The notes under the pieces: generated by a model
The model's input: the letters and a program-made list of their open reading frames with translations, nothing else
Database searches by the model: none
Told to the model about the DNA's origin: nothing
Source of the DNA: Candidatus Kerfeldbacteria bacterium
Lineage (GTDB): Bacteria > Patescibacteriota > Patescibacteriia > SBBC01
Direction: 5' to 3'
Length of the DNA: 64,000 nucleotides
Assembly (NCBI GenBank): GCA_016207275.1
Contig: JACQPY010000007.1
Span: forward strand, 10,265 to 74,264
Part shown: positions 1 to 64,000 of the stretch, in pieces
Layout of the letters: every line of letters begins with the position of its first letter
How positions within the stretch are numbered: the first letter of the stretch is position 1
Program-made: the position numbers and the translations under genes

Positions 1-804
1 CTGCAACAGATGGGCGTTGTCGTACTCGTCGATGAAAATCGAAACTGAAGAACCCGACGCGCCGAAAGGTAACAAAACACTCGGCGACGATCCAACACCG
101 TTGACGGCCAAGAGTTGGTCGCCTTCAACCCAGACGATTCGTTGCATCCCGCCTCGCTCAACCGCGATCGCCAAGGATTGAATCGCATCAGGACTCGCCT
201 GCCGGATCTGCACTTCGGGAGTCAACCCCGTACCATCAAACGACCGGTACCATACCTGGGACTTGGCGGCGTTGGCGCCGATGAAGTGCGCTTGACCAGC
301 GCCATCAACCGCCACGTATCGGCCGTTGCCTGACAAGTAGGTGGCGTTGGCGGACACGAGCGAAACTGGATCGTGCCATTGCTGCACGCCGTCCTGAACT
401 CGGTAGTTGGTGTACCAAACTTCGGAGTAGTCGTCGGTGTGCCGAATAGCGTGCACGCTTCCGTCGCCGCCGCGATCAACCAGCGGCCCGGCGTATGCTG
501 CGTTGATGACGTCGGCCGACGGCAAGGGAAGATTGATCGCCGTCGTCACCCATTCGAAGTGCCGCGGCTCGTATGTCGAGATCGGGGCAAGCGTCTGTTC
601 AGCCAACGGCCGGGGATTGGTAAAAAAGGACCGGTACTCCGAACGCCGTCCAGCCGCCCGTTCGTCAGGAACCGGGCGGTCGATTTGAATGACGTTCGTC
701 GGACGGGGTCTTGGCTGCGCCAGAGCTGCCGACGATCCGAGTACAACACAAACAACGACAATCACGAGCGGTGCAAACCAGTGTTGCCCGTCAACACGGG
801 GCAC
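1..804 (-). CDS. Secreted hypothetical protein, 5' partial (runs off the left edge). It is absent from the ORF track because it has no in-window stop.
   Basis: The minus-strand frame has no stops from position 1 to about 804. The N-terminus reads ...WFAPLVIVVVCVVLGSSAALAQPRP, which looks like a signal peptide. Third-codon positions are GC-rich. Candidate starts are GTG at 804 or TTG at 816. Confidence 0.5.
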   Translation of the reverse strand, partial: MPRVDGQHWFAPLVIVVVCVVLGSSAALAQPRPRPTNVIQIDRPVPDERAAGRRSEYRSFFTNPRPLAEQTLAPISTYEPRHFEWVTTAINLPLPSADVINAAYAGPLVDRGGDGSVHAIRHTDDYSEVWYTNYRVQDGVQQWHDPVSLVSANATYLSGNGRYVAVDGAGQAHFIGANAAKSQVWYRSFDGTGLTPEVQIRQASPDAIQSLAIAVERGGMQRIVWVEGDQLLAVNGVGSSPSVLLPFGASGSSVSIFIDEYDNAHLLQ

Positions 805-1520
805 TGCGTTATGCAAAAAACTTGGCGCGCATTGACTCGCGTCCCGCTGTCCAGTCATCGCCACATGGACGGCTTGATTCATACTGAACTGGTCAATGGC
901 GGGGTAGAGGGGACCGTAAGGAAACGCGGGTTGCGGTTGAATACCTAACCGTACCCACTGGACCGCGTACGGACTGTACGTTCCGGTCTGCGTCACGTAC
1001 CTTCTTGGATTCAGCCCGTCTAAAAATGGATACGAAAGGCGTCTTGACTGACGAGGGCCTCGTCCTTAAAAGCTGAGCGGTTTCTCTCCTTGCGCCGTCC
1101 CGGTTGTGGGTTATTTTTTTATCGGTTTTGCTTGGGCGGCCGTCGTACCAAGCGCCAGCATGACCAGTGCAAGCATACCGAGAACAGCGAGCTGCACTCG
1201 GCGAATCCAAGAAGAGGCATGTTGCAGATCCATGCATTCTTCTTACTCTCGTCTTAGAGTGATGTCAAGCATAACGAGAGACTTTCGAGAAAGTTCCTCT
1301 CACAGACGTTCCCCTCCCTCATTCTTCAAACCGACATACTCAATTGATGTCTTTGGTAAAAATTTTCCCTCTTGACAAACGCGAAACGTTTCTTTTTCAG
1401 CTCAAACGTGGTAAAATTTTTTTACACGACTTCTGTGGATAACATTCGACGAAACTCCGATCTCACCTTTACGCGATGTGATACTCAGTCACGTCGCAGA
1501 ACCGAGAGGAGGTGACCTGA

Positions 1521-1601
1521 ATGGCAAAGCGACGCAGAAAGGCGAAGAAGACCAAGAAGACCGCAAAGCGACGCAAGTCGAGCCGACGGCGCCGCCGCTA
1601 A
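1521..1601 (+). CDS. Tiny, highly basic 26-aa peptide (MAKRRRKAKKTKKTAKRRKSSRRRRR)
   Basis: A perfect Shine-Dalgarno AGGAGGTGA sits 5 nt upstream of the ATG. An extended -10 TGgTAAAAT lies at 1409-1417. A strong hairpin terminator follows immediately. Confidence 0.35.
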   Translation: MAKRRRKAKKTKKTAKRRKSSRRRRR

Positions 1602-1613
1602 GTGGCGCTCGAC

Positions 1614-1649
1614 ACAAAACTAACCCTCGAACTGACGGGTTAGTTTTGT
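1614..1649. terminator. Bidirectional hairpin terminator
   Basis: acaaaactaaccc-tcgaactgac-gggttagttttgt gives a 13-bp stem. It lies between the small ORF on the plus strand and the converging 1640..2887 minus-strand gene. Confidence 0.5.
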
Positions 1650-2887
1650 GTTGGCGAGGTGGCTGACAGCAAGCCGAGCGCAATTATCACTGCGGCCAGC
1701 AAAGCCAGGTCGTTTTTGAACAACGGCGTATCAACCAAGCCGTGTGCCAAGATGCTGATGATGGCGGCGGCGTAGACCGAACCGGCTGGCTGACCCCACA
1801 TTCGTCGCAAGCACAGGCCGAGCAACCAGAGCGTGCCAATGAGTCCCAGCACGCCAGTTTCCAGCCACAGGTTGAGGTACAGGTTGTGCGGTTTTGCCAC
1901 GAGCCACTCGAGCGGCGGGAAGTACAAACGAGGGACGGTCGCCCGATAGGCTTGCTCAAAGGTGTTCGGACCTATCCCCAGCAGCGGGTGCTCACGACCG
2001 ACCTCGACCGCCGTCCGCCAAATTTGCGTGCGGACCAAGCTCGACGAGCGCGTGACAAAATTGAGTTTTTCTCGAAGGTAGTGCGTCGGCGACAAGATCA
2101 ACAGCAATAGCCCACCAACCACAGTTATCAACATCAGCGGGCGGCGTCGGCGTATTGGATCGAGCAACCTGATAGCTAAAACCAGCAACCCGGCCACGAG
2201 CGCCAGGTACCCGCCGAACGAAAAAGACAGCAGCAACGCCGCGGCCCCAAGTACCGCACTGATGCCGCTCAACCACCACGCCTGCCGCTGCAACCACCAA
2301 CCGACAGCCAGAACAAGCAACGGCACAATAAACATCGCCAAGTAGTTGGCGACCGGCGCGAATACCGAACTCAAGCGACCGCCCTCAACGGTCGACCGGA
2401 AAGTAGCCAGTTGCACCAGGCCAACAACGGAAACCCACAGCAGCGCCGCCAGAAGCGCCGTCCGCAGCAATCGCTGATCGGCACTTGTCCGAAACTCATG
2501 CACGACAATCAGACTGATCAGCAGCGGCTCGACGAGCCACGCCTTGAGCGCGCCGAGGCTCGCCGGCAAGTTAATTGACGCGGCTGTGGCCACCAGCCAC
2601 CCAGTCACGGTCACGGCTAGAGCTACGATCAGTGGTCGATCAAATATCAGCCGGAGCTGGGCGACCACGTTACCGAACGATTGTCGAGCGACAATACCAG
2701 CCAGCCAACCAGCGACGGTCCCCAGCACGCCGGCTTCGAGGGCTGTGGTTGGGTAACCAACCAACGTTGAACGCAGCAAGTATGCCGGCGCCCCAACCAC
2801 CAGCCCGGCCACGGCGTAGCGCGGCCACCGGAAGGCCACGACCGCAAACACAATTAGAACGACTGTCACCACCGACGGCGCAATCAT
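1640..2887 (-). CDS. O-antigen ligase/polymerase-like polytopic membrane protein (Wzy_C family)
   Basis: About 10-12 hydrophobic segments. Its start overlaps the next gene's stop by 4 bp. It sits next to a second Wzy-like gene, a GT4 gene and a flippase. Confidence 0.5.
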   Translation of the reverse strand: MIAPSVVTVVLIVFAVVAFRWPRYAVAGLVVGAPAYLLRSTLVGYPTTALEAGVLGTVAGWLAGIVARQSFGNVVAQLRLIFDRPLIVALAVTVTGWLVATAASINLPASLGALKAWLVEPLLISLIVVHEFRTSADQRLLRTALLAALLWVSVVGLVQLATFRSTVEGGRLSSVFAPVANYLAMFIVPLLVLAVGWWLQRQAWWLSGISAVLGAAALLLSFSFGGYLALVAGLLVLAIRLLDPIRRRRPLMLITVVGGLLLLILSPTHYLREKLNFVTRSSSLVRTQIWRTAVEVGREHPLLGIGPNTFEQAYRATVPRLYFPPLEWLVAKPHNLYLNLWLETGVLGLIGTLWLLGLCLRRMWGQPAGSVYAAAIISILAHGLVDTPLFKNDLALLAAVIIALGLLSATSPTQN

Positions 2888-4263
2888 GTCGCCTCCCTCG
2901 CTGAAACTGATCGTAGTCCAACCAGCGTCCCGAAGGTGAGGGCCAGGGTTTCCATGATGTGCGGGAACAACAGGCTGTTGACGAAAAAGCTGTGCACCGT
3001 AACGCTGACTAACCCGGCCAGCGCGCCTAAGCCAAGGCCGCGTTCAAAACCGGTCAGGCCACGGCGGAAGGCACGCCAACCGACTCCCGCCGCCGCCCAG
3101 AGCAACCATAGGTAGACAACCAGTCCAATTGGTCCCGTGGTCACCAGCACCGTTAACAAGCTCGAGTCTGAACCGCCAGCTGAGTGTTCAGCCGCATCCT
3201 TGATAAAGCCATAATCAACTTGGAGGTAGCGGTAGGTGTTGTAGCCAATGCCGGTCACCGGGTAGTCACGGTAGACGGTCAGCGCATGTTGCCAGGAAAC
3301 CAGGCGCAGGCGCGCCGTGGCATCGACTTTGATAGCGCCCTGCACGCGTTCTTGAACACGCGGGATCGTGGCGACGACGATCACCGCCGCCAGTACCAGC
3401 AGCACGAACAGGCGCCGCGACTTGAGAAACGTCAGGACCACGGCGCCAGCCAGAAAGGATAGGTAACCGCTGCGTGAGAAGGTCAAGACCACGGCGGCGA
3501 ACAGGACCGCGGTTACCACGGCCAGCACCAGGCGCCGTCTGCCCGTGCTATGCAGTGCAATCCCACCGACCAGCATGGTGGTAAAGGCAAAGAAACCCGC
3601 CAGGAAGTTGGGATCAAACCAGGTCGACAGTAGGCGACCGATGTGCGGATCCCATCCTTGCGGCACCATGAAACTGAAGTCGGGGAACAGCTTGAGCTGG
3701 ACGAAGCCAAGGACGGCGATGACTGCCGCGGCGCTTATCAGCCACCAGGTTAACCGACGAGCGTCGCGCTCACGCCGGATCAGGTCAGCCACGATCAGCA
3801 GCAGTACGGCGTACTCAGCCCAGCGCACCACGTAGAGAGCGGCGACCAGCCGTTCGCGGTCGGTCAAGAACGGTAGCTGCGCGGTACCGGCGATGAAAGT
3901 CAAAATAAAAACGACCAGCATGGTGGCGATCGGCCACGACAGCGGTGACGACGGCCAGCCCAACCGACCGCGAAGCAGCCCACGCATGAGCCAACCAACG
4001 ACCACCGCCGGCAGCAACACGTCATTCGGTAACACGGCACCCGCTCCGCCAAAGACGGGGACGCGAACGAGCTGTCCGATCACCAGTGAGGCCACTAACC
4101 CGGCCAATCCGACCAGCGGCCATCGGACCACGGCGATCCCGAGGAGCGAACCGGTGATGAGCAAACCGCCAAGGAGCGGGTCAGCGCCGACCAGCACCCC
4201 CGCAAACATGGCCACGCCAACCGCTAATACCGCGGCCAGACGATACGGTTGTTGCTCCAGCAT
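2884..4263 (-). CDS. O-antigen ligase (WaaL/Wzy_C)-like membrane protein
   Basis: Contains the VLTFSRSGYLSF motif typical of the O-antigen ligase domain. Polytopic. Confidence 0.55.
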   Translation of the reverse strand: MLEQQPYRLAAVLAVGVAMFAGVLVGADPLLGGLLITGSLLGIAVVRWPLVGLAGLVASLVIGQLVRVPVFGGAGAVLPNDVLLPAVVVGWLMRGLLRGRLGWPSSPLSWPIATMLVVFILTFIAGTAQLPFLTDRERLVAALYVVRWAEYAVLLLIVADLIRRERDARRLTWWLISAAAVIAVLGFVQLKLFPDFSFMVPQGWDPHIGRLLSTWFDPNFLAGFFAFTTMLVGGIALHSTGRRRLVLAVVTAVLFAAVVLTFSRSGYLSFLAGAVVLTFLKSRRLFVLLVLAAVIVVATIPRVQERVQGAIKVDATARLRLVSWQHALTVYRDYPVTGIGYNTYRYLQVDYGFIKDAAEHSAGGSDSSLLTVLVTTGPIGLVVYLWLLWAAAGVGWRAFRRGLTGFERGLGLGALAGLVSVTVHSFFVNSLLFPHIMETLALTFGTLVGLRSVSAREAT

Positions 4264-4300
4264 ACTACCTACTAAATTCTCTCATACTAACCACTATACC

Positions 4301-5374
4301 CTAACCACTAACCACTGCCTCATGCACAACCTTAGCCACGATCCGTGCCGTCCGCTCCCAGGTAAACTGCCGGCTGCGGTCCCGGCCAAGCCGCCGCAGG
4401 TGACGCCGCCGCTCTTCATCTTCTGCCGCCGAAGCCAGGGCCGTTACCCAGGCACCTTCTTCATACCCATTGACTAGAATACCGGCTTGACCGACGACTT
4501 CGGGAATTGAACTGGTGACGGCCGCCACGACCGGCGTGCCGGCGGCCATGGCCTCAAGCGGCGGGCGGCCAAAGCCTTCGTACCAGGAAGGAAAAGCCAA
4601 AACGCGAGCTTGGTGGTACAGCGCCTGCAGCTCAACATCGTTGACGCCGCCCAGCAGTCGAACATGTTCGTCCAACCCGTGTTGCGTCACGGCCCGGCGC
4701 ACGTCGCCCGCCAGCCAGCCTTCACTGCCGGCCAGGACCAAGTCGTAACTCGGAAAACGTCGGCGGAACTGAGCAAACACGCGAACCAAGAAAGTCAAGT
4801 TCTTCCGCGGTTCGAGCGTGCCGACGTGCAACAAGAACTTTTCCGGCAACTTGAAGTGCGCCAACGCGGCCTGTTGAGCAGCGGTAGTGGTCGGGAACGG
4901 TTGCTCGACGCCTTGAAGCGCGACCCGCAATCGGTCGGACGGCAACTTCAGCTCACGGATTGCTTCGGCCGCCGTGTACTCGGACACCGCGATGATGCGA
5001 GCGGCGAACCGCAGCGTCCAGGGCAGCCACCGGCCGTAAAACCAAGCTGACGGTCGGTGCAGCTGCTCGGGGAAGAGGCGCGCGGCCAGGTCGTGGAGTA
5101 CCACCACGGTCGGGACTGACGGACGGACCGGACCGGAAAAGCCGGGCTTGAGCAGTACGTCGACGCGCTCGCGCCGAACCAGCCGCGGCACGGTCACTTG
5201 ATCCCACCACCACCGCCCCGGCACCGAAAAATCACGCGCGTGAGATGGTCGCAACGACACGTAGGTTGTTTCGCGATCAACCAGCGGTAGCCACTTCGAC
5301 AGCGCGGCCGTAAATTGACCAATCCCGGCGTGCGACACCTCGGCGATTTGAGCGTCAACACCAACCCGCATCAC
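4301..5374 (-). CDS. Glycosyltransferase family 4 (GT1 superfamily)
   Basis: C-terminal E-x7-E region: FPSWYEGFGRPPLEAMAAGTPVVA. Confidence 0.75.
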   Translation of the reverse strand: MMRVGVDAQIAEVSHAGIGQFTAALSKWLPLVDRETTYVSLRPSHARDFSVPGRWWWDQVTVPRLVRRERVDVLLKPGFSGPVRPSVPTVVVLHDLAARLFPEQLHRPSAWFYGRWLPWTLRFAARIIAVSEYTAAEAIRELKLPSDRLRVALQGVEQPFPTTTAAQQAALAHFKLPEKFLLHVGTLEPRKNLTFLVRVFAQFRRRFPSYDLVLAGSEGWLAGDVRRAVTQHGLDEHVRLLGGVNDVELQALYHQARVLAFPSWYEGFGRPPLEAMAAGTPVVAAVTSSIPEVVGQAGILVNGYEEGAWVTALASAAEDEERRRHLRRLGRDRSRQFTWERTARIVAKVVHEAVVSG

Positions 5375-6786
5375 GGCGACCTCATCACGATGGCACGAAT
5401 GGTCGCGCGGTCGACCACTCGCAATGCCACCACCGCGGCGGCGTAAATCACCACACCGAGCAGGCCGTTGACTATCCAGGGAAGTCCTCGACTAAACCAC
5501 ATGGCCGCGGCCATCAGCCCACCGGCCGCCAGGATCCGAGCCGTCGGGCCTAAGCCAAACCGCACCTGCGCGGTGCGTAGCACCATCCAGGCGCCCGCTA
5601 CGGCCACCACTGACTCGACCAGCACGGTCACCGTAGCGGCGCCAAAATACGAGAACCGCGGAATGGTCGCCAGGTACAGTCCAATTGAGCTGATGGCGAC
5701 GACCGCGTAGATCCAAACCATCGCCCGCTGTCGATTGACCACCACCACGGTATTAGAAAAGAGGTAGCCGACGAAAATGGCCGCGGTCCCGACGATCAAA
5801 ATCCGCAGAATCGGCGCCGACGCGGCAAACTCGGGAGCCACCAGCTGCATTACCGGCTGAGCCACAAACTGGGTGCCAATCACCAGCGGCGCCGCCACCA
5901 GCACCAGCGCCTCAAAGCTCCGCTGGAGCATCCGGGCAAACCGCGGTCGGTCGCTCAGGTAGGCCGTGGTTAAGAGCGGCGTCAGCAAGCCGGCAAACAG
6001 CGCCGGAATGCTGATCAATGCCTCGAATACTCGGTACGGCGCCCCGTAGATACCGACGTCGTAGGCCGGGTAGTAGAGCGACAGGATGATCGTGTCAGCT
6101 TTAAAGTAGACCACATTAAAGGCGATCGACAGCGCGATGGGCCAGGTCGAACGAAGAATCTGCCACCACAACGGCGCGTCGAAACGCAAGCCGAAGGAAA
6201 CCAGACGGCGAGCCCACCACGCCGTGACGACAAAGATGACGGCTGACGATAGAACCACGGTCCAGACGATCCCGAGTACGCCAACGCCGGACCGAATAGC
6301 CAGTACGGTGGCGGCTAGCAACAGCACGCGGCCAATGACCTCGCCAATAATGAACCGTTCAGCTTGAAGGTGCTTCTGAAAAATGCCGGCCAGCACCTGT
6401 GTTAAGGTCACAAACAATGATGACAGGCTCATCGCCGCCACGCCGATCTTAACCAAGGGCGGGTAGGGGAAGAGCAGAACCAGCAGCGGCGCCAAACCCA
6501 AAATCAGCACGGCGCTGACCAGCCGCAGCGTGAATACGTTACTGACAATCCGCGACTGGTCAACGCCCGGTTCGCCAAGTGTCTTTGCTAAGTAGATGTA
6601 CAAGCCCAGATCGACCACCAGGCCAAAAAGCTGGAGGAAGGCGGTGATGGTGGTGTAGTAGCCGTAGCCTTCGACGCCGAGGTGTCGCGCCACCAGCAAG
6701 AAAACCACGAGCGCCAGTCCAATACTCAACGCCCGTCCTAGTGCCTGCAGCATCGTACTTCGAGCGACCGCGCGCGTCAGCGACAT
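5371..6786 (-). CDS. Polysaccharide biosynthesis protein / Wzx-like MOP-family flippase
   Basis: 471 aa with about 12-14 TM segments. Start/stop overlaps with the GT4 gene. Confidence 0.65.
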   Translation of the reverse strand: MSLTRAVARSTMLQALGRALSIGLALVVFLLVARHLGVEGYGYYTTITAFLQLFGLVVDLGLYIYLAKTLGEPGVDQSRIVSNVFTLRLVSAVLILGLAPLLVLLFPYPPLVKIGVAAMSLSSLFVTLTQVLAGIFQKHLQAERFIIGEVIGRVLLLAATVLAIRSGVGVLGIVWTVVLSSAVIFVVTAWWARRLVSFGLRFDAPLWWQILRSTWPIALSIAFNVVYFKADTIILSLYYPAYDVGIYGAPYRVFEALISIPALFAGLLTPLLTTAYLSDRPRFARMLQRSFEALVLVAAPLVIGTQFVAQPVMQLVAPEFAASAPILRILIVGTAAIFVGYLFSNTVVVVNRQRAMVWIYAVVAISSIGLYLATIPRFSYFGAATVTVLVESVVAVAGAWMVLRTAQVRFGLGPTARILAAGGLMAAAMWFSRGLPWIVNGLLGVVIYAAAVVALRVVDRATIRAIVMRSP

Positions 6787-6959
6787 GCGAACACAAAAAA
6801 GTGATCGACGATCTCTCGGAACGTACCATGGTTTGACTCACCGGTCAACCCAACACTATTTTTAAGTACTCAGCAGATTGAAAAAGCGACGGACTCTTTT
6901 TATCGGTTATCAAGCACCGCTGACGATTTTTATCTCCGCTGAAAAATGGCGCTGGGTCG

Positions 6960-6988
6960 TTGACGCAAATTGATTTTTGTGATATGCT
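6960..6988 (+). promoter_or_regulatory. Sigma70-like promoter TTGACG-N17-TATGCT; may give a leaderless mRNA starting at the ATG at 6994
   Basis: The -35 is at 6960-6965 and the -10 at 6983-6988. The ATG at 6994 is about 6 nt after the -10. No SD is present. Confidence 0.4.
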
Positions 6989-6993
6989 GAAGG

Positions 6994-8874
6994 GTGATCA
7001 TGTTGCAAAAAACGCAACACAAAAACCACCGCCGATCTGAACACGTGACGCGCGCGATGACCCTTCGCGCGTGGATTGTCATCAGCGTCGTGACGACCAT
7101 GCTAGTTGGCCCAATCGCACCCGGCTCGCTCGAGGCGGCGACAAAGAAAGAAACGACCGACGCGGCGCTCCTGGTCAATCAGTCGAACCGACTGATCACC
7201 TTGCCGCCGGGCAAGGCAGTCACCGTCTGGTTTGAGTTTCAGAACGTGGGGACGTCGACCTGGACTAACCAAGATCCTGACCCGGTCGGGCTCAATACCG
7301 ACGACCCGCTGCGTCGGAAGAGTAAGTTCCAGACTAAGCGGTGGCGGGCCTTTTGGCGTCCGACTCGTCTGCTGCAGGACAAGGTCAAGCCCGGAGCGGT
7401 TGGGCGGTTCCGTTTTGCGGTTAAAGCGCCGATAAAACCTGGCATTTGGCGCGAAAGTTTTTCATTGGTCCACGGCACCAAGACCCGCATCGCCGGTGGC
7501 CAAGCCGAGTTTATCATGATCGTCGGTCAGCCGGCTGACCTGGCGCAGGTCTTCCGCGCCCAACCAAAAAAAACATCGCTCTCATTCTGGGTTAAACCCG
7601 GCGATCGCATTTACTACCCGCTCGAGTTTCGCAACGTTGGCCACGCTTCCTGGCGACGCGACGGCTGGGGCACCACCAATCTCGGTCGCGTCAACCCCGA
7701 AGGCAGTCCGGCCATCGCTTCCACCAGTTCGCTGTCGCTCCAAACCACACCGACGATCGTCAAAGCCGCGACCCGACGGCAGTACACTTCAGCAATTCTC
7801 GACATCGTCGCCCCGACCGAGACTGGCTTGTACCGAGACAGCTTCGGCTTGGTTGGACCGAACGGACCGATTAGCGGCAGCGCCGTCACGGTCGAGGTCA
7901 ACGTCAGCCAGGACCCCCAGCCGCCCTTTGACGCTGAGCCGATCGTCCGGGTCGGCATCTACGCGCCGGCCAAACCGGTGGTGGTGACCGCGAATGGCTC
8001 GTACGAAATTAGGAATGCCGACACCAATGAGTACCTCGGCACGAACGCCGCCGACAGCACCGCCACGGTGACGTACGACCCTACCATCGGCCGCTACACG
8101 CTGCTGAGCAATGCGGTGGCCACGACCTACCCGCACGCCCTCCGCTTCGTTCCCCCCACTGACCAAACCATTATCGAAATCCAGAGTTTCTCCAACAAGC
8201 GGGAGGTGACGATTGACGGCCAGACCGCCACGGTCAACGACAACAAGTTTCGCGGCGCGGTCGAGGTCCGCTACGCACCGGCGACCAGCAAGCTGTGGGT
8301 GATCAATGAACTGCCGATCGAGCAGTACCTCTGGGGCTTAGCCGAAACTACCAACCGCGCGCCGCTTGAGTTCGTCAAAACACTGGTCACGGCGGCCCGC
8401 AGCTACGCCCTCTACCACCGGCTTCGGGCGACCAAGCACGCCGACGAAAATTACCACCTCAACAGCACCACTGACCAGCTCTACCGCGGCTACAACTACG
8501 AGCAGCGCCACCCCAACATCGCCGTCGGTACCCAGGCCACGCGCGGCATCGTCGCCACCCACCCATCAATGGTCAACGAAAAAAATACCATCGGCGCGAT
8601 TGTCGCCGCTTACTCGTCCTGCACTGACGGCCGGACGCGGAGCTACGTAGAGCGGTGGGGCGGCACGCCTGGCCTATTCCCTTACCTGATTTCAGTGCCG
8701 GATCCAGACGGTCTGTGCACCAATCAGCGCTGGCTCCAAGGCCTCGACGGCAACCACATGGTCGGCATGTCGGCGCTCGGCGCGCTGCGGTCAGTGGCTA
8801 ACCAAAACCTGACCTACGACGCGGTGCTGCGCTACTACTACACCGGCGTATCGTTACTTAGGGCCTACCAGTAG
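6994..8874 (+). CDS. Secreted SpoIID/LytB-domain protein with N-terminal tandem repeat domains
   Basis: EQYLWGLAETTNRAPLEFVKTLVTAARSYALYH matches the SpoIID/LytB core. Repeated VWFEFQNVGTSTW and YYPLEFRNVGHASW modules. The signal peptide starts at the alternative ATG at 7057. Confidence 0.6.
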   Translation: MIMLQKTQHKNHRRSEHVTRAMTLRAWIVISVVTTMLVGPIAPGSLEAATKKETTDAALLVNQSNRLITLPPGKAVTVWFEFQNVGTSTWTNQDPDPVGLNTDDPLRRKSKFQTKRWRAFWRPTRLLQDKVKPGAVGRFRFAVKAPIKPGIWRESFSLVHGTKTRIAGGQAEFIMIVGQPADLAQVFRAQPKKTSLSFWVKPGDRIYYPLEFRNVGHASWRRDGWGTTNLGRVNPEGSPAIASTSSLSLQTTPTIVKAATRRQYTSAILDIVAPTETGLYRDSFGLVGPNGPISGSAVTVEVNVSQDPQPPFDAEPIVRVGIYAPAKPVVVTANGSYEIRNADTNEYLGTNAADSTATVTYDPTIGRYTLLSNAVATTYPHALRFVPPTDQTIIEIQSFSNKREVTIDGQTATVNDNKFRGAVEVRYAPATSKLWVINELPIEQYLWGLAETTNRAPLEFVKTLVTAARSYALYHRLRATKHADENYHLNSTTDQLYRGYNYEQRHPNIAVGTQATRGIVATHPSMVNEKNTIGAIVAAYSSCTDGRTRSYVERWGGTPGLFPYLISVPDPDGLCTNQRWLQGLDGNHMVGMSALGALRSVANQNLTYDAVLRYYYTGVSLLRAYQ

Positions 8875-9448
8875 GCGTTGGCGGAGAGGCAGCCGGTGGA
8901 GGTATCGACTGACTCACTCCTTCCCGCCGGATGTACCGTAAAATTTCCGCTTTGACCAGCTCCGGGTCGGGAATGTCGGAAAACGTAAACCGCTCGCGCT
9001 CGCCGGCTGACTGCAGATGCAACGATCCGTAGTGCAGAAACGTCTGGACAAAGCCTTTTGTCTCGACGGTAACGTCTTGGACGCGGTCGAGCGTGAGATC
9101 GGCCACGGTTCGGTTGAACAGTCCTTTCTGTTCAATCCGAACGACACGCTCGTTAGTCACGATCAGTACGTCAAGGTAGTAGTCGAGCCAGTCGTGGAAA
9201 AACAGCATCCACAACAGTAACGTATACAACGAGGCGCCGAGGATGAGTAGCACGCCGCTCAGGTTTTGCGTATCAACGGTAAAACCAACGTCGAACCACG
9301 CCAGCGCGCCAAAAATCAGCAGCGGCGCGACGATCAACATCACGTACCGCACCAGTTTATGCACCAGCACGCTCCAGTGCTTCCGCTGCAGCAGTAAAAT
9401 CTGCTCGTCCCCGTGCATGCCCGGAAAGTCAACGCGGTGGGTCGGCAT
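8858..9448 (-). CDS. bPH_2 (YdbS/YdbT-like) membrane-flanked PH-domain protein
   Basis: Two TM helices followed by a PH-like domain. Architecture typical of PF03703. Confidence 0.5.
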   Translation of the reverse strand: MPTHRVDFPGMHGDEQILLLQRKHWSVLVHKLVRYVMLIVAPLLIFGALAWFDVGFTVDTQNLSGVLLILGASLYTLLLWMLFFHDWLDYYLDVLIVTNERVVRIEQKGLFNRTVADLTLDRVQDVTVETKGFVQTFLHYGSLHLQSAGERERFTFSDIPDPELVKAEILRYIRREGVSQSIPPPAASPPTPTGRP

Positions 9449-9702
9449 TACGATTCCGGACTAATGGTCACCGCCGGCAGTTCGACTGAGAACGATCCGC
9501 GCCAATCAACGCTGCTCAAGCTGGCCCAGGTAGCAACCACGATCAGAGATACGACCACGACGTAGACCGCGCTCATGGCGTAGGCTGTAGCGGTGTGCAT
9601 GCCAAAGCGCATGACGTGGTAGACGTTAAAAAAGCTAAAGACGACAATCACGAGCAGGGCCGCGCCGTAGACGATCAGCACGATGTAGGCTGGGATTTCC
9701 AT
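9448..9702 (-). CDS. Small membrane protein (2 TM)
   Basis: 84 aa and hydrophobic. Stop/start overlaps with ruvB and the bPH gene. Confidence 0.4.
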   Translation of the reverse strand: MEIPAYIVLIVYGAALLVIVVFSFFNVYHVMRFGMHTATAYAMSAVYVVVVSLIVVATWASLSSVDWRGSFSVELPAVTISPES

Positions 9703-10727
9703 TAGATACCGATGGGCTGGGCCGTGGCCGGCGGCCGGCGGCCGAGGTGCTTGTAGGCTTCAGCCGTGACCACCCGGCCGCGGGGCGTCCGGCCTAAGAA
9801 ACCGAGCTGTAAGAGAAACGGCTCGTAGACTTCTTCGAGCGTCTCGGTTTCCTCGGCCACGGCCGCGGCAATGGTACCTAGACCAACTGGCCCGCCGCCG
9901 AACTTGTCGATGATCGTTTCCAGGATTCGGCGGTCGATCTCGTCGAGGCCGAGCGTATCAATAGCCAAGGCCTCGAGCGCTTTCGCGGCCAGCGCCGGGC
10001 TGACCGGGCCGTTGCCGGCTTTGACCGCAACGTAGTCGCGAACGCGCTTAAGCAGCCGGTTCGCTACCCGCGGCGTCCGGCGCGATCGACGGGCGATTTC
10101 GGCGGCGGCCTCCGGCGCCAGCGCTACCCCCAGGATGGAACCCGAACGCTTCACGATCTGCTCAACATCCTCTGGCCGGTAGTAGTCAAGCCGAAACGTC
10201 AGGCCGAAACGGTCTCGGAGGGGACTGGACAAGGCGCTCATGCGGGTAGTCGCGCCGATCAGGGTGAACTTCGGCAGATCGAGTCGAATCGTCCGCGCGC
10301 CTGGCCCTTTGCCGACGACTAAATCGAGCTTGAAATCCTCCATCGCCGGGTAGAGGACCTCTTCAATCGTCCGGTTCAGACGGTGCATCTCGTCAATAAA
10401 GAGAATGTCGCCGTCGGCCAGGCTGGTCAGGATGGCCGCCAAATCACCGGCCCGCTCGATCGCTGGTCCGCTGGTGACGCGAATACCGGCGCCTAGTTCG
10501 TGGGCAATGACGTAGGCCAGGGTCGTCTTGCCGAGACCGGGATTGCCGTGCAACAAGATGTGCTCGATTGACTCGCGGCGCTGCTTAGCCGCGGCCAGGG
10601 CGATTTTCAAGTTCTGCTTGATCGCTTCCTGACCAACGTACTCGCTCAGCCGCCGAGGTCTCAACGTCAAATCGATCGTCTGGTCTTCGCTGCCAGCCTC
10701 CTCGGCAATGACCCGTTCATCAGCCAT
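9702..10727 (-). CDS. ruvB: Holliday junction branch migration helicase RuvB
   Basis: Walker [18 protein letters not shown], and a RuvB-type C-terminal winged helix. Confidence 0.9.
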
Positions 10728-10796
10728 AGTACAGGGGCAGCATACACGTTTTCCGTTGTTTTCTCAACAAAAACACGACTGCCGCGCCGTTAGGTC

Positions 10797-10995
10797 TTGA
10801 CACGATTTTCGACCCGTGCTAGGCTGCCACGTTCTGTCCGTGCGCTAGCCGCGAGCTATCTCGGGGGCACGACAAGCATGGGGACTATTCGCCGGTCGAT
10901 CTGGGGCAACCTCGATCGTACCAATGGATAATCTTCTTGCCCCTGAGGTAATTCTCGACTAACCCCAACCTCACGATCAAATACCCGGCGGGGGG
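10797..10995 (+). ncRNA. Candidate small non-coding transcript, with a promoter-like TTGACA-N17-TAGGCT (TG-extended) at 10797-10825
   Basis: There is no credible ORF. A GC-rich structured stretch (gtgc...gcac, cgatc...gatcg hairpins) ends in cccggcggggggcgttttt. It lies between the converging-strand genes ruvB and vanW. Confidence 0.25.
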
Positions 10996-11004
10996 CGTTT
11001 TTGT

Positions 11005-12831
11005 TTAGCCTTCTTCTTCGTCAGTATCTTTCGGCAAGTCTTTCACACCGACCAAACAAATTTCTCGCCACGGCCGGTAGTGGCTGGTGAACTTCGTATC
11101 AACTTTTTGACCATCGCCGTAGGTTACCGAGTAGGTAAAGTCCGCGTCAGAACCGGGGTGGGCTTTTTCAATGCACTTAGTCGTGCCCACCGGAATCTCG
11201 GTCGTTTCGATTTTCAGCGGCGGTGGCGGCGCGACCACATTGTAGACCTTGGGCGTCGAGCTGCTGGCCACCCGTCCGTCTTTGGTCCCCCAAAACTCGA
11301 AAACCAAATCGTCACCCTCGATCCGCGTTTGCAAGAGTAAGTAGGTCGGGTAGTCGTTCTTAAACCGGAAGTCTGGCTTGGGTTCATAAATCGTCGCGTC
11401 CATGCCGACCGGCGGTTCGTAGTACCGTACTCGGTACGAGTGGTTTTTCCGTTCAACCACCGGCAGGCCGGCATTGAGGACTAGCCGAAAGAAGGTCGTG
11501 CCGATCTGGCACAAGCCGCCGCCGAACTCAGGAATCGTACGATTTTCTTTAATCACCAGCTCCTGCCGGTAGCCGAGCGTCGCATCAACCGGACCGATTG
11601 CCTTAACCAGCGAGAATTCGTCGCCCGGCCGAACCAGCAAGCCGTTCAATAAATCAGCGCCAACCTTGATGTTGTGCCGGCGATTGACCGGGCTGCCGGA
11701 AAAGTTGGTCCGACCGACTGCCACCAGCTCTTTAACGCCGAGGTTACCAATCGTCTCGGCGGTTGCTTCGGGCTGGACCTCGCGCATGACCAAGGCCACC
11801 GACGACTCACCGCGCTCGAGCGCTCGACGAATGACCAAAACGCTGGCCTCAATATCGAGCTCTCGGCCCATGCTGCTGCCCTGGATCTGGGTGACCACGC
11901 CGTCGTTCAGGGCAAACTTCGCATTCTTCGCCACCGTGCTGACCTGCGGCAGCAACTCGGTCAAGTACGCTTCAACTGCCGCCCCATCAACCACCAAACT
12001 CAGTTGGCCGTTCTCGCGCACCGGCCGCAACCAGGTCACGAACGTGGCCAGTTTGAGCGTCACCGGCTGACCATCAGCCTCGAGCGTCACCGCGCCATCG
12101 TCCACCCGTTGCCGAACTTCAGGCAGCAAGGATTCGGCCTCACTCGCACTGACGAGCGGCACGTCTTCCTGGAGACTGACGGTAACCGGTTCAGCTGCCA
12201 GCGTCCGAATCCGACGCTCGACTTCCCGGCTAATCGCCGGGTAGTCAAAAGCGGTCCCAGCCTTTGGCGGCTTCATCGACACCTGCTTGCCGGTGAGGAG
12301 AAAGGACGGTTCAACGGCCGGATCCTCGTATGAACCGAGGGTGCCGGTCAGCGCTCGATTAAGGCCGTTAGCGTCAATAGTCACGGCTGGCGTAACCTGC
12401 GCCCCGGCGACCAGCGCCTGCAGTCGCGCCAGGGCCCGAACGAGCGGCGAACCATCCCGTCCAAAGGTCCTCATCTGCCGAACGGTGGCATCGGCGTTGT
12501 ACGACACCACGTCGCTGGCTAAGCCGAGATTTTTTGTATCGGCCACGGCGTACTCGAGCACCAATTCCTTGTCCTTAAAAACCAACTTGATGCCTTCGCC
12601 CTGGGCCTTCGAGAGTCCGGCCCGAATTACCGCCTCGGCTTCAGCCGCGGTTCGACCGCCCAGCGAGATGTCTGCAAATCGAACGCCGGGGCTGACTTTT
12701 CCGGCGTAGGCAACGTCGAGTACGGCGGCCGTGCCAACAATGATGGTCGCAGCGCCCGCGCCCAACAACAACCACATCCGACGTTGCGCCGGGGGTGATC
12801 CTGGTCGCTGCTTCACGGAGCGCTTAGCCAT
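11005..12831 (-). CDS. VanW-family protein
   Basis: C-terminal VanW core EFGGGLCQIGTTFFRLVLNAGL. N-terminal TM anchor. Confidence 0.7.
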   Translation of the reverse strand: MAKRSVKQRPGSPPAQRRMWLLLGAGAATIIVGTAAVLDVAYAGKVSPGVRFADISLGGRTAAEAEAVIRAGLSKAQGEGIKLVFKDKELVLEYAVADTKNLGLASDVVSYNADATVRQMRTFGRDGSPLVRALARLQALVAGAQVTPAVTIDANGLNRALTGTLGSYEDPAVEPSFLLTGKQVSMKPPKAGTAFDYPAISREVERRIRTLAAEPVTVSLQEDVPLVSASEAESLLPEVRQRVDDGAVTLEADGQPVTLKLATFVTWLRPVRENGQLSLVVDGAAVEAYLTELLPQVSTVAKNAKFALNDGVVTQIQGSSMGRELDIEASVLVIRRALERGESSVALVMREVQPEATAETIGNLGVKELVAVGRTNFSGSPVNRRHNIKVGADLLNGLLVRPGDEFSLVKAIGPVDATLGYRQELVIKENRTIPEFGGGLCQIGTTFFRLVLNAGLPVVERKNHSYRVRYYEPPVGMDATIYEPKPDFRFKNDYPTYLLLQTRIEGDDLVFEFWGTKDGRVASSSTPKVYNVVAPPPPLKIETTEIPVGTTKCIEKAHPGSDADFTYSVTYGDGQKVDTKFTSHYRPWREICLVGVKDLPKDTDEEEG

Positions 12832-12839
12832 CCTTAATT

Positions 12840-13358
12840 CTATCGCTCGTTGTCGTCCTGTTCTTCGTGGACGCGGACCGATTTGGCCCGCAGCTTGTCG
12901 GCCTTCGGCAGGACGACCGTCAAAATTCCATGCCTCAGCGTCGCCGTGACCTTTTCGCTCTTGACGTCAACCGGTAAAATGATTGAACGCGAAAATCCGC
13001 CCCAGTAGCACTCTTGGTAAAAGTAGTCTTGGGCCGGCACCTGCTGGTCACGGTGGCGAATCCCCCGAATCGTGACCATGTCGTTGTTGACGGTAATATC
13101 CAAGTCTTCAACCCGCACGCCAGCGACGGCGGACTGGACGACCACGGCCTCGTCAGTCTGGTAGACGTCAACGGCCAGCTGGCCTTCAAAGTTCTCGCCC
13201 AGCCAACGGTCGTCCCTCGGCTGCGTCGGCGGGTCGCTGGCTGGCGTTGCTGGGGAAATTCGACGTTCGGCCAAAACCGCACCGAAGAACGCGGCCGCCT
13301 CACCTGACGGCTGACGAACGGTCGGCGTACGTATTCCTTTATCTTCTTTCCGTGCCAT
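12840..13358 (-). CDS. Hsp20/alpha-crystallin small heat-shock protein
   Basis: ACD core LAVDVYQTDEAVVV...GILTVVLPK. The start was chosen at MARKEDKG (ATG at 13358). The longer ORF-track start is unlikely. Confidence 0.75.
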   Translation of the reverse strand: MARKEDKGIRTPTVRQPSGEAAAFFGAVLAERRISPATPASDPPTQPRDDRWLGENFEGQLAVDVYQTDEAVVVQSAVAGVRVEDLDITVNNDMVTIRGIRHRDQQVPAQDYFYQECYWGGFSRSIILPVDVKSEKVTATLRHGILTVVLPKADKLRAKSVRVHEEQDDNER

Positions 13359-13410
13359 ATCTTCAGTATACGAACTCTTCGGCAAACCAGCAACTAGTCG
13401 GTTCACTGAC

Positions 13411-13439
13411 TTGATTTTTCTGTTTCGATCAGCTAAAAT
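13411..13439 (+). promoter_or_regulatory. Near-consensus sigma70 promoter TTGATT-N17-TAAAAT on the plus strand, divergent from hsp20
   Basis: The -35 is at 13411-13416 and the -10 at 13434-13439. It points toward the tRNA-Glu locus. Confidence 0.45.
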
Positions 13440-13569
13440 CCGTTCTGCTCTACGGCCCATTGCCCGGCAAAGCCGGAAAGGAAAACGCCAGGTTTTTCCG
13501 GCCGCCACCTAGCGAGCCGTTCTCCACTCGGGCTAAAACCGCTAAACGTGAGCAACAAATCAAACGCTC

Positions 13570-13578
13570 TGGTAGAAT
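13570..13578 (+). promoter_or_regulatory. Extended -10 element TGgTAGAAT, about 18 nt upstream of the tRNA-Glu 5' fragment
   Basis: TGnTAGAAT at 13570-13578 looks like a tRNA promoter. It is positioned for the upstream partial copy, not for the intact tRNA. Confidence 0.35.
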
Positions 13579-13595
13579 ACAAAGAAGATTACACT

Positions 13596-13607
13596 ATGCC
13601 GCCATCG
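13596..13607 (+). repeat. 12-bp direct repeat atgccgccatcg, copy 1. It contains the first 10 nt of tRNA-Glu.
   Basis: Identical to 13946-13957, which overlaps the 5' end of the intact tRNA-Glu. It is followed by a GC-rich stretch that shares tctagtccg with the tRNA D-arm. Confidence 0.6.
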
Positions 13608-13696
13608 CCCGGCGAGGCCACGGCGGTAGCCGGGCAGGCCGGGTCCGGCAGTCCGGCGGAGCCGGACGTCGCCGGATCTAGTCCGCTCTCAAGAAT

Positions 13697-13972
13697 ATGC
13701 CATACTTTGTCTATGTATTAAGAAGTATCAAGACTGGCAGATTGTACTGTGGGAGCTGTGGTAATATCCAGGTTCGCTTGAAACAGCATAATGCGGGTCA
13801 AGTTGCTTCTACAAGACCGTACAGGCCATGGGAGCTCCTACGGAGCGAAGAATACACCACCAAATCGGAGGCACGAAAAAGAGAGTTACAGTTAAAAAAT
13901 TCTGGTGTTGCACGAAAGCAATTGAAGACAAACCCACAGCATTACATGCCGCCATCGTCTAGTCCGGTCTAG
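13697..13972 (+). CDS. GIY-YIG nuclease family protein (UPF0213/YhbQ-like, URI domain)
   Basis: MPYFVYVLRSIKTGRLYCGSCGNIQVRLKQHN has the GIY-x10-YIG and R/E/N core. Its 3' end reads through into the tRNA-Glu. Confidence 0.6.
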   Translation: MPYFVYVLRSIKTGRLYCGSCGNIQVRLKQHNAGQVASTRPYRPWELLRSEEYTTKSEARKRELQLKNSGVARKQLKTNPQHYMPPSSSPV

Positions 13973-14025
13973 GACGCCAGGTTTTCATCCTGGTAACAGG
14001 GGTTCGAATCCCCTTGGCGGTACCA
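13948..14025 (+). tRNA. tRNA-Glu (anticodon TTC), 78 nt including the encoded CCA
   Basis: Acceptor GCCGCCA/TGGCGGT, anticodon loop TTTTCAT, T-arm AGGGGTTCGAATCCCCT. Close to canonical bacterial tRNA-Glu. Confidence 0.85.
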
Positions 14026-14095
14026 ATCAGCTTTTTCCCGCCACAATAATCCAAAACTTCAAGGAGGGCGGGATCCCGCTCCGCGGGACAAGCTG

Positions 14096-14128
14096 AGAAC
14101 AGGGGTTCGACTCCCCTTGGGGCTACCA
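14096..14128 (+). other. Orphan tRNA 3'-end fragment (T-arm, acceptor 3' strand and CCA), a partial duplicate of the tRNA-Glu 3' end
   Basis: aacaggggttcgactccccttggggctacca versus tRNA-Glu aacaggggttcgaatccccttggcggtacca. No matching 5' acceptor, D or anticodon arm could be folded upstream. Confidence 0.5.
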
Positions 14129-14149
14129 CCCTGAACCAGTAACAAAAAA

Positions 14150-14172
14150 CAGGCGGCTTGCCCGTTTTTTGC
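14150..14172. terminator. Possible bidirectional terminator (A6-GC stem-T6)
   Basis: aaaaaacaggcggcttgcccgttttttg. The stem is short and imperfect. It lies after the tRNA cluster and before the converging 14188..14388 gene. Confidence 0.3.
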
Positions 14173-14187
14173 ATTTGCTTGTTTAGC

Positions 14188-14388
14188 CTACATCATGCCC
14201 GCGGCTTTCGCTACTTCGTCGGCGCTGTGGTAGGTCGCCTCGGGCACCTTGTCCATAAACATCTTTTTGTGTTCTTCGGGCACGTGCGACATCGTGTTGC
14301 ACGCTTCCCAAATGTCCTTCTTGGTGGCCGGGTAGGAAATGTGACTTTTAAGGTGCTCGGTCATCTCCTGCATGTTCATGTCGTCCAT
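14188..14388 (-). CDS. DUF2795-like small protein
   Basis: LKSHISYPATKKDIWEACNTMSHVPEEHKKMFMDKVPEATYHSADEVAKAAG fits the DUF2795 pattern (YPAtK...lPe..Y.s..eV). A GGAGG-type SD is upstream. Confidence 0.55.
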   Translation of the reverse strand: MDDMNMQEMTEHLKSHISYPATKKDIWEACNTMSHVPEEHKKMFMDKVPEATYHSADEVAKAAGMM

Positions 14389-14695
14389 CGAGAATCACCT
14401 CCTTTGCGTTCACGAATAGTATGGTTGAAGCGTGTGCGGAAAAAATCTGATTGTCAACCGCCGGCCGGTCGGTTAGGCAGCCTACCAATCCGGTTGGCAT
14501 TGCCGGTTTTCTAGCGGACGCCTTTACCGCAAACAACGCCCACGCCTTGACGCGGCGGGACAGTTAGGTTAAGGTCGGGGACTGCTCGTTGAAAACGTCG
14601 GTGCTGTTTTTAAGCGCCGATACATACTTCAGTCTTCAGTGCGGCTGTGTACCTCTCGCTACGCTTGGGTACACGGTTCAAAGGGGGTGAATAAC

Positions 14696-15172
14696 GTGGA
14701 ATGGACGCACGAAAGCAGAACGTCCACAATGAATCCAGCTCTCCGGGAACGTATCCTGAGCCGCCACCAAACTCTCTGCGTGGAGGGCCGGGAGTATGGC
14801 TATTTCGTCATTCAGCGGTCTCTGCCAGGCGCTCCCAGGTTCTTCGTCGGGCGCGACGAGACTTCCGGCTACTTCATCATTTCCGACGAGATCAAGGGGG
14901 AGTTCCGAGAATTGGTCTTGCGGCACGAGATGTTCGAGATCGGCGTGCTCGGCGGCCACGGTCAGAACAGATGTCAGAGTGCGCTCTTCTACGAACTCGC
15001 GCACTGTCCGCATCAACTTCTGCGCGACTACCTCGCCTACCGCCTTGACATGATCCAGCACCTGATCGCCTGGGTCGACGACCCGCAGCGCGTCGGCCAG
15101 TATCCGGCCGAACGCCGTCGTGAGATCGAGCGGACGCTCAGACGGATCAAGAATCTGCTGGCCACCCGCTGA
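14696..15172 (+). CDS. Hypothetical protein
   Basis: GTG start with SD AAGGGGGTG. GC3-rich codons. Promoter-like TTGACG-N17-TAAGGT and a GTGTACC-N14-GGTACAC inverted repeat lie in the leader. The equally long antisense ORF 14678..15202 lacks an SD. Confidence 0.45.
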   Translation: MEWTHESRTSTMNPALRERILSRHQTLCVEGREYGYFVIQRSLPGAPRFFVGRDETSGYFIISDEIKGEFRELVLRHEMFEIGVLGGHGQNRCQSALFYELAHCPHQLLRDYLAYRLDMIQHLIAWVDDPQRVGQYPAERRREIERTLRRIKNLLATR

Positions 15173-15243
15173 CGCCGAAGTCGTCCTCTGTTCGTACAAC
15201 ATACGCCCGATTCAGGACATCGTTCTGGGTCGGGCGCCTTATT

Positions 15244-16047
15244 TTACACCGTCTTCAAAAACGCCTCACTATACTGCGGCTGTGGTTTGACTGGGGTTGA
15301 CAGCTTCCACAGAACCTCAAACTGCAGCTTCATCAATTCAGTAAACTCCCGGCTCTGGACCGTAAATCCGAATGCCTCCTGCTTCGAAGAAATAAATCCG
15401 ACTTTGTCTTCATAAATCACGTGACCCATGTCCCAGCTTATACCTTCCGGAGCAAAGCGCTGTTCCCGGAGGAATTTTTTGCCGACGCCAAGGTATGGTG
15501 CGTCTTTAAAAGAAACTGCTTTATCGCGCGGCCACAGCGTCCGGATTGAAATGCCAAGCCGGATGCGTCGTCGGTGGAAGTTGGCCATATAGTCAGCGCC
15601 GAGCACGTCCACCATTTCGCGAAACGGCCACATCGAAACTACCTCTATTCCATTATACCACAGCGTATCTCGTAACACGTGCTTAACCCCTTCTGCGCCG
15701 GGATAAAACTTCATTCGCGGTTCAATGCTCCTTGATTGTTTGAGCATCGACGGCAGAACTGTTTTCAGTCGCCGGTCTTCTTGCTGCAGCCTTTCGATTT
15801 TGAACTGGAGAAGCTGCGACAGATGGCGGACATCGTCAACCTGAAATACTTTCGTATGCTCTTCATCCCGCTCGACGACCAAGCCGCTCTTCATTAATAA
15901 TTTCAGGTGGTCGTAGACCGAAGGCCGGGGGAGTCCCAGATTCTCGGCAAGTTGCCGGGCCGATAAAGGACCTGAACCCAACAGCCGCTCGTAAATTCGA
16001 GTGGCGTTTTCAGGTATTCCGAGAAGATCGAAGACTGCTTTATCCAT
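15244..16047 (-). CDS. TrmB-family HTH transcriptional regulator
   Basis: N-terminal LLGIPENATRIYERLLGSGPLSARQLAENLGLPRPSVYDHLKLLMKSGLV matches the TrmB wHTH. The gene is markedly AT-richer than the window average. The start was chosen at MDKAVF. Confidence 0.6.
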   Translation of the reverse strand: MDKAVFDLLGIPENATRIYERLLGSGPLSARQLAENLGLPRPSVYDHLKLLMKSGLVVERDEEHTKVFQVDDVRHLSQLLQFKIERLQQEDRRLKTVLPSMLKQSRSIEPRMKFYPGAEGVKHVLRDTLWYNGIEVVSMWPFREMVDVLGADYMANFHRRRIRLGISIRTLWPRDKAVSFKDAPYLGVGKKFLREQRFAPEGISWDMGHVIYEDKVGFISSKQEAFGFTVQSREFTELMKLQFEVLWKLSTPVKPQPQYSEAFLKTV

Positions 16048-16174
16048 AGGTTTGAAGTGCTTAATTCGTCGGATTTCGACGACAGATAGACAGTATGGAT
16101 TCAATGCTATACGGTGTCAAGTTCCCCAAATTATGGAGAACGCCAGCTCGTCTACAACCAGGAGGAATGAGAAA

Positions 16175-16768
16175 ATGTTCGTCGTTGCGCTCGTGCTTGC
16201 GGCGTTGACTGGCGGAGCGACTTGCGTTTCAGCTGATGCTATCGCCTTCTACTTCGGTCAGCAGTTGGCCGGAACCGGAAGTGCTGCTGAGGCCACGATC
16301 AATCGCGGAGCAATCGCGTTCGTCCCCTGGCTCGCCCTCGACGGCAGCAAGTTCGAGACGCTGGTCATGGCGCGGTACGCGGATTCCACGGCCACGGTCG
16401 CGTTCGGTCCGCTGCTCGGCTCGAACAATAACCCGAAGTCAGGCGCGACGCCGTACTTCGGAGCAGAGGCCAGGGGCAAGGTTCAACTTTGGCACTCTCG
16501 TTTCATCTTCCGCCTGGTGGAACGGCACACCAAGGAGGCGTTGCTTGCCCGTTTCGCCAATATCGGTCTAGAGGCAGGTCCGCCGCAGTTGCTCGTTCGG
16601 CTCTCCTACCAACCGATCCAGCGCAACCGCGTCGTGACCCACCGCCTGGCGCTCAAAGCAGTAACGTCGTACCGCAATGCCAAGGTCGGCGTCGAAATCC
16701 GTCAGAACTTTGACGGCAGTAACCGCAAAGGCGCCTTGGCTGAGGTCGTCATCCCGCTGAAGCGATAA
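16175..16768 (+). CDS. Secreted hypothetical protein
   Basis: SD AGGAGG at 16159. Signal peptide MFVVALVLAALTGGATCVSA. Divergent from the TrmB-like gene. Confidence 0.5.
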   Translation: MFVVALVLAALTGGATCVSADAIAFYFGQQLAGTGSAAEATINRGAIAFVPWLALDGSKFETLVMARYADSTATVAFGPLLGSNNNPKSGATPYFGAEARGKVQLWHSRFIFRLVERHTKEALLARFANIGLEAGPPQLLVRLSYQPIQRNRVVTHRLALKAVTSYRNAKVGVEIRQNFDGSNRKGALAEVVIPLKR

Positions 16769-16882
16769 AGATCGTTCGTCACGCCCGGCATGGATTGTAC
16801 ATCCGTGTCGGGCGCCTTCTTTTTTACCGACACGAGCTGAACGGCTTCTTGCCCTAAAATCACACTCTGCTACACTCGGGCT

Positions 16883-17413
16883 ATGCCCGAACGAGAAGGT
16901 TACGCCCCGACAGATGCTGAGCAATTTCGTTTTCCGGAATCGGAGGCTGGAGCTAAACAGCCACAACCATCCACGACTCCAGCGGAACAGGAGAAAATTC
17001 TGACTGACAAGCCTGAACTTTCGGTCGCCAGCCAGACCGAGGAGAAACACCCTCAGCCGTCGGACAGCATCGATGCGGAACTAGCGCCGTATCAACAAGA
17101 AGCTCAGCAAGAAGTAGTTCGAGAAACCACCCGCGCCCTCGGTGATTTCTGGGAGCTGCTGCCGCGGCGCGGCCAATTGGAAAAAAAGGACGTCGAAGGT
17201 CTGATTGACCACACCGACCTTGCAGTATTAACTTCAGTTCCGCGACGAGAACTGACCGCGGCCATCCGCAACCAGCGGCTAAACGAGAAACCTAAGCCGG
17301 AATTCATAACCAAAGGCCTAGACATCTTAGGAACCTGGATACACCTTGAGGCACTGAAGCGAGGCGGGGACCGATGGCTCGCCAGACCAAAAAACACTGA
17401 CACTCGGCGCTAA
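16883..17413 (+). CDS. Hypothetical acidic protein
   Basis: 176-aa ORF with a low-complexity Glu/Gln/Pro-rich N-terminus. Confidence 0.35.
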   Translation: MPEREGYAPTDAEQFRFPESEAGAKQPQPSTTPAEQEKILTDKPELSVASQTEEKHPQPSDSIDAELAPYQQEAQQEVVRETTRALGDFWELLPRRGQLEKKDVEGLIDHTDLAVLTSVPRRELTAAIRNQRLNEKPKPEFITKGLDILGTWIHLEALKRGGDRWLARPKNTDTRR

Positions 17414-17483
17414 GACCAGTGGTAAAGCTTGTCAATCGGGCGGGCAGCTCTGCACCGATCGACTTCTGTTATACTGACAGCGG

Positions 17484-18983
17484 ATGAACCGTCTGTCCGT
17501 TATCGTCGTGCTGCTGCTAACCACTGTTGGTGCAACGCTCCTCGCCCTCAACCAAGCCAACCACGCGGTCATCCTGACCACCGACTCAATTGTCTACGTT
17601 GATACGGCCCGGCACATTGCCGATGGCCAGGGCGTCGCCACCTCGATCCTGACGCTCGACGCCAAGCAGCTGCCGAATCCGCAAACGCAGTACCCGCCGC
17701 TCTACCCAATGGTGATGAGTCCGTTCATCCGTTTTGGCGTTGAACCGATTCTGGCCGGACGGTTGGTCAGCGCCATTAGCTTTGGCTTGACCGTGATGCT
17801 GCTCGGCCTGTGGGCCTGGCGATTGGCCGGGCCGTTGGCCGGATTGGCTGCGGCTGCACTTGTCACGACGTTGCCGGCCATGACTTCGGTGGCCGCCGCA
17901 GTTTGGGCTGACAGTTTGTACACGTTGCTCGTAACCGGCCTGGCTTGGTTAGGCTGGGAATTAACTCAGAAACCAGCTGGCCGGCTGCGCTGGTTTGTAC
18001 TTGGCGCGCTGGCCGGCCTGGGCCTACTCGACAAGTACCTCGGCATTCTGCTGCTCGGCGTGGTGGCCGTGACCGTGCTGCTGACGTTGCGCCACGGGCC
18101 AGCGCGCTGGCTGGCAATTCAGCGATTGGGCCTGGCGCTGGCTGGCGTGGCGCTATTCGCCGTTCCGCTCTTGCTGCGCAACGTCATGCTCAATCGCGCG
18201 ATCGGCGGCGCCGACCGCGGGCCGTCATCGCAGCCGCTGCTTGACATCATCGGTGATGCCCTGGTCACGGTCTCAGGCGATTTCACCGCGACCGTGCTCT
18301 GGATAGCGACGCTCATCGTCGTCGTTATCACCCTAGGTATCTCTCTACGGAACGCCGAATCACGCCGGCCGCTGGCCGCGCTCTGGCCAATCATTATTAC
18401 GTTTGTGGTATACCTGGTCGGCCTGATTGCCGCACGATTTCTCATCGACACCGACCGCATTCACACCCGTTTTACCATGCCCGTCTATCCGCTGGTCGTG
18501 CTGCTGTACGTGATCGTGATCGCTTGGGCAGCAAAAACGTTTAACCAGCGCGCCAGCAGTATTGTCCTAGCCGCGCTCGCGATCGTCTCTATTGCCTGGT
18601 CAGTCAAAACCTACGACTTCACCAGCCCAGCCTACACGCCCAAACCATCGTCACGCACTATGCTGATTGCGCAGCTAACGACTGAGCGCGACCTGATTAT
18701 CGGCGACCGGGCGCGGGAGTACAACTTGTTTCTTGGAAGAGCCGTCATCCAACTGAGTGACGACCAGACTGAACCGAAGTTGACGCCCGAGCGGTTGGCA
18801 GAACTCCACAACCGCTGGTCAGGGCGGTTCAATCGGACAGTACTGGCTTTTTCGCCAAACCTGGATTCAAAGGAGTACGGGCCGCTGGCAGCGCAGTTAA
18901 GCAGCGGCGCACCACTCGAGGGACTCAATCTCGTTCGAGCTGAACGACCGTTATTCGTCTATCAATATCAAGCCTCACCCTAA
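17484..18983 (+). CDS. GT-C fold glycosyltransferase, ArnT/PMT (GT39/GT83)-like polytopic membrane protein
   Basis: N-terminal loop DSIVYVDTARHIADGQG resembles the ArnT/PMT DE-motif loop. More than 10 TM segments. Confidence 0.55.
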   Translation: MNRLSVIVVLLLTTVGATLLALNQANHAVILTTDSIVYVDTARHIADGQGVATSILTLDAKQLPNPQTQYPPLYPMVMSPFIRFGVEPILAGRLVSAISFGLTVMLLGLWAWRLAGPLAGLAAAALVTTLPAMTSVAAAVWADSLYTLLVTGLAWLGWELTQKPAGRLRWFVLGALAGLGLLDKYLGILLLGVVAVTVLLTLRHGPARWLAIQRLGLALAGVALFAVPLLLRNVMLNRAIGGADRGPSSQPLLDIIGDALVTVSGDFTATVLWIATLIVVVITLGISLRNAESRRPLAALWPIIITFVVYLVGLIAARFLIDTDRIHTRFTMPVYPLVVLLYVIVIAWAAKTFNQRASSIVLAALAIVSIAWSVKTYDFTSPAYTPKPSSRTMLIAQLTTERDLIIGDRAREYNLFLGRAVIQLSDDQTEPKLTPERLAELHNRWSGRFNRTVLAFSPNLDSKEYGPLAAQLSSGAPLEGLNLVRAERPLFVYQYQASP

Positions 18984-18984
18984 G

Positions 18985-19047
18985 TGCCTCTCCTCGCACG
19001 CGAGGAGAGGCATCCTCAAAAACGCCTCTCCTCTTCGAGGAGAGGCT
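18985..19047. repeat. Tandem GC-rich hairpins (GCCTCTCCTC-N4-GAGGAGAGGC, twice) at a gene end; a palindromic element family member or terminator
   Basis: gcctctcctcgcacgcgaggagaggc and gcctctcctcttcgaggagaggc sit directly after the stop at 18983. Confidence 0.6.
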
Positions 19048-19129
19048 CGGTGAGGAGGTGCTACAATACCACCATGACCATCCCGGCCATCGAGACCACC
19101 AGCGATGAGATTGCTTCAAAACTGCCCGT

Positions 19130-19693
19130 TCACATCATTCCTGCGTAGTTCGATCTCTTAAAATCTTCGTAGTGTGGCGAGTAGATTGACCAGGGGAAAA
19201 CCGCCTCACCCAGTTCAACAAAAAAATCAATGTTCTCTTTTTGCTTTGGATGCACGATCATTGCGGCAGTTTTGATGTTCTCTTTCCTCGCGCCCATCTG
19301 CAGTAAGTGATTCTTCGCCACATCTATGGTTTTTGATAAGACAACATCGTCATCAACCAGCAGCACCTTTTGCTCGCTACCGATTTGCTGAGCTAAAGGT
19401 TCATGAATAAATGGTTGAGAGAATAGGTAGTAAAGATCCTCAAGCGCGCTGTAGAGAAACCTGAAGCGTCTAAATTTTTCTGGCATTCTCGGAATTATTG
19501 TTGACAACCGACATTTGACGCTCATTGGGCTATATGGTACGCCGAGAACTTTGGCAAGGTGGGTTCCGACGAGATGACCGCCGTATTTTATTCCGACCAC
19601 GAGATCTGGTCGATACGCGCTCTGTTGTATCCGTTTTCCGAGCCTTGCTGACTTTTCTGCAATTTCCTGAACTGTCCAAAAAGACTTTGTCAT
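19130..19693 (-). CDS. Phosphoribosyltransferase-family protein
   Basis: PRTase PRPP-binding loop KVLLVDDDVVLSKT. Confidence 0.55.
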   Translation of the reverse strand: MTKSFWTVQEIAEKSARLGKRIQQSAYRPDLVVGIKYGGHLVGTHLAKVLGVPYSPMSVKCRLSTIIPRMPEKFRRFRFLYSALEDLYYLFSQPFIHEPLAQQIGSEQKVLLVDDDVVLSKTIDVAKNHLLQMGARKENIKTAAMIVHPKQKENIDFFVELGEAVFPWSIYSPHYEDFKRSNYAGMM

Positions 19694-19730
19694 GTCAGTA
19701 TTGTAGTGAAAAACATATCAATAGGGCAGT

Positions 19731-20765
19731 ATGACTATTCTAGCAATAGAAACTTCCTGTGACGAAACCTCGGCTGCGGTCATTAAAAGAGACGGCGCGA
19801 TTGCTCGAATCCGCTCAAACATCGTGGCCTCGCAAGTGAAGCTTCACGCCAAGACCGGCGGGGTTGTGCCGGAAGTCGCCGCGCGGGAGCACATCAAACC
19901 GATCATTCCCACCATTGAACGTGCCTTAGCCAAAGCCAAAACTACGGTGCACAACGTTGATGCCCTAGCCGTCACCCTTGGCCCAGGTCTGCACACGGCA
20001 CTTTCGGTTGGCGTGGAAACGGCCAAAGCGCTATCGTACACGCTCGGTCTGCCGCTCATGCCCATCAACCACCTGCACGGCCACATTGCCTCAAACTGGA
20101 ACGCTCGCGCGCCAAAACTTCCAGCCCTCTGCCTGATTGTCTCCGGCGGACACACTGAACTGGTGCTGATTGACCGACGGCGCCGTATCAAGTTACTCGG
20201 CGCCACCCGTGACGATGCAGCCGGCGAAGCCTTTGACAAAGTCGCCCAGCTCTTACGGCTCGGCTACCCGGGCGGGCCAATCATCAGCCAGCTCGCGCAA
20301 CGCGGCAATCCTCGGGCCTTTGACCTGCCGCGGCCAATGCTCGAACACAAAAACTTTGATTTCAGTTTTTCCGGATTGAAAACCGCAGTTCGGTATCTTA
20401 TTGAAAAGAGTCCCCTCCTGCCCGAGGAGGGGACGCGGCGAGGCCGCGGGGAGGTGGGAGACCTTTGCGCCTCATTCCAGCAAGCAATCGTCGATGTGCT
20501 CGTGGCAAAAACTGTTCGCGCGGCAAAACTACACAAGCCCAAAGAAGTGCTGCTGGCCGGCGGCGTGGCCGCAAATACAGAACTTCGGCGGCGGCTGGCG
20601 GGTGAGATCCATAAGCTTAGTTGGAAACCATCATACCACCAGCCGCCGCTTGCGCTTTGCACGGACAACGCCGGCATGATCGGGTTGGCGGCGGCATACT
20701 TCAAAATCCCAATCAAAGCAGACGCCTGGAAAACAGTGGATATCCGACCAACGGTTGTTGTATAA
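19731..20765 (+). CDS. tsaD: tRNA N6-adenosine threonylcarbamoyltransferase TsaD (Kae1/Gcp)
   Basis: MTILAIETSCDETSAAV, HLHGH, and a GGVAAN C-terminal. It contains an in-frame palindromic element at 20409-20459. Confidence 0.9.
   Translation: MTILAIETSCDETSAAVIKRDGAIARIRSNIVASQVKLHAKTGGVVPEVAAREHIKPIIPTIERALAKAKTTVHNVDALAVTLGPGLHTALSVGVETAKALSYTLGLPLMPINHLHGHIASNWNARAPKLPALCLIVSGGHTELVLIDRRRRIKLLGATRDDAAGEAFDKVAQLLRLGYPGGPIISQLAQRGNPRAFDLPRPMLEHKNFDFSFSGLKTAVRYLIEKSPLLPEEGTRRGRGEVGDLCASFQQAIVDVLVAKTVRAAKLHKPKEVLLAGGVAANTELRRRLAGEIHKLSWKPSYHQPPLALCTDNAGMIGLAAAYFKIPIKADAWKTVDIRPTVVV
20409..20459. repeat. Palindromic element inserted in-frame in tsaD (GTCCCCTCCTgcccgAGGAGGGGAC plus a GCGGcgagGCCGC hairpin and a GGGGAGGTGGGAG tail)
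   Basis: The 21-nt core cccctcctgcccgaggagggg differs by 1 nt from the intergenic copy at 26401-26422. It encodes SPLLPEEGTRRGRGEVG in a variable TsaD loop. Confidence 0.7.
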
Positions 20766-20771
20766 AAACTT

Positions 20772-20806
20772 CGGCCGCCCTCTCGATTCACTGAGAGAGC
20801 GGCCGT
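20772..20806. terminator. Bidirectional hairpin terminator between converging tsaD and 20833..21414
   Basis: cggccgccctctc-gattcactga-gagagcggccg. Confidence 0.45.
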
Positions 20807-20832
20807 CTTGCTACTGCAACGATCTGATCCTC

Positions 20833-21414
20833 CTACTTTGGCGGAGATGGAATGGGGTAGTCATCGCCCATTTCCAGCTGCGGCGCGCTGGCTGGCTGCA
20901 GCCTGATCGTCACCAGTTGCAGCCCCGGACTCCAGTGGATGCGACGAGTCTTGACGTCGACCCCGCTGTGTCCGGCGGCGGACAGCACCTCCTTCAGTCG
21001 GACCGCGATAGCCTGCGGGTCTGGCACGCCGTCGAAGATCCGATTTGATTCGATGGTCAGCGAGGCTTGCTGCGTGGCCCGGTACTCCTCAACTGCCGGT
21101 CGCAGGTCACGAGGAGTGATCTGTTCGAGCGGCTTTCGGACGGTGAGAATCTTGATCCACACCTCGACCGTCACCTCGCACCACCGATCGAGCAGCTCTT
21201 CAGTGCCCAGTACCCTGGTGCCGACTCTCAAACCGCCCTTTCTGCGAAGGGCGCGTCGCTCGATCAGCGACTTGACTTCGTCACCTTCCTTGCCCCGATT
21301 GACCCGAACGAGGCAGTGGGCAACTCCTCGATGATCGTCGTCCCTCAGAATCTTGTCGAGAAAGTTGTCGAACTGAATTCCGCTGCCGTTTGGCTTGATG
21401 CTGGCTTCGACCAC
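20833..21414 (-). CDS. Hypothetical protein, immediately downstream of the Cas4-like nuclease on the same strand
   Basis: 193-aa ORF lying 36 nt after the nuclease gene. No recognisable motif. Confidence 0.4.
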   Translation of the reverse strand: MVEASIKPNGSGIQFDNFLDKILRDDDHRGVAHCLVRVNRGKEGDEVKSLIERRALRRKGGLRVGTRVLGTEELLDRWCEVTVEVWIKILTVRKPLEQITPRDLRPAVEEYRATQQASLTIESNRIFDGVPDPQAIAVRLKEVLSAAGHSGVDVKTRRIHWSPGLQLVTIRLQPASAPQLEMGDDYPIPSPPK

Positions 21415-21450
21415 GGTTCCCTCCTGTACTTGGTCGGTCCGTCATTGGGT

Positions 21451-22689
21451 TTAACTCACTCTTCGCTTCCTGACGCGAATCCGAGGCAGACTGACGCGCG
21501 GAGCGATGAGCTCTTCCAGGGAAATTTGGACTGGAAGCACCAGCCTGACGAGCTGCTCGTACTCTGCTGCGCGAGCAACGACTTGTGGTTCCTGGGTGAC
21601 CGGGATGACTAGCTGTGAAGGCACCAGTTTCACCTTCTCCAGCCGGTGACGCTCAGCAAATGCTTGGCGAGCGGTTGGCCGCTGACCCAGCTCCCATTCA
21701 CGGCACTGCCTAAACGCCCGGCAGTACCGGCAATGATTCCCGCGCGGGAACAGGGGAGTGATGTCGCCGGTTTCGATGTCTCTCAGTTTCTCGCTGGGTA
21801 GTGTACTGGCTAAGTCAGTCGGCGGACGTCGTCCGAACAACACCCCGTCGAAGTAGGCTTGCTTCTGCCGCAGCTTAAGGTACAGATGCCCAATCTCCCG
21901 GGGAGTGCGGAGCGGCGCGGCTTGGAAGGCGTTCCGACGGTAGTTGTAGATGAACATTCCTCGCAGCGGCGGCTGGCCGGGAATCTTTCCGCGCGCCCGC
22001 AGGTAGTGGTAAGCCAGTTGGTAGAACGTCAGCTGCGTCCCGCTGGCCAAGACCGGGTAGTCGAGCCAGCGATCCTTGTAGTCAACGATCCAGGCGCCGC
22101 TAGGTTGAATGGCAATCCGGTCGATCACGCCATTCAGCTTGAGGCCGTGCCAGTCCAGTCCGTTGAACCGGACTTCGAGCAGATTGATCGTACCGTCGCC
22201 CCGACGTCGGACGTGCCGCTCGTGGAACTTCGTCAGGATCTCGTTACCCTGTTCAAAGAGAACGCCTGGCTGGGCCAAGTACTCCCAGGCAACCTCAACC
22301 GGCTGATTCGGCGGTTTGCGCTGCCGGTTTATCCAGCTGTCGAACTTCTCGAGCGAGTTGAAGGGATTGCGCGGGTTACTGGCAAGGATTCGTCCATCAG
22401 GCATGGTTCGCATGTCGCCGACCGCTCCCCACCATAACCCTCTCCACGCCCCCAAGAAGTCCTTCAGTTGTTCGAACGGATAACGGCCAGTTGACCGATG
22501 CGACGTCAGGAACCGCTGGAACATGTAGTGGTGCGAAATCCCCCAGACTCCCAGCGGAGGCTCCGGGCCGGGCTCCGGAATGATAACTTCCCAGAAGTAG
22601 CGGGCATCGCAAGCGACCGCCGTATCGAAGCCGGTCGCTGACCACATCTTCGAGACGTTGCGGGGATTTCTTGGTCGGTGTCTTTGCAC
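21451..22689 (-). CDS. Cas4/AddB-type PD-(D/E)XK nuclease with a probable 4Fe-4S cluster (DUF83-like), standalone
   Basis: N-terminal Cys (VACDARYF). Nuclease motifs GVIDRIAIQPSGAWIVDYKDRW (D...D...ExK-like DYK). C-terminal C-x2-C-x5-C (CRYCRAFRQC). Confidence 0.6.
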   Translation of the reverse strand: MQRHRPRNPRNVSKMWSATGFDTAVACDARYFWEVIIPEPGPEPPLGVWGISHHYMFQRFLTSHRSTGRYPFEQLKDFLGAWRGLWWGAVGDMRTMPDGRILASNPRNPFNSLEKFDSWINRQRKPPNQPVEVAWEYLAQPGVLFEQGNEILTKFHERHVRRRGDGTINLLEVRFNGLDWHGLKLNGVIDRIAIQPSGAWIVDYKDRWLDYPVLASGTQLTFYQLAYHYLRARGKIPGQPPLRGMFIYNYRRNAFQAAPLRTPREIGHLYLKLRQKQAYFDGVLFGRRPPTDLASTLPSEKLRDIETGDITPLFPRGNHCRYCRAFRQCREWELGQRPTARQAFAERHRLEKVKLVPSQLVIPVTQEPQVVARAAEYEQLVRLVLPVQISLEELIAPRVSLPRIRVRKRRVS

Positions 22690-22707
22690 AATCTCACCTC
22701 CTTGTGG

Positions 22708-23982
22708 TCACTGCATCTGCAGCGCCGCCACGACCTTGCGCCGGTCAAGGGACTGTACCCGGCCGGCGAGAACGACGTTCATTGTCTCCTGCCGGAGAAT
22801 CCGACGGGCCATATACTGAACGCGCGAGGACGCGGTAATGCGGTGCAAGCGGCGTTGGTATGAAGTGCTGCTAACCGGCATTCCCGTGACCAGCACTTGT
22901 TCTGCCAGGAACCCGGCCAATTTGAGTGGACGGGTGTCGCGCAGTTGAGCGTGGTGATCGAGTGACTCGTATGCCGAGGTTAGGTCTTCCTCGGATAATG
23001 GCTTGTCTCGCAACAACCGAAGCTCTTCGGCGATGATGCGCAGCACGCTGACCACGGACTCGGGGCGGCAAGAGGTGATGACCGTCAAGTCACCTTCCTG
23101 CCCGTAGTTCCAGAGTTGCGAGTCAGCCTGGTAGACAAGACCTTCCCCGACGCGCAACCGTTGACGAAGTCGGGCGCTTTTTCGGATTGGCGAGCCGAGG
23201 TGATTGTTGATGAGAGACAAGAGCAGGCGTCGGCGGTCGCCGAACCCGAACGGAATCGGAAAGCCGACGCCGACTTGGACTCGCTCATCAGGCCAAGTGA
23301 TCATCCGCAACCGCAACCGCGATTGGGTGACGTGAAACGGCTCGGACTTGAGCGTCGGGTTGCTCATCAGTCGGCCGAAACGCCGTTCGAGCAGCGGGCG
23401 AACCTCGCCCGGATCGAAGGCCCCGCCGGCGACAATCACCACCGCGTCATGCATGAGCGTGGCGTGCCAGCGTCGGACCATCTCCGGTGTCATCGTCCTT
23501 AAGGCGTTCGCCCGGCCGTAAATGCTTCGACCTAACGCGTGTCCGTGGAAGACTGTCTCCTCCAGCACGTCGGCCAACCGCTCGTCCGGTATTTCCCGAT
23601 TCTCGAATTCCTCCTCCAGGATCGGATTGACGATACGCTGCAGCGTCGTTTTGGTGAACCGCGGGTACAGGACCTGGTCAATCGCCAACTGGACCGACTC
23701 CGCGGCCTTTGACGGACGCGAACGGAAGGAAGCTAAAAGCGCCTCTTGACCAGTTTCGATGAAGTCCGTGTGGACACAATCGGCCGCCCGCGCGAACGCC
23801 AGCGTATCTGGAAATCGTCGACACTCTTCATCAACGAAGTGGTCGATCAGATGCGTTACCCCGAGCAGCTGGTTCGGCTCATACCGTCCGCCGCGGAAGG
23901 CGATACAGAGCGCGAACTCATCGGCCCCCGCATTCGGCACCAGCAGGCACCGGACATGGTTGCGGAATTGCTCCACCTGCAT
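22708..23982 (-). CDS. M16 (pitrilysin)-family protein with a non-canonical HxxDH in place of HxxEH
   Basis: GVTHLIDHFVDE at the zinc-motif position. SD GGGGGAGG lies before MQVEQ (start 23982). M16 two-domain length. Confidence 0.5.
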   Translation of the reverse strand: MQVEQFRNHVRCLLVPNAGADEFALCIAFRGGRYEPNQLLGVTHLIDHFVDEECRRFPDTLAFARAADCVHTDFIETGQEALLASFRSRPSKAAESVQLAIDQVLYPRFTKTTLQRIVNPILEEEFENREIPDERLADVLEETVFHGHALGRSIYGRANALRTMTPEMVRRWHATLMHDAVVIVAGGAFDPGEVRPLLERRFGRLMSNPTLKSEPFHVTQSRLRLRMITWPDERVQVGVGFPIPFGFGDRRRLLLSLINNHLGSPIRKSARLRQRLRVGEGLVYQADSQLWNYGQEGDLTVITSCRPESVVSVLRIIAEELRLLRDKPLSEEDLTSAYESLDHHAQLRDTRPLKLAGFLAEQVLVTGMPVSSTSYQRRLHRITASSRVQYMARRILRQETMNVVLAGRVQSLDRRKVVAALQMQ

Positions 23983-24105
23983 GTGCCACCTCCCCCGTGA
24001 GTAACGAAATGTCAACCATCAGGCAGCTCAACAACAGGACAGTCTTACCAGATTCGTCCGAGCCTGACAAGGGCCTTGTCAACTGCCGACGTTTCGCTTT
24101 TCTTA

Positions 24106-24155
24106 AAACTAAATACCGGTCGCTCCGTCTCTTGTTCTAGAAAGGAACAGGAACG
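24106..24155. other. Long, near-perfect 50-nt stem-loop: CCGGTCGCTCCGT..TGTTCtagaaagGAACA..ACGGAGCGACCGG
   Basis: A 13-bp perfect outer stem plus a nested 5-6 bp inner stem. Intergenic, in a lower-GC patch between the M16-like gene and the DEDD exonuclease gene. Confidence 0.55.
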
Positions 24156-24382
24156 GAGCGACCGGCTTGAAAGAAGTGCAATCCATTATGCGCCCGTACT
24201 TCGGTGCAAAAACCTCGTGGCCGGATTGGACTGCTAGTCCTCGTCTTCGAGAAGCTTCAGCAGCCGAGCTTACTCATCAGGGCGAAAGATCTACGGCGAG
24301 CCGATGAACTGATGCGGCAGGGCTCGCCTCCTTATGCGTAGAGTTTGCCGCCGTTGTTAGAGCGTGGGGGGTGACGTTTTCC

Positions 24383-24988
24383 CTAGAACGTCATTCGCTG
24401 GTCAAGAATCTGATAGACCTGGTGTTCATACCGGGCGCCGTTCAGTCCGCGGTGCGGTTTTGACTCCTCGCCCAATCCGAGGAAAGCGCCAATCGAGGAG
24501 AGTGAAAGTGAGGTGATCCTGCCAGCCAGGAAATCGGGCTTGAGCGCCTCACTAGCAACTGACATCAGGCAATGCCAGTGGTAGTCGCCTTTCCATTTGA
24601 CGCCACCGCGTTGGAAGTAGCGATCCAGCCACCAGAATTCGAAGCTCGCATTGTACGCCCACGGGACGCAGTTGACGGCGAAATCGTTCAAACGTCGGAC
24701 TGCTTCCTCAGCCGGCAAAGCGTCAACCCAGTCCGCAAAGGTGAAGCCGTTGTACCCATTGAAGGAGAGTTCTGCCTCGGACTTCCCGAGGGGATTCGTA
24801 ACCTCGAACTTCAGGTCGAGTTCTCCGAGAACCTCCAGGTTGCGCGGATCGACCTTGACCAGACCGACCTCGCAGATCTCTCCGCCGTCCTCGAAACCCG
24901 TGCCGGTTGTCTCAACGTCCATGAAGAGCTTCGGAAGAAGATGAAAGTTCACCGTCCCAATCGGGCGATCCCTGTTAAGCAATCCCAT
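24383..24988 (-). CDS. DEDD-family 3'-5' exonuclease (DnaQ/RNase T-like)
   Basis: Exo I FMDVETTG. Exo II AYNASFEFWWL (HNAsFD-like). Exo III YQILD (Y-x3-D). Confidence 0.55.
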   Translation of the reverse strand: MGLLNRDRPIGTVNFHLLPKLFMDVETTGTGFEDGGEICEVGLVKVDPRNLEVLGELDLKFEVTNPLGKSEAELSFNGYNGFTFADWVDALPAEEAVRRLNDFAVNCVPWAYNASFEFWWLDRYFQRGGVKWKGDYHWHCLMSVASEALKPDFLAGRITSLSLSSIGAFLGLGEESKPHRGLNGARYEHQVYQILDQRMTF

Positions 24989-25242
24989 GCTCGTTCCTCC
25001 TTAGAAGTCAAGGTGCGATTCTATTACCAGACCGCAAAAATCTTATGCTCAGCCGAAAAAAATGTCAACGGCCAGCTATCGACCGGTGAAGCGCTCCACG
25101 GCCTTACGGCCGTGGCTTCGGCCCTTTCGGTTTTCGGAGCGCGGAACCCCGCATCCGTCCCGCCAACGGCGAGACTGGTGCGTGGGTAATAGAAAGCCGC
25201 TCCCATTCCGAAGGAAGAGAGCGGCCGCACTTCGCACACGAA

Positions 25243-25965
25243 CTACTTCGACTCCATCTCATTCCCGCAGTTCAGGCACTTGAACAACGATCCACTGCGG
25301 ACGGTCTGATGCCCGCACACATCGCAGAGCGGGAGCGCGCCGCTAGCCGATGGCGCAGCCGCCACCTCTGGCTGCGGCTCGATCCGCACGTCGATCCGGC
25401 ACTTGCCGCCGGGCTCGAGCGGCCAATCCTGCCGAATTACCCCGATCGCGCAGCCGGTTACTCCCGAAATCCTCAGCTTCTCAACGAGAAGAACCTGTAC
25501 TTCTCCTCGTCCGTACGCACGTTCGCTCGGTTTGTCATCGTACGTGTAGATCGCTGTGAACCCCCGACCCCGCTTCACCATCTCGAGGAGGCGCGGGAAT
25601 CCGCTGCCATTGGGAAAGTGTCTCAGCGCTTCGGTAAAGTGGATGACATCGCTCTCGAGCGTGACATGAACATCGACGTCGCGCCACAGTGGATCGATCG
25701 GCCGACCGACTGCCAGAGTGTGAGTCTGAACGTAGTCCACATCCCTCGGGATCGCGTCCAGCTCGAACAGTCTGATCCGGCTGATGAGCGTCTGGACTGA
25801 GACATTGACCGCCTCATCCATGCCCGCTTCCTGCTTTGGCTTGACGGTCGTCTTGAAGGCAATCCTGATGCTGCCGCTCTTCTGTAGCAGCTCGACCAGC
25901 CGCTTCACTTCGTGAACGTGCGTGTTGCTTTCGTTCCCGCCCAGCGTGAAAACTTCGGTTGTCAT
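25243..25965 (-). CDS. Hypothetical protein with an N-terminal PP-loop-like motif and a C-terminal CxxC...CxxC zinc ribbon; weak QueC-like resemblance
   Basis: SD GGAGGGG lies 7 nt before MTTEVFTLGGNESNT, which resembles SGGxDS with L/E substitutions. C-terminal CDVCGHQ-x13-CLNCG. The longer ORF-track start lacks an SD. Confidence 0.45.
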   Translation of the reverse strand: MTTEVFTLGGNESNTHVHEVKRLVELLQKSGSIRIAFKTTVKPKQEAGMDEAVNVSVQTLISRIRLFELDAIPRDVDYVQTHTLAVGRPIDPLWRDVDVHVTLESDVIHFTEALRHFPNGSGFPRLLEMVKRGRGFTAIYTYDDKPSERAYGRGEVQVLLVEKLRISGVTGCAIGVIRQDWPLEPGGKCRIDVRIEPQPEVAAAPSASGALPLCDVCGHQTVRSGSLFKCLNCGNEMESK

Positions 25966-26136
25966 CGAACACCCCTCCATCCACCGCTTTACCGCGGGGT
26001 CCCGCCAAAGGCGGTGACAAGTCCATGCCAGCCTGTCGGCAGCCGCCTGTTTGGCGACCATCACGACCAGCGCCTGCGTCACGAACCTGACCACGCATTC
26101 TTGCATGAAACCCCTGATTTGTCAATCCCAAACCTC

Positions 26137-26150
26137 CCCTCCTGCCCGAC
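26137..26150. repeat. Half-copy (left arm) of the CCCCTCCTgcccga palindromic element
   Basis: cccctcctgcccga is identical to the left arm of the tsaD copy but lacks the right arm. It is followed by a ctcggcatcgag x2 direct repeat. Confidence 0.5.
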
Positions 26151-26321
26151 CTCTCGGCCCTGCCTCGGCATCGAGGGCTCGGCATCGAGATGAGCTCGTC
26201 GTTCGAGACCCTGAGGGGTCCTCAGACCCTGAACGGGAGGCCGAAGGGGGAGGGGTGCCCGAAGCGAGGGGTGGTGGGAGCGTCAAACCTTGACCCCGAC
26301 GCCGACTCGCGTTACTGTGCA

Positions 26322-26601
26322 CATGCGTCAATACCTCGGACCTATGTCACCGAGGAAGCAGGGGAAGAACGTTTTGCAAAGCAACGGCGCGGGTTTCATC
26401 TCCCCTCCTGTCCGAGGAGGGGTCGGGGGAGGAGGAAGAACCCGCGCACCGCCAGCAGAATCAGTAAAACCCCATCAATGAGTGTCTCACGAGACCTTGA
26501 AACGAGTTCAGGGTGACAGCGAGAAACCCGGGTGGTACCTCCCCTGAGCACAGTCGAAGGGGACCTGGGCGCCGATCAGGCGTTCGCTTTACTTTTCACT
26601 C
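26322..26601 (+). promoter_or_regulatory. Candidate T-box-like leader of valS (Val specifier GUC in a short hairpin loop; GGGUGGUACC T-box core)
   Basis: Promoter-like TTGACC-N17-TACTGT at 26290-26318. Hairpin CCTCGG-acctatGTCA-CCGAGG at 26334-26355 carries a GUC+A. GGGTGGTACC at 26529-26539 matches the T-box core AGGGUGGNACC. The hairpin TCCCCT..AGGGGA follows. Confidence 0.3.
26401..26422. repeat. Intergenic copy of the palindromic element CCCCTCCTgtccGAGGAGGGG
   Basis: One mismatch to the tsaD in-frame copy. Followed by a G-rich tail. Confidence 0.65.
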
Positions 26602-29178
26602 GTGTCTATCATGACAGAAAAAAGTATGCCAGACCTCCAAAAAATCTACGATCCAAAATCGGTTGAACAGCCGACCTACCAGCGCTGGTTAAAGTCTGGT
26701 TACTTCAACCCTGACAAGTTGCCGAACGCGAAGAAGCGCAAACCATTCTCGATTGCCATGCCGCCACCGAACGTTACCGGCGAGCTGCACATCGGCCACT
26801 CGCTCGATCTCACGACCCAAGACATTCTCACGCGCTGGAAACGGATGAGCGGATTCGCGTCACTGTGGCTGCCGGGCACTGACCACGCCGGCATTGCCAC
26901 GCAAATCCTGGTCGAACGGACGCTCCGCGAACAGGGCATCTCGCGCTACGCCATCGGCCGGGAAACATTTTTGAAGCACGTCTGGCAATGGAAAGAAAAA
27001 TACGGCGAACGCATTGTCGAGCAAATCAAGCGCCTGGGCGCCTCCTGCGACTGGTCGCGCGAGCACTTTACCATGGACCCGCGGCTGTCCGAAGCGGTGC
27101 AAACCGCCTTTGTTCGGCTGTACCACGACGGCTTGGTCTACCGCGGCGAACGGGTCATCCACTGGTGTACCGATGACCAAACGGGTATTTCCGACCTGGA
27201 AGTCGACTACCGCGAAGAGGCCGGCACCCTCTGGTACATTCGCTACCCGCTGCTGACCGGCAACGAGTACGTCACCGTGGCCACCACCCGACCGGAAACC
27301 ATGCTCGGCGACACCGGCGTGGCCGTCCACCCCGACGATCCGCGCTACAAAAAAATTCTCGGCCAGCGGGTTAAGCTGCCGATTTCCGGACGGATCGTGC
27401 CGATCGTCGCTGATCGCGCCGTTGACCCGCAGTTTGGCACGGGCGCGGTCAAGGTCACCCCGGCCCACGACGTGCTTGACTTTGAAATCGGCGAGCGGCA
27501 GGGTTTGTCTAAGCTCGTGGTCATCGATCACCACGGCCGGATGACGGCCGCCGCCGGTCGTGACTTTACCGGGATGGGCACGCTCGAAGCGCGCGAATTG
27601 GTCGTCCGACTGCTCCGCGAATCCGGCAACCTCGTTAAGACCGAAGACTTCACCCACAACGTCGCGTACTGCTCACGGTCGGCGACACGAATCGAGCCGT
27701 TGCTCTCCAGGCAGTGGTTCGTTAAAACCAAACCGCTGGCTACTTTGGCCTTGGCTGCCCTCCGGTCGAAGAAAACCGTGGTCGTTCCTGAACGGTTTGC
27801 CAAAGTTCTGGTCCGCTGGCTCACCAACATCCGCGACTGGAACATTTCCCGCCAGCTGTGGTGGGGCCACCGCTTGCCGATCTGGTACTGCATTGCCTGC
27901 GACGAGCCGGTCGCCTCGATTAAAGAACCCAAAGCCACCTGCCGGCGTTGCCGTAACCGCGGTTACCGACATGACGACGATACGCTCGATACCTGGTTCT
28001 CCTCGGCCCTGTGGACCTTTTCCACCCTCGGTTGGCCAAAAAAAACCAAAGACTTGAGACGGTTCCACCCCACGGCCGTTCTTGGCACCGGCTGGGACAT
28101 CCTCTTTTTCTGGGTCGCCCGGATGGTGATGTTTTCACGCTACTTCCTGAAAGAAGTACCGTTCAAAACCGTCTACATTCACGGTCTCGTGCTCAATCAA
28201 CAGGGCCAGAAAATGTCCAAATCAAAAGGCACCGGCATTGACCCCATCCCAATGGCCGAGAAATACGGAACTGATGCGCTGCGCCTCTCGTTGGTCGTCG
28301 GCACGGCACCCGGTCTCGACTTCCGCATGTCCGAGCAGAAAATCGCCGGTCAGCGAAACTTCTGCAACAAACTCTGGAACGTCAGCCGGTATGTGCTAAC
28401 ACAGCCCCCCCTTGCTAAGGGGGGGCGGAGGAGCCGCCAGGCGCCGCGGGGGGGTGGGAGCAGGGGTGGTACGTTCGCCGATGCCTGGATTCTCGCTCGA
28501 CTTAACGAAGTTACAAGTACCGTCACCCAGCACCTCGACAAGTACCAATTCGGACTGGCGGTGGAGGCCTTGCAACAATTTCTGTGGAAAGACTTTGCTG
28601 ACTGGTACGTGGAGATTCACAAAGTTGAAAAGAACACGGCCGTGCTGCGCCATGTCCTGCGACAATGCCTAATACTCCTCCATCCCTTTGCGCCGTTTAT
28701 CACTGAAGCAATCTGGAAAGCCATGGGCGAAAAACGGCTGCTGATGATCGAATCGTGGCCAACTAACAAAAATCGGTACCAGCATGAGCTTCGAACTATT
28801 CAAGGGTTCAAAAACTTTCAACGCCTGGTAATCGGCCTGCGCAACCTCAAAATCCACGGCGCCAACAACCAACCGCTGTCAATCCAACCAACTACTAAGC
28901 TCAACCGTGAACTGCTGGCCAGACTGACTGGCGTTGCCTTCGCCGACCAAGCACCGACTGAGGCTGACCGCGTCGTCATCGCCGATGAGCAGTTGATGGT
29001 GCCGGGGGCGGTGGCCAAACAATATGCCGACTGGCGCCGGCGCGAAGTCGAGCAGCTCAACCGCTACATCGCTCAAAAAGAACAACTCGTCGCCAACGCC
29101 AAAGCGCCGGAGCACGTGCGGGCGCAAGCTCAAGCCGATCTGAATGCCGCTCGGAGCCGGATAGCCGAACTAGAGTAA
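26602..29178 (+). CDS. valS: Valine--tRNA ligase
   Basis: HIGH (ELHIGHSLDL), KMSKS, and a C-terminal coiled coil. GTG start at 26602 or ATG at 26611. It contains an in-frame GC-rich palindromic insertion at 28404-28470. Confidence 0.9.
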   Translation: MSIMTEKSMPDLQKIYDPKSVEQPTYQRWLKSGYFNPDKLPNAKKRKPFSIAMPPPNVTGELHIGHSLDLTTQDILTRWKRMSGFASLWLPGTDHAGIATQILVERTLREQGISRYAIGRETFLKHVWQWKEKYGERIVEQIKRLGASCDWSREHFTMDPRLSEAVQTAFVRLYHDGLVYRGERVIHWCTDDQTGISDLEVDYREEAGTLWYIRYPLLTGNEYVTVATTRPETMLGDTGVAVHPDDPRYKKILGQRVKLPISGRIVPIVADRAVDPQFGTGAVKVTPAHDVLDFEIGERQGLSKLVVIDHHGRMTAAAGRDFTGMGTLEARELVVRLLRESGNLVKTEDFTHNVAYCSRSATRIEPLLSRQWFVKTKPLATLALAALRSKKTVVVPERFAKVLVRWLTNIRDWNISRQLWWGHRLPIWYCIACDEPVASIKEPKATCRRCRNRGYRHDDDTLDTWFSSALWTFSTLGWPKKTKDLRRFHPTAVLGTGWDILFFWVARMVMFSRYFLKEVPFKTVYIHGLVLNQQGQKMSKSKGTGIDPIPMAEKYGTDALRLSLVVGTAPGLDFRMSEQKIAGQRNFCNKLWNVSRYVLTQPPLAKGGRRSRQAPRGGGSRGGTFADAWILARLNEVTSTVTQHLDKYQFGLAVEALQQFLWKDFADWYVEIHKVEKNTAVLRHVLRQCLILLHPFAPFITEAIWKAMGEKRLLMIESWPTNKNRYQHELRTIQGFKNFQRLVIGLRNLKIHGANNQPLSIQPTTKLNRELLARLTGVAFADQAPTEADRVVIADEQLMVPGAVAKQYADWRRREVEQLNRYIAQKEQLVANAKAPEHVRAQAQADLNAARSRIAELE
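28404..28470. repeat. Palindromic element inserted in-frame in valS (GCCCCCCCTTgctAAGGGGGGGC plus a GCGGaggagCCGC hairpin and a GGGGGGGTGGGAG tail)
   Basis: It shares the tail motif CGCGGGG(A/G)GGTGGGAG with the tsaD element. It encodes PPLAKGGRRSRQAPRGGGSRGG in a variable loop between RYVL and ADxWIL. Confidence 0.65.
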
Positions 29179-29222
29179 TTCAAACACCTCGGCCAGCTCT
29201 TTGGCGGCTTTGGCAGAACTGG
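29165..29222 (-). pseudogene. Orphan duplicated 3' end of the CsoR/RcnR-family gene (...SAKAAKELAEVFELL*)
   Basis: The 23-bp perfect direct repeat gccagctctttggcggctttggc at 29192-29214 and 29819-29841 (about 33 bp with 1 mismatch). The minus-strand translation reproduces the last 13-15 aa of the 29797..30060 gene. Confidence 0.6.
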
Positions 29223-29335
29223 AGTAATGCTAAAGTTCTCGACTTCGCTCGAACAGCAGTTTTATTATTGTTCTTCGAGCGCCCCGCCATGCGGCGGGGG
29301 AGTCGAGAAGTGCACGACACTTGTAACCGCCGCGT

Positions 29336-29800
29336 TTATATCAATGCTAGCTGTTTGTCGAGCGGTGGATTTGAAAAATATGCACGAACATCAAAGCTCG
29401 AGTCAACCAGCTCAATCATTTCCATACTTCCGCGCTCGATGAGTTTGAATCCCGGCCTTTGAAGGTTAACGCTTTTGAAGAGCTGGTAGTTCGAAACGGT
29501 GAAATCGGCATCGCCGCGTTCGGTGCGTGTCGGGTCAGGTGCGCGTATCTTCAGCAGCCTTAAATCGCCGGCGACCGTGCGCAGCGGATCTATTTGAAAC
29601 AGCGGGCCGGTTGGTGTTTCCTTAATAACGCTTCCAAAATGTCGCGCCGCATCGACGAGCGTTGTATATTCATCTTGGGTCTGCGCGAAAACTGCAGCAT
29701 AGTTGACTGGTGCGTTTGTCTCACTCGTATGTTTATCACGAAGATTGCGTGACTGCGTTACAATTTCCTGCACCAATGACTTGAGGTCTTCAGCGGTCAC
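29336..29800 (-). CDS. Hypothetical protein, located inside the lower-GC segment bounded by the duplicated csoR-family gene end
   Basis: 154-aa ORF. No recognisable motif. Its 4-bp overlap with the downstream gene start is created by the insertion. Confidence 0.45.
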   Translation of the reverse strand: MTAEDLKSLVQEIVTQSRNLRDKHTSETNAPVNYAAVFAQTQDEYTTLVDAARHFGSVIKETPTGPLFQIDPLRTVAGDLRLLKIRAPDPTRTERGDADFTVSNYQLFKSVNLQRPGFKLIERGSMEMIELVDSSFDVRAYFSNPPLDKQLALI

Positions 29801-30060
29801 AGCAGCTCAAATAGCTCAGCCAGCTCTTTGGCGGCTTTGGCGGTTTTGCCACTGGCGACATCAGCGGCCACCGACGTGTTCAAGTACTGTTCAATCAAGG
29901 CGGCGTCGAACTTTTTGAGGGCGTTTTGCACGGCCCGCGACTGACGCAACACTTCAACAGCCGGTTTACCGTCAGCCAGCATCTTGCGAATGGCGGTCAA
30001 GTGGCCGTCAATAATCGCCAGCCGGTGCTCAATGGTTCGCCTCGAATCCATGCCTTTCAT
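29797..30060 (-). CDS. CsoR/RcnR/FrmR-family (DUF156) metal-sensing transcriptional repressor
   Basis: IEHRLAIIDGHLTAIRKML...VLRQSRAVQNAL. The start was chosen at MKGMDSRR (30060). The longer ORF-track form is unlikely. Confidence 0.65.
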   Translation of the reverse strand: MKGMDSRRTIEHRLAIIDGHLTAIRKMLADGKPAVEVLRQSRAVQNALKKFDAALIEQYLNTSVAADVASGKTAKAAKELAELFELL

Positions 30061-30136
30061 ACATACCTCTTTCCGATCATTCGCCCTATTCGTAAGTATT
30101 CGCAGGGGATTGTGGGCGAATGTGCTGACAACCTGA

Positions 30137-30155
30137 ATCCCCCGTAGGGGGATTA
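30137..30155. repeat. Perfect palindrome AATCCCCCgtaGGGGGATT
   Basis: Intergenic, between the csoR-family gene and pilB. Confidence 0.5.
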
Positions 30156-30210
30156 TACCATTGCCCAGATTGCTTAACAATCCCCACCACCTCCCCACCG
30201 CTTCGCGGTC

Positions 30211-30232
30211 TCCCCTCCACAATTGTGGAGGG
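30211..30232. repeat. Perfect 22-nt palindrome CCCCTCCACAATTGTGGAGGGG (palindromic element family variant)
   Basis: The sequence equals its own reverse complement. It lies in the csoR-pilB intergenic region and is followed by a GTCC/GGAC hairpin. Confidence 0.6.
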
Positions 30233-30258
30233 GATGTCCGGAGGACAGGGGCGGTGAC

Positions 30259-31950
30259 TTACTCCGCCACCGAAAATACCTCTTCCACCGTGGTAATCCC
30301 ATCTAGCGCTTTCAGTAATCCATCTTGCGCCATGGTCAGCATGCCTTGGTCGCGGGCCAGTTCGCGCAGGTCAGCCTCGGCGGCCGTGCCGGAGAGAATT
30401 AATTTTTCCAGCTGGCCGTTCATCTCTAAAACCTCAAAAATGCCGATCCGGCCGCGGTAGCCAATCCCGTGGCAAACATCGCAGCCCGCGCCTTTCTTAA
30501 ACCGCCACGACGTGTGCTGGCCAGGTCGATCAGGACTGGAAGCGGGGATGTCGGCCAGCGCGCGCTTGACCCGTTCGAGCATTTCCGGATCAAGCTGATC
30601 GTCGACGACGCACCGGTCGCAAATCTTGCGGACCAGCCGCTGGCCCATCATCAAGTTCAAGGCCGGCGCCAGCAGGTACGGCTTCGTGCCCATGGACAGC
30701 AATCGCGGGATGACGCCGATGGCATCGTTGGTGTGCAGCGTCGAGAGCACGAGGTGGCCGGTCAGCGCCGCCTGAATCGCGGTCTCGGCCGTTTCCAGGT
30801 CGCGAATTTCGCCGACCATAACGATGTCCGGGTCTTGCCGCAGCATGGCGCGCAAGCCCTTGGCAAAGGTGTAGCCCTTTGACCAATCGACTTGACTTTG
30901 GTTGATCCCAGGCAAGCTGTATTCGATCGGATCTTCCAGGGTGATGATCTTGGTGTCCGGTTTGTTCAGCTTGACGGCAATAGCATAGAGCGTCGTGGTT
31001 TTTCCGGAACCGGTCGGCCCCGAGGTAAGGAGCATGCCGTTCGGCCGGTCGATGTGCTGCACCAACAATCTGAAGGCTCGACCGCGCAGGCCCAGCTGCT
31101 CGAAGGTGATGCTGACGTTTGAGCCCATCAGGAGCCGCATGACGACGCTTTCGCCGTAGGCGGTCGGCAGGGTCGAGACGCGAACGTCAATGTGCTGGTT
31201 ATCGAGCAGCAGCGTCACCCGGCCGTCCTGCGGCACCTTATCAACGTTAATTTTCAATCCGGCAATCAGCTTGATGCGGTTGATGATCCGCGGCCAAGCG
31301 TCCTTGGGTAAGGCGGCGACCGTCTGCAGCACGCCGTCAATTCGGTAGCGGACCTTAACATCCTGCTCCTCGGCCTCGATGTGGACGTCAGAAGCGGCGG
31401 CCTCGATCGCCCCGGCTAGGATGAGCGTAAAGACTTCGGTCAGCGGCACGCTCCTGACCTTCTGTTCGAGGGCGCGAAAATCTTTCAGTTCCTGCCGGTA
31501 CCGTCGGACCGCATCCTGCCGAATCTCGAGGCCGGTCGTAACTTTACGCGGCTGGGGAATGCGGTCGTAGAGTTTTAGCGCGCTCAAAAAGCTGTGCTCA
31601 GAAATGACGTACAGGCCGACGTGGGCGTTGTTCTCAGCGGCGATTGTCTCAACCAGTTGGGCCACACCGTCGCGCTCCGGATCAACGGCCGCCAGCCGAA
31701 TTTCATGGCCGCTCCGCAAGAAACAAACTACCTGGAGCTTAACGGCCACGTCCTTGGCAATCGTCGCCAGCGTTTCCGGACCGATCGGAAAACCGGTCAA
31801 GTTTATGTAGGGCAAACCTAAGCGCGACCCGCGCTCCTGCGTCAGGTGCTCTTTCTCCTTCAGCTTGATCTCCGCCATCTTCTCGCGGAACTTCTCTTCG
31901 GTTTCCGGCGAGGCAATGCGGAGATTCGACGTTTGGTCATCCATGTCCAC
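30259..31950 (-). CDS. Type II/IV secretion system ATPase GspE/PilB
   Basis: Walker A LLTSGPTGSGKTTTLYA. Asp box. A His box region. N-terminal GSPII-like domain. Confidence 0.85.
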   Translation of the reverse strand: MDMDDQTSNLRIASPETEEKFREKMAEIKLKEKEHLTQERGSRLGLPYINLTGFPIGPETLATIAKDVAVKLQVVCFLRSGHEIRLAAVDPERDGVAQLVETIAAENNAHVGLYVISEHSFLSALKLYDRIPQPRKVTTGLEIRQDAVRRYRQELKDFRALEQKVRSVPLTEVFTLILAGAIEAAASDVHIEAEEQDVKVRYRIDGVLQTVAALPKDAWPRIINRIKLIAGLKINVDKVPQDGRVTLLLDNQHIDVRVSTLPTAYGESVVMRLLMGSNVSITFEQLGLRGRAFRLLVQHIDRPNGMLLTSGPTGSGKTTTLYAIAVKLNKPDTKIITLEDPIEYSLPGINQSQVDWSKGYTFAKGLRAMLRQDPDIVMVGEIRDLETAETAIQAALTGHLVLSTLHTNDAIGVIPRLLSMGTKPYLLAPALNLMMGQRLVRKICDRCVVDDQLDPEMLERVKRALADIPASSPDRPGQHTSWRFKKGAGCDVCHGIGYRGRIGIFEVLEMNGQLEKLILSGTAAEADLRELARDQGMLTMAQDGLLKALDGITTVEEVFSVAE

Positions 31951-32061
31951 TCAGTATACCCCGTGACCGACTTTATTGAAATTACCACACCCGCTCGCGG
32001 GGCTGCGTTTGATGCGTGCGCAACCGCCCCACAGACTGTGGTTAAGAACTCACTACGTTCA

Positions 32062-32172
32062 GCCCCTCCTCGACTGAGGGGGGCTAATTGGGGTGTCAGT
32101 TTTGGGCTCAGGCTGATGGGATGGTTTCTCCTCTCCCTTCCAGGGAGAGGTTGGGTGAGGGTTTCACTGTCA
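32062..32172. repeat. Palindromic element cluster: AGCCCCTCCTCgactGAGGGGGGCT plus CCTCTCCCTtccAGGGAGAGG with a GGGTGAGGG tail
   Basis: Intergenic between pilB and the DHH gene. Same arm motif as the other copies. Confidence 0.55.
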
Positions 32173-32185
32173 TCGACCTCGGCCG

Positions 32186-33316
32186 CTACTTAAACAAGCT
32201 CTCGACGATCTTGGTGACGCTGGCTTCAGCGGCGCCGAGGTCAGGGTAGGTTGACTTCCAGATGACCAGGTTTTGCGCGCCGTGTACCGCCGCCCCGGGG
32301 AAAAGCTTGAGCAAGTTGATGGCGTTAGTGGCGCTGGCCAGGACCGTAACGATTCCGCGGCGGGCGTAGATGATAGCGATCAGCTGGGCCGTCGGAACGT
32401 TGACGATAAGCTCGTCGATGACGCGCGGCAGCTCATCTTCGGTGGCTTCGGCCTTAGCAAAATCTTGCTCGGACAGCAGTGAGTAAACGAACCGGCCGTC
32501 GAACTTTTCTTGCAGCCGCGCCAGCGCCCGCCCCCAGAGCTTCAGCGTGCCGAGCGACTTCGACTGAAACAAGTTGTCGATAATTTCCTCGCGCCGGGCG
32601 CCCGAGGCAATCAGGTGGCTGGCGACGGCCAGCGAGCGCGGCGTCACGTTCGGCGTCTGGAAGCTCTTGGTTTTAGAAATGATGCCGGTCAGCAAGGTCG
32701 TCGCCACCTGCTCGTCGAGGACGTTAAACCCTAACGCCTTGACCAACTCAAATACCAGCTCCGAGGTCGAGCTGGCGGTCAGGTCAACCAGGTTGACTGC
32801 GCCGTAGTGGGTGTTTTTGGCGCGGTGATCGACGTTCAAAATCGGCACGCGGTAGAAAAACTCGGCGTTGTTGGTGGCTAGCTCGCCGAGCAGTTCGAGA
32901 TCGGCCGCATCAACGGTAACCACCAGATCGTAGGCGTAGTTGCCGGCGCCGGTGGTCACGTCTCGAGCCTCGTAGAAGCCGTCTTTGGGCGTGACCAAGA
33001 CGTTGAGCTTACCATCCTCGATGGCGTAGCTCAGCTCGTCGACGGCTACCTTGGAAACATCGAGGGTGATGATGAACTGGCGGATGTTCTTCAACTCTTT
33101 TTCGATGGCGTTGCTCTTCGGCAAGAAACCGTGGTTGGCTGGCAACTCGAACTGGCTACAGACAATCCGGGCGCGCTTGCCCAGTTTTTCCAGCGTCAAG
33201 AACAACCCCAGGCCGCCGGCAATGGCGTCCGACGACGGCCGGACGGGCAGACAGATGAGGATATTCTTGCTCCGGTTGAGCAGTTCGACGGCTTGGTGGA
33301 GGGAGGTCAGTTCCAT
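32186..33316 (-). CDS. DHH-family phosphoesterase (NrnA-like), motifs partly degenerate
   Basis: Domain order and length fit DHH plus DHHA1. ILICLPVRPSSDAIAG sits at the DHH motif position. Confidence 0.5.
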   Translation of the reverse strand: MELTSLHQAVELLNRSKNILICLPVRPSSDAIAGGLGLFLTLEKLGKRARIVCSQFELPANHGFLPKSNAIEKELKNIRQFIITLDVSKVAVDELSYAIEDGKLNVLVTPKDGFYEARDVTTGAGNYAYDLVVTVDAADLELLGELATNNAEFFYRVPILNVDHRAKNTHYGAVNLVDLTASSTSELVFELVKALGFNVLDEQVATTLLTGIISKTKSFQTPNVTPRSLAVASHLIASGARREEIIDNLFQSKSLGTLKLWGRALARLQEKFDGRFVYSLLSEQDFAKAEATEDELPRVIDELIVNVPTAQLIAIIYARRGIVTVLASATNAINLLKLFPGAAVHGAQNLVIWKSTYPDLGAAEASVTKIVESLFK

Positions 33317-33524
33317 GGTTTAACTACACCCTCCAAGATGCTTTGTAGAGAATGGGTTATCTTACTGAGCCGGGCAAAACCTGTCAACCCCGTTAGGGCG
33401 TCGGCGTGAAGTATCCTGAAAACTGAAACCTACCACGAACTAATTACCTCGGCCTCTCTAACCGGGTCACGTTTCGGCGCCGTTTGGCTGGCCGCCGGGG
33501 CCAGCGCCTGCTAGCATAGGCACT

Positions 33525-34055
33525 ATGGCTCGCTCCGTCACCGTGACGACCGATTCGCCCGCCGCCACCCGTCGACTGGCCGCTGCCCTTGGCCGAGCTG
33601 CCCGGGCTGGAGAAATTGTTGCCTTGACCGGCGGTCTTGGCAGCGGCAAAACGACCTTCGCCCAAGCCTTGGCGCGGGCGGCGGGTGTTCGTTCGCGGCT
33701 GCGGAGTCCAACGTTTGTGATCGCGGCCAGCTACCGCACCGGACGTCAACTGGCCCGACAGCTCCACCATCTTGACCTCTACCGGTTACGCCGGTTGTCA
33801 GTGACCGACACCGCCACGGTGACCGAAGTACTCGGCGACCGTCAAGCAATTATCATCGTCGAGTGGGCTGACCGGCTGGATCGTCGGCAGCTCCCCCGAA
33901 ACCGAACGACCTTCCTTAACTTCCGTGTCCGCGTCAATCACCGGCGCGTCATTCGAGTTGTTGGCCGGCTTAGCCGCTTCGTGCCGGTAGGGCCGGGGCG
34001 ACGTCCTTTGGGAGGCTCGGCCGACCGCGCTGGACCTCGCTGCCGATCGGCCTAA
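33525..34055 (+). CDS. tsaE: tRNA threonylcarbamoyladenosine biosynthesis protein TsaE
   Basis: GEIVALTGGLGSGKTTFAQALARAAG...SPTFVIAASY...HLDLYRL. Confidence 0.8.
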   Translation: MARSVTVTTDSPAATRRLAAALGRAARAGEIVALTGGLGSGKTTFAQALARAAGVRSRLRSPTFVIAASYRTGRQLARQLHHLDLYRLRRLSVTDTATVTEVLGDRQAIIIVEWADRLDRRQLPRNRTTFLNFRVRVNHRRVIRVVGRLSRFVPVGPGRRPLGGSADRAGPRCRSA

Positions 34056-34284
34056 CCGAATCGTGAACCACCAACTTGGTTGGCGTTATCGCCACGACCT
34101 GCGAACGGTGGATGCGCAGGGTTGATTGAATTAGTGGCTGGACGAGACGGCTCGGACTGACCAGGTACGCGTTGACCAGGTGTGCTTCAACGTCCAGTTC
34201 GATGTCAACCACCCGGCCGAGACGGTTGCCGCTCTCGGTTTCAACTGGCAGGTGGTGGAGCTGCTTGAGCGAGACAATGCTCAT
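33970..34284 (-). CDS. PRC-barrel domain protein
   Basis: GNRLGRVVDIELDVEAHLVNAYLV fits the PRC barrel. Its convergent 86-nt overlap with tsaE makes the exact C-terminus uncertain. Confidence 0.45.
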   Translation of the reverse strand: MSIVSLKQLHHLPVETESGNRLGRVVDIELDVEAHLVNAYLVSPSRLVQPLIQSTLRIHRSQVVAITPTKLVVHDSVRPIGSEVQRGRPSLPKDVAPALPARSG

Positions 34285-35051
34285 GGCTTCGACTCAATCG
34301 TCGGCGGTCGCTTGGGCCGGGCCAAAATCTGCCGCTGACCAATCTGGAATAAGTTCCAGGTGATGTAGTAGAGTGATAGGCCGGCCGGCAGAATGTACGA
34401 GATGAAGGCGAAGCTGAAAGGGGTGATGTAGTTCATCTGTCGCAGGATGGAGGTGGCCGACCGTTCGTCTTTGGCGCCCGGAACACTCGGCGGCGTGCTC
34501 TTGGGGGCCAGCAGCCGGGTCAGAAGGAACTGTGACCCGCCAACGAGAATGGCTAGGACGATATTCTTGGTCGCGCTTAAGTCTAAAAACCCAAACGAGG
34601 TCGTCACGATTGGCGCGGCGGCGTAGATGTCGCGCAACGAGCCGTACAGGTCAGCCAGTCGTTCGGGGGCCAGCAGGTGCGTGACCGGGTCAATCTTGAG
34701 GCCAGAAATGAAAACTTGATAGAGGGCGATAAAGAAGGGGAACTGGACGATAATCGGCAGGCAAGAGGATAACGGATTAAACTTATGCTGACGGTAGAGG
34801 GCCATGGTCTGCCGAGCCAGCTCTTCGCGGTTGTTTTTGTGTTTCTGCTGCAGTTCCTTCAACTTCGGCTGCAGCTCTTGCAGCATTTGTGAGGAGCGGA
34901 CTTGGATCAATGATGGCCAGAAGAGTACCGTCAACGTCAGGATCGTGACGGCAATGATGGCCAGCCCCAAATCATGAACCGGGAGATAGTGGTAGGCCGC
35001 GATCAGGGCATTAAAGATCGGCCGGTAGAAGATGGTGTGGAACAGTGCCAT
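34281..35051 (-). CDS. yidC: Membrane protein insertase YidC (short form)
   Basis: 256 aa with 5 TM segments, in the conserved position after yidD/rnpA. Confidence 0.8.
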   Translation of the reverse strand: MALFHTIFYRPIFNALIAAYHYLPVHDLGLAIIAVTILTLTVLFWPSLIQVRSSQMLQELQPKLKELQQKHKNNREELARQTMALYRQHKFNPLSSCLPIIVQFPFFIALYQVFISGLKIDPVTHLLAPERLADLYGSLRDIYAAAPIVTTSFGFLDLSATKNIVLAILVGGSQFLLTRLLAPKSTPPSVPGAKDERSATSILRQMNYITPFSFAFISYILPAGLSLYYITWNLFQIGQRQILARPKRPPTIESKP

Positions 35052-35056
35052 CGTGG

Positions 35057-35299
35057 TCAGCGCACGGGGTCAAGGCCACCCGCGCTCCAGGGATTGCAGC
35101 GGAGCAAACGCCAGCCAGCCAGCCAGAGTCCCCGGATCAGGCCGTAGCGTTCCAGGGCTTTGATGGCGTAGCTGGAGCAGGAAGGGTGAAAACGACAAAA
35201 ACCATGGGGATACGCCGCCCGCCACCGTCCGTGGTCAGGAGAGAGCGTCCGTTGGTACCTCCGGATGAGGGCGGTAATGAGGGTAGTCAGTGGGTTCAT
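35057..35299 (-). CDS. yidD: Membrane protein insertion efficiency factor YidD
   Basis: [19 protein letters not shown] motif. Confidence 0.8.
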
Positions 35300-35643
35300 C
35301 GACGAGAGTTGCTGGTGACGCGATCAATCAGCCTGGCGCATTCGGCCGCCAAGTTGGCGAAGGGCTGCTGGAGAGCGCTCGATTTAGCAATGATGACGAG
35401 ATCGAACCCGCGGGCCGTGGGTAGCCGGGGCCGGACGGCTGCTCGGAGCTGCCGGCGCAGGCGGTTTCGCGCCGTCGCCCGCTTCGATACCTTCGTGCCG
35501 ACGACGATGCCGACCCGGGGTGTCGCCGTTGGTTTCGTTCGCCGTGCCCGGACGACGAGTGTCTGACCGCCAACCGCCCGCCCCTGCTGGTAGACCCGGC
35601 TAAAGGCGGTGGTGTGGCGGAGCCGGTTGGCACGCGACAGCAT
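35296..35643 (-). CDS. rnpA: RNase P protein component RnpA
   Basis: [22 protein letters not shown]..., Arg-rich. The start was chosen at the internal ATG 35643. The longer ORF-track form would overlap rpmH. Confidence 0.75.
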
Positions 35644-35648
35644 ATCCC

Positions 35649-35795
35649 CTAGCGCACGCCCGGGGTCAGCCGTCGGCGACCTTTGCGTCGTCGACGGCTG
35701 AGTACCCGACGGCCGCCGGCGCACCGAGCGCGACGGAGAAAGCCGTGTACGCGATGACGGCGACGTTTCTTTGGTTGGTAGGTTCGCTTCGGCAT
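35649..35795 (-). CDS. rpmH: 50S ribosomal protein L34 (bL34)
   Basis: Manual translation gives [48 protein letters not shown]. It is too short for the ORF track. Conserved rpmH-rnpA-yidD-yidC order. Confidence 0.8.
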
Positions 35796-35870
35796 ACTTT
35801 TCGTATTGTTACCGCAGTATAACAGTCAAAAACCGAAATCGTCAACGCGTGAGGGTTGAGTGGTGGGAAA

Positions 35871-35901
35871 ATTTCCACATTTCATGCACAGCTTCTCCAC
35901 A
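35871..35901. promoter_or_regulatory. DnaA-box-like 9-mers (TTTCCACA, TTCTCCACA) in the rpmH-dnaA intergenic region
   Basis: atttccaca at 35871-35879 and ttctccaca at 35893-35901. Each is 1 mismatch from TTATCCACA. Confidence 0.45.
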
Positions 35902-35985
35902 CCTAATCCATAAAATCATTAGTTTTTGATTCATCAAGTCGTGCTATAGTCTGTTAGTAGCTAGACGTAACGTACTGGGGTTTCC

Positions 35986-37347
35986 ATGACCAATGAACAA
36001 CTCTGGCAGGTTGTCCTTGGTGAGCTTGAGCTGCTCATCAGTAAAGCTAATTTTACGACGTGGTTTAAGAACACGTTCGTCTTATCGGCTGACCAGGGGA
36101 CCGTGTTGATCGGCGTGCCAAACGCCTTCACCCAGAGCTGGCTGCAGAATAAGTACCACGATCAGATCATCAAAGCGCTTGAACACGCGCTTGACCAAAA
36201 ACCCGTCAAAGTCGAGTATCAGGTCTCGACCCCGAAACGCCACGCCGCCTCGCCCGGCTCGACCCCGACGGTCGACACGGTCGCGCCGAAACCAACCGCC
36301 AACGGAAACGGCCGCATCGAGGACTTCAATCTCAACCCGCGTTACCAGTTCGTGGGTTTTGTCGTTGGTAAGGGCAATGCGCTGGCCCATGCGGCGGCCA
36401 TGGCGGTTAGTGAAAAGCCGGGAGAAACCTACAACCCGCTGTTTATCTACGGCGGCGCTGGTTTGGGCAAGACGCACTTGATGCAGGCCATCGGCCACGA
36501 GGTGTTGCGGCGTTTCCCCGACAAACGCGTTCTGTACGTCAGCTGCGAGCGGTTCACCAACGACTTCATCCAGGCCGTCTCGCGGGGTCAGGCCGAATCG
36601 TTCAAGAAGCGCTACCGCACCGTCGACGTCTTATTGATCGACGATATCCAATTCCTAGCGGGTAAAGAGGGGACGCAGGAAGAATTCTTTCACACCTTCA
36701 ACGCCTTGCACCAAGTTAATCGGCAGATCGTAGTTACCTCCGATCGCCCGCCGAAGTCGATTCCCGCGCTCGAAGCCCGAATCACTTCGCGGTTCGAATG
36801 GGGCATGATTGCCGACATCGCTCAACCCGATTACGAAACACGGACCGCCATTCTTGAATCAAAGTGTAAAGACAAGCGCTACCGCCTATCCGCGGAGATC
36901 CTTCACTTCTTGGCCACCACCATCCAGTCGAACGTCCGTGAGTTGGAGGGCGCACTCAACCGCATCATCGTCTACCAACAACTCAACAACGCCGCGCCGA
37001 CGCTCGACGGGGTCAAGCAGTTGCTGGCCTCGGTCACCAGTCGCGCCCCGCGCGGCGGACTGACCGCCAAGCAGCTGCTCAATACGGTGGCCTCGTTTTA
37101 CGATGTCTCGCTTGACGACATGGTTGGTAACAGCCGCAAGAAGGAGTTGGTGTTACCACGACAAATCGCGATGTTTTTAATGCGCGAAGAACTCAAGAGT
37201 TCGTTCCCCAATATCGGTCACGAGCTTGGTGGGCGGGATCACACGACCGCCATGCACGCCGTCATGAAGATCGGCACTATTGTCGGCAACGACGACAAGC
37301 TTCGTCAGGATATCAACCTTATCCGCCAGCGTCTGTACAACATGTGA
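35986..37347 (+). CDS. dnaA: Chromosomal replication initiator DnaA
   Basis: AAA+ GGAGLGKTHLMQAIG, a sensor, and the C-terminal DNA-binding domain LGGRDHTT. Confidence 0.9.
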   Translation: MTNEQLWQVVLGELELLISKANFTTWFKNTFVLSADQGTVLIGVPNAFTQSWLQNKYHDQIIKALEHALDQKPVKVEYQVSTPKRHAASPGSTPTVDTVAPKPTANGNGRIEDFNLNPRYQFVGFVVGKGNALAHAAAMAVSEKPGETYNPLFIYGGAGLGKTHLMQAIGHEVLRRFPDKRVLYVSCERFTNDFIQAVSRGQAESFKKRYRTVDVLLIDDIQFLAGKEGTQEEFFHTFNALHQVNRQIVVTSDRPPKSIPALEARITSRFEWGMIADIAQPDYETRTAILESKCKDKRYRLSAEILHFLATTIQSNVRELEGALNRIIVYQQLNNAAPTLDGVKQLLASVTSRAPRGGLTAKQLLNTVASFYDVSLDDMVGNSRKKELVLPRQIAMFLMREELKSSFPNIGHELGGRDHTTAMHAVMKIGTIVGNDDKLRQDINLIRQRLYNM

Positions 37348-37597
37348 ATGACTGTGGGATTGTGGTCACAAAAATCGCGGGTGGCCACGGCACAAACTAG
37401 GGATAACTCTCCCCGCCGTTACCAAACCACCAACACCTTATCCCATTGACGCCGACGCCTGCCAACAACCCCCACCAACCCACCCACACTGCCACCAACA
37501 CAAAAACCACACCACCACCACCCCTAACCCCAACAAGCAACCACCGAAACAATGGTTATCCACTTTCCCACCGTCCTTATTACTATTACCATCTGGT
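37348..37597. promoter_or_regulatory. Candidate oriC in the dnaA-dnaN intergenic region
   Basis: DnaA boxes GTTATCCAC (about 37552), TTATCCCA and TGTGGGAT. An AT-rich stretch ttattactattaccatctggtatgaaaat. A CA-only tract of about 110 nt at 37440-37550. Confidence 0.5.
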
Positions 37598-38695
37598 ATG
37601 AAAATATCCTGCACTAAAGAGAACCTTACCACAGGACTGTCGATTGTTACCCGGGTAGCGGCCAAAAACCTTACGTTGCCAATCCTGGGCAACGTGTTGC
37701 TTCGGGCTACGGGCGGCACGCTAACGCTTGGGGCAACAAACCTCGAGGTTGGGGTTATTACGCGGGTGCGCGGTAAGGTTACCAAAGAGGGGTCAGTAAC
37801 CGTCCAGGCACGGCTGCTTAATGAGTTTGTAAGTTTACTCGACGACGATCGTATCGAACTTGAGTCAGATGGCACCTCGCTTCGGGTTGAGGGGGCAACT
37901 TCAAAAACCACCATCCGAGGAATTACCGCGGATGATTTTCCGATTATCCCGGCGGTGGCCCACGAGAGCGGCTTTCGGGCGCCGGCCACCACCCTCCACC
38001 ACGGGTTAACGCGTGTGCTTTTTGCCGCCGCGCAAGACGCCACCCGACCAGAAATATCTGGAATCTACGTTGCCCGGCGCGGAGCCGAACTGACCATGGC
38101 GGCCACGGACAGCTACCGCCTGGCCGAAGCCCGACTACAATTGGACGGCGCCGGCCGCGATCTTACTGCCATTATTCCCAGCCGAGCCTTAGCTGAACTG
38201 GCCCGGATCCTGCCCGTGGAGGGCCAGGTTGAGCTTTATCTCAGTGATAGTCAAGCCCTCTTCGTCACCGACGGCACAGAGTTGACCACCCGGTTGATCG
38301 AGGGCCAGTACCCCGATTATCAGCAGATCATCCCGGAATCGAGTCAGACGCAAGCGGTTGTTGACGTGGAAACACTGACCAAGGCGGTCAAAACAGCCAG
38401 CCTCTTCTGCAAACCAGGGATCAATGATGTCACCGTTGAGCTCGACCCAACCGGCCGGGTAATAACCTGCGCCGCTGCCAATGCCGAGCTCGGCGAGCAC
38501 CGCGGGCGAATCGAGGCGAAAGTCAGCGGCAAGCCAACCAGCATTGTCTTCAACTACCGTTACCTGCTCGATGGCCTAGCCAACCTCGGTACGGACAGCG
38601 CCACACTCGGCGTCTCAGATAACGCCAGTCCGGGCGTTTTACGGCCGCAAAACGGCGGGACATACCTGTACCTACTCATGCCTATTCGGCAGTAA
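37598..38695 (+). CDS. dnaN: DNA polymerase III beta sliding clamp DnaN
   Basis: Three-domain clamp, MKISCTKENL... Confidence 0.85.
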   Translation: MKISCTKENLTTGLSIVTRVAAKNLTLPILGNVLLRATGGTLTLGATNLEVGVITRVRGKVTKEGSVTVQARLLNEFVSLLDDDRIELESDGTSLRVEGATSKTTIRGITADDFPIIPAVAHESGFRAPATTLHHGLTRVLFAAAQDATRPEISGIYVARRGAELTMAATDSYRLAEARLQLDGAGRDLTAIIPSRALAELARILPVEGQVELYLSDSQALFVTDGTELTTRLIEGQYPDYQQIIPESSQTQAVVDVETLTKAVKTASLFCKPGINDVTVELDPTGRVITCAAANAELGEHRGRIEAKVSGKPTSIVFNYRYLLDGLANLGTDSATLGVSDNASPGVLRPQNGGTYLYLLMPIRQ

Positions 38696-38698
38696 TGC

Positions 38699-39025
38699 AT
38701 GGCCACGCGGCTCGCTGACCTTTTGGCCGGGGCCGTCGGACGGGCTGGCGCGACCGAGCAGGTGTTAGCCGCCCAAATCCTCCGTCACACCGCCAGTCTC
38801 CTCCGGGAGCTTCTCGGGCCGGACAGTCAACAGTTCGTTTTCCCCCGCTCATTTCGGCGCGGGGCTTTGACGCTGGTGATCAGCAATCAGGCGGTTAGCC
38901 TCGAGATCCGCTACCACGAACGCCAACTGCTTGACCGCCTGCGCCAACAATTCCCCCGCATCAGCATTGAACGTGTCCAACTCGTGCGTGGCGACCCGGC
39001 GGCTACGTCGGATGAAGCACGTTGA
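38699..39025 (+). CDS. DUF721/DciA-like protein (putative replicative helicase loader)
   Basis: 108 aa, conserved position after dnaN. Pattern ...VFPRSFRRGALTLVISNQAVSLEIRYHERQLLDRL. Confidence 0.55.
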   Translation: MATRLADLLAGAVGRAGATEQVLAAQILRHTASLLRELLGPDSQQFVFPRSFRRGALTLVISNQAVSLEIRYHERQLLDRLRQQFPRISIERVQLVRGDPAATSDEAR

Positions 39026-41657
39026 TGTCAAAGCTGGCCTCGCCGACGTTGCCGACGTCGTCGCGAGCAACTACCCGAATCGGGTAGAAGCCGTTACCGA
39101 CGTCAACTAGGGGAATGGCGACGGTGGTGGCCGTGGTCGTCGGCTGCGCTACGGCGACGCCGTTGAAGTAGAATTCGGTGGCCGCAATCGTTCGCGGGCT
39201 GCTGACGGAGACGCTGACTGCCACGCTGTCAGTGGTGATGGTAGCATTGGCGGCCGGACTGGTGATGGTGACCAGCGGCGCTTGCGTGCGCAGCTCGCAG
39301 GACTCGAGCGCCGGACGCTCTTCGAGGTAACCGTTTTTCTTAGCCCACGCGTGGACCGGGCCTTCCCACGAAGCGTATTGAGGGTCTTTGGTTGGGTCAG
39401 CTGGCGCCGGTCCGAGCGGATCACGCGGGTTAAGGTAGTGGAGAATAGTATGGACGGCGCGAACTATTTTTTCGGTGACGAACTCTTTCGGCCACGAGGC
39501 CAAGCACGAGTCGGGGATTTGTCGGCCGGTGACCCAGTCGACTTTAGTCGGCACTTCACCCTCAAGCTTGCCCTGGAGGATTGGTTTGTCGACCTTGGGT
39601 GACTTGGGCTTCTTGAACGACTCCGGTCGGGTACCCTGCAGGGCCTGGCGCATGAAGGCGTTCCAGATTGGGGCGGCCACCACTGATCCGTCGGCGCCGG
39701 GTTTCATCGCCTTATTTCTGGTCTCGCCGGTCCAGACGCCGGCGACGAAGCTGGGCGTGTAGCCGAGAGCCCAAGCGTCGCGGTACTCTTGGGTGGTGCC
39801 GGTCTTGGCCGCCACTGGTCGGTCCGGCAGCGTCAGCCGGTTGCGTGAGCCAAAAATAAAGCTGCGGGCATCGTTGTCGCTGAGCACACTGTTGATCATT
39901 CGGGCAACATTCTCGTCCAGAACGCGGCTGGCCGTGGCCTTGAACTCTTCTAGAATCTTGCCGCTCCGATCCTCAATCCGGAGGATCGGCGCGGTGGTGT
40001 AGCGCATCCCCTCGGTCGCAAAAGCGCCGAAGGCCGCGGTATGCTCGAGCAGGGTGACGTCGGCTCCACCCAAGACTAGCGACAGGCCGAGCCGCGAACG
40101 GTCATCCCAGGTGGTGTAGCCCATTTTTTGGGCTTGGTCAATGACGTTATCGATACCGGCCAAGTAGAGGGTTTTGACCGCCGGGATGTTAAGCGATCCG
40201 GCCAGAGCCTGGCGCATCGCCACTGGTCCGTGCTCCTTGCCGTCGTAGTTATTCGGCGCATAGTCGGGTCCACCGGCGTTCTTGAACCGAGTCTTCAGGT
40301 CGAATAGAATGGTCTCTGGTGTAAAGCCGCGACTAAAAGCCGTGGCGTAGACAATCGGCTTGATTGATGATCCGGGCTGTTGCAGCGTCAGGGCGACGTT
40401 GACGTTGCCGTCAATGTCTCGGTTAAAGTAATCACGCGAACCAACCATGGTCAGGAGCTGGCCGGTCTTAGGGTCGATCGCCACCAGCGCGACGTTCGTC
40501 GCCCCCCACCGCTTCTCGTTGGCCGGCGCCAGCTCGCCGATGACCTTCTCGGCCGCCAGCTGCTTGTCGACGTCGAGGGTCGTCGTCACCCGAAGCCCGC
40601 CGCGCTCGACTACCTTCTCACCGTATTTTTCTGTCAGTAATTCTTTGACGTAGAAGACGAAGTGCGGAGCAATGATGGTTTCCCGTTTCGGCTTGACGTT
40701 TTTAAGGACATCGTCTTGCTGGGCCGCATCGGCCTCCGCTTGCTTGAGGTACCCCTGCTCGACCATTAGGTCGAGGATGTAGTGAGCCCGGCCGAGCAGT
40801 TTGTCGGTATGGTTGCCGTAGGGCGAGTAGAAGGTCGGGGCCTGCGGCAGCGCGGCCAGGACAGCCGATTCGGCCAAGGTCAGGGAGCGGGCCGGTTTAC
40901 CAAAATACGTTTCGGCGGCGGCTTCGACGCCGTAGGCATTCGAGCCGTACGGGATTTCGTTGAAGTAGAGCTTGAGAATTTGCTCTTTCGTGAAGCGGCG
41001 TTCGATTTGGTAGGCGAGGACGACCTCGCGAATCTTGCGGGTCAACCTTTTTTCACTGGTCAGAATGGCATTCTTGACGAACTGCTGGGTAATGGTCGAG
41101 CCGCCCTGCGACGAACCGGTAGTAACGTCGCGCCACAGGGCGCGGACAATGCCGGTCAGCGAGAAGCCTTGGTGTTTGTAGAAGTCTTTGTCTTCGATGG
41201 CGACGGTGGCGTTAATGACCGACGGCGTAATTTCGCTCAGCTCGACCACGGTCCGACGCTCGTCACCATGGATTTCATAGAGTAACGTTTTACCGTCGCG
41301 GGCGTAAATCCGAGTTGATTGGGCGACGTTGCGATCAGAGATTTTGTCGGGGTCGGGGAGATCACGGGAAAACCAGGCAAACACCACCACGGTTGAAAAG
41401 ACAAAAAACAGCGCCAGCGTTGCGCCGAGCGGAAACCAAAAGCGGACCAACCGCTCGCGACGGGCTTGTTGACGGGCAGCAGCGCGCATCCGCTCCCAGG
41501 CGCGTCGCCCGGCTACCATGAACAAACCTCCCAGCGCGACCAGCGCCCGGAAGATGGTCGGACCACCTCGCGGCTTCGCGGCGCGCCAGGTACGATCAAA
41601 CCGGCGAGTTGGGTCTTCAGCGTTTGGCGGGGGTCGCTTGAGGTGGGGGATGGGCAT
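39003..41657 (-). CDS. Class A penicillin-binding protein (PBP1A-type transglycosylase/transpeptidase) with a C-terminal extension
   Basis: GT51 EDKDFYKHQG. TP SSIKP/SxN/KTG. N-terminal TM anchor. About 150-aa C-terminal Ig-like tail. Confidence 0.85.
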   Translation of the reverse strand: MPIPHLKRPPPNAEDPTRRFDRTWRAAKPRGGPTIFRALVALGGLFMVAGRRAWERMRAAARQQARRERLVRFWFPLGATLALFFVFSTVVVFAWFSRDLPDPDKISDRNVAQSTRIYARDGKTLLYEIHGDERRTVVELSEITPSVINATVAIEDKDFYKHQGFSLTGIVRALWRDVTTGSSQGGSTITQQFVKNAILTSEKRLTRKIREVVLAYQIERRFTKEQILKLYFNEIPYGSNAYGVEAAAETYFGKPARSLTLAESAVLAALPQAPTFYSPYGNHTDKLLGRAHYILDLMVEQGYLKQAEADAAQQDDVLKNVKPKRETIIAPHFVFYVKELLTEKYGEKVVERGGLRVTTTLDVDKQLAAEKVIGELAPANEKRWGATNVALVAIDPKTGQLLTMVGSRDYFNRDIDGNVNVALTLQQPGSSIKPIVYATAFSRGFTPETILFDLKTRFKNAGGPDYAPNNYDGKEHGPVAMRQALAGSLNIPAVKTLYLAGIDNVIDQAQKMGYTTWDDRSRLGLSLVLGGADVTLLEHTAAFGAFATEGMRYTTAPILRIEDRSGKILEEFKATASRVLDENVARMINSVLSDNDARSFIFGSRNRLTLPDRPVAAKTGTTQEYRDAWALGYTPSFVAGVWTGETRNKAMKPGADGSVVAAPIWNAFMRQALQGTRPESFKKPKSPKVDKPILQGKLEGEVPTKVDWVTGRQIPDSCLASWPKEFVTEKIVRAVHTILHYLNPRDPLGPAPADPTKDPQYASWEGPVHAWAKKNGYLEERPALESCELRTQAPLVTITSPAANATITTDSVAVSVSVSSPRTIAATEFYFNGVAVAQPTTTATTVAIPLVDVGNGFYPIRVVARDDVGNVGEASFDINVLHPT

Positions 41658-41776
41658 ACGGTTGAGTCCACGCCGGATACATCAACGTCCGCACCAGCGG
41701 TCGGTGATGCTCAGTAGCCGGTGCCTGGCGACTCGCGTCGCCGACGTGCTCATAGCCTGCCGAGCATAACAAAAAA

Positions 41777-42997
41777 GTGCTATACTTTCAAGCGTTTAGC
41801 GCACTAATGGACTCTCGCGAACTATTAACTCGTGGTATTGCTGAAGTCGTTGATCGAGCGCACCTCGGCCAACACCTCAGTCGTGGCCGCCCGTTGCGCG
41901 TTAAGTTCGGCATTGACCCGACCGGCGCGCAATTACACCTTGGTCACGCGGTACCGCTGCGAGTGTTGCGTCGCTGGCAAGACCTCGGTCACGTCGCTGT
42001 CTTGATTATTGGCGACTATACCGCCAGCATCGGTGATCCGTCAGGTCGTACTGAGACACGGCCGCCGTTGTCTGACGCCGCGATTAAAAAAAATTACGCG
42101 ACCTACGAACGTCAAGCGTTCAAGATTATAGACCAGAAACGTACCGAGGTCCGCTGGCAGTCTGAGTGGTTTAAGAAGTTTTCGCTAAAAGACCTTATCG
42201 GTCAGGCGGCGCAGCTGTCAGTCGGCTGGATACTGTCCCATGAAACGTTTCGCGACCGCGCCAAAAACAGGCAACCGCTGGCTTTTCACGAGCTGTTCTA
42301 CCCGCTGCTGCAAGCTTACGATTCAGTGGCGGTCAAAGCTGACGTGGAGGTCGGCGGGCTCGATCAAAAATTCAACCTGCTGACCGGCCGGGAGTTAATG
42401 AGAGCACACGGTTTGCCGCCACAGGACGTGGTCCTGACCAAGTACCTAATCGGTACGGACGGCCAGAAAATGGGCAAGTCGCTCAACAACTTTATTGCCC
42501 TGGAAGAAGAGCCGTTTGAGATGTTCGGGAAGATTATGTCCTTGCCAGATACCGTGCTGCGCGACTATTTCGAGCTGGCGACTGATGTGGCACTGGCGGA
42601 TTTTGAAAAAATGCACTGGTCAGGCGCCGAAGCGCGGAACACGAAGATGTTTTTGGCGCGCAAGATTGTTGAGGAGTACCATGGTGTCGAGAAATCGAAT
42701 GAGGCGATGCGAAAATGGGAAGACTTTCGAGAGGGAAAAACCGACGGCCGAACAGTCGAAGTAAAATTTTGGAAGGCGTTAAGAGACGTTGTAGTAAACG
42801 CCGGCTACGCCCGTAGCAATAGTGATGCTCAAAGGTTGTTCGAACAAGGAGCAGTTTATCTTGACGGAAAAATTGAAAAAGATTGGCGGAAAAATCCTTG
42901 GGATGTTGGTTTAGGCTGGCATCAACTCGTTATTGGAAAGAAAAAAAGAACGGTCAAATTTCTCATTCAGGCACTGCCAAAAAAGAAAACAATTTGA
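41777..42997 (+). CDS. tyrS: Tyrosine--tRNA ligase
   Basis: FGIDPTGAQLHLGH, KMGKS, and a C-terminal S4-like domain. Confidence 0.8.
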   Translation: MLYFQAFSALMDSRELLTRGIAEVVDRAHLGQHLSRGRPLRVKFGIDPTGAQLHLGHAVPLRVLRRWQDLGHVAVLIIGDYTASIGDPSGRTETRPPLSDAAIKKNYATYERQAFKIIDQKRTEVRWQSEWFKKFSLKDLIGQAAQLSVGWILSHETFRDRAKNRQPLAFHELFYPLLQAYDSVAVKADVEVGGLDQKFNLLTGRELMRAHGLPPQDVVLTKYLIGTDGQKMGKSLNNFIALEEEPFEMFGKIMSLPDTVLRDYFELATDVALADFEKMHWSGAEARNTKMFLARKIVEEYHGVEKSNEAMRKWEDFREGKTDGRTVEVKFWKALRDVVVNAGYARSNSDAQRLFEQGAVYLDGKIEKDWRKNPWDVGLGWHQLVIGKKKRTVKFLIQALPKKKTI

Positions 42998-43071
42998 CTT
43001 CGGAGCTCAGTCAAACGCATCCGGCAACTGTCAAGAAACACACCACCCCGCAAACACAAACAAGCGGTTAA

Positions 43072-43095
43072 CGTCATATTAGCCCCTCCTCACAT
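43072..43095. repeat. Palindromic element GCCCCTCCTCacatGAGGAGGGGC flanked by an A6 run
   Basis: 10-bp stem. Lies between tyrS and the end of the alpha-glucan operon. Confidence 0.6.
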
Positions 43096-43160
43096 GAGGA
43101 GGGGCAAAAAACGACCTATGTTTATTCCACTGCTTGTGGGGTGGTCTGATTGTTGAATGG

Positions 43161-44120
43161 TTACCGACGTTTCTTCGAGGGTCTTTTCTTCCCTTCTCCC
43201 CGGTAGAACCTAGCCGCATCTTCAGGTGGAACGGTGTTGACGATGAGCCGTGATCCGAGTTCGAGGCCGGCCCAGACGTCGCCGCGCGGCGCAATCCGAA
43301 GGTAGAAGTGTTCGTTTTTGTCGTTGACCAGCTGGTGGCAGAAGAGGTTGTAGGGCAGGCCGAGCGTACTCAGCTTTGTCAACAGGTGCTTGAGCATGGC
43401 GGCCAGCGACTGTCGCTCAACGGCTTTTAGGTTGCCGAGGTTGTCGACATGGCGCCAGGGAATGATCCAGGCTTCGTAGTTGTAGGACGAGGCGTACGGA
43501 GCGATCACGCCGAAGTGGCCATCTTCAGTAATCCAGCGCGGACCTTTTTGCTCGCGGACGAGGAGGTCCTCATAATAGCAGCGACCTTTCTGGATCTGGT
43601 ACTCTTCTGCCCGTCGGCGTTTGTCAACGATGTGCGGCGGGACGAACGACGAGGCGAAGATTTGCGAGTGCGCGTGGGCAATCGAGGCGCCGGCTTTTCC
43701 GCCGCGATTTTTGAAGGTCATGATGTACTTAATTTTCGAGTCCCGTTCGAGCGTGCGGATACGTTTGCCAAAGACGTCGATGATGATGGCGATGTGCTCG
43801 ACCGACAGGTCGGCAAACTCGACGTTGTGTTCCGGCGTATCAATCACCACTTCTTGGTAGCCGTAGGCTTTCGGGTTGCTCGCGTGAACAACGGGGTAGA
43901 CGTTCTTGATGACTTTGACGGTCCAGTGTAAGCCACGACCAATCGTCAAGAGCGCTTTGACGTCGCGCAGCTGCGGGGGACAGAAAATGCAGGTGGCCGG
44001 GCCTTGGTCTTGATGGACCACGGTCGTCGGCGGAAAGTCATGCGGTCGGCGCTTGCGTCCAGCCGCGATGATGACCACCCGATCGTGAATGTAGTCTTGG
44101 CGAATTTCTGAGGTTGTCAT
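43161..44120 (-). CDS. GalT-family nucleotidyltransferase (galactose-1-phosphate uridylyltransferase / ADP-glucose phosphorylase-like HIT)
   Basis: CIFCPP (CxxC). HIT motif SIAHAHSQIF. Last gene of the glucan operon. Confidence 0.65.
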   Translation of the reverse strand: MTTSEIRQDYIHDRVVIIAAGRKRRPHDFPPTTVVHQDQGPATCIFCPPQLRDVKALLTIGRGLHWTVKVIKNVYPVVHASNPKAYGYQEVVIDTPEHNVEFADLSVEHIAIIIDVFGKRIRTLERDSKIKYIMTFKNRGGKAGASIAHAHSQIFASSFVPPHIVDKRRRAEEYQIQKGRCYYEDLLVREQKGPRWITEDGHFGVIAPYASSYNYEAWIIPWRHVDNLGNLKAVERQSLAAMLKHLLTKLSTLGLPYNLFCHQLVNDKNEHFYLRIAPRGDVWAGLELGSRLIVNTVPPEDAARFYRGEGKKRPSKKRR

Positions 44121-45559
44121 AGCGTCTTCCGGGCTTGTTGGTACAGCTCGAGGTAGGCGCGGGCCGAGCGATCCCAGGAAAAATCTTGGGTCATGCAGCG
44201 ACTAAGGAGGGCTTGCCAGCGTGGCCGGTCGTGGTACCAGTGTAAACCGCGAGCGACGGACTCGGCAAAGGCTTTCGGCGTAAAGGGGGTAAAGGTGAAG
44301 CCCAGGCCGCGCTCAGGTTCAGCCGCGACGTCGGGGACCGTGTCGATCAGCCCGCCGGTGGCGTGGACGACGGGGGGGGTGCCGTAACGCATGGCGATCA
44401 TTTGGCCGAGGCCGCACGGTTCGAACACTGAGGGCATCAGGAAGAGGTCACAGCCGGCGTAGATCGCTCGGGCAAAGGCTTCGTCGAAGCCGAGACGGGC
44501 GTAGATGTGGCGGGGGTGTTCGCGGGTCAGTTTCTGGACCAGGCTTTCGTAGTCAGCCAAGCCACTACCGAGTAGGACGAGCCGGGCACCGGAACGTACC
44601 ATCATTGTACTATGCTGGACGATCAAATCAACGCCTTTCTGTTCGGTCAGACGGCCAATAAAACCAAACGTGGGAATCGTTGGATCAGGCGTAAAGCCGC
44701 ACTGTTCGTGTAGGGCCAACTTGTTTTCAGCTTTGCGTTCAATGGTGGCTGCGGTGTAGCGAACGCGAACGTACCGATCATGAGCCGGATCGTACTGGTG
44801 GGTATCAATGCCGTTGATAATGCCGACCAGATCGTCGCGGCGGTCCTGGAGCGATTCAGCCAGCCCTTCGCCGCGTTCGGGGGTGAGAATTTCTTGGGCG
44901 TAGTGTGGACTGACCGTATTGATCAACGTCGCGCCCAACACACCTTGTTGGAGGAGGTTAAGATCGCCATGGCGGTCGCGGGTGGCCAGGTGCCGGCCGT
45001 CAGCTTCCTGCAGTTCCAGAAACGATAAGACTGCGGCGGCGTTCCAGCCACCCTGGTGGGCCAGGTTGTGGATGGTAAAGACGGTCGCGGCCCGGACGGC
45101 CCGACGAGCCAGCAGAGCCGGCACTAACCCGGTATGCCAGTCGTGGCAGTGGACAATGTTAGGCTCCCAGCCGAGCAGGGGAACGATTTCCGCCACCGCC
45201 GCCGAGAAGAATAAAAAGCGGGCCAGTTCCGTGAACGGCTCGTCCACGCCGTGTTCGTTGTAGACTGGACCACGGCTGAGGTAGGTGGTGTTCTCAATCA
45301 AGTAGACCGGTACCTTCGTTTCCGGTAGCTGACTGGTTAGCACGCGGCAGTGTTCCTGACCGCGACCAGTGGTGACCACTACATCCGGCAACAGCGGTTC
45401 GAGCGAGGGATTACCCGTTAACCGCTCATAGCGAGGCATGATGATGCGGACATCGACCCCGAGCCGCTTGAGGGCAATCGGTAGAGCGCCAACGACATCA
45501 GCCAGTCCGCCGACTTTAGCGAACGGACTAACTTCGGCGCTCACCAAGAGGATGTTCAT
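44117..45559 (-). CDS. glgA: Glycogen/starch synthase (GT5, GlgA-like)
   Basis: N-terminal AEVSPFAKVGGLADVVGALP (K-x-GGL). Confidence 0.8.
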   Translation of the reverse strand: MNILLVSAEVSPFAKVGGLADVVGALPIALKRLGVDVRIIMPRYERLTGNPSLEPLLPDVVVTTGRGQEHCRVLTSQLPETKVPVYLIENTTYLSRGPVYNEHGVDEPFTELARFLFFSAAVAEIVPLLGWEPNIVHCHDWHTGLVPALLARRAVRAATVFTIHNLAHQGGWNAAAVLSFLELQEADGRHLATRDRHGDLNLLQQGVLGATLINTVSPHYAQEILTPERGEGLAESLQDRRDDLVGIINGIDTHQYDPAHDRYVRVRYTAATIERKAENKLALHEQCGFTPDPTIPTFGFIGRLTEQKGVDLIVQHSTMMVRSGARLVLLGSGLADYESLVQKLTREHPRHIYARLGFDEAFARAIYAGCDLFLMPSVFEPCGLGQMIAMRYGTPPVVHATGGLIDTVPDVAAEPERGLGFTFTPFTPKAFAESVARGLHWYHDRPRWQALLSRCMTQDFSWDRSARAYLELYQQARKTL

Positions 45560-47589
45560 GGTTGCGCCAGGTGATTCAGGAGTTCGCCAATCAGTCGGCG
45601 GAGTAGGTCCACGTACCGCCGCCGATTCGGGTCGCGTGGTCCGAGGTTGACCAGGGTAATCGCCAGAATGTCGAGTGCGCTCCGCAGCTCGAAGGTCGGG
45701 AGCGAAGCTCGTACCTGGTGACGCTGTTGTTGGTTGAGTGACTGGAGATAGGCTTGGGTGAATCGTTCTCGCAGTCGGTTGATGACGCCAGGGACGAGGT
45801 GACCGTGGAGCATGACGTTAAGGTGCATGCGGAATATACCGAGGTCTATGGCTGGATGTCCGATGCCGCTCTGGGTGAAGTCTATCAGCCCAATCCCGGA
45901 CGGAACGGCGATGATATTGCTGGCCTGAAAGTCGTGATGGACCAAGGCGCGCCGATCGTACCAGCGGGTTCGTTCCGCGGCCGTGATGGACTGGAACGTT
46001 TTTCTGAGGTTTAGAAGTGCCCCGGGCCCACCTTGCTTAATCTGTCGTTCCAGCCGACGCAGGAAACGCCGTTCCGCTGACCAGGTTAAGTGTCGCAGGC
46101 CCGCGGTCGGGACCCGCTGGAATCGGGCTAAGGCGCGGCCCGCCGCCACCACGAGTTTGGCAAAATGACCTGAACGGAAGGGGACCAGCCGCAGCGGAGC
46201 GCCGACTAACTCTTCGTAAAAGACGTACCTGAGCTGTGGTTCATACCGTAGCGGCCGAATACTGGCGAAGCCCTGGCGGTGCTGCCAAACGCGGGCCATC
46301 ACTGCAAAACTCGCGTGATCAATCCGATTCCCCCGGACTAGCCTGTAACTGGTCTGGCCGTCCGGCCAGACGATATTCAGTCGGTAGCGCATCAGGTAGC
46401 TCTGTATCGACAGGGCGCGGTGGTGCTCGAGCTGGAGCCGAGCCAGCGTCTGCGCCCCCGGGAAAAACTGTTTGAGGTGGGTGGTAAAGTAGGCCTGCAT
46501 GGTACCGCGGTTTTGCAGGGCGCGCGGCAAGGTAGCGGGCCTGACCGCGGATAGCGCGAGCGGTGGCGGGAAACGGCCGCCAATCAGCAGCTGTTCGGCG
46601 GTGATCAAGGCGGCTCGCGCTATCCGGCGGCCAAGCGCGGGGCGAATAGACAAGGTATAGGCCAGAACCTGCAGGCTCCACCAGGCGCGGTGGAGCTTGA
46701 TCCGTTGGCCTGCCTGCGGTCCGACCTCGACGAGGGCCGGCCGGTAACCAGTCATAAAAGCTCGTCCGAGCCGTTGGGCGAAGCGTCGGCGGCAGCGGCC
46801 TTTCCAGACGAGCAAGTCGACTTGGGCAAAGAAATTGCCTACATCGCTCAAAGGGTCAAAGGTGACGCTGTTGCCAAAGTCAATAAAAGCCGTGCTGCCG
46901 TCGCGGCTGGCAATGATGTTGTCGAGGTTGAGGTCGCCGTGGATGGTGCGGAAGTATCGGCCGTAGCGGCGACCGACCTCAACCTGGGCAGCGGTGGCGG
47001 CCTGGAGAAGCCGGACTGCGTGCTCGAGGTATGCCGGCGCCGCTCGGACAACGTCATCACGGAAGTAGTTGGCGTCCCGTTCAATGCGGGCCGGCGTTCG
47101 TCGCGGACTGGTCTGGAGGCGCAGCCGGTGCAGCCGAGCCAGCCACCGGCCGGCGTCGCGGGCCGTCGCGACGGCCAGCGAACCGCCCCGTTCGATCAGC
47201 CGCTCGAGCGGTATGCCTGGCGAATCTTGGTACAGGTGGAGTCGGAGGCGACGAACCACGCCAAATGAGGCCGGAGCGCGCAGCCGGTCGGCCGAAAAAC
47301 TGGACCGCGTCAGCACCTGCTGTAACCGGTCGGCGATCGACGCTTCGTTGCCCGTGTCCTTACTCGGAATGTTGCCGCGGATGATGTGCCGCATCGTCCG
47401 GCCGCCGGGGCGGCGGAGCGTCAGATCGTAGCGAAGTGAGTGCTTAAAGGAAAAGCGACCGATTTCGCGGGCGCTGGCCGACCGGAGCGTGGTGCCAGGC
47501 GGGTAGGCGCGACGGACGATCCGCGACAGCAGCGGGCGCATGGCCTGAATCGTTCGGGCTTGCCGGACGAGCTTGCCCTCGGTCGTCAT
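45556..47589 (-). CDS. Tandem APH/maltokinase-like phosphotransferase (two kinase-like domains)
   Basis: Domain 1 has IHGDLNLDNII...IDFG. Domain 2 has LVHHDFQASNII...IDFT. Sits in an alpha-glucan context with 4-bp overlaps on both sides. Confidence 0.55.
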   Translation of the reverse strand: MTTEGKLVRQARTIQAMRPLLSRIVRRAYPPGTTLRSASAREIGRFSFKHSLRYDLTLRRPGGRTMRHIIRGNIPSKDTGNEASIADRLQQVLTRSSFSADRLRAPASFGVVRRLRLHLYQDSPGIPLERLIERGGSLAVATARDAGRWLARLHRLRLQTSPRRTPARIERDANYFRDDVVRAAPAYLEHAVRLLQAATAAQVEVGRRYGRYFRTIHGDLNLDNIIASRDGSTAFIDFGNSVTFDPLSDVGNFFAQVDLLVWKGRCRRRFAQRLGRAFMTGYRPALVEVGPQAGQRIKLHRAWWSLQVLAYTLSIRPALGRRIARAALITAEQLLIGGRFPPPLALSAVRPATLPRALQNRGTMQAYFTTHLKQFFPGAQTLARLQLEHHRALSIQSYLMRYRLNIVWPDGQTSYRLVRGNRIDHASFAVMARVWQHRQGFASIRPLRYEPQLRYVFYEELVGAPLRLVPFRSGHFAKLVVAAGRALARFQRVPTAGLRHLTWSAERRFLRRLERQIKQGGPGALLNLRKTFQSITAAERTRWYDRRALVHHDFQASNIIAVPSGIGLIDFTQSGIGHPAIDLGIFRMHLNVMLHGHLVPGVINRLRERFTQAYLQSLNQQQRHQVRASLPTFELRSALDILAITLVNLGPRDPNRRRYVDLLRRLIGELLNHLAQP

Positions 47590-48959
47590 GGCTTGGTCGA
47601 GCTCGGCTGTTCGTACCGGCGCAGTTCTTTAATTCGGTCGCGGAGTTGCGCCGCCCGTTCGAACTCTTGTCGACTCGCCACCAAGGCCATCTCCTTTTCC
47701 AGGTTTTTGATGATTTTCTCGATCTCCCGTTTTGGCAACGTCGGCATGCCCTCGTCGGTACGTTGGCGGATTTCCTCGTCTTCCTGTTTCGACAGCGCCT
47801 CGACAATGCCCTCCCGCTGCCAATCGAAGCCGGTAAAGACGATTCGCTGGTAGAGATCAGTCGCCCGGCGTTTAGCCTCGTCGCTCGCGCCCGGCGTTTT
47901 CAGGACTACATCTCTCAGTTCCTTGGCTCCGCGCTCGATCATTTCCAGCGACCACCACGGCTTGGCCGAGGCCCACCAGTACTGATCAGAGTGCAGCGCT
48001 CGGTCCAGCAGCTGGCGGGCTTCAGCGTAACTTGGGCCGGTAGCGCTAGCGGCCCCGAGGGTGGCGATCGCCAGATCAGTCAGCTGCCACTGCAGCTGGT
48101 GAATAGTGTTGTCCTGATCGTCCCAGCGGGCGAAGGGGACGCTGCGCTCCAAGTCCTTTTCCATCAACGCCCAGGTTGACGGCAAGAGGCTGACCGAGGC
48201 GGTCGCGGTGAAGCGCTGCGGCAAATCAGAAATCAGCACGGTTTCCAGGAGCTTCGATTCGTAGACTTCGAAAAGGAGGTGCTCCATGCCCGGTCGGTGG
48301 TGGCCAAACGTTTCACCATCCATCGCCGTTAGGAGGTACTCGTGGCGTTGGAGCCGGTCGCCCAAACCTTCGATTAAGAGGTTGCCGGTGCCGAGCTGAC
48401 CAGAGAGAATTTTGTAGCTCATCCGCCGTTCGCGGAAGTAGATTTTCAAGGCCGGGGCGTCGGCATTGGTGTAGATTTTGGCGTAGTCAATTTTGCCGAG
48501 TTGGCGGTTAAAAGATAACTCATCGCAGATAATCCATTCAAAGCCGAGCCGGGACACGACTTCAGCCACGTGTTTTGAGATGCCCATTTCCGGTGGGAAA
48601 AATCCACGCGGTCGGTAGAGGTCGCCGAAGTACTGGCGATGTGTTTGAGTATTGAGCTCAATTTGCCGGATAATTTCTTGATCCGGAAGTCGGGGGAGCA
48701 GGGGATGGAACTTGGCCGAACCGGTCAGCTCGATTTGTCCGCATTTCAGCAGTTCGCGGACGAGGTCAATGACATCGGTCGCGCCGTTCTGTTCCCACAG
48801 CTCGACCAAAATGGAGCTGATATTCATGGTGGTCCGCGCGTGCGCGTGTTCGAGCATGCCGCGGAGAATTGGTCGGTACGACTCGGCCGTGATTTTTTTC
48901 ACCCAAAACAGCTTCTGGGTCGGCGGTTGGTAGAAGTGCAGGAAGTTGGCCCAAATCAT
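47586..48959 (-). CDS. Glycoside hydrolase family 57 domain fused to a C-terminal UVR (UvrB/UvrC-type) motif
   Basis: N-terminal MIWANFLHFYQPP GH57 signature. C-terminal QEFERAAQLRDRIKELRR UVR helix-hairpin. Confidence 0.6.
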   Translation of the reverse strand: MIWANFLHFYQPPTQKLFWVKKITAESYRPILRGMLEHAHARTTMNISSILVELWEQNGATDVIDLVRELLKCGQIELTGSAKFHPLLPRLPDQEIIRQIELNTQTHRQYFGDLYRPRGFFPPEMGISKHVAEVVSRLGFEWIICDELSFNRQLGKIDYAKIYTNADAPALKIYFRERRMSYKILSGQLGTGNLLIEGLGDRLQRHEYLLTAMDGETFGHHRPGMEHLLFEVYESKLLETVLISDLPQRFTATASVSLLPSTWALMEKDLERSVPFARWDDQDNTIHQLQWQLTDLAIATLGAASATGPSYAEARQLLDRALHSDQYWWASAKPWWSLEMIERGAKELRDVVLKTPGASDEAKRRATDLYQRIVFTGFDWQREGIVEALSKQEDEEIRQRTDEGMPTLPKREIEKIIKNLEKEMALVASRQEFERAAQLRDRIKELRRYEQPSSTKP

Positions 48960-48979
48960 ATACTCGGGTGTGAAACCTT

Positions 48980-49090
48980 CCCCGACTGGATCGGGGATTT
49001 CCCCCTCCGATGCTCCCCCCTTCCCTTTAGGGTGTCGACCCTTGCGGCTCCGCTAGGGTCCCGTCCGTTGGACACCCTGATCGTCGCCGC
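48980..49090. repeat. GC-rich structured intergenic element: C-rich run plus AGGGTGTCgac...GACACCCT inverted repeat
   Basis: Lies between the two GH57 genes. 8-bp inverted-repeat arms with a GTCGAC core. Same C-rich flavour as the palindromic element family. Confidence 0.4.
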
Positions 49091-49158
49091 TGCAGGTCGA
49101 CGGGTTGTTATACAAAAGCCTAAGATTAGCATGACGTAGTTGGAGCCTTTTGATGCTT

Positions 49159-50376
49159 TTAGTTTACACTTTTTCCGCCGAGGTAGCGAGGCATTGGCTC
49201 GTGGCGCATGAAGCGCTTGAGGTGACGGTCGGCGGCGCCGGAAGCGTGCCAGCGATGAGCGGTGTTTTTGATGCTCCCGACCAACCTACGGACTCGTTCG
49301 AGGGTCGAGTGCGGCGGGCTGAGCTCCTCAGCCAGAAGCCGCAGCCGTTCGGCGGCCTGCATAATGATGTCGACGTCCCACCACGGCTCGCGTGAGGCCC
49401 ACCAGTACCAGTCGCTAGCCATCGTCTGGTCGAATTCGGTCCGGATCGGCCGGGGCAGTCGGTCGCGGCGTTCGTGGTGGTAGACTAACTTGAGCACGGT
49501 GGTAAACAGCGCCCATTGGAGCTGGTGCAGGTGATTTGCGGGGTTTCGCCAGAGGACAAAGGGCACGTCGCGAGCCAGGTCGGCTGGCCGACTGGACCAG
49601 CTGGCCGCCCGCGGCCGGACGGTGCGCGGACCGTCGAGCGATTTAAGCACCTCCGAGATGGTCACCGTTTCGACGGTGGGAAGCCGGACCAGGTGCTGCC
49701 ACATTTTTTTGGCCGCCCGCCGGTGGTGGCCAAGGTTTTCGCCGTCCATCGCCGTGATCAGTAGACTCTTCTGCCCGTTCCATCGCTGGACCGTCGAGAA
49801 GAACTTGTGAACGTCCCCAGGTTGCGCTTCGAACGCCAGGTAGTCGCTGACAAAGCGGTTGCGGAAAACGGCGGTCAGGGTCGTGCCGGCGATTCGGTAC
49901 TGTTGTTCGTAGTTAACCAGTCCCGGGTGACTGATCCCGTCAAGGATAACCCAGCGGTAGCCGAGCTGGCTGAGCCACCGGCCGAGCTTGGCATTGTAGG
50001 CCATCTCCGGCGGAAAGAAGCCGGCCGGCCGGTAGGCCGAACCAAAGGCTCGCCGGTTGGTGGCCCGGTTGAGAGTTACTTGACGCCGAACCTCGGCTTC
50101 CGGCAGGAGCGGCAGAATCGCGTGGTACATCGCCGAGTCGGTCAGTTCGACCTGGCCCCGCTGCAAGAGTCGACGGAGCCCGGTCACGATTGGCCGAAAG
50201 GCTCGCTGCTGCAGCTGCTCGGTCAGCGAGCCGGCAATATTAATGGTCACCCGCACGTCACGGTGGCTGAGCAAAAACGAGATCAGCGGGCGGTAGCTTT
50301 CCCGCGCCACTTTAGCGATGACGCGCGTCGGCCAGTGCGGCGGCTGGTAGAGGTGAAAGAAGTTAGCCCAGCGCAT
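49159..50376 (-). CDS. Glycoside hydrolase family 57 protein (second copy)
   Basis: MRWANFFHLYQPPHWP. The start was set at the internal ATG 50376, because the longer ORF would overlap glgA-2. Confidence 0.6.
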   Translation of the reverse strand: MRWANFFHLYQPPHWPTRVIAKVARESYRPLISFLLSHRDVRVTINIAGSLTEQLQQRAFRPIVTGLRRLLQRGQVELTDSAMYHAILPLLPEAEVRRQVTLNRATNRRAFGSAYRPAGFFPPEMAYNAKLGRWLSQLGYRWVILDGISHPGLVNYEQQYRIAGTTLTAVFRNRFVSDYLAFEAQPGDVHKFFSTVQRWNGQKSLLITAMDGENLGHHRRAAKKMWQHLVRLPTVETVTISEVLKSLDGPRTVRPRAASWSSRPADLARDVPFVLWRNPANHLHQLQWALFTTVLKLVYHHERRDRLPRPIRTEFDQTMASDWYWWASREPWWDVDIIMQAAERLRLLAEELSPPHSTLERVRRLVGSIKNTAHRWHASGAADRHLKRFMRHEPMPRYLGGKSVN

Positions 50377-51853
50377 CAGAACGTTCGTGTGATCGTTGTT
50401 TTTGCAGCACCATCGCCTGTCGGTACAGCTCGACGTACTTCTCGGCCGGGATGTCCCAAGAATACGATTCTTGCATGGCTTGCCAGGCGAGGTGCTCCCA
50501 CACCTGCGGGTACTTGAAGGTTTCCAGGGCGCGGACGATTGCCACCAGCAGGTCGTCCGAGGCGTAGCGCGAAAAAACAAAACCCGTACCTTTGCCAGTG
50601 CGCGGATCGAAGTCCTCGATCGTGTCGGATAGGCCGCCGGTTTTGCGGACGATGGGAATGGAGCCATAGCGCAGGCTGATGAGCTGGGACATGCCGCACG
50701 GTTCGTAGCGGCTGGGCATCAAGAACATGTCTGAGCCGGCGTAAACCCGAGAGCCGAGTTCTTCGGTGAATGGCGTGAGCAAGGCGATGCGGCCGGGATA
50801 GGTCCGAGCTGCCCGCCTGAAAATGTTGACGTAGTCTCGGTCACCGGTGCCGACAATGACCATTTGGAGGGGCAGCTGCATCAGAACCGGCAGGATGTTT
50901 TTGATTAAGTCAAAGCCCTTCTGCTCGGTCAAACGATGAACCAGCCCGATCAGGGGAATATCGTCGCGCGGCTCGAGGCCGATCATTTTCTGAAGCTCGC
51001 CTTTGTTCTGACGCTTGCGGTCGAGAGAGTTCCAATCGTAGGGGTGCCACAGGTGCGAGTCAAACTGCGGGTTGTAGACTTGGTAGTCAATGCCGTTGAT
51101 GATTCCGAAGACATCTTTCTGACGACGGCGAAGGAGGCGGTCGAGGCCCTGACCGTACTCCGGGGTTAAAATTTCTTGGGCGTACCGGACGCTGACGGTA
51201 TTGATCGCGTCAGCGTAACGAATGCCCCGCTTGGCGAAGTTGACCCACCGGATTTTGGCACTGCTTTTCGGCAGCGGGCCGAGTCCGACATCAACTTTAT
51301 CTGACGGACCCTGCCACCAGTTTCCCTGCATTTGGAAGAGTAAGTTATGGATGGTGACGACGGTTGCCGTTTTGCTGAAAAACGGATTATCCTGCTCACG
51401 GGTCCGGAGAATATTTGGGATGATGGCGGTGTGCCAATCGTGGCAGTGAATGACGTCGGGTGGTTCGCCGAGGCGTTGGGCCAGCTGGACGACCGCCATC
51501 GAGAAGACGGCGAAGCGGAGGGCGTCGTTGTCGTGCCCGTACATGTAGACTTGATACCGGCCGTACAACTCCTCGCTACAAATAAAGTAGATGTCCAGAC
51601 CTTCGCGGAGTTTAAGGTGTTTAGTTTTTAGGTGGTAGGTGCCATCGCCGATCGCCACGTCGAACTCGATTCCCGGCTGATCGTAAGGAATCTCGGCGTT
51701 CTTCATGAAGCCGTAGAACGGCGTGACTGAGACGATCCGGTGTCCGAGCTTCGCCAGGTGTTTTGGCAAGGCGGCGGCCACGTCGCCTAAGCCGCCACTT
51801 TTCGAGTAGGGTGAGACTTCGGCGCTGGCGCTCAGGATAAAGAGGGGGTTCAT
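50363..51853 (-). CDS. glgA: Glycogen/starch synthase (GT5, second GlgA paralog)
   Basis: AEVSPYSKSGGLGDVAAALP. Confidence 0.8.
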   Translation of the reverse strand: MNPLFILSASAEVSPYSKSGGLGDVAAALPKHLAKLGHRIVSVTPFYGFMKNAEIPYDQPGIEFDVAIGDGTYHLKTKHLKLREGLDIYFICSEELYGRYQVYMYGHDNDALRFAVFSMAVVQLAQRLGEPPDVIHCHDWHTAIIPNILRTREQDNPFFSKTATVVTIHNLLFQMQGNWWQGPSDKVDVGLGPLPKSSAKIRWVNFAKRGIRYADAINTVSVRYAQEILTPEYGQGLDRLLRRRQKDVFGIINGIDYQVYNPQFDSHLWHPYDWNSLDRKRQNKGELQKMIGLEPRDDIPLIGLVHRLTEQKGFDLIKNILPVLMQLPLQMVIVGTGDRDYVNIFRRAARTYPGRIALLTPFTEELGSRVYAGSDMFLMPSRYEPCGMSQLISLRYGSIPIVRKTGGLSDTIEDFDPRTGKGTGFVFSRYASDDLLVAIVRALETFKYPQVWEHLAWQAMQESYSWDIPAEKYVELYRQAMVLQKQRSHERSDALG

Positions 51854-52935
51854 GAGGTTAGCGGAATGTCCAGCTCATTGGCGGCCAGCACGAACATGGC
51901 GTGGCTCCAGACGAGGGGGGAGATGCCAATCCGGAAGTCGCTAAACAGTTGCTCGGGGAGGTACCGATCGACGCGGTCAATGACCCAGTTAAAGTAGGCC
52001 TCAGCCTTTTCTCGATCCCCGGCGCGGTTCAGGACGATCGCCAACCAGAAGTTGAGCACCGGCCAAGCGCCGCCGCCTTCCCAGGCCGAACCTTCCGAAT
52101 CGAAGTAGTCAAACTGGTAGCGGTGGACGCCGCCGTCAACCACCAGCGTCCGTTCGATTGTTTGGATGGTGCTGAGCATGCGCTCGTCGTTGGGTTCAAC
52201 CATCTCGAACGGCCAGCCTAAGCCGAGAACTGAAGCGTCGATGTTGGCGTCGTCAATCTTACCGTGGTTGCGCAGGAAGTAGCCGCGCTGCTCATCGTAG
52301 GCCTCGTCGACCTCCTTTTCCATTTCTTGGGCGGTTTGCTTCCAGAGCTTGTGCGGCCAGAGTTCGTTGGCCAGGAAGAGTCCTCGGCTGCAGGCGGCGA
52401 TCGAGTAGGTGAAGTTGTTTTCCACCCGAGACGAGGTCTGGCGAAAGCCGTCTTCCCAGAGATCGACGGTGTTGGGCAGAAAGTACGTTTTGTTCCAGGC
52501 CGCGGTTAAGCCGTCGCACAACCGATCAACCAATGCTCGGAACTGGTTTGCCCGCTTCCCATCGCCATGACAGTACTGGTGGATGGCCCATAAGACCGTG
52601 CCCATTTGGTCTGGTTGGAACATTCGGCCCATGCTGCCGATCCGTCCGTTGGTCGAGTAGTTGGAGAATAACAGGCGGTCTTTCTGAAAATCCTCTGGTT
52701 TTGTTTCCAGCCAGCGAAAGAACGACTCGGCCGCAGGCAATCCCAGCTTTTCCGCGGCCAGGGCAGTGAAGCAGGCATCACGCGGCCAGACGTAGCGGTA
52801 GTCAGCCGCCTCTCGCGGGTAGTAGGGTTTGTCCGAGTTGGCGGCGACGATCGCGCCGTTATCGAGCATGGCGTCGTCAATGACCTGGCGCGACGATTCG
52901 AGCAGGCGAGTGATTTTGGCGCGGCGATCAGTCAT
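51850..52935 (-). CDS. Glycoside hydrolase family 15-like (glucoamylase/glucodextranase catalytic barrel only)
   Basis: YRYVWPRDACFTALA and the (alpha/alpha)6 length. First gene of the operon. Confidence 0.55.
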   Translation of the reverse strand: MTDRRAKITRLLESSRQVIDDAMLDNGAIVAANSDKPYYPREAADYRYVWPRDACFTALAAEKLGLPAAESFFRWLETKPEDFQKDRLLFSNYSTNGRIGSMGRMFQPDQMGTVLWAIHQYCHGDGKRANQFRALVDRLCDGLTAAWNKTYFLPNTVDLWEDGFRQTSSRVENNFTYSIAACSRGLFLANELWPHKLWKQTAQEMEKEVDEAYDEQRGYFLRNHGKIDDANIDASVLGLGWPFEMVEPNDERMLSTIQTIERTLVVDGGVHRYQFDYFDSEGSAWEGGGAWPVLNFWLAIVLNRAGDREKAEAYFNWVIDRVDRYLPEQLFSDFRIGISPLVWSHAMFVLAANELDIPLTS

Positions 52936-53431
52936 ACCGGCCGGGCCGCGTGCCGCAGACTGCCACGGCCACCGCGTCAGCGGCGTCGTCCGGATGCGGC
53001 GGGCGGTCGAGTTTGAACAACAGCTGGAGCATGCGCTGGACTTGTCGTTTATTAGCTTGACCGTAGCCGGTCACCGATTGCTTAACGGTCAGGGGCGAGA
53101 ACTCCTGGATCGGTAGCCGATGTTCAGCCGCCGCCAGCATCACCACGCCACGCGCCTGACTGACGACCATGGCCGTTTTGACGTTGGTGGAGAAGAACAA
53201 CTGCTCGACCGCCATTCGGTCGGGGCGGTGCTTGGTCATCAGGTCGTGGAGGTTACGATGAAGCGTTGCTAGTCGCTGGCCAACTGGTTGACGGGCTGGC
53301 GTTTCGATGGTCCCGCAGGTCTTGAGCGAGAGTGAGCCGTCAGCCAGTCGAACTACGCCGTAGCCAGTTCGACCGAGGCCGGGATCGATACCCAGCACAA
53401 TTAGTTCAGATGGCGGCGTTCGTGGCGACAT
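52928..53431 (-). CDS. ruvC: Crossover junction endodeoxyribonuclease RuvC
   Basis: LIVLGIDPGLGRTGYGVV. The start was chosen at MSPRT (53431). Confidence 0.8.
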   Translation of the reverse strand: MSPRTPPSELIVLGIDPGLGRTGYGVVRLADGSLSLKTCGTIETPARQPVGQRLATLHRNLHDLMTKHRPDRMAVEQLFFSTNVKTAMVVSQARGVVMLAAAEHRLPIQEFSPLTVKQSVTGYGQANKRQVQRMLQLLFKLDRPPHPDDAADAVAVAVCGTRPGRYD

Positions 53432-54122
53432 CGTTGATATCCTGAAGGTCTTCGAGAGCCAGGAGAAAGTCGGTAACTTTTTCCCGCTGGTCGGCCGGCG
53501 GTGCCATGACGGTAGTTGGAACGAGGGCCAGTTCGGCGTTGAGTACTTCGGCACCGGCCGCCGTCACCGCGTCGCGCACGGCTGCTAGGGCAGTCGGCGA
53601 AGTATAGACGATGACGGAATCGCCTTCCTCGACTACATCCGCGGCGCCGGCGTCAATGGCCGCAAGCTCAACAGCCTCGCGATTGGCGTTGCGCTTGACT
53701 TCAACAAAGCCCCGACGCGCAAACATCCACCGGACGCTGTTGGTGTGGCCAAGGCGGCCGCCGTACTCGGTAAAAACTCGGCGTAGTTCGCCGGCCGTGC
53801 GGTGGCGGTTGTCCGTGAGGGCCTCGACTACCACGGCAATGCCGCCCGGCCCGTAGCCCTCGTAGGTGACCGTGGCCATCGGCCGGTCAGTCGCTTCGCC
53901 GCTGCCGCGTTTGATTGCCCGTTCGACGTTGTCTTTCGGCATGTTGGCAGCGCGGGCCTTCTCGATCGTCAAGCGAAGACGAAAATTGATCGCCGGGTCC
54001 GGGCCACCCTCGCGAGCGGCAATGGTAATGGCGTTTGCCAATTTGGTGAAAGCGATTCCTTTTTTGAGGTCAGCCGTTCCTTTTTGGCGTTTGATTTGTG
54101 CCCATTTCGAATGTCCAGACAT
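53406..54122 (-). CDS. YebC/PmpR-family transcriptional regulator
   Basis: MSGHSKWAQIKRQKG. Start at 54122. Confidence 0.8.
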   Translation of the reverse strand: MSGHSKWAQIKRQKGTADLKKGIAFTKLANAITIAAREGGPDPAINFRLRLTIEKARAANMPKDNVERAIKRGSGEATDRPMATVTYEGYGPGGIAVVVEALTDNRHRTAGELRRVFTEYGGRLGHTNSVRWMFARRGFVEVKRNANREAVELAAIDAGAADVVEEGDSVIVYTSPTALAAVRDAVTAAGAEVLNAELALVPTTVMAPPADQREKVTDFLLALEDLQDINDVATNAAI

Positions 54123-54273
54123 ACAACGATGATGATCCGATTTCGTTCGGATCACACGGCCAGGTCAATCGTGAAGTACCGTGCATTGTATCATTTTTTT
54201 GCATGCTCGTCAATCAAATGGCAGTCGGATAACTTGCATATCGGGTAGCGTTTGCTAAAGTACTGACGTACAC

Positions 54274-55365
54274 TTGAATGCTCGACGCATGCCGCACCGG
54301 CTAGACACTACACGTTTGTACCGATCCCGCGCCCGGCAGCTGGTGCTGGCGTCGTTGCGTTCGTTCGCCGAGCAGTGTCGTCGTGGATTTGCCGAGGCGC
54401 GAGCGGTAACGTTTCCCGCCTCGTTTCGGAAGATCGACCAGGTCGTGGTCGTCGGCATGGGCGGTTCGGCGCTGGGCAGCGACGTTATTCGGAGCGTGTT
54501 TTTTGATCAGCTGCGCCTGCCGCTGACCGTGGTCAACGGCTATGCCTTGCCGCGCTCGGTTACGTCGCGCACGCTCGTAATCCTGTCGAGCTACTCGGGT
54601 ACAACCGAGGAGGTACTGGCGGCGGCGGCCAGCGCCCACCGTCACCGCGCCCGGATTACGGGTTTGACCGTAGGCGGCCCGCTCGGTACCTGGTTTCGCC
54701 GCCACCAGTTGCCGTGGTACCGAATTGACGGCGGCGCCAACCCGGCGGGGCAGCCGCGCCTCGGCTTAGGCTACAGCATCATGGGTCAGCTCGGGTTGCT
54801 GGCAGGCTTAGGACTAATTCGCCTGCCAGGCCGGGCGGTGACTTCCCTGGCGGCCTACCTGGAACGCCGCGCCTGGGATTTTGACGTAGCCCGACCAAAA
54901 CGGACCAATCCTGCCAAGCAGCTGGCCGTAACACTCCGAACCTCGTTGCCGATTGTGGTTGGGGCGGAGCACTTGAGCGGCAGCGTCCACGCGATGGCCA
55001 ATCAATTGAACGAAACCGCCAAGACGTTGGCCGTACCCTTCCAGCTGCCAGAACTTAATCACCATCTCCTCGAAGGGTTGCGTTGGCCGCGCGCTGTTCG
55101 GCAAGCCACGATGGTGCTGTTCCGATCAGACCTCTACCACCGGCGCGTGGCCACCCGCGTTCGAGTTACTGCTGAGTTGGCTGAACGAGCGGGGCTACGG
55201 GCAACCGTGGTCCCCGTCCACGGTATGGATCGCCTGACCCAAGCGTTCGATCTCCTTGTCTTCGCCGGCTACGTCAGCTTGTACCTCGCCGTAGTGCACG
55301 GCGTCGATCCGTTAGCTATTCCGACGGTCGACGAGCTGAAGCGCCGGCTGCACCGCGCGGCCTAG
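54274..55365 (+). CDS. Bifunctional phosphoglucose/phosphomannose isomerase (SIS domain, archaeal-type PGI/PMI)
   Basis: VVVGMGGSALGSDV SIS motif. 363 aa. Confidence 0.6.
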   Translation: MNARRMPHRLDTTRLYRSRARQLVLASLRSFAEQCRRGFAEARAVTFPASFRKIDQVVVVGMGGSALGSDVIRSVFFDQLRLPLTVVNGYALPRSVTSRTLVILSSYSGTTEEVLAAAASAHRHRARITGLTVGGPLGTWFRRHQLPWYRIDGGANPAGQPRLGLGYSIMGQLGLLAGLGLIRLPGRAVTSLAAYLERRAWDFDVARPKRTNPAKQLAVTLRTSLPIVVGAEHLSGSVHAMANQLNETAKTLAVPFQLPELNHHLLEGLRWPRAVRQATMVLFRSDLYHRRVATRVRVTAELAERAGLRATVVPVHGMDRLTQAFDLLVFAGYVSLYLAVVHGVDPLAIPTVDELKRRLHRAA

Positions 55366-55399
55366 TTCGTCGGACATCGTCGCCTCCGGTCGTCCATGC

Positions 55400-57082
55400 T
55401 TGGGTCGGAGGCGACGATGTCTTGGCTCACTGCCGTCGTGGCGGTATACTTTTAGTATGCCGTCGTTCGTGACTCGGGTCCGGTCGTGGTATCGTGCCCA
55501 CGGGAGTTGGGTTGGCTACCTAATTGTCTTTTCGTTGGCCTTTATTTTGTTCGCCTATTGGCAGCACCTGCCGCTGTACGCTGATCCCGACTCGTTCTAC
55601 CATGCCAAATTGGCCGTCCTGCTGCGTGACGGTCAATTCGTGACTGACTTTGCCTGGTTGCCGTTTACGACGCTCGCCCAGACCTACGCTGATCAGCACT
55701 TTCTTTACCATCTGTTGCTCGTGCCGTTCGTGAGCCTGACTGACCCGCTGATTGGGTTAAAGTTGGCGACGGTCGTCCTCGGCGCCTTGATGGCGTTGAC
55801 GTTCTACTGGTTTCTCCGCCGCTGGCAGATTCCCTGGGCCTTGGCCACGACGGTAGTTTTGTTGCTGGTCAACCCGTTCAGTTTTCGGATGAACCTGGCC
55901 AAAGCCTCGAGCCTATCGCTGACCTTGTTGCTGATCGGGATCGCCGCCGCCTTTGCCTACCGACCGTGGGTTCTTGGTCTATTGGCCTTTTGCTACGTCT
56001 GGTTCTACGGCGGCTTCCCGCTGCTCGTGGTGGCGACGCTGACGTTCGCGGTGGTCAGCTATCTGCATAAGCGATTCGTTCGGCGTGAAAATCCGAACCT
56101 GTTGCTCCACCGCATCCGCGCCCTCCTGGGACGCCTGTTTCGGCACCGACGGGTTCGCCGTCTTAACCTGCGTATGGCGGTCGCGGTGCTGGCCGGAACC
56201 GGCCTGGGGATTGTGCTCAATCCCTTTTTTCCGGCTAACCTCCGATTCTACCTTGACCAATTTGTTCGCATCGGGATCGTCAACTATCAGAAAACAATCG
56301 GCGTCGGCGGTGAATGGTATCCGTACGGCTTTATTGATTTGATGGCTAACACGGTTTTGGTTTCGATTCCGCTGGTGATCACCATCGTTTTGTTTTTCTT
56401 AAACTGGCGGAAACAGAGCACCCGCTCGATCACCCTGGCCTTACTATGGTTGTTCTTTTTTCTGCTGACGCTCAAGTCGCGCCGCTACGTCGAGTACTAC
56501 GTGCCGTTCGCCTTGCTGTTCGTTGCGTTTTCGCTCCACGATTCACTTCGCCACGTCCGCTTCCGTGACCTCTGGTTTCGGGTGCGGGCCTGGTTTTTAC
56601 GGAGCGGTTGGGCCCGAATCGGCATCGTCGCCTTTGCCACCTACGTCGCCATCGTGCTGCCGACCGTCGTGGTCCGCGACTTGGTGAGTGAGCGACGAGA
56701 TCTCGCCCATGGTTTTCGACTCGACTTGTTTGCCGACGAGAGCCGCTGGATCGCCGAACACAGTCACCCCGGGGCGGTCGTCTTTCACAGCGACTGGGAT
56801 GAATTTCCTACGCTGTTCTACTTCAACAGCTACAACCGTTATATTGCCGGTCTTGATCCGACCTTTTTGTACTTAGAAGATCCAACGCGCTACCGGCAGT
56901 GGGCCAACGTGACGCTCGGCAAGGAAACCGGCGATGTCTATGAGATTATTCGCGGCAGTTTTAATGCCGATTTTGTGTTTGTCGAGCACGACCACCAGGC
57001 GATGGATCGCTTGATTGCGGCCGACGATCGGTTCTCGTTGGTCTACGACGGGCCGGATGCCAAGGTTTACCAGGTTGATTGA
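55400..57082 (+). CDS. GT-C-like polytopic membrane glycosyltransferase (ArnT/PMT-like loop)
   Basis: YADPDSFYHAKLAVLLRDGQF first-loop motif. More than 12 TM segments. The start may be the ATG at about 55457 (MPSFV). Confidence 0.5.
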   Translation: MGRRRRCLGSLPSWRYTFSMPSFVTRVRSWYRAHGSWVGYLIVFSLAFILFAYWQHLPLYADPDSFYHAKLAVLLRDGQFVTDFAWLPFTTLAQTYADQHFLYHLLLVPFVSLTDPLIGLKLATVVLGALMALTFYWFLRRWQIPWALATTVVLLLVNPFSFRMNLAKASSLSLTLLLIGIAAAFAYRPWVLGLLAFCYVWFYGGFPLLVVATLTFAVVSYLHKRFVRRENPNLLLHRIRALLGRLFRHRRVRRLNLRMAVAVLAGTGLGIVLNPFFPANLRFYLDQFVRIGIVNYQKTIGVGGEWYPYGFIDLMANTVLVSIPLVITIVLFFLNWRKQSTRSITLALLWLFFFLLTLKSRRYVEYYVPFALLFVAFSLHDSLRHVRFRDLWFRVRAWFLRSGWARIGIVAFATYVAIVLPTVVVRDLVSERRDLAHGFRLDLFADESRWIAEHSHPGAVVFHSDWDEFPTLFYFNSYNRYIAGLDPTFLYLEDPTRYRQWANVTLGKETGDVYEIIRGSFNADFVFVEHDHQAMDRLIAADDRFSLVYDGPDAKVYQVD

Positions 57083-57089
57083 GCGGCCG

Positions 57090-57734
57090 ATGATTTCCGA
57101 TGACCAGCTGCGGGCGCGTCACCAGGCGGTCCCGCCTGATTACTACGACCGCGGCGTGCGGATCAACGCCTGGCAGCGTGTCTGGCACGAGCGTCGCCGT
57201 CCAATTGTGGAACGATTGCTGATCGGCCGCGGTGGCCGCTTGCTCGACGTCGGCTGCCACGGTGGGTACCTGACGCGGATTATTGCCCAGGCCAGTCGGG
57301 CGGCGGTTACCGGCATCGACATTTCGCCGCCAGCGGTGGCCTACGCCCGGGCGTACGTCCCAGCCGCCCAGTTCGTCGTTGGCGACATCCAGGACGGCCT
57401 GCCGTTTCCCGACGGCAACTTTGAGACGGTGACGGCTTTTGATGTACTCGAGCACGTGCCGCGCCTGGAGTCGGTACTGCGTGAAGTTCACCGCGTGCTC
57501 GCGCCGGGCGGGTTATTTGTAATTGGCGTACCGCGCGAGACGCGGCTGTGGCGTTTGGTGTGGACACTGTGGGTCAAATCGCGCGGCGCAGTCTGGCACG
57601 ACGTCCACGTCCATAAATTCACGCCCGAACGACTGTCTGAGGTGATTACCGCTCAAGGGTTCGGCGAGCGTCAACGCGTGGTATCGCACTGGGGAATGTA
57701 CAGCGTCTTAACGTTTGAACGAGCAAAAAGATGA
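57090..57734 (+). CDS. Class I SAM-dependent methyltransferase
   Basis: LLDVGCHGGYL motif I. VLAPGGLFVIGVP. Confidence 0.7.
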   Translation: MISDDQLRARHQAVPPDYYDRGVRINAWQRVWHERRRPIVERLLIGRGGRLLDVGCHGGYLTRIIAQASRAAVTGIDISPPAVAYARAYVPAAQFVVGDIQDGLPFPDGNFETVTAFDVLEHVPRLESVLREVHRVLAPGGLFVIGVPRETRLWRLVWTLWVKSRGAVWHDVHVHKFTPERLSEVITAQGFGERQRVVSHWGMYSVLTFERAKR

Positions 57735-58999
57735 TTGGCCTGGATGCGCTGCTGCTGTTTGTCTTGGTCTTGAAAACGGTTTCGCTCTTTACCCTGCGAA
57801 CCTCTGCCTACTTGTTCGCCTTACCGGATAACTACTTGGTGTTTTCGATTGTTCCCTTGCTGGTGCTCGCTGGGTATGTTGCCGTGAGTGCTCTCCGGCC
57901 GGCTCAGCGCAGCTGGAACGTACGCTTTGGCGCTGTCGTGCTGCTGGGCGTGTTCTTGGTCGGGTCACTATTTGGACTACAGCTGTTCGCCCGCCGCAAC
58001 AGCCTGCCGTACTTGTTCATCCACGACGGCGCAGTGCAGGCTGAAGATGCCATCGCTGCGCTTCGCCAGGGCCAGAATCCCTACACGATTGATTACCGTG
58101 AACGGACATTCGGCGCTTTCCCCGACGGCTTTTCCGAGGCCACCCGGCCGAACCCAGCCTGGACGCACCACATTTACTTGCCCTTGCAGTTGCTGCTCGG
58201 CTTACCGATTGCCATCGTGAGTGAAGTGTTGTGGGATTGGTTTGATATACGACTGCTGTACGCATTATCGTTCGCGCTTCTCATTATCTGTACGGCGCTG
58301 CTGAGCAAAAACCTGGAGCGCCGGTTACTCGTCCTGATACTCGGTCTATTCAATCCGCTTTTCCTACCGTTTTTTGCGGCCGGATTTAATGATGTATTTT
58401 TTCTCGGCTGGATCGCGCTCGGGGCCCTCCTGTTGCAGCGAAGACGATTTACCTTGGCCGGATTGGCGCTTGGTTTTGCCTTTGCCAGTAAGCAGTCAGC
58501 CTGGTTTCTCCTGCCGTTCTACGCGGCTTACGTCTACGCTACGGCTGGCGGACCGCGTCGGTGGTGGGTCGCGGCACGTCGGCTGCTGCCGGCGGTGCTG
58601 GTGACCGCCGTGGTGATCGCGCCGTTCTTTGCTTGGTCGCCGGCCGACTTTATTGACGACACGATTCGCTACGGTACGGGCAGTGCCGAGCTGAGTTACC
58701 CGATTTCCGGATTCGGCCTCAGTCAGCTGATGCTGGCGTCCGGCGTCATTCGCTCGTCGTGGGATTATTATCCGTTCTGGATTTTCCAGGTGATCGTCGG
58801 CCTGCCGCTGTTGGCGGTGTTGATCCGCCGGCAACGGCGAGATCCGTCGGTCAGCCAGATGCTGACCTCATTCGGGCTGCTGGCTTTTGCCTTGTGGTTC
58901 GTGTCGCGTTTTTTCAACGACAGCTACGTTGGTGTGCTGTCAGTCGTGTTCTTGCTGGCTTACGCCGCTCAGGAGCCAGCCCGAGAAAACAATGTTTAG
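57731..58999 (+). CDS. Polytopic membrane protein, probable GT-C mannosyltransferase (DUF2029/GT87-like), paralog A
   Basis: NPLFLPFFAAGFND...ASKQSAWF, shared with paralog B. Confidence 0.5.
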   Translation: MIGLDALLLFVLVLKTVSLFTLRTSAYLFALPDNYLVFSIVPLLVLAGYVAVSALRPAQRSWNVRFGAVVLLGVFLVGSLFGLQLFARRNSLPYLFIHDGAVQAEDAIAALRQGQNPYTIDYRERTFGAFPDGFSEATRPNPAWTHHIYLPLQLLLGLPIAIVSEVLWDWFDIRLLYALSFALLIICTALLSKNLERRLLVLILGLFNPLFLPFFAAGFNDVFFLGWIALGALLLQRRRFTLAGLALGFAFASKQSAWFLLPFYAAYVYATAGGPRRWWVAARRLLPAVLVTAVVIAPFFAWSPADFIDDTIRYGTGSAELSYPISGFGLSQLMLASGVIRSSWDYYPFWIFQVIVGLPLLAVLIRRQRRDPSVSQMLTSFGLLAFALWFVSRFFNDSYVGVLSVVFLLAYAAQEPARENNV

Positions 59000-60293
59000 G
59001 GCCGCGGTTAGCTTTTTTTCACCGCTTACTGAGCGTTTGAGGTTATACTCGCCTCGTTCGTGGGTTCTGGTTTTGTTGGGGCCAACCTTTATGGCGCTTG
59101 CTCGACCGTACATCCGTGTTGGGCAGTGGGGAATTATCATCCTGACGCTGCCGTTGTTGGTCGCGCTGATTATAAGCTTGGTCGATGATCTAACGAAAAA
59201 GACTCGGCCTGGATCGTGGACGGTGGCGATAGTTGTTTTTTGGATCGCAGCACTGTGCCTGGTTAATCTGGTGACGCTCCCGAAACAGTCAATGGATGAA
59301 GTGTTGCTGACCGAAGAAGCTCAACGCGGGTTAGTCCACGGACTCAATCCGTACCAGCGCAACTTTCAAGGAACCATATTCGACCAGTGGCGCGGCGATC
59401 TGCGACCCTTTGGCGGCATTCATCCGGCAACTGAGCACTACGTCTACTTTCCGGGTCAGATCGTGATGAGTTTACCCTTTTTCGCATCGTTGACGGCGAC
59501 TGGCTGGTACGATCAACGGATTGTCTATTTTACAGCCTATTTCGCTTTACTGCTGGTAATCTGGATGAACTTGCGTGGATCAGCAAACCGCGAAGCGCTG
59601 GTGTTGGCATTTGCACTGAATCCCTTTTTTGTTTTCTTGTTCTACGGCTTCAATGACCTGATGGTGCTGTTTCTCTTCGCCGCCGGTAGCTTTTGCTTTG
59701 CCCGCAGTCGATGGGGTCTGGGGGCAGTATTTTTCGGGGCGGCGGTCGCCACTAAACAGACGGCGCTGATTACGGTTGCGTTTATGCTGCTGTGGCTCTG
59801 GTTTTCACCGGCCGTTTCACGTCGGTCTCGGATACGGGCGTCGCTAATCGTCGTTGGTATGGCGGCGGTTATCATCGGTCCGTTCGTGCTGTGGTCTCCA
59901 TCCGCCTTCACCGAAGACACGATCGATTTCTTTACATCGGGGATGGGAACGACTACCCCTGGTGAGGGTTTCGGTAAATTGCTGATGCTGGCCGGCTGGC
60001 ACAATGCAACAGCGTCACCCTTACGCCGATTGGTGGAACTGGCGATAGTTTTCTCCATTATTGTCTGGCTGGCTGGTTGGGTTATTCGCCGGCCGTCACT
60101 CTACCGTGCGATCTTGGCCGGCGCAATCGGCTTAGCCGCTATCTGGTTTTTCTCGTCGTATTTTTTGCCGGCGCATGCCGGAGTAGTTCTCATTTTAATA
60201 ACGCTGGCGTATCTTATTAATGAAGTTGAAGGACGAGCGACCTCGCTCGGCACTTCAGCGGTTAGCGCCGGGTCTAAGATTCAACCGTCATAA
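58992..60293 (+). CDS. Polytopic membrane protein, probable GT-C mannosyltransferase, paralog B
   Basis: NPFFVFLFYGFND...ATKQTALI. Start at the ATG at 58992, overlapping the upstream stop by 8 nt. Confidence 0.5.
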   Translation: MFRAAVSFFSPLTERLRLYSPRSWVLVLLGPTFMALARPYIRVGQWGIIILTLPLLVALIISLVDDLTKKTRPGSWTVAIVVFWIAALCLVNLVTLPKQSMDEVLLTEEAQRGLVHGLNPYQRNFQGTIFDQWRGDLRPFGGIHPATEHYVYFPGQIVMSLPFFASLTATGWYDQRIVYFTAYFALLLVIWMNLRGSANREALVLAFALNPFFVFLFYGFNDLMVLFLFAAGSFCFARSRWGLGAVFFGAAVATKQTALITVAFMLLWLWFSPAVSRRSRIRASLIVVGMAAVIIGPFVLWSPSAFTEDTIDFFTSGMGTTTPGEGFGKLLMLAGWHNATASPLRRLVELAIVFSIIVWLAGWVIRRPSLYRAILAGAIGLAAIWFFSSYFLPAHAGVVLILITLAYLINEVEGRATSLGTSAVSAGSKIQPS

Positions 60294-60295
60294 TC

Positions 60296-60952
60296 ATGCC
60301 TCGTTCAAAGTTCACCACGCCCGTGCCCGAAACGCTGACCGAGACGTTTCAGTTGGCAAACAAACGTTTCTACCGGGAAGAAGAGGATTACGACTGGGTA
60401 CGCGCGACCGACCGCCTGGTGGGCGTTGAGAGCATTTTTCACAAGTTCCGCGAGCGGACAGTGCGGAAGTTGATCGGACGGTATGGAAGGCCTGGCCAGT
60501 ATCTTGACGCTGGCTGCGGCAGCGGGTTGTTTTTACGACACTTGCCGCCGGGATCGGTGGGACTGGATATAAACCCGCGAAACATCGATCGTGCCCGGCA
60601 GCACGCACCGCACGCCGAGCCGGTGCTCGGTGACATTGAGGCCATGCCGTTCCCTGATGGTACTTTTTCTACCGTCGTCTTGACCGAGGTGATTGAACAC
60701 CTTCCCGATCCGCGACCGGCACTGAGAGAGGTGATGCGCGTAATCACATCGGCCGGAATTGTAATTGGCTCGACCCCGCGACGGAGTATCTTTTGGAAAC
60801 TACGCGGCTTGAGCAGTACATGTCCAGGTGAACCGTTTCACCGCGAGTTTAGCCGTCAGGAGCTATACCAATTGTTAGCGGCTTTTGGTCGGCCGACTGT
60901 CGCCATGAAACATTTCGGCATGACTTGGGCGTTCACGCTTCAGCGGCGATGA
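60296..60952 (+). CDS. Class I SAM-dependent methyltransferase (second)
   Basis: YLDAGCGSGLFL. DGTFSTVVLTEVIEHLPDP. Confidence 0.7.
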   Translation: MPRSKFTTPVPETLTETFQLANKRFYREEEDYDWVRATDRLVGVESIFHKFRERTVRKLIGRYGRPGQYLDAGCGSGLFLRHLPPGSVGLDINPRNIDRARQHAPHAEPVLGDIEAMPFPDGTFSTVVLTEVIEHLPDPRPALREVMRVITSAGIVIGSTPRRSIFWKLRGLSSTCPGEPFHREFSRQELYQLLAAFGRPTVAMKHFGMTWAFTLQRR

Positions 60953-62181
60953 CCCGCATCTGGCCGGCGGTATTTACGGTCGTGGTAGCGACGAGCATCC
61001 TCGTCGTCGTGGCCGGACTTAGTCGTGAACTCCCGCCGCACGCCCGGCAACCCCTAACCACGCTCGTTCAGGATGACTACGAGCTGGCCGTCTTCTACAA
61101 CCGGACTGACTTCGTTCGCCGCGGTGAGCTGCCGTACGTCGGGGAAACGATTGCGTACCCCCTGCTCGGCGTTGTGTACGTAATGTTGCCTCGGTTATTT
61201 GGTACGGACTTTGCCGACTACCGCACGGGGTTGGTCCTGCAGAACGTAATCGTCACGGTGTTGCTGATGCTGGTTACCGCCCGCTTGCTTCGGCAGTTAG
61301 GACGGCCGCGGCACTGGCTGTGGCTGCTGGCGCTGCCCGGCTTCCTGTATTTTGCCTTGTACCGCTACGATGTATTTCCGGCGCTGCTCGTGGTCGTGGC
61401 TTTTCTGTGTCTATTCTCGCGGCGCTACGGGCCAGCCTTCATTACCCTCGGCATCGCAGTGCTCGCTAAGGGTTACCCGATCGTACTTTTTCCCATTATG
61501 TTTGCCTACTGTGGTCAGGAAAAAGGTCAGTACCCAAACCCGCTTTTCAATCGCTACGTCTTTATGACGCTGGCCCCATCAGCGGTGGTACTGGCGGCGA
61601 TGAGCTGGGCGGCCGGAATTGAGAAGGCACTTTTTCCGTATCTATTTCAGACCAGTCGGCAGATCGACCACGGGACGATCTACCTCTGGTACGCTGAGTG
61701 GTTTCGGCAACACCTGACGAGGCCAACGTGGAACTTATTGAACATGGTGTTTTTGAAGATGTTAGCCTTACTTCAGGTCGTTCTACCACTCAGCATCTAC
61801 CTTGGTCATCGGTATTTCAGCCGGCTGATTCGTTACCCCCGTGATGTGGTTGTCTGGTCAGTCTTGACCTTACTACTGTTCATTCAATTTTTCCCCTACC
61901 ACTCACCACAGTGGTTCATTTGGATCCTGCCGCTGCTCGTACTGGTTATTGAGACGCGCGCCCAACTGGCAGTGGTGATCAGCTACGGCCTCGTCACCTA
62001 CCTGCAGTTTCCGGTGGCCTTCAACTACTTCGGCTATGATTCGTTGGTCCACGGCGGCATCGTCATGCTGCGGACCACGCTTCACCTCAGTCTATTCGTC
62101 TTGCTGGCGCGGGAATTTATCAGTGGTCAGCGCCGCGATCGTGGTATGCTGAGCGCATACCATCAGGAGTCGCCGCGATGA
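60925..62181 (+). CDS. Polytopic membrane protein, probable GT-C glycosyltransferase, paralog C
   Basis: More than 10 TM segments. YRYDVFP...SRRYG...LAKGYP pattern similar to paralogs A and B. Confidence 0.45.
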   Translation: MGVHASAAMTRIWPAVFTVVVATSILVVVAGLSRELPPHARQPLTTLVQDDYELAVFYNRTDFVRRGELPYVGETIAYPLLGVVYVMLPRLFGTDFADYRTGLVLQNVIVTVLLMLVTARLLRQLGRPRHWLWLLALPGFLYFALYRYDVFPALLVVVAFLCLFSRRYGPAFITLGIAVLAKGYPIVLFPIMFAYCGQEKGQYPNPLFNRYVFMTLAPSAVVLAAMSWAAGIEKALFPYLFQTSRQIDHGTIYLWYAEWFRQHLTRPTWNLLNMVFLKMLALLQVVLPLSIYLGHRYFSRLIRYPRDVVVWSVLTLLLFIQFFPYHSPQWFIWILPLLVLVIETRAQLAVVISYGLVTYLQFPVAFNYFGYDSLVHGGIVMLRTTLHLSLFVLLAREFISGQRRDRGMLSAYHQESPR

Positions 62182-62864
62182 CACCCCAGGCATCAGTCGT
62201 TCTCCCGACCTACAATGAGGCAGCTAATCTCAGCGAGCTAATTCCTCGGCTGGCGGCGCTCAAGGGCGGTATAGAAATCGTGGTGGTCGACGACGGCTCG
62301 CCCGACGGCACTGAGCAGGTGGCCAACCATTTGGCCGGCCACTACCCGGTCCGCGTGCTTCAACGAGGCACCAAGCGCGGCCTCGCTTCGGCCGTGATCG
62401 ACGGCGTTCAGGCTGCCCGGGCGCCGATTGTGGTGGTAATGGATGCTGACCAGTCGCACGACGAGCAGATTATTCCCCAGCTGGTTACGGCGGTTGAAGC
62501 CGGCAGTCAGGTAGCCATCGGCTCGCGGTTTGCTTCGGGCGGGTCAACTGAAGATGCAGTCATCCGGCGTTTTTTTAGCTGGTGCGCAAAGCAAGTTGCC
62601 CGACTGGTGCTTGACGTCCGGATACAGGATCCGATGAGCGGCTTCTTTGCCATGCGCCGCGATGATTTTCTTCGCCTCGCACCACAGCTCAAACCGCGCG
62701 GGTTTAAGATTTTACTTGAGCTACTGGTCCGCCTGAAACCAGCGAAGGTGACTGAAGTTGGTTTCCGCTTCAAGAGTCGGCAGAAAGGAGAGAGCAAGCT
62801 GACCGGCAAGATTGCTTTGGAGTACTTTCGAATGATTTTCGAATTATGGCGAGCGCGACACTGA
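62178..62864 (+). CDS. GT2 polyprenol-phosphate mannose synthase (Ppm1/DPM1-like)
   Basis: VVLPTYNEAANL, IVVVDDGSPDGT, and the DAD motif VMDADQSHD. Confidence 0.75.
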   Translation: MTPQASVVLPTYNEAANLSELIPRLAALKGGIEIVVVDDGSPDGTEQVANHLAGHYPVRVLQRGTKRGLASAVIDGVQAARAPIVVVMDADQSHDEQIIPQLVTAVEAGSQVAIGSRFASGGSTEDAVIRRFFSWCAKQVARLVLDVRIQDPMSGFFAMRRDDFLRLAPQLKPRGFKILLELLVRLKPAKVTEVGFRFKSRQKGESKLTGKIALEYFRMIFELWRARH

Positions 62865-64000
62865 GCAACGGCGACCGATGGCGCGGGGCAGCTGCGGTTG
62901 GCCTATGCCTGGTTATTTTGGTTGGTTTCTGGTCAGTCGGCGCGAGCAAAGATTTTTGGTACGATGAGCAATTCGTTAGAACACTGGTTGACCAACCGAT
63001 GACCGAAACAATCAAGCTCCTGAAGTTCGAAAATAGTCCGCCATTTACTTTTGCGGTCGTTTACTGGTGGGAAAAGTTGGTAGGTAGCAGTGAGGTAGCC
63101 CTCCGCGTGCTGTCGCTCGGGCCGACGTTGTTGGGGATTGTTGTTTTGTCTCGGTTTGCTCGGGCGGCTTTTGGTCGGACCAGCGGATTGGTCGTGGCCG
63201 GGTTGGCGAGCGTAGCCAGCCTGGCGGTGACGCAGGCCCTGGAACTGCGAATGTACCCGTGGGTGCTGCTGTGGTCGACCTCAGCTCTGTTCCTGGTACA
63301 TCAGTACGCGTCCAAACCTCGAGCGACAGCATTGATCGCGCTGACCGTAGTTCACGTTCTCGGCTTGTACACGCACTACACGTACGTCGTAGTCGTCGTG
63401 GCGAGCGGCGTGTGGTTGTGGTGGGGAGCAAGAGTACAGCGTCGAGCAATTGCGCTGCACGCTGCGGTAGTCGCAGTGTTATTTTTGCCATGGGTCCTTT
63501 ACTCACTGGTACCAATTGCCCAACATTGGACGACAAGCCTTGGCGTCCAGCAGGACCGGAACCTGCTGGCGATCGCCCTGTTCCCGCTCCGCCTGTTTGC
63601 CATGCCGCTGTTTGGTGAACCGAACTGGCTGACCGTCGTTCGCTTCATGGTCGCGGCGATAATCGGACTAGGCATTTTGTGGTCATTGCGGCTCCTGTTG
63701 CGGCCAACCGACGATCGTAGCGTTGTGGTTCTGCGGTGGCTATTCGGCCTGGTCGTCGGCGGACTGCTGGTACTGGCCCTGGCTGGATTTTCCGATCCAA
63801 AGTACGCGACCGTGTTGGTGCCAGCCGTTATTGCGGTGGTCGCTGTTGGCTTAGTACGGCTACCGCTGCCAGGAGCCGTTCGGGCAGTGTTGATAGTTTT
63901 AGCGGTGGTCGGCGAGCTCGTCGTCAGCTACGCGCACGCTCGCGCGCCGCTGGTGACGTACCGCGAGGCAACCGCAGTGGTTGAGCGCGTGGGACAGACC
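62846..64000 (+). CDS. ArnT/PMT-family GT-C glycosyltransferase, 3' partial (runs off the window). It is absent from the ORF track.
   Basis: The frame is open from the ATG at 62846 to 64000. KDFWYDEQFVRTL first-loop motif. Multiple TM segments. Confidence 0.55.
   Translation, partial: MASATLSNGDRWRGAAAVGLCLVILVGFWSVGASKDFWYDEQFVRTLVDQPMTETIKLLKFENSPPFTFAVVYWWEKLVGSSEVALRVLSLGPTLLGIVVLSRFARAAFGRTSGLVVAGLASVASLAVTQALELRMYPWVLLWSTSALFLVHQYASKPRATALIALTVVHVLGLYTHYTYVVVVVASGVWLWWGARVQRRAIALHAAVVAVLFLPWVLYSLVPIAQHWTTSLGVQQDRNLLAIALFPLRLFAMPLFGEPNWLTVVRFMVAAIIGLGILWSLRLLLRPTDDRSVVVLRWLFGLVVGGLLVLALAGFSDPKYATVLVPAVIAVVAVGLVRLPLPGAVRAVLIVLAVVGELVVSYAHARAPLVTYREATAVVERVGQT

Follow-up and report, generated by a model that had tools for sequence, protein, structure and literature searches.

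The window analysed here, a 64,000-nt stretch of contig JACQPY010000007.1 (positions 10,265-74,264, forward strand) of Candidatus Kerfeldbacteria bacterium GCA_016207275.1, contains an intact tRNA-Glu (UUC) gene with an encoded CCA end at 13948..14025 on the + strand, called by ARAGORN with anticodon ttc and recognized by the Rfam tRNA model RF00005 at 62.3 bits (threshold 29). Along the same strand the locus comprises, in order, a promoter-like site, the tRNA leader with tRNA positions 1-10, a GC-rich hairpin module, tRNA positions 11-23, an open reading frame (ORF) for a GIY-YIG nuclease, tRNA-Glu itself, a pseudo-tRNA and a terminator-like hairpin. A preliminary description of this DNA had recognized the GC-rich stretch, the 91-aa GIY-YIG ORF and the intact tRNA-Glu, and each of them is present where it had been drawn, the ORF according to Pfam and the tRNA according to ARAGORN and Rfam. 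Its view that the GIY-YIG gene lies within the 5' part of the tRNA-Glu gene, flanked by duplicated tRNA sequence, is likewise supported.

The 12-mer ATGCCGCCATCG, on which that description was built, is indeed found twice, at 13596-13607 and 13946-13957, while the longest match in reversed-flank controls is 6-7 nt, and both copies contain the start of tRNA-Glu. The repeated sequence extends past these 12 nt, with ATTACA[cta]TGCCGCCATCG at 13588-13607 corresponding to ATTACATGCCGCCATCG at 13941-13957, and the first part of the upstream copy (13588..13607, + strand) consists of the leader, with a 3-nt indel, and tRNA positions 1-10. After the GC-rich stretch the copy picks up again with TCTAGTCCGcTCT (13677..13689, + strand), which matches tRNA positions 11-23 in the D-arm at 12 of 13 nucleotides. 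The upstream copy comprises the leader and tRNA positions 1-23, with a hairpin module of 69 nt breaking it in two, rather than the 12-bp target-site duplication that had been proposed; in relatives its length ranges from 10 to 72 nt.

Upstream of this copy lie two promoter-like sites and the traces of what is probably an older event. The extended -10 element reported earlier is present as TGGTAGAAT at 13570..13578 (+ strand), precedes the 5' tRNA copy by 19 nt and was left uncalled by the consensus promoter scan because it has no -35 element; three related loci described below (L001, L003 and L005) carry promoter-like hexamers at distances of 15-28 nt before their own 5' copies. A second site, P1 (13411..13439, + strand; TTGATT, 17 nt, TAAAAT; 9 of 12 consensus matches), is located upstream of the oldest tRNA-derived scars and may be the original tRNA promoter. 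Those scars occupy 13452..13512 (+ strand), where CCATTG, similar to tRNA positions 5-10, is found with a small hairpin, CCCGGCAAAGCCGG, together with ACGCCAGGTTTT at 13485-13496, an exact match (12/12) to tRNA-Glu positions 27-38, and GCCGCCAcCTAG at 13501-13512, similar to tRNA positions 1-7 and a piece of the D-loop. Within the same stretch CCATTGCCCGGCAAAGCC at 13457-13474 is 83% identical to 13602-13619, and the whole would fit a decayed remnant of an earlier insertion. No further GIY-YIG genes or tRNA fragments were found elsewhere in the 64-kb window.

The nuclease gene (13697..13972, + strand) encodes a 91-aa protein matching Pfam PF01541 at 58 bits (cut-off 22.6, E=1.2e-15) over profile positions 2-71 of 78, with Y6, Y17, G19, R27 and E63 invariant in an alignment of five homologues. 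The gene shares 25 nt with the tRNA: the last eight codons and the stop lie inside the tRNA, and the frame ends at a TAG in the D-arm. The protein belongs to the GIY-YIG nuclease superfamily and, with one catalytic domain and no accessory domain, to its stand-alone Slx1-like/UPF0213 subgroup, the nearest solved structures being 1zg2 (8.6e-5), 1ywl (5.6e-4) and SLX1 6seh (1.1e-3). Among the Kerfeldbacteria-type loci, pN is 0.16-0.36 against a pS of 0.76-0.91, given as such rather than as dN/dS because synonymous sites are saturated; these values show purifying selection, and the catalytic residues are kept. No DNA-binding domain of the homing endonuclease type accompanies the catalytic domain of 70-80 aa, and a homing endonuclease identity, which the preliminary description had suggested checking, gains little from NCBIfam TIGR01453 (group I intron endonuclease), whose match is confined to residues 4-33 and scores 20.4 bits where 56 would be required. 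The window ORF matches neither PADLOC defence models nor PHROG families. Such ORFs are routinely annotated only as "GIY-YIG nuclease family protein", and the wider protein family comprises 5,422 cluster representatives at E 1e-3 or better.

The hairpin module (13608..13676, + strand) is rich in GC. In its core, TCCGGC...GCCGGA closes a nested hairpin at 13644-13676 whose inner stem, GTCCGGC/GCCGGAC, spans 13651-13667; relative to L003 the window module carries a 20-nt insert containing GGCGGTAGCC, which resembles an acceptor 3' strand. The predicted RNA fold of 13598-13696 has an energy of -55.2 kcal/mol (z=-2.5), and the L003 equivalent reaches z=-4.0. Leader and hairpin are 96% identical to those of L003 over 69 nt, whereas ORF third positions are 39% identical. 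The module has no second copy in the 64-kb window of the kind that a dispersed repeat or MITE would leave. Introns and ribozymes gave no Rfam match on 13300-14300 at E up to 10, and none at the gathering threshold across the whole window, L001-L003 and 40 further related loci; the Rfam output otherwise consisted of tRNA, rRNA and weak chance matches, among which a sub-threshold Tymo_tRNA-like match of 20 bits was set aside. A self-splicing intron in the tRNA was rejected, these Rfam searches having shown no ribozyme core and a complete tRNA being present without splicing.

Downstream of tRNA-Glu, the copied tRNA 3' end noted previously is present at 14093-14128, 86% identical over 36 nt to 13990-14025, but it is not an orphan. 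It forms the 3' part of a hairpin-bearing pseudo-tRNA (14040..14128, + strand), recognizable from a sub-threshold Rfam tRNA alignment, the 36-nt copy and the hairpin, in which a decayed 5' part (14040-14066) is followed by a GC hairpin in place of the anticodon arm (GCGGGATCCCGC at 14068-14079, TCCCGCTCCGCGGGA at 14074-14088) and then by the T-arm, acceptor 3' strand and CCA (14100-14128). A second bona fide tRNA at 14040-14128, an outcome that the preliminary description had left to a covariance check, was rejected, since the tRNA model aligns to 14040-14124 at only 18.9 bits (threshold 29) with several broken pairs and ARAGORN is negative; the fold of 14040-14128 is no better than that of shuffled sequences (z=-0.67). 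The fragment had also been taken for an integrase-type attR, which the data do not support. Pfam finds no integrase domain in ORFs of the stretch or its flanks, only 67 nt lie between tRNA-Glu and position 14093, where the copied 3' end begins, and the fragment carries a TCC...GGA hairpin; its design is that of the pseudo-tRNAs found downstream of GIY-YIG ORFs in relatives of class B (below), and this second hairpin-bearing pseudo-tRNA of the window has no ORF. An intrinsic-terminator-like hairpin with a T-run (14143..14171, + strand) follows the pseudo-tRNA 3' part. That the terminator stands behind the fragment and not behind the functional tRNA makes it plausible that the fragment once ended a tRNA gene and was displaced. 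The two hairpin modules of the window are 78% complementary over 23 nt, both being GC-rich palindromes.

The layout of the window is repeated in L001/L004, L003 and L005, whose ORFs are 58-69% identical and whose flanks are non-syntenic; outside the module itself, no synteny was found among the four Kerfeldbacteria-type loci. Through all of this divergence the tRNA 5' copy stays identical to its tRNA despite saturated synonymous sites: in L003 and in L001 the copy follows the sequence of the tRNA at that locus, and L003 has GCCACCATCG at both places. That the layout is kept in three other loci although the ORF synonymous sites are saturated argues that these are maintained parts and not fresh scars. 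The same saturation suggests a considerable age for all four Kerfeldbacteria-type copies, and a domesticated gene would be compatible with it as well.

A survey of related GIY-YIG loci yielded 77 loci from about eight phyla, with the window counted as a 78th for hairpins. The search was built on the three closest homologues, the five-homologue alignment being too diverse, and because it relied on two peptide patterns it samples only one subfamily. A tRNA gene on the same strand lies within 200 nt in 54 of the 77 loci (0.6% expected, P about 4e-100), against a nearby opposite-strand tRNA in only one, and most of the loci contain a partial tRNA copy. Two mirrored layouts recur. Class A, to which the window belongs, begins with an exact tRNA copy from about position 1 (10-72 nt) and a hairpin, after which come a further piece of tRNA, the ORF and the complete tRNA. 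Over 10-42 nt the 5' copy does not differ from the regenerated tRNA, and most class A relatives continue the tRNA copy beyond the hairpin, as the window does. Class B has the full tRNA, the ORF and a pseudo-tRNA in which a hairpin replaces the anticodon arm (or T-arm).

Of the 78 loci, 57 have a TCCnnn...nnnGGA hairpin close to the ORF. Its density is 1.58 per kb near the ORF versus 0.29 per kb far from it, and it always lies at the ORF end that is not bounded by the functional tRNA. Its commonest form is TCCCGAT-loop-ATCGGGA, and its inner stem covaries (GAT/ATC, GAC/GTC, GCC/GGC); mismatches, counted for an asymmetry between RNA and DNA level, comprise seven G.T versus four A.C. Many of the ORFs lack a stop codon of their own and read into the tRNA.

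At identities of at least 62%, ORF clusters follow tRNA isotype and not host taxonomy: the Leu-CAA cluster unites Bacteroidota and Patescibacteria, and the Cys-GCA cluster Yanofskybacteria and Saccharibacteria, although most loci come from metagenome-assembled genomes and such sharing across phyla could partly reflect binning errors. Tandem arrays were found at 11 loci. The isolate Perlabentimonas gracilis M08_MB has 3.1 units in its genome, each 422 bp long and 98% identical to one another; the native upstream flank stands before the first tRNA, and a different terminator comes after the last unit. At the other extreme, broken ORFs in five loci (L011, L016, L032, L049 and L073) indicate decay. 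Occurrence is patchy, with an adjacent GIY-YIG gene in only 3 of 120 metagenomic tRNA-Glu loci sharing the anticodon arm and bare tRNA-Glu genes exemplified by L107, L126 and L200. In L156 the acceptor of the upstream copy reads GGCCCTA and that of the functional tRNA GCCGCTA, as expected if one of the two sequences arrived with the element. One metagenome scan with an anticodon-arm pattern, which returned mostly unrelated bacteria, gave no empty site in a close relative, and no locus was found to be filled in one genome and empty in another closely related to it. Viral contigs contained no close relatives, and phage and plasmid records held two and four distant matches only, so no transfer vector is evident.

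The observed anatomy of these loci, their recurrence, the conservation of the hairpin, purifying selection on the ORF, the restriction of ORF lineages to single isotypes, the arrays and the patchy occurrence are best accommodated by a minimal selfish element, consisting of a GIY-YIG nuclease gene, a hairpin and a tRNA segment that regenerates an intact tRNA, a reading of the locus to which we assign a probability of roughly 0.6. The typical element would combine an ~85-aa single-domain GIY-YIG gene, a GC-rich TCC...GGA hairpin and a segment of the host tRNA, and on the best reading the window holds one member of this family plus extra decayed copies. The presence of the same package in tRNA genes of many phyla suggests a family of small selfish elements that seems not to have been described before; the literature searched, in which most subscription journals are not represented, yielded no account of a small GIY-YIG gene that combines a hairpin with partial copies of a tRNA. 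More tentatively, and at less than even odds, these loci may define a new class of 330-420-bp mobile elements, each bound to one isotype and rebuilding its tRNA, so that the site could be used again and arrays could grow like those of cassettes, which would use the tRNA as a homology arm across species and phyla and the hairpin as the structure-specific substrate of the nuclease.

Both mobility and mechanism we infer from sequence. In the proposed course of events, one end of the element would have its tRNA made whole again by the tRNA segment, and the displaced part of the resident gene would stay beside the hairpin at the other end as a pseudo-tRNA. The unit would behave selfishly, spreading or duplicating by recombination within the tRNA sequence, whose conservation would make it a portable homology arm. 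Regeneration of the target instead of its destruction would explain the arrays, though unequal crossing-over alone could yield them too. The ORF would probably be transcribed from the tRNA promoter within the tRNA precursor. More speculatively, the nuclease might make the initiating break at the hairpin, in a structure-specific, Slx1-like manner, or in cognate tRNA genes; alternatively, the hairpin might work at the RNA level, stabilizing or processing the ORF mRNA at the end that lacks tRNA processing. Because the tRNA sequence survives insertion, the element does not gain the self-immunity on which homing endonucleases usually rely, and because the protein has no DNA-binding domain, sequence-specific targeting is left unexplained.

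Several features that the selfish element accounts for would also be expected of a host gene. Long persistence under purifying selection in the Kerfeldbacteria-type loci, a hairpin more conserved than the ORF and always placed at the ORF end away from the functional tRNA, and the many stopless ORFs that run into the tRNA and are hence coupled to its precursor would all suit a tRNA-linked housekeeping or regulatory factor co-transcribed with tRNAs, for instance in tRNA-gene maintenance or RNA processing, with the pseudo-tRNA and hairpin serving in cis, as RNA, to regulate how the mRNA is processed, stabilized or translated. A prokaryotic Slx1-like domain fused to a TrmH-like tRNA methyltransferase, for which a role in RNA metabolism has been suggested (Dunin-Horkawicz et al. 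2006, PMC1564403), leans the same way. Host function is nevertheless unlikely in view of an occurrence as patchy as 3 of 120 tRNA-Glu loci, of decayed copies at some loci and 98%-identity tandem arrays at another, and of ORF lineages that keep to one isotype each yet are scattered over phyla; tRNA duplications of variable partial length are, moreover, a hallmark of insertion or recombination and not of an operon. We consider it rather less probable still that the nuclease is a toxin directed at the cognate tRNA or its gene and restrained by the pseudo-tRNA as a mimic with an uncleavable hairpin, in the manner of a type III toxin-antitoxin or defence system. ToxIN-type loci contain tandem repeats of RNA plus ORF, which the tandem units here recall; the ORF lineages are isotype-specific, and class B pseudo-tRNAs keep a cloverleaf-like outline while losing the anticodon arm, some of them being called as tRNAs by ARAGORN. 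Yet the 10-35 nt of tRNA 5' sequence plus hairpin that make up many class A loci cannot mimic a tRNA, relatives of the PADLOC-negative window ORF show only weak matches (PDC-S14, UzuA and HEase), and all characterized GIY-YIG enzymes, to our knowledge, cut DNA.

The preliminary description had favoured one insertion event, recent and transposon-like, in which ~340 bp landed and duplicated a 12-bp target site, next to an unrelated older attR remnant and a low-GC island. It rightly recorded that the 12-mer is repeated exactly and that a tRNA 3' fragment is present, but the repeat exceeds 12 nt, contains an indel and resumes after the hairpin, and its length varies across the family; neither a transposase nor an integrase domain was found by Pfam in the ORFs of the stretch; and the fragment bears the family type of hairpin. 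Relatives with the same arrangement were named there as what would refute it, and close relatives do have that arrangement, three diverged loci with pS values of 0.76-0.91 and, in L003, a nearly identical leader and hairpin. Nor is 14.2-16.8 kb compositionally distinct, its GC of 0.554 lying at about the 11th percentile of the window (mean 0.586, sd 0.020). A Pfam scan of the ORFs on both sides of the tRNA gives Hsp20, DUF2795, TrmB or no domain. A recent insertion of this kind is accordingly very improbable. Least credible of all is neutral decay of an ancestral tandem tRNA duplication that trapped an unrelated small ORF by chance: tandem tRNA genes are common and can decay to partial copies, but chance would not produce an ORF-tRNA association of such significance across many isotypes and phyla, a hairpin motif common to the loci or a 5' copy held identical to its tRNA.

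The selfish element proposed here shares traits with several known systems. Phage T4 SegB is a free-standing GIY-YIG homing endonuclease whose gene lies in the T4 tRNA gene cluster (PMC2330249). Both kinds of GIY-YIG gene sit among or beside tRNA genes, with patchy distribution, decayed copies and a lineage bound to one target gene. SegB-type enzymes have a DNA-binding region besides the nuclease, whereas the element encodes a catalytic domain alone; the SegB type replaces its target by a resistant allele, whereas the element duplicates and regenerates the tRNA, includes a conserved hairpin in its unit and is chromosomal, its close relatives not being found in phages. With homing endonuclease genes in general the element has in common a patchy presence and a cycle of invasion and decay, visible in the 3 of 120 loci and the broken ORFs, but not immunity of the carrier allele, since an intact tRNA stands beside the ORF and arrays show that the site stays usable.

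The Slx1-like group is the minimal form of the GIY-YIG domain (Dunin-Horkawicz et al. 2006, PMC1564403). The same single-domain architecture is found in the UPF0213/Slx1-like proteins BH0048 (1zg2), EF2693 (1ywl), Escherichia coli YhbQ and Bacillus subtilis YazA, and the papers searched describe neither a function nor a genomic association for the stand-alone UPF0213 group. We know of no tRNA gene adjacent to yhbQ or yazA, in contrast to the subfamily described here, which sits inside tRNA genes and is accompanied there by a hairpin.

Like integrase-borne islands and prophages, the element is found in a tRNA gene that a carried tRNA segment rebuilds, with a partial tRNA copy at the other junction and arrays that repeated insertion at the same site would give. 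It differs in having no tyrosine or serine recombinase and a length of only about 330-420 bp, in duplicating either the 5' part (class A, including the window) or the 3' part (class B) over a variable length, and in marking its non-functional junction with the hairpin. Integron cassettes, similarly, combine one ORF with one imperfect palindromic hairpin conserved in structure over sequence, and stand head to tail at a fixed site. Cassettes are, however, moved by a separate IntI at attI, whereas each unit here encodes its own GIY-YIG protein and the site is a tRNA gene; no integrase was seen in the loci read.

If the proposed reading is correct, it provides a biological context for a large protein family of no described function (the 5,422 cluster representatives), and tRNA genes of Candidate Phyla Radiation bacteria, Bacteroidota and others would be colonized by elements far below island size. 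An ~85-aa nuclease bound to one tRNA gene and one hairpin would also offer a compact model for target choice without a DNA-binding domain. In annotation, the pseudo-tRNAs are a source of error, several of them being called by ARAGORN with wrong or impossible anticodons.

Genes for structured RNAs other than tRNA are also affected. In Candidate Phyla Radiation bacteria, rRNA genes reportedly contain insertions that encode nucleases (Brown et al. 2015). One homologue, P0005 (47% identical), is encoded at L002 by an insertion that interrupts a 23S rRNA gene and is flanked by hairpins. This insertion lies within the rRNA and is presumably removed at the RNA level, whereas the tRNA loci regenerate the gene by duplication. 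The case of P0005 indicates that the same protein family invades structured-RNA genes.

The only tRNA gene that ARAGORN finds in the 64-kb window is a tRNA-Glu (anticodon ttc; 13948-14025; Rfam score 62.3 bits), and a GIY-YIG ORF of 91 aa (13697-13972; Pfam GIY-YIG E=1.2e-15) overlaps its 5' end, both in place as the preliminary description had them. The 12-mer reported there, ATGCCGCCATCG, is likewise present twice, at 13596-13607 and 13946-13957. It belongs to a longer upstream repeat, ATTACA[cta]TGCCGCCATCG at 13588-13607 versus ATTACATGCCGCCATCG at 13941-13957, and this repeat therefore takes in tRNA leader sequence. Past a GC-rich stretch the tRNA sequence picks up again with TCTAGTCCGcTCT (13677-13689, tRNA positions 11-23), and further pieces of tRNA-Glu lie upstream at 13457-13474, 13485-13496 (a 12/12 match to positions 27-38) and 13501-13512. 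On the other side, the tRNA 3' end (13990-14025) recurs at 14093-14128 with 86% identity over 36 nt. As the longest matches in reversed-flank controls reach just 6-7 nt, these repeats are beyond chance. The ORF has no stop codon of its own, and its translation continues 22 nt into the tRNA, as far as a TAG in the D-arm. A low-GC island claimed at 14.2-16.8 kb is weak (GC 0.554 versus 0.586 +/- 0.020 for the window); the lowest GC in the profiled 9-22 kb region is found at 19000-19800 (0.445-0.487), below that of this stretch.

The window ORF is identical to an annotated GIY-YIG nuclease protein of a Candidatus Kerfeldbacteria MAG, and three relatives show the same order of parts: a Kerfeldbacteria locus on an 857-kb contig (L001/L004; ORF 69% identical to the window ORF), a second Kerfeldbacteria locus (L005; 67%) and a metagenome contig (L003; 58%). 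In each, a promoter-like site lies 15-28 nt 5' of a 5' tRNA copy spanning tRNA positions 1-10 or 1-13, followed by a hairpin closed by TCCGGC...GCCGGA, and the ORF terminates at the D-arm TAG of tRNA-Glu. An extra D-arm piece follows the hairpin in L001 and L003 and is missing in L005; a fragment with T-arm, acceptor and CCA lies 23-140 nt downstream in L001 and L005, the corresponding part of L003 falling outside view beyond the contig edge. No flanking genes common to these loci and the window were found. Synonymous differences between the ORFs are saturated (pS 0.76-0.91) and nonsynonymous differences are low (pN 0.16-0.36), indicating old copies and purifying selection on the protein. Between the window and L003 the non-coding leader keeps 96% identity across 69 aligned nt, versus 39% at ORF third positions, and the 5' copy matches the tRNA of its own locus (GCCACCATCG twice in L003, GCCGCCATCG twice in the window). 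A conserved leader and a copy that tracks its own tRNA are not the behaviour of neutral insertion scars.

The leader region also holds a 41-codon upstream ORF (MPPSPGEA...; 13596-13721), which starts at the ATG of the 12-mer, spans the hairpin module and runs, in a different frame, over the start of the GIY-YIG ORF. L003 encodes a similar peptide, PPSPGEAGSGSPA, a likeness that probably reflects DNA conservation only. Relative to L003, the window module carries a 20-nt insert containing ACGGCGGTAGCC (13619-13632), which resembles the 3' acceptor strand of the tRNA together with its CCA (TGGCGGTACCA) and, in the predicted fold, is paired to the 5' copy GCCGCC.

Scanning one genome per species with a three-protein alignment yielded 77 loci, mostly in MAGs, which represent one subfamily retrieved via two peptide patterns. 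Their hosts are Patescibacteria (of many lineages), Bacteroidota, Ignavibacteria, Kiritimatiellae, Lentisphaerae, Gammaproteobacteria, Acidobacteria, Chloroflexia and Actinomycetes. Of the 77 loci, 54 have a same-strand tRNA no more than 200 nt from the ORF, where the background tRNA density of those loci predicts about 0.6% (P ~4e-100); among the adjoining tRNAs are those for Glu, Ser, Leu, Met, Tyr, Cys, Gly, Ala, Gln, Asn, Asp, Arg and Val. The parts recur in two arrangements that mirror each other. In class A, to which the window belongs (about 30 loci), an exact tRNA copy of 10-72 nt from about position 1 comes first, followed by a GC-rich hairpin, a few nt more of that tRNA and, after 5-15 nt, the ATG and ORF and then the full tRNA, often with the stop codon within the tRNA. 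Class B (about 20 loci) consists of a full tRNA, 0-100 nt, the ORF and then a diverged tRNA copy in which a hairpin replaces the anticodon arm (the T-arm in two loci); the tRNA terminator is often duplicated as well. ARAGORN labels such hairpin pseudo-tRNAs tRNA-Ala, tRNA-Tyr or tRNA-??? with a 4-base anticodon (L016, L017, L033, L034 and L041), so spurious tRNA genes are likely near these ORFs in automated annotation.

A stem closing TCC...GGA is a signature of this GIY-YIG/tRNA family: 57 of 78 loci (the window being the 78th) have one close to the ORF, where the density is 1.58 per kb versus 0.29 per kb farther out in the flanks. TCCCGAT-loop-ATCGGGA is the most frequent form; pairing is preserved in the variants TCCCGAC/GTCGGGA, TCCCGCC/GGCGGGA, TCCGCCAG/CTGGCGGA and, in the Kerfeldbacteria loci, TCCGGC/GCCGGA. 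Neither the hairpin nor the pseudo-tRNAs are covered by any Rfam family. One family-type hairpin in the window lies 5' of the ORF (13644-13676); another, TCCCGCTCCGCGGGA (14074-14088), sits exactly at the anticodon-arm place of a weak tRNA-like alignment at 14040-14124. On this basis the 3' fragment, which the preliminary description read as an orphan attR, exists as described but is the 3' part of a class-B-style pseudo-tRNA after ORF loss. The intrinsic terminator (14143-14171) stands behind this pseudo-tRNA and not behind the functional tRNA, an order to be expected had the resident gene's 3' end been displaced to become this fragment. The window holds further TCC...GGA-closed hairpins, TCCCCTCCACAATTGTGGAGGGGA (a perfect 24-nt palindrome, 30211-30234) and TCCCCGACTGGATCGGGGA (48979-48997), with no GIY-YIG or tRNA sequence near them.

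ORF clusters (>=62% identity) track tRNA isotype and not host taxonomy: a Leu-CAA cluster spans Bacteroidia, Saprospiraceae and one Patescibacteria MAG, a Cys-GCA cluster Yanofskybacteria and Saccharibacteria, and a Tyr-GTA cluster Gammaproteobacteria and one unclassified bacterium. Two or three tandem ORF copies are present in 11 loci, and several loci have broken ORFs. In the isolate Perlabentimonas gracilis strain M08_MB (NZ_JAANIG010000009.1; L041:2878-4175), a good experimental system, 3.1 units of 422 bp with 98% identity lie directly 3' of a tRNA-Met, each made up of tRNA 3' part, terminator, GIY-YIG ORF and hairpin pseudo-tRNA. The array opens with the native upstream flank and tRNA-Met positions 1-44, runs through three repeats of positions 45-75, terminator, promoter-like stretch, ORF, pseudo 5' part and hairpin, and closes with positions 45-75 and a different, native terminator. 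This order places the hairpin at whichever element end abuts the displaced native tRNA part, with the functional tRNA rebuilt at the opposite end; class A is the mirror image.

Among 120 metagenomic tRNA-Glu loci with the window's anticodon arm, only three (L156, L158 and L196) have an adjacent GIY-YIG; in others, L107, L126 and L200 for example, the tRNA is immediately preceded by AT-rich, promoter-like sequence. L156 (JGI contig Ga0209542_10003747) reads GGCCCTA in the acceptor of its upstream copy versus GCCGCTA in the functional tRNA, and at least four TCCCGA-type hairpins interrupt its downstream pseudo-tRNA, at the D-arm/anticodon-stem junction, anticodon loop and T-loop. That pseudo-tRNA terminates in GTGGGGCTACCA, as does the window fragment, and a perfect 14-bp inverted repeat, AACCCATAAACCAT/ATGGTTTATGGGTT, brackets the functional tRNA-Glu (L156:80-790). 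L113 (JGI contig Ga0315287_10886222, 160-235), a tRNA-Glu with the window's D-loop and without the ORF, shows 10 nt duplicated from its own 5' end (GGCGCTATCG) about 60 nt upstream, pairing with an inverted copy, CGATAGCGC, 20 nt on; this may be the solo scar of a lost element.

The anatomy and its conservation are thus demonstrated; we infer that the unit is a selfish element residing in tRNA genes, with a tRNA segment that would rebuild the gene on integration. Recombination within tRNA sequence, the proposed route, would account for duplication of either the 5' or the 3' part, for the variable length of the duplicate, for the agreement of each copy with its local tRNA and for a site that stays usable and so lets arrays build up. 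Serial accretion is what the window itself suggests: a decayed unit (13452-13512), an intact class A unit (13588-13972), the functional tRNA behind it and a class-B-type remnant without an ORF (14040-14128). The ORF would presumably be transcribed from the tRNA promoter, and RNase P cleavage at the tRNA 5' end is predicted to leave its message without a stop codon. The nuclease may cut the hairpin (structure-specific, Slx1-like), the cognate tRNA gene or else RNA. Homing in the classical sense is a misfit, since the target is not destroyed.

The single insertion event first proposed, with a 12-bp target-site duplication and an integrase-type attR, is contradicted by the layout shared with relatives, the 10-72 nt range of copy length and the family-type hairpin in the fragment. 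Neutral decay of tandem tRNA genes is at odds with the strength of the tRNA association and with a hairpin common to 57 of 78 loci. A host function, with pseudo-tRNA and hairpin forming a cis-acting RNA element, seems unlikely, and a toxin with a tRNA-mimic decoy somewhat less likely still.

Full-text literature searches, and the GIY-YIG phylogenomics paper (PMC1564403), yielded no description of this architecture (small GIY-YIG gene, partial tRNA copies and hairpin). The nearest described systems are T4 SegB in the tRNA cluster (PMC2330249), integrase-type tRNA att sites, integron cassettes and the rRNA insertions of Candidate Phyla Radiation bacteria. Selfish nuclease genes within tRNA genes being a kind already known, we file the present architecture as a variant, with a real chance of its being a new class of minimal mobile element.

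The window protein consists of the GIY-YIG catalytic domain alone, with Y6, Y17, G19, R27 and E63 conserved, whose nearest structures are UPF0213 (1zg2 and 1ywl) and also SLX1. It contains no DNA-binding domain, fails the group I intron endonuclease model and matches no PADLOC or PHROG family. The family comprises 5,422 cluster representatives at E <=1e-3 and 387 at <=1e-10. Some longer homologues (P0006, P0007, P0012 and P0027; 170-214 aa) contain two GIY-YIG stretches and probably arose by read-through or fusion of tandem units. Another, P0005 (81 aa, 47% identical to the window ORF), lies inside a 23S rRNA gene (L002:1128-1417, ENA contig k141_226734), so rRNA genes too are occupied by this protein family; a 19-nt inverted repeat, CCCAGCCTTTAAATCATTC/GAATGATTTAATGGCTGGG, borders the insertion on both sides, and 18/19 of its positions are paired.

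Follow-up and report, generated by a model that had tools for sequence, protein, structure and literature searches.

The 64-kb window analysed here, i.e., the whole stretch of DNA studied from one Candidatus Kerfeldbacteria MAG, contains copies of one short, hairpin-forming repeat, which probably belong to a REP/BIME-like, non-autonomous DNA repeat family; two of the copies lie in frame within the essential genes tsaD and valS. The hairpin repeat family itself was confirmed to be real: six full or near-full copies and four to five hairpin-only copies were found in the window, any genome-wide copy number being an extrapolation from the 64 kb seen. It is a REP/RPE-like repeat new for Patescibacteria; no published name for this family was found, and Rfam gave no family match.

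Repeat unit and copies in the window

The repeat unit is about 45-60 nt long and is made up of hairpin H1 (CCCCTCCT-loop-AGGAGGGG), then H2, which is a short GC hairpin (typically GCGAAGC), and then a G-rich tail of GGGG[A/T]GGTGG, often with GAG after it. A C-rich strand upstream of H1 pairs with the tail in some of the intergenic copies, giving a closed multibranch structure. Exact matches to CCCCTCCT-N(2-12)-AGGAGGGG occurred three times (20412, 26402 and 43083) as compared to 0.00 expected from 100 dinucleotide shuffles. Perfect hairpins with a pyrimidine 5' arm, a purine 3' arm and a stem of at least 8 bp numbered five, as compared to 0.125 ± 0.36 (maximum 2) in 200 second-order Markov simulations, and the window holds no such hairpin with the opposite arm order; for stems of at least 7 bp, the counts stood at 10 against 1. 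The covariance model R1, seeded with Kerfeldbacteria copies only, recovered six full window copies with E from 1e-21 to 1e-4, and 3-4 copies per 11-21 kb in five relatives.

Table 1. Host genes and repeat copies, in window positions; bits and E values are those of the covariance model.
Feature	Position	Strand	Description
tsaD, host gene	19731..20765	+	344-aa ORF, Pfam PF00814
Full element in tsaD	20406..20463	+	73.9 bits, E=1e-21; in model seed
valS, host gene	26602..29178	+	858-aa ORF
Element in valS	28399..28470	+	32.7 bits, E=2e-8
Copy pair, two adjacent hairpins	18985..19067	+	arms CCTCTCC/GGAGAGG at 18985-19012 and 19024-19046
Split copy upstream of valS	26136..26283	+	aligned to intact orthologous copies L001:4775-4830 and L004:11797-11852
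Copy in valS 5' region	26387..26447	+	25.6 bits, E=3.5e-6
Full copy with closing stem	30182..30256	-	57.4 bits; in model seed
Two H1-like hairpins (probable members)	32063..32161	.	imperfect 32063-32085; perfect 9-bp 32130-32150
H1-only copy GCCCCTCCTCA-CA-TGAGGAGGGGC	43082..43105	.	~15 bits, H1 part only
Possible partial copy, H2 and tail only (weak)	41554..41617	-	17.5 bits, E=0.0013

All of the hairpin copies listed in an earlier note on this DNA, at least eight, exist, with small corrections of coordinates: the copy placed at 43072 lies at 43082-43105, the hairpins at 19024-19046 and 32130-32150 had not been listed, and what had been listed as a half copy at 26137 forms the left part of a full copy whose H1 is interrupted by a 98-nt insertion. 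This split copy is composed of the left half CCCCTCCTGCCCGA (26136-26149), the insertion (26150-26247) and the right half GGAGGGG-TGCCCGAAGCGA-GGGGTGGTGGGAG (26248-26283; 21.2 bits), with TTGACC-17-TACTGT directly 3' of it. The tsaD H1 hairpin and the hairpin at 26402 are one base apart (20 of 21 positions match), just as the note had stated, and tsaD H1 with its loop matches the 26136 copy at 14 of 14 bases.

The hairpin pair at 18985 begins 2 nt past the stop of a PMT_2 glycosyltransferase gene and folds at -31.8 kcal/mol (z=-3.7); in its second hairpin, CATCCTCA/TGAGGAGG form an outer stem and GGTGAGGAGGTG the tail, and positions 19019-19067 scored 31.1 bits. In the 26387 copy (-40.5 kcal/mol, z=-3.3), H1 (26402-26422) and GGGGGAGGAGG are enclosed by the outer stem GCGCGGGTT/AACCCGCGC. 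The 30182 copy lies about 3 nt past the stop of a Pfam-assigned T2SSE/PilB-like ATPase gene and comprises, on the minus strand, the 5' strand of an outer stem (30256-30249), H1 (30234-30211), H2 CCGCGAAGCGG (30208-30198) and the tail GGGGAGGTGGTGGGG (30196-30182), followed by TTGTTA-17-TATAAT; its predicted multibranch fold (-47.3 kcal/mol, z=-4.15) is an MFE structure of low ensemble frequency whose outer stem is missing from the centroid. The two hairpins downstream of a DHH-family gene, of which the one at 32130-32150 reads CCTCTCCCT-TCC-AGGGAGAGG and is followed by TTGGGTGAGGG, are probable rather than secure members, with weak covariance model matches (E ~1-3). The 43082 copy sits between convergent genes, and the 41554 candidate (GCGCCGCGAAGCCGCGAGGTGGT), which lies in a PBP1a-like gene and encodes WRAAKPRGGP within its N-terminal tail, is too weak to be counted.

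Copies within tsaD and valS

Both coding copies preserve the reading frame of intact ORFs and contain the second hairpin and the common tail GGGG(A/G)GGTGGGAG, as had been noted before. The TsaD ORF is 100% identical to the NCBI TsaD of a Candidatus Kerfeldbacteria MAG, and ValS matched, at 100% identity, an 850-aa valine--tRNA ligase of Candidatus Kerfeldbacteria. The tsaD element (H1, 20410-20434; H2 GCGGC-GAG-GCCGC, 20435-20447; tail GGGGAGGTGGGAG, 20448-20460) encodes SPLLPEEGTRRGRGEVG, and its RNA folds at -31.7 kcal/mol (z=-2.55). The valS element, in which H1 (GCCCCCCCTT-GCT-AAGGGGGGGC) spans 28404-28426, the GC-rich middle part is expanded and the tail reads GGGGGGGTGGGAG(CAGGGGTGG), encodes PPLAKGGRRSRQAPRGGGSRGG. 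H1 is read in different frames in the two genes, namely xCC CCC CCT in valS and CCC CTC CTx in tsaD.

The frame conservation suggests that the inserts are apparently translated: no stop codon or frameshift was present among more than 20 orthologues with differing insert lengths, nor was an intein signature. In the AlphaFold2 model of TsaD (mean pLDDT 91.9), the insert is the sole low-confidence loop (residues 227-238, between helices 214-226 and 239-268, with pLDDT below 50 for residues 231-236). Compared with T. maritima TsaD (PDB 6N9A), this loop has 10 additional aa; the loop of ValRS, between the NKLxN and LADxW helices, exceeds its counterpart in T. thermophilus ValRS (PDB 1GAX) by 11 aa. 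Both inserts map to loops whose length varies among homologues, and they are predicted to form disordered, Pro/Gly/Arg-rich segments. Contrary to the earlier description of added peptides, the element takes over most of the ancestral loop, and the coding copies resemble replacements rather than clean insertions.

Across the family, 93.5% of helix cells are paired and 7 of 13 pairs changed on both sides, a level of covariation reached by none of 500 shuffles and far above every slid control. H1 and H2 both covary, and stem variants include CCCCCCC/GGGGGGG, TCTCCCCC/GGGGGAGA and CCTCTCC/GGAGAGG. Moreover, same-amino-acid pairs in the H1-arm codons of tsaD used identical codons in 100 of 114 cases (88%) as compared to 290 of 549 (53%) for flanking conserved codons as a control, Leu CTT pairing with AAG (Lys) and CTC with GAG (Glu). 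The covarying stems, together with the conservation at synonymous sites, show that the constraint acts on nucleic acid.

Relatives, other phyla and rival explanations

At tsaD, an element occupies the site in the window and in the relatives L001, L003, L004, L005, L128 and L130, and the site is empty in L002 and L006; at valS, the window and L001-L005 carry an element and L006 has an empty site. In L006, no element was present anywhere in its 21 kb and the loops are short and ancestral; the empty-site form has the loop length and motif of the outgroup, and neither L006, which lacks the family, nor more distant Kerfeldbacteria have the peptide inserts; the opposite result, such inserts in relatives without the family, had been named in the note as one that would refute its reading. 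Elements of at least four subfamilies are found at a single tsaD codon site and of two at the valS site, L130 carries a tandem pair, and filled and empty states are interspersed in the TsaD tree. In L005, one intergenic copy has exactly the 29-nt H2 plus tail of the tsaD copy, a stretch in which orthologous tsaD copies differ. The same loops also harbour inserts outside the family, i.e., a 7-nt tandem repeat encoding KSYKLPAKSY and another palindrome encoding SRLRSNNNS. The patchy distribution could be due in part to homologous recombination of alleles between strains, as opposed to repeated insertion.

The pattern CCCCTCCT-N3-7-AGGAGGGG-N2-8-GCGAAGC matched at least 128 times in at least 120 stretches, which come from many phyla and include some of the cultured Hymenobacter and Pedobacter, and GGGGTGGT, although outside the pattern searched, is present in nearly all matches listed. 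R1, despite its Kerfeldbacteria seed, scored copies from other phyla at up to 62.7 bits. Rather than being restricted to one lineage, the family is pan-bacterial and nearly unchanged in sequence across many bacterial phyla. The matches listed comprise single copies, inverted pairs (41 of 128) and tandem arrays, mostly past stop codons and between convergent or co-directional genes; no recurrent neighbouring gene was found among the 120 loci listed. In-frame copies elsewhere lie in a PKS KR-ACP linker (L064) and a kinase linker (L123).

The earlier reading of the element as amplified holds, and the element may be mobile; neither a transposase among the 10 window ORFs scanned nor terminal inverted repeats or a target-site duplication at filled versus empty sites were visible. 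We propose that the element may spread within the genome by copying, through transposition via a trans-acting enzyme and/or gene conversion between copies, and that copies would persist at low-harm places: just past stop codons, just before promoters and in regions coding for permissive surface loops. The GC-rich unit may be tolerated within coding regions because all three forward frames are free of stop codons. In tsaD and valS, an ancestral 13-aa loop would have been overwritten, giving the present disordered Pro/Gly/Arg-rich loop of 18-24 aa, and the content of a colonised site would be repeatedly refreshed or exchanged for other subfamilies, which might explain that stems stay perfect despite 20-35% host protein divergence.

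It is unlikely that the copies are instead functional cis-elements selected site by site (terminators or insulators, mRNA 3'-end stabilisers, Shine-Dalgarno-sequestering hairpins or, within tsaD and valS, internal regulatory structures such as ribosome pause or attenuation sites). Placement of intergenic copies just past stops and directly before -35/-10-like boxes (30182(-), 26283, L111 GGGGTGGTATAAT), the resemblance of AGGAGGGG and GGAGGTG to Shine-Dalgarno sequences, the orientation of the six full window copies, each of them sense to its neighbouring gene, the extreme conservation across phyla and the perfect stems kept within coding DNA would all fit such a role. However, the hairpins are not followed by a U-run, a T-run being common before H1; sense and antisense copies stand at about 26:19 in other phyla among the matches listed; copies are dispensable, given L006 and the empty tsaD site of L002; different subfamilies swap at one site; Rfam knows no such family; and the element is present in Bacteroidota, where Shine-Dalgarno sequences are little used. 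We give little credence to selection for Arg/Gly-rich (RGG-like) loops in two tRNA-binding enzymes, with the element as co-opted raw material: the encoded loops are indeed basic and Gly-rich (TRRGRGEVG, GGRRSRQAPRGGGSRGG, KPRQQRAGVV, GGDTAKPRGG), and published intragenic REPs also occur in tRNA synthetase and pseudouridine synthase genes (PMC3733652), but the peptides, unlike the conserved DNA hairpin, diverge strongly by subfamily and reading frame, inserts of unrelated types are found in these loops, some relatives keep the short ancestral loop, and the loop is predicted to be disordered.

That GC-rich codon usage (Pro/Leu/Glu/Gly codons) generated the hairpins by chance is refuted by the shuffles, the Markov simulations and the covariance model matches in the window: CCN and GGN codons are common at 58% GC, but about zero hairpins were expected, multi-part copies are identical in non-coding DNA, and the model recovers the same composite element in other phyla. 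Removal of the intragenic copies before or during translation, by intron-like excision, as an intein or by bypassing like that of mitochondrial 'byp' elements, is very improbable. Insertions in rRNA genes are a known feature of Candidate Phyla Radiation (CPR) bacteria, and a strong hairpin within coding sequence would suit such a process; however, removed sequence need not stay in frame, and all of more than 20 orthologous inserts, of at least five types and lengths, are in frame without stops, while intein and intron signatures, including Rfam intron matches in the window, were absent.

Comparison with known systems

In most copies, the apex of H2 reads exactly GCGAAGC. The d(GCGAAGC) mini-hairpin DNA is the subject of a review (PMC13037366). 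The sequence is known to form an exceptionally stable DNA mini-hairpin; this is a biophysical motif rather than a genetic element, and its single-stranded DNA form may or may not matter here. MITEs and small mobile sequences of enterobacteria are non-autonomous, may carry ORFs and occur inside genes (Delihas, 2007, PMC2759123). The Kerfeldbacteria repeat resembles MITEs as a small non-autonomous repeat inside genes, able to carry open reading frames, but it is much shorter and lacks detectable terminal inverted repeats and target-site duplications at filled versus empty sites.

In-frame REPs, including those in tRNA synthetase genes, have been published for high-GC bacteria (Di Nocera et al., 2013, PMC3733652), so that the suggestion that such insertion was undescribed for a high-GC lineage was too strong; known superfamilies include the GTAG- and CGTC-tagged ones (Nunvar et al., 2010, PMC2817692; Di Nocera et al., 2013, PMC3733652). 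Like REP/BIME/REPIN sequences, the present repeat family consists of short GC-rich stem-loops in many copies and subfamilies with compensatory stem changes, arranged singly, as inverted dimers or in clusters, mainly 3' of ORFs where neighbouring genes converge or run in the same direction, with occasional in-frame genic copies (for REPs, in tRNA synthetase and RNA-modification genes and in high-GC Opitutus terrae). It differs in being a composite of two hairpins and a conserved G-rich tail, in having GTGG in the tail, 3' of the hairpins, rather than a GTAG/CGTC tag 5' of the stem, and in that no RAYT (REP-associated tyrosine transposase) was seen. Most REP families are species- or genus-specific, whereas this repeat is nearly identical across many phyla; such near-identity of a 45-nt element is unusual for REPs and could indicate a conserved cellular function.

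Rickettsia palindromic elements (RPEs), described by Ogata et al. in 2000/2002, reportedly sit in frame within the ORFs of essential genes, where they give rise to surface segments of the proteins, and are found in intergenic DNA as well. The Kerfeldbacteria repeat appears to share all of these features together with palindromy, and the core of the earlier reading, an RPE-like in-frame palindromic family, is supported. RPE-4 and RPE-6 have been classed as intragenic REPs (PMC3733652). Judged by their descriptions, RPEs bear no apparent sequence resemblance to the present repeat: RPE-1 is about 100-150 bp long, AT-rich and confined to Rickettsia, whereas the Kerfeldbacteria repeat spans 45-60 nt, is GC-rich and occurs across phyla. 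Furthermore, the Kerfeldbacteria repeat swaps out the native loop instead of just lengthening it.

A composite hairpin element and its copies in the window

The earlier note had described a hairpin family in this window (GC content 58%), and shuffle and Markov controls in the window confirm that the hairpin exists and greatly exceeds chance expectation: three exact occurrences of CCCCTCCT-N-AGGAGGGG were observed against 0.00 expected, and perfect hairpins whose 5' arm is pyrimidine and whose stem is at least 8 bp were found five times against 0.125 ± 0.36 in 200 Markov simulations, while hairpins of that stem length with the opposite arm order numbered zero in the window. The window TsaD and ValRS show 100% identity to NCBI proteins assigned to a Candidatus Kerfeldbacteria (Patescibacteria) MAG. 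Comparison with relatives revealed a unit that extends beyond the hairpin alone: it is composed of hairpin H1, CCCCTCC(T)-loop-(A)GGAGGGG (stem 8–13 bp), a short GC hairpin H2 (3–9 bp, commonest apex GCGAAGC) and a tail GGGG(A/T)GGTGG often followed by GAG, which together give a GC-rich unit of 45–60 nt present in about ten copies in the 64-kb window. All copies that had been listed from the sequence were present, the last one at 43082 and not at 43072, and two further H1 copies were added. The sequence at 26137, listed as a half copy, belongs to a full copy: it is the left half, and a 98-nt insertion splits the H1. Intact orthologues of this copy were located in the related loci L001 and L004.

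R1, a covariance model built from nine Kerfeldbacteria copies, recovered from the window six copies that are full or nearly so, as well as matches to H1 only (see table); the tsaD copy and the highest-scoring intergenic copy match by construction because both are R1 seeds. Window copies lie 2–36 nt past stop codons. In an alignment of 27 copies that was itself fitted to the model, 93.5% of cells were paired and seven of the 13 pairs had changed on both sides, values reached by 0 of 500 shuffles and much lower in slid controls. Three copies, all intergenic, can form an outer stem, the tail region pairing there with a strand that lies upstream of H1; the stem of the minus-strand copy is found in the MFE structure only, at low ensemble frequency, and is absent from the centroid. 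Intragenic copies lack this stem.

Element copies and other features (window positions unless a locus of a relative is named)
Feature	Position	Strand	Context	Remark
Element copy	20406–20463	+	tsaD	R1 73.9 bits; R1 seed sequence
Element copy	30181–30238	-	intergenic	R1 57.4 bits; R1 seed sequence
Element copy	28399–28462	+	valS	R1 32.7 bits
Element copy	19019–19067	+	intergenic	R1 31.1 bits
Element copy	26396–26441	+	valS 5' region	R1 25.6 bits
Element copy	26214–26283	+	intergenic, right half of split copy	R1 21.2 bits
H1-only R1 match	43082
H1-only R1 match	18986
H1-only R1 match	32063
H1-only R1 match at 32130	32130–32150			further H1 copy
H1 copy	19024–19046			further H1 copy
Outer stem	30182–30256	-	intergenic
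Outer stem	26387–26447		intergenic
Outer stem	19009–19067		intergenic
98-nt GC-rich insertion	26150–26247		in H1 of intergenic element upstream of valS	CTCGGCATCGAG twice and a CTGAGG-GGT-CCTCAG hairpin
Weak R1 match	41554–41617	-	PBP1a-like gene	H2 and tail only
Promoter-like boxes	26283–26325		before valS	TTGACC-17-TACTGT
Promoter-like boxes	30140–30181	-	after the 30182(-) copy	TTGTTA-17-TATAAT
256-aa ORF	34281–35051	-	putative yidC-like/dnaA neighbourhood
453-aa ORF	35986–37347	+	putative yidC-like/dnaA neighbourhood
Intact orthologue of split copy	L001:4775–4830
Intact orthologue of split copy	L004:11797–11852
Two tandem elements	L130:1113–1216		tsaD	36-aa insert PLLPEEGVRRSRGEEGVHPLLSKEGTRRSRGEV
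7-nt tandem repeat	L128:6395–6496		valS	AGCTAMM, four units, in frame
Unrelated long palindrome	L129:10631–10789		tsaD (protein P0010)	CTCGACTTCGCTCGAACAAC...GTTCTTCGAGCGAG, in frame

Several further observations concern the surroundings of these copies. The 98-nt insertion had no second copy among all sequences of this analysis. At the weak R1 match the translated sequence is WRAAKPRGGP, within the N-terminal cytoplasmic tail of a PBP1a-like protein; this match may represent a third intragenic copy that has decayed. Promoter-like boxes lie directly 3' of two window elements and, in the FCB-group MAG stretch L111 (~4840 and ~7390), GGGGTGGTATAAT directly follows the element, which suggests that element-then-promoter is a recurrent arrangement. 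Additionally, the cumulative GC skew reaches its minimum near 30–34 kb of the window, the syntenic neighbourhood in relatives contains yidC-like and dnaA genes, and two window ORFs are their putative counterparts; a replication origin is probably located at ~32000–37400. Of the six full elements, five are on the left side of this putative origin, with the plus strand as their G-rich strand.

Coding copies in tsaD and valS and their sites in relatives

The element encodes SPLLPEEGTRRGRGEVG in TsaD, between a helix ending LKTAVRYLIEK and a helix starting DLCASFQ, and PPLAKGGRRSRQAPRGGGSRGG in ValRS, between the CNKLWN and (F/L)ADxWI helices, the respective loops exceeding those of T. maritima TsaD (PDB 6N9A) by 10 aa and of T. 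thermophilus ValRS (PDB 1GAX) by 11 aa. In the AlphaFold2 model of TsaD (mean pLDDT 91.9) the loop comprises residues 227–238, and residues 231–236 form the sole segment of at least three residues with pLDDT below 50.

For comparison, seven syntenic tsaD-valS loci and two tsaD-only contigs (L129 and L130) of relatives were used, whose TsaD proteins are 67–80% identical to that of the window. The tsaD site is filled in the window, L001, L003, L004, L005, L128 and L130, empty in L002 and L006, and occupied by a different palindrome in L129; the valS site is filled in the window and in L001–L005, empty in L006, and occupied by a 7-nt tandem repeat in L128. R1 found no match across 21 kb of L006, and more distant Kerfeldbacteria (~50–57% identity) possess short TsaD and ValRS loops. 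The empty tsaD loop (e.g., RQPSIFKSRRRIAD) has the length and motif of the outgroups and is therefore ancestral, from which it follows that the element replaced about ten loop residues, with a net gain of 5 to 11 aa. That the empty allele might be a decayed element was rejected, as outgroups have a loop of matching length and the F-[KN]-S-[KR]3-I-A-D motif too. Filled, empty and other states of the tsaD site are interspersed on a rough neighbour-joining tree.

Moreover, the elements at a given site differ in type. The same tsaD site holds no fewer than four subfamilies, namely one with loop GCCCG and tail GGTGGGAG, 'type B' with the H2 CCCCGCC-N-GGCGGG, the canonical TGGCCGAAGGCC-GGGGTGGT in L128, and CACGGCGAAGCCGAG-GGGGAGGT, and two are found at the valS site. 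In L005, an identical 29-nt H2 and tail is common to the tsaD copy and an intergenic copy, a region in which the tsaD copies of other genomes differ. This fits continuing copying between sites, which may proceed by re-insertion or gene conversion, and both the sharing in L005 and the subfamily pattern are at odds with a single old insertion followed by drift. A metagenome scan for 'type B' yielded only two matches, both intergenic, and thus no further intragenic sites.

The same loops harbor other inserts as well. In L130 two full elements of different subfamilies stand in tandem in one TsaD loop. The 7-nt tandem repeat of L128 lies at the same ValS loop as the element, and this insert type was also found at the TsaD loop of four proteins (P0006, P0016, P0018 and P0024), its peptides being KSYKLPAKSY or SYQLKATS-like; the palindrome of L129, in the same TsaD loop, encodes SRLRSNNNSLVLRA-type peptides. 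A second ValRS loop (alignment columns ~750–770) carries lineage-specific Gly/Ser/Lys-rich inserts (SGKAGS...) in P0127 and P0132, and P0136, from a 54%-identical relative, has a separate Gly/Arg-rich insert, AAGGGGRGRRASASGPAPHTPH, in the main ValS loop.

Three other, less likely explanations of the coding copies have to be weighed against spread by copying. The inserts might be removed before or during translation; both ORFs are intact despite the element, and we infer from the reading frames that the inserts are translated, the predicted peptides including SPLLPEEGTR and GGGSRGGTFADAWILAR. If RGG-like loops of tRNA-binding enzymes had been selected at the protein level, the constraint would lie on the peptide. 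The H1 frame, however, differs by gene, CCC CTC CTx giving P-L-L and xCC CCC CCT giving x-P-P, and in seven tsaD genes the H1-arm codons were identical in 88% of same-amino-acid pairs vs 53% in flanking conserved codons. Furthermore, the Leu codon beside the loop covaries with its partner codon (CTT-AAG for Lys, CTC-GAG for Glu), and this codon pattern shows that the constraint acts at the nucleic-acid level. The third alternative is a site-specific regulatory function of the copies, to be set beside the exchange of subfamilies at one and the same site. Regulatory function and RGG-loop selection could both be secondary co-option atop a repeat origin.

Distribution across bacterial phyla

The strict pattern CCCCTCCT-N3-7-AGGAGGGG-N2-8-GCGAAGC, with 23 specified bases and a chance expectation of less than one match in the collection (a rough estimate assuming equal base use), gave at least 128 matches in at least 120 stretches. 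The hosts listed include Acidobacteria/Terriglobia, Burkholderiales and other Betaproteobacteria, Gammaproteobacteria (Competibacteraceae), Alphaproteobacteria, Bacteroidota including the cultured Hymenobacter segetis, H. artigasi, H. antarcticus and Pedobacter heparinus, Opitutales and Coraliomargarita, Phycisphaerae, Chloroflexi, Chlorobium and Nitrospinota; taxon counts among these matches are not frequencies, and hosts were taken from record titles; MAG bin labels may err, although cultured isolates or complete chromosomes account for several of the hosts. Judged from these sequences, the element family is pan-bacterial. In nearly all matches listed, GGGGTGGT follows H2, though it lies outside the search pattern, and the H2 outer stem occurs in 38 different complementary forms. 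R1, derived from Kerfeldbacteria copies only, scored elements of other phyla with up to 62.7 bits, and subfamilies are common to different phyla: the Burkholderiales copy L018 and the Kerfeldbacteria copy L001:4781 differ essentially in the H2 stem only.

Genomes may carry many copies, as 18 of the 120 stretches listed belong to the Acidobacteria MAG nzgw67. There (L012, L008, L016 and other contigs) the unit sits inside a larger repeat that exceeds 100 nt and has conserved flanks (AAGCGAAATCGAGGAAAAGCGTTTT ... GCTGTTCAA..GAAATTGATTTTGTTG.TCGAACCGCCCCGC), apparently forming composite elements built around the core. Among the 128 copies listed, a tail complement was present at most 70 nt downstream in 41, giving inverted pairs, and an upstream closing strand in seven. 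Units are arrayed in tandem in L030 and L040, and the relative L130 holds a pair of this kind. According to rough GC3-filtered gene calls on the matches listed, copies are mostly located past stop codons, between convergent (22), co-directional (27) or divergent (8) genes, and heuristic calls gave a sense:antisense ratio of ~26:19, without strong bias. At least two copies outside Kerfeldbacteria lie in frame within real genes, one in antisense orientation in a polyketide synthase KR-ACP linker (L064, peptide SNHPGASRHPSLSKEGN) and one in the linker of a kinase/PD40 protein (L123); GC3-filtered calls and Pfam were used here instead of a stop-free-segment test, which flagged 48 of the 128 listed copies and is too permissive in GC-rich genomes.

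No recurrent neighbor gene or transposase emerged from all-against-all clustering of 1,242 neighboring ORFs at the 120 loci listed, nor did Pfam detect a transposase among ten window ORFs; known REPs often flank the gene of a cognate RAYT (Y1 transposase). BLAST of the consensus against PLSDB returned no plasmid match, to which the low-complexity filter may contribute. A pattern scan of viral contigs gave one match only, and the element is therefore not phage-borne.

Propagation and relation to known repeat systems

We propose that copies spread inside genomes through a copying process and that permissive loops would tolerate the element because every forward frame of this GC-rich unit is free of stop codons. 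A wider reading, which we regard as possible but rather doubtful, is that a 45-nt module (H1, the GCGAAGC mini-hairpin and GGGGTGGT) is an unnamed, horizontally moving element conserved nearly base for base across Patescibacteria, Acidobacteriota, Proteobacteria, Bacteroidota, Verrucomicrobiota, Planctomycetota and Chlorobiota, propagated either by an undiscovered enzyme that acts in trans or by a universal host function with a single-stranded DNA hairpin as its substrate, and repeatedly overwriting permissive loops of essential genes, thereby generating new protein loops even in reduced CPR genomes. Even small, streamlined Patescibacteria genomes carry REP-like selfish or semi-selfish repeats, which remodel surface loops of the essential translation-related enzymes TsaD and ValRS. 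The tsaD and valS loops, which have received four or more subfamilies of the element and two types of unrelated insert in succession, are 'landing pads' and a compact system for how repeats create or replace protein segments. The unexpected near-identity across phyla poses a testable question, namely what copies the element and how phylum boundaries are crossed; in addition, annotations and alignments acquire spurious ORFs and odd 'inserts' rich in Gly, Arg and Pro from such repeats.

Among known structures, an intrinsic (Rho-independent) terminator was rejected, since H1 is followed by H2 and a G-rich tail with no U-run, and T-runs precede H1. A hammerhead or twister-like three-way junction, suggested by the closing stem, was likewise rejected for want of a conserved catalytic core and of an Rfam match. 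Rfam 15 holds no family for the element: only tRNA exceeded the gathering threshold in the window, only tRNA and group II intron, neither overlapping the element, did so in 12 pan-bacterial loci, and E-value mode gave only sub-threshold chance matches. No name for the composite family was found in the literature searched, which is absence of evidence only, and the element is absent from the REP table of Nunvar et al. (2010). In contrast to MITEs, it shows neither terminal inverted repeats nor a target-site duplication, the difference between filled and empty sites being a replacement of loop codons.

The behavior of the element is nevertheless of a known kind, because Di Nocera et al. (2013; PMC3733652) described its equivalent for REP superfamilies in eight phyla, which have compensatory stem variants, form dimers and clusters, and favor sites downstream of ORFs. 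Like REPs (~20–40 nt), the element is made of short GC-rich stem-loops with multiple copies per genome, occurs as singletons, dimers (head-head or tail-tail in REPs) and clusters, and is preferentially located downstream of ORFs, between convergent or co-directional genes. Strict REP membership fails, however, as no GTAG (GTRG)/CGTC tag is present 5' of the stem: the four bases directly preceding H1 are for the most part TTTT, AACT or CATT in the matches listed, and the sole GTGG of the element lies in the tail, 3' of both hairpins. In-frame intragenic REPs encode 20–30 aa and occur in high-GC hosts (Opitutus terrae, Thauera), in tRNA synthetase and pseudouridine synthase genes (PMC3733652), which contradicts the earlier note's statement that such insertion had not been described for a high-GC lineage. 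Its likening of the element to Rickettsia palindromic elements (RPE) holds for the in-frame inserts at surface positions that leave the tsaD and valS ORFs undisrupted. The element acts like an RPE but is not a member, being set apart by size, base composition and host, with 45–60 GC-rich nt in Patescibacteria as compared to ~100–150 bp for RPE-1 in Rickettsia.

Follow-up and report, generated by a model that had tools for sequence, protein, structure and literature searches.

A three-gene unit near the replication origin

The DNA analysed here, a 64 kb stretch called the window below, comes from Candidatus Kerfeldbacteria (CPR / Patescibacteria), a tiny groundwater bacterium. The window includes dnaA, dnaN (37598-38695, plus strand), yidC, tsaD/E, the genes for ValRS and TyrRS, ruvB, ruvC and cell-wall genes, and the nuclease gene that concerns us lies near dnaA/dnaN, close to the replication origin, in a housekeeping neighbourhood. 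The same window also encodes a PilB-type ATPase, a DHH phosphoesterase and a DEDD exonuclease-like gene. The nuclease is part of a tight co-directional unit in which an M16-like gene is followed by the nuclease gene, a gene for a 193-aa protein and a terminator. An earlier note on this DNA had described the 412-aa and 193-aa open reading frames as lying 36 nt apart, and both are present with that spacing (21415-21450). The genes, and the hairpin that closes the unit between the 193-aa gene and the convergent tsaD, are as follows.

22708..24015, minus strand: M16 peptidase-like gene, first in the predicted operon (Peptidase_M16_C, E=1.2e-18; Peptidase_M16, E=2e-5)
21451..22689, minus strand: predicted stand-alone Fe-S RecB-type nuclease, 412 aa, PF12705 PDDEXK_1 (Pfam, alignment, AF2, Foldseek)
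20833..21414, minus strand: clade-specific small protein of 193 aa (no family match; AF2 fold; alignment)
20772..20805, minus strand: intrinsic-terminator-like hairpin, 13-bp stem with 10 GC pairs, T run after it
19731-20765, convergent to the 193-aa gene: TsaD open reading frame (own translation, and TsaD matches at the syntenic position in relatives)

The nuclease frame opens with GTG behind a strong Shine-Dalgarno sequence, AAGGAGGTG, at 22695-22703. NCBI annotates the protein as 398 aa; because the Shine-Dalgarno sequence precedes the GTG, the 412-aa start is better supported, and relatives of the nuclease likewise begin MQGH... The 193-aa frame also has a GTG start and a strong Shine-Dalgarno sequence (AGGAGGG, 21419-21425). 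The M16-like gene probably begins at the ATG at 23982, with GGAGGTG before it, and its stop lies 18 nt ahead of the nuclease start. The sole sigma-70-like promoter match in 20600-24500 falls within the 193-aa gene and is at chance level.

A catalytically intact RecB-type nuclease

The 412-aa protein has PDDEXK_1 as its sole Pfam domain (E=3.3e-13; 50.6 bits, cutoff 22), spanning residues 16-330 and profile positions 2-247 of 247, with no helicase or inactivated-helicase domain. PF12705 is matched by all 40 family members scanned with Pfam; members are 320-440 aa long, and the nuclease belongs to a CPR-restricted PF12705 subfamily. Alignment of the 40 members showed H54, E172, D190, K205, Q219, Y223, C320, C323 and C329 to be invariant, and C27 and D203 to be kept in more than 90%. 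The main motifs lie at the following positions.

22609..22611, minus strand: Cys27 codon, putative N-terminal Fe-S ligand (>90% of 40 members)
22075..22122, minus strand: RecB motifs II-III, from D190 (GVIDRI) to D203-Y-K205 (IVDYK) (D190 and K205 invariant, D203 >90%)
22021..22035, minus strand: QxxxY motif, Q219-LTF-Y223 (invariant, 40 members)
21703..21732, minus strand: putative Fe-S cysteine cluster, C320-x2-C323-x5-C329 (invariant, 40 members)

The RecB-type active site is therefore complete (H54, E172, D190, D203-x-K205, Q219xxxY223), and C27, C320, C323 and C329 are putative Fe-S ligands, as in AddB and Cas4. This bears out the earlier description of a stand-alone Fe-S PD-(D/E)XK nuclease of AddB/Cas4-like type, with its catalytic residues intact. 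By contrast, the DUF83/Cas4 profile check that the earlier note had proposed came out negative: TIGR00372 scored 13.4 bits against a cutoff of 65, over residues 300-329 only, and PF01930 (DUF83) gave no match to the window protein at E<=1 and weak matches in 3 of 40 family members (best E=0.0016). The nuclease thus falls outside Cas4 in the strict sense. Pfam matches to DUF2800 and Dna2 were weak and partial, the latter in 3 of the 40 members. A weak profile match to HMGB1 boxes (positions 282-355, E 0.02-0.16) is non-significant and was rejected because it overlaps the cysteine cluster. The protein has no signal peptide or membrane features.

The AF2 model of the nuclease, built from 7 sequences, has a pLDDT of 72 with a confident core, and its N-terminal part forms a predicted helical Fe-S staple region of the Cas4/AddB type. 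The best Foldseek matches were the AdnA/AdnB nuclease domains, ACE1 and AddB, with Dna2 also matched; a family profile searched against PDB sequences likewise placed AdnA and AdnB on top. These relatives raise the possibility that the protein supplies the nuclease component of a split AddAB/AdnAB-type enzyme, resecting double-strand breaks with a UvrD/PcrA-type helicase encoded elsewhere, so that its tail motif (below) would be incidental or serve another partner. Operons of UvrD with Cas4-like genes are known in Clostridiales (PMC5704561), and a 700-715-aa UvrD gene lies upstream on the same strand in two distant members of the family, adjacent in L011 and two genes away in L020; UvrD occurs near family members only in L011 and L020/L021. 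However, a phmmer search with a UvrD helicase query detected no UvrD/AddA-like open reading frame in the whole 64 kb window, contrary to the AddAB-operon fragment that the earlier note had offered as an alternative, and such a gene is likewise absent from most loci of the family. The nuclease itself, as noted, lacks any helicase-derived domain. A split enzyme would also overlap with the clamp recruitment proposed below, since E. coli RecB is itself reported to bind the clamp (bioRxiv 10.1101/2025.08.20.671105). We consider the split-enzyme interpretation unlikely.

The family appears to be rare. The degenerate DNA pattern D..P..PRG.HC.YC, deliberately strict and fitting about one third of family members, recovered 5 loci among the GTDB species genomes, all in CPR-type MAGs. 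A metagenome scan for the family yielded 2 short contigs, and a third word-index search with a 40-sequence profile as query added two more proteins.

A vertically inherited gene in housekeeping surroundings

The nuclease locus has the same GC content as its flanks, and the order ValRS...M16-nuclease...TsaD is retained in L001, L002 and L004. Synteny and composition thus indicate that the gene is vertically inherited. Elsewhere the surroundings differ: family members in L011 and L020 precede the mraZ/dcw cluster, and the one in L007 lies between ArgRS and DnaB. Across about 12 loci we found no flanking defence, restriction, Argonaute or cas genes, and all contexts are housekeeping. As the earlier note had stated, CRISPR and cas genes are missing nearby: a repeat search of the 64 kb window gave no CRISPR-like array, and Pfam scans of 47 larger open reading frames across it gave no cas or defence genes (larger frames outside the scan include 60296-60952, 63045-63536, 57015-57734 and 53406-54155). 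The phage or defence-island setting that it had considered found no support in searches of phage, plasmid and IMG/VR collections, which returned no relatives of the nuclease.

These results bear on the earlier note's own reading, a solo Cas4-like nuclease acting in defence or against mobile elements, for which the 193-aa protein would be the subunit that confers specificity or regulation. Solo Cas4 and PF12705 Cas4-like genes do often occur in defence contexts and in phages, and are over-represented in CPR (PMC5704561). ACE1, a defence-associated enzyme of the Cas4 family, is among the top fold matches, and the protein gave a partial match to PADLOC Cas4 (E=4e-5) and a match to phrog_69 'exonuclease' (E=2.8e-7). 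Set against this are the housekeeping contexts, the signs of vertical inheritance, the empty searches of mobile-element collections and the restriction of the 193-aa gene to one clade (below), and we judge a defence role to be quite unlikely.

A conserved C-terminal tail with clamp-type motifs

The earlier note had also pointed to a C-terminal extension; it is present, although it measures 83 aa beyond the last cysteine, against about 70 in that note. Conservation within the family covers the first ~45 residues of the extension (W332, E333, P338, R341, Q359, P363), which include the consensus P-[TND]-Q-[LI]-x-[LI]-P-[LF], 28-38 aa past the last cysteine. In short-tailed members this motif forms the extreme C-terminus, while long-tailed members carry a second canonical copy 6-8 aa from the end (QLSLDF, QLTLGL, QLELF, QIDLSL and others). 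Clamp-type motifs in family tails include QLSLDF, QLKLF and QLRLPL; the tail of P0016, a canonical relative, reads ...KPCEQLSLDF. The corresponding features of the window protein are listed here.

21598..21621, minus strand: beta-clamp-binding-type motif P357-S-Q359-L-V-I-P363-V364 (aligned position, predicted disordered tail)
21454..21597, minus strand: residual low-confidence tail, residues 365-412, with a degenerate second motif VQISLEEL and a basic end RIRVRKRRVS

The window motif, Q359-LVIPV, aligns with QIRMPL, QIPLPL, QLRLPL, QLRLPF and QLVLPF of relatives. QLVIPV is the weaker form, failing the strict clamp pattern at two positions (I at 4, V at 6), whereas many relatives have a canonical motif at the corresponding place. 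In the window clade the C-terminal motif copy has been lost and a basic tail stands in its place. AF2 gave a pLDDT below 50 over residues 354-412, which is weak evidence of disorder because so few sequences (7) entered the model.

Across the family we counted matches to the strict published clamp consensus, QL[SD]LF or Q-phi-x-[L/M]-(x)-[F/L] (bioRxiv 10.1101/2025.08.20.671105; PMC9690074). The pattern occurs in 25 of 59 family tails. Q-phi-x-[L/M]-(x)-[F/L] is found 26 times in the 59 tails (6.3 per 1000 aa) and once in the protein bodies (0.06 per 1000 aa), a roughly 100-fold tail enrichment, although the sequences are related and the counts are non-independent events. Shuffled tails gave 2.5 +/- 1.6 occurrences, with a maximum of 8 in 2000 shuffles. 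In 35 of 53 family members a loose motif falls among the final 12 residues, compared with 4 of 64 more distant PF12705 relatives. This conservation shows constraint on the tail sequence, not the identity of the bound partner; from the resemblance of the motifs we infer that the tail is a candidate for docking on the beta sliding clamp (DnaN).

The tail also bears on whether the enzyme could serve salvage, breaking down DNA that is imported or damaged to feed nucleotide-auxotrophic cells. CPR bacteria rely on scavenged nucleotides, and the PilB-type ATPase, DHH phosphoesterase and DEDD exonuclease-like gene of the window would suit such a role. Yet the protein lacks a signal peptide and membrane features, a cytoplasmic Fe-S enzyme is unlikely to serve as a bulk DNase, conserved clamp-type motifs favour targeted recruitment, and the family is rare even in CPR (5 species genomes by the strict pattern, which fits about one third of members). 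We regard salvage as extremely improbable.

The neighbouring genes

An M16-like homolog lies immediately upstream of the nuclease gene in 7 independent loci whose nucleases are 33-82% identical, and in L010 and L013 it overlaps the nuclease start by 32-35 nt. The linkage is absent in L007, L008, L011, L018 and L020; the linked loci are dispersed over the long-tail half of the family tree. The M16-like gene is thus a long-standing operon neighbour of the nuclease and is more widely conserved beside it than the 193-aa gene. The window copy reads H55-L-I-D-H59 and so departs from the HxxEH zinc-binding/catalytic motif. HxxEH is present in 6 of 6 nuclease-adjacent homologs, and the distal E135 is invariant.

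The two proteins might therefore form a functional pair, with the M16-like protein acting either as a non-proteolytic clam-shell scaffold or regulator, or as a peptidase that matures or controls the nuclease. The repeated direct upstream placement, the two overlaps, the spread of linked loci over the tree and the replacement of the catalytic motif by HLIDH in the window copy would all fit a pair. Overlapping co-directional genes of unrelated function are, however, common in compact CPR genomes, and the linkage is missing in the five loci named above. An intact HxxEH in 6 of 7 M16 homologs makes a normal peptidase role likely, and we are aware of no earlier example of an M16-nuclease complex. 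Such a pairing seems to us very unlikely. Clamp docking, for its part, leaves the recurrent M16 linkage unexplained.

The 193-aa protein, described earlier as lacking a recognisable domain, indeed matched no family in Pfam, NCBIfam, PADLOC or PHROGs. A word search found 5 homologs, and the gene is confined to the window clade: the window, L004, L002, a divergent copy in L001 and three short contigs. Beside the nuclease it is absent or undetectable in L003, L007, L011, L013, L016, L018 and L020, and the suggestion that it is a conserved partner largely fails. The predicted fold comprises two tandem beta-alpha-beta-alpha-beta-beta units (AF2 pLDDT 82). The two halves have no mutual sequence similarity, so that a tandem duplication is supported by the predicted topology only. 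Fold matches of the model to SpoVS, Alba and IF3-C were weak (E 0.01-0.08), and the predicted fold is possibly nucleic-acid-binding. The protein ends in a conserved C-terminal tail, PQLEMGDDYPIPS; this tail also bears a Q-x-x-[L/M] motif. In the interpretation that we favour, the 193-aa protein is a clade-specific accessory and not a general specificity subunit.

A possible clamp-recruited repair nuclease

Beyond what the earlier note contained, the locus has a conserved upstream M16-like gene and clamp-type motifs in the C-terminal extension of the nuclease. In that favoured interpretation, to which we give about an even chance, the nuclease serves housekeeping repair and is recruited by the clamp, a link drawn from its sequence motifs. 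Judging by these motifs, the tail would dock on the beta sliding clamp and bring the nuclease to clamp-marked DNA, for example to primer-template junctions, to gaps, or to forks that have stalled or broken. Like Cas4, AddB and Dna2-type domains, it would act there on single strands or flaps with a 5' end, cutting or resecting them. Its role would be in repair or recombination coupled to replication; the 64 kb window from this lineage showed us neither AddAB nor RecBCD genes.

A broader proposal, which we advance tentatively as a possibility with the chances against it, is that a family of helicase-less Fe-S RecB-type nucleases restricted to CPR bacteria is recruited by the clamp through one or two C-terminal motifs. 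It might fill the role of a missing pathway, for which end resection, the removal of flaps and a correction step like that of NucS are candidates. In some clades it would form a module with an M16-type protein and a small Alba/SpoVS-like protein.

The role of solo Cas4-like nucleases in tiny CPR genomes has been an open question since 2017 (PMC5704561). The conserved clamp-type tail makes the role of this subfamily directly testable, by DnaN binding and by clamp-stimulated flap or end cleavage. If clamp recruitment holds, the family would join NucS and RecB as the third type of RecB-fold nuclease linked to the clamp, and would show how repair is coupled to replication in extremely reduced bacteria lacking a helicase-nuclease machine. 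If it is not confirmed, the locus amounts to an ordinary 'PD-(D/E)XK nuclease family protein', as annotated, beside a small neighbour specific to its clade.

Comparison with known systems

The nuclease shares PF12705, the RecB motifs and the N-terminal Cys plus C-x2-C-x5-C arrangement with the nuclease domains of AddB, AdnA and AdnB. In these enzymes, however, the nuclease domain is joined to an SF1 helicase or helicase-like module of ~1000 aa, and a partner helicase-nuclease is encoded alongside. By contrast, the window nuclease is a 412-aa protein standing alone, with no helicase gene in the 64 kb and with a clamp-type tail.

By its Pfam family the window nuclease belongs to the non-CRISPR 'Cas4-like' PF12705 group described by Hudaiberdiev et al. 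2017 (PMC5704561), and the general phenomenon of stand-alone Cas4-like nucleases is therefore already published. Like solo Cas4, the window nuclease is a stand-alone Cas4-like Fe-S enzyme (the cluster being predicted) outside CRISPR, here in a small CPR genome and apparently vertically inherited. The contexts reported for the PF12705 group, UvrD fusions, RM/Dcm loci and COG1205 helicases, were not found for the window family, and PMC5704561 makes no mention of M16 or peptidase genes. ACE1, among the best whole-chain structural matches, resembles it as a stand-alone protein (TM-score by target 0.55-0.61; 12% identity). It is co-encoded with long-A pAgo and has a defence role, whereas the loci of the window family contain no Argonaute or defence gene.

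Dna2 is an Fe-S PD-(D/E)XK nuclease for 5'-flaps and end resection at replication forks, and 5eax is among the fold matches. It is eukaryotic or archaeal, helicase-fused and threads single-stranded DNA through a tunnel; the window nuclease has no helicase domain. The closest functional analogy is to NucS/EndoMS, a RecB-fold nuclease in which a short C-terminal motif docks on the sliding clamp, this docking activating the enzyme in replication-coupled repair (PMC8228993). Unlike the window nuclease, NucS binds mismatches with an N-terminal beta-barrel and lacks an Fe-S cluster, and no NucS-family Pfam match was found for the window protein (E<=1) or for the 40 members (E<=0.1). The resemblance is one of analogy, with no homology past the fold. 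In E. coli RecB the reported beta-clamp contact is made by QVEMEF, a motif of the Q-x-x-M-x-F type (bioRxiv 10.1101/2025.08.20.671105). That motif is embedded in the folded nuclease domain of a complex with three subunits, whereas the motifs of the window family are terminal, placed in a tail predicted to be disordered, and often duplicated.

A stand-alone RecB-type nuclease gene with an intact active site

Reading of the open reading frames bore out the pair of co-directional minus-strand genes, 36 nt apart, described from the sequence alone. A gene of Peptidase_M16 type (hereafter M16-like) lies upstream.

22708-24015, minus strand: M16-like gene
21451-22689, minus strand: nuclease ORF, 412 aa, GTG start
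20833-21414, minus strand: partner ORF, 193 aa, GTG start

A strong Shine-Dalgarno sequence lies a few nucleotides upstream of each GTG (AAGGAGGTG at 22695-22703 for the nuclease, AGGAGGG at 21419-21425 for the partner). NCBI calls the nuclease at 398 aa; because of the strong ribosome-binding sequence we preferred the 412-aa start, and the resulting MQGH... N-terminus is common to nuclease relatives. A Candidatus Kerfeldbacteria MAG encodes a protein with 100% identity to the nuclease, annotated as 'PD-(D/E)XK nuclease family protein'. The proposed RecB motifs and Fe-S cysteines were upheld by a full-length Pfam PDDEXK_1 match (E=3.3e-13, 50.6 bits, cutoff 22) and by an alignment of 40 family members, in which no variation occurs at H54, E172, D190, K205, Q219, Y223, C320, C323 or C329, and >90% of the members keep C27 and D203. 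Conservation at this level shows that selection maintains an intact active site and all four Fe-S cysteines.

Between the M16-like stop and the nuclease start lie 18 nt, and a strong terminator-like hairpin (20772-20805), common to the convergent tsaD, ends the three-gene unit. Read by eye, the M16-like gene probably begins with the ATG at 23982, which GGAGGTG precedes. Residues 55-59 of this protein read HLIDH, as against the catalytic HxxEH in 6/6 homologs adjoining nucleases, and in this lineage the peptidase may have lost some or all of its activity. Further upstream, a long hairpin rich in GC, GGTCGCTCCGT...ACGGAGCGACC, with a T-rich run after it (24105-24163, minus strand), was seen by eye and missed by the scan, probably owing to its long loop; it probably separates the M16-like transcription unit from that of a small DEDD/RNase T-like exonuclease gene (24383-24988, minus strand; weak Pfam and NCBIfam matches). 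Next comes a 287-aa protein of no family (25243-26106, minus strand), with only a C-terminal zinc-ribbon-like CxxC...CxxC. Genes of both types are missing at the equivalent position in L001, a locus of a nuclease relative.

The 193-aa partner had been proposed as a specificity or regulatory component. Searches of Pfam, NCBIfam, PADLOC and PHROGs matched it to no family. Copies are confined to the clade that includes the window: apart from the window itself, L004 and L002 each have one, L001 has a divergent one (E=1.7e-5), and three short contigs carry the rest. By the earlier note's own criterion, conservation beside the nuclease in other genomes, a protein so confined is not a conserved nuclease partner, and the proposal is largely refuted. 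Its predicted model (pLDDT 82) has two tandem beta-alpha-beta-alpha-beta-beta units with only weak fold matches (SpoVS, Alba/Sso10b and IF3-C, E 0.01-0.08), so that a role in nucleic-acid binding would be guesswork. Its flexible C-terminal tail has a conserved Q-x-x-[L/M] motif (window 20833-20880, minus strand; L001:10400-10498; L002:9820-9858), with the sequence PQLEMGDDYPIPS in the window; in L002 it is TQTELPEF, at the C-terminus, and in L001 QPDLEF. In these few sequences the motif's likeness to clamp- or PCNA-binding peptides is faint.

Genome setting and gene neighbourhoods

The window is core chromosome near the replication origin. Here yidC, dnaA and dnaN cluster within 33000-38700 and cumulative GC skew turns near 33-36 kb, which indicates a chromosomal origin ~12-15 kb from the nuclease operon.

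35986-37347: dnaA
37598-38695, plus strand: dnaN

Other genes include tsaE, tsaD, ValRS, TyrRS, ruvB, ruvC, PBPs, and polysaccharide and glycogen genes; GC content at the nuclease locus equals that of its flanks. A tRNA-Glu (TTC) gene lies at 13948-14025, plus strand. Some 100 nt further downstream, its 3' 36 nt recur at 86% identity (14093-14128, plus strand), within a tRNA-like match that stays below threshold (14040-14124, 18.9 bits); a second tRNA in decay or the scar of an old integration could explain this, and the next ~1 kb holds only ORFs without a family match. A 677-aa protein (45556-47589, minus strand) has two stretches that resemble APH-type kinases and may be a maltokinase-like enzyme; its gene lies in a glycogen/starch cluster with GH57, GH15, two starch synthases and a GalT-like gene.

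Neighbourhoods were read at about 12 independent nuclease loci. In seven of them (the window, L001, L002, L003, L004, L010 and L013) the M16-like gene is the immediate upstream neighbour and has the same orientation, at nuclease identities as low as 33%; in L010 and L013 it runs into the start of the nuclease gene. A rough NJ tree divides the family into short-tail and long-tail groups, with M16-linked loci dispersed within the latter. A functional M16-nuclease pair would account for this conserved adjacency, but we know of no precedent and consider it improbable.

Elsewhere the nuclease precedes the mraZ/dcw cluster (L011, L016/L017, L020/L021), lies between ArgRS and DnaB (L007; ArgRS is upstream in L008 too) or stands alone amid housekeeping genes (L018). 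In two distant family members, both with mraZ/dcw directly after the nuclease, a UvrD helicase gene of 700-715 aa is just upstream (L011:1631-6444, L020:2286-4433), as is a LexA gene in L011. These two loci support a split AddAB-like enzyme, in which the nuclease works with a trans-acting UvrD partner; we regard this as doubtful, and it is compatible with clamp recruitment. As to the possibility that the nuclease is a fragment of an AddAB operon, a phmmer search of the 64-kb window, with a UvrD helicase as query, gave no ORF of UvrD/AddA type.

Consistent with the earlier note, the window holds no CRISPR-type repeat array, and Pfam scans of 47 of its larger ORFs found no cas gene. That note had also raised a phage or defence setting, which found no contextual support: no restriction, Argonaute, cas or other defence operon surrounds the nuclease at the ~12 loci, and no relatives were found in phage or plasmid collections by tblastn or in a scan of IMG/VR. 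A defence role is therefore quite improbable. The nuclease is an intact, stand-alone, vertically inherited Fe-S RecB-type protein in housekeeping and replication/repair-flavoured contexts.

Clamp-binding-type motifs in the nuclease tail

The AlphaFold model of the nuclease (pLDDT 72) has a confident core and low confidence at residues 354-412. Within this otherwise divergent C-terminal extension a short linear motif of consensus P-[T/N/D]-Q-[L/I]-x-[L/I]-P-[L/F] is conserved, 28-38 residues past the last cysteine.

21598-21621, minus strand: window tail motif P357-S-Q-L-V-I-P-V364, at the first-motif position

In short-tailed members this motif is the protein end (...HQLKLFS, ...EQLELCFG, ...CQPDLPF, ...IQQELFS, ...RQLVLPFQE); long-tailed members have a second copy 6-8 residues before the end (QLSLDF, QLSLEV, QLTLGL, QLELF, QIDLSL, QLDLAL). 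The bacterial clamp-binding motif has been given as QL[S/D]LF, revised to Q-phi-x-[L/M]-[F/L] and Q-phi-x-[L/M]-x-[F/L] (bioRxiv 10.1101/2025.08.20.671105; PMC9690074), and at the sequence level the family motifs fit these forms. The window's QLVIPV is non-canonical at two positions, and in its clade a basic tail (RIRVRKRRVS) replaces the terminal copy.

The strict pattern occurs at 26 sites in 59 family tails (25 proteins; 6.3 per 1000 aa) against one site in protein bodies (0.06 per 1000 aa) and 2.5 +/- 1.6 sites in shuffled tails (maximum 8 in 2000 shuffles), counts that are not independent because the sequences are related. A loose pattern falls within the last 12 residues of 35/53 family members versus 4/64 more distant PF12705 relatives. 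By this difference and the strict-pattern enrichment, the trait is specific to the family.

As the most likely mechanism we propose that the tail would dock on DnaN and so bring the nuclease to clamp-marked DNA. Its task there might be the processing of flaps or 5' ends during recombination or repair coupled to replication. Nucleotide salvage by the nuclease is unlikely.

Relation to known nucleases

Cas4 in the strict sense was rejected. The profile check suggested in the earlier note came out negative, with TIGR00372 at 13.4 bits (cutoff 65) and PF01930 giving no match to the window nuclease and a weak one in 3/40 relatives. An exhaustive family profile search returned ~42 cluster representatives at E<1e-30, all stand-alone and 320-440 aa, beyond which matches grade into ~1000-aa AddB/AdnAB-like proteins; among GTDB species genomes only five, each a CPR-type MAG, matched a strict DNA pattern that covers about a third of family members. 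Under the classes of Hudaiberdiev et al. 2017 (PMC5704561) the nuclease falls among the 'Cas4-like' proteins of pfam12705, which have no CRISPR association. The nuclease is real, and its general nature was known before: the gene carries an annotation, the protein falls in PF12705, and CPR genes of the solo Cas4-like kind have been published (PMC5704561). New and testable are two features, the clamp-type tail motifs that set this family apart and its repeated linkage to an M16-like gene; among the literature matches listed, none combined Cas4 with clamp binding.

The best PDB sequence matches of the family profile are AdnA and AdnB, and the folds closest to the AlphaFold model include the mycobacterial AdnA/AdnB nuclease domains, AddB and ACE1, a stand-alone Argonaute-associated Cas4-family enzyme (TM-score by target 0.55-0.61), with Dna2 and Cas4 ranking lower. 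For a clamp-linked RecB-fold nuclease, NucS/EndoMS is a precedent (PMC8228993), and a RecB-clamp contact, reported in bioRxiv 10.1101/2025.08.20.671105, is a second.
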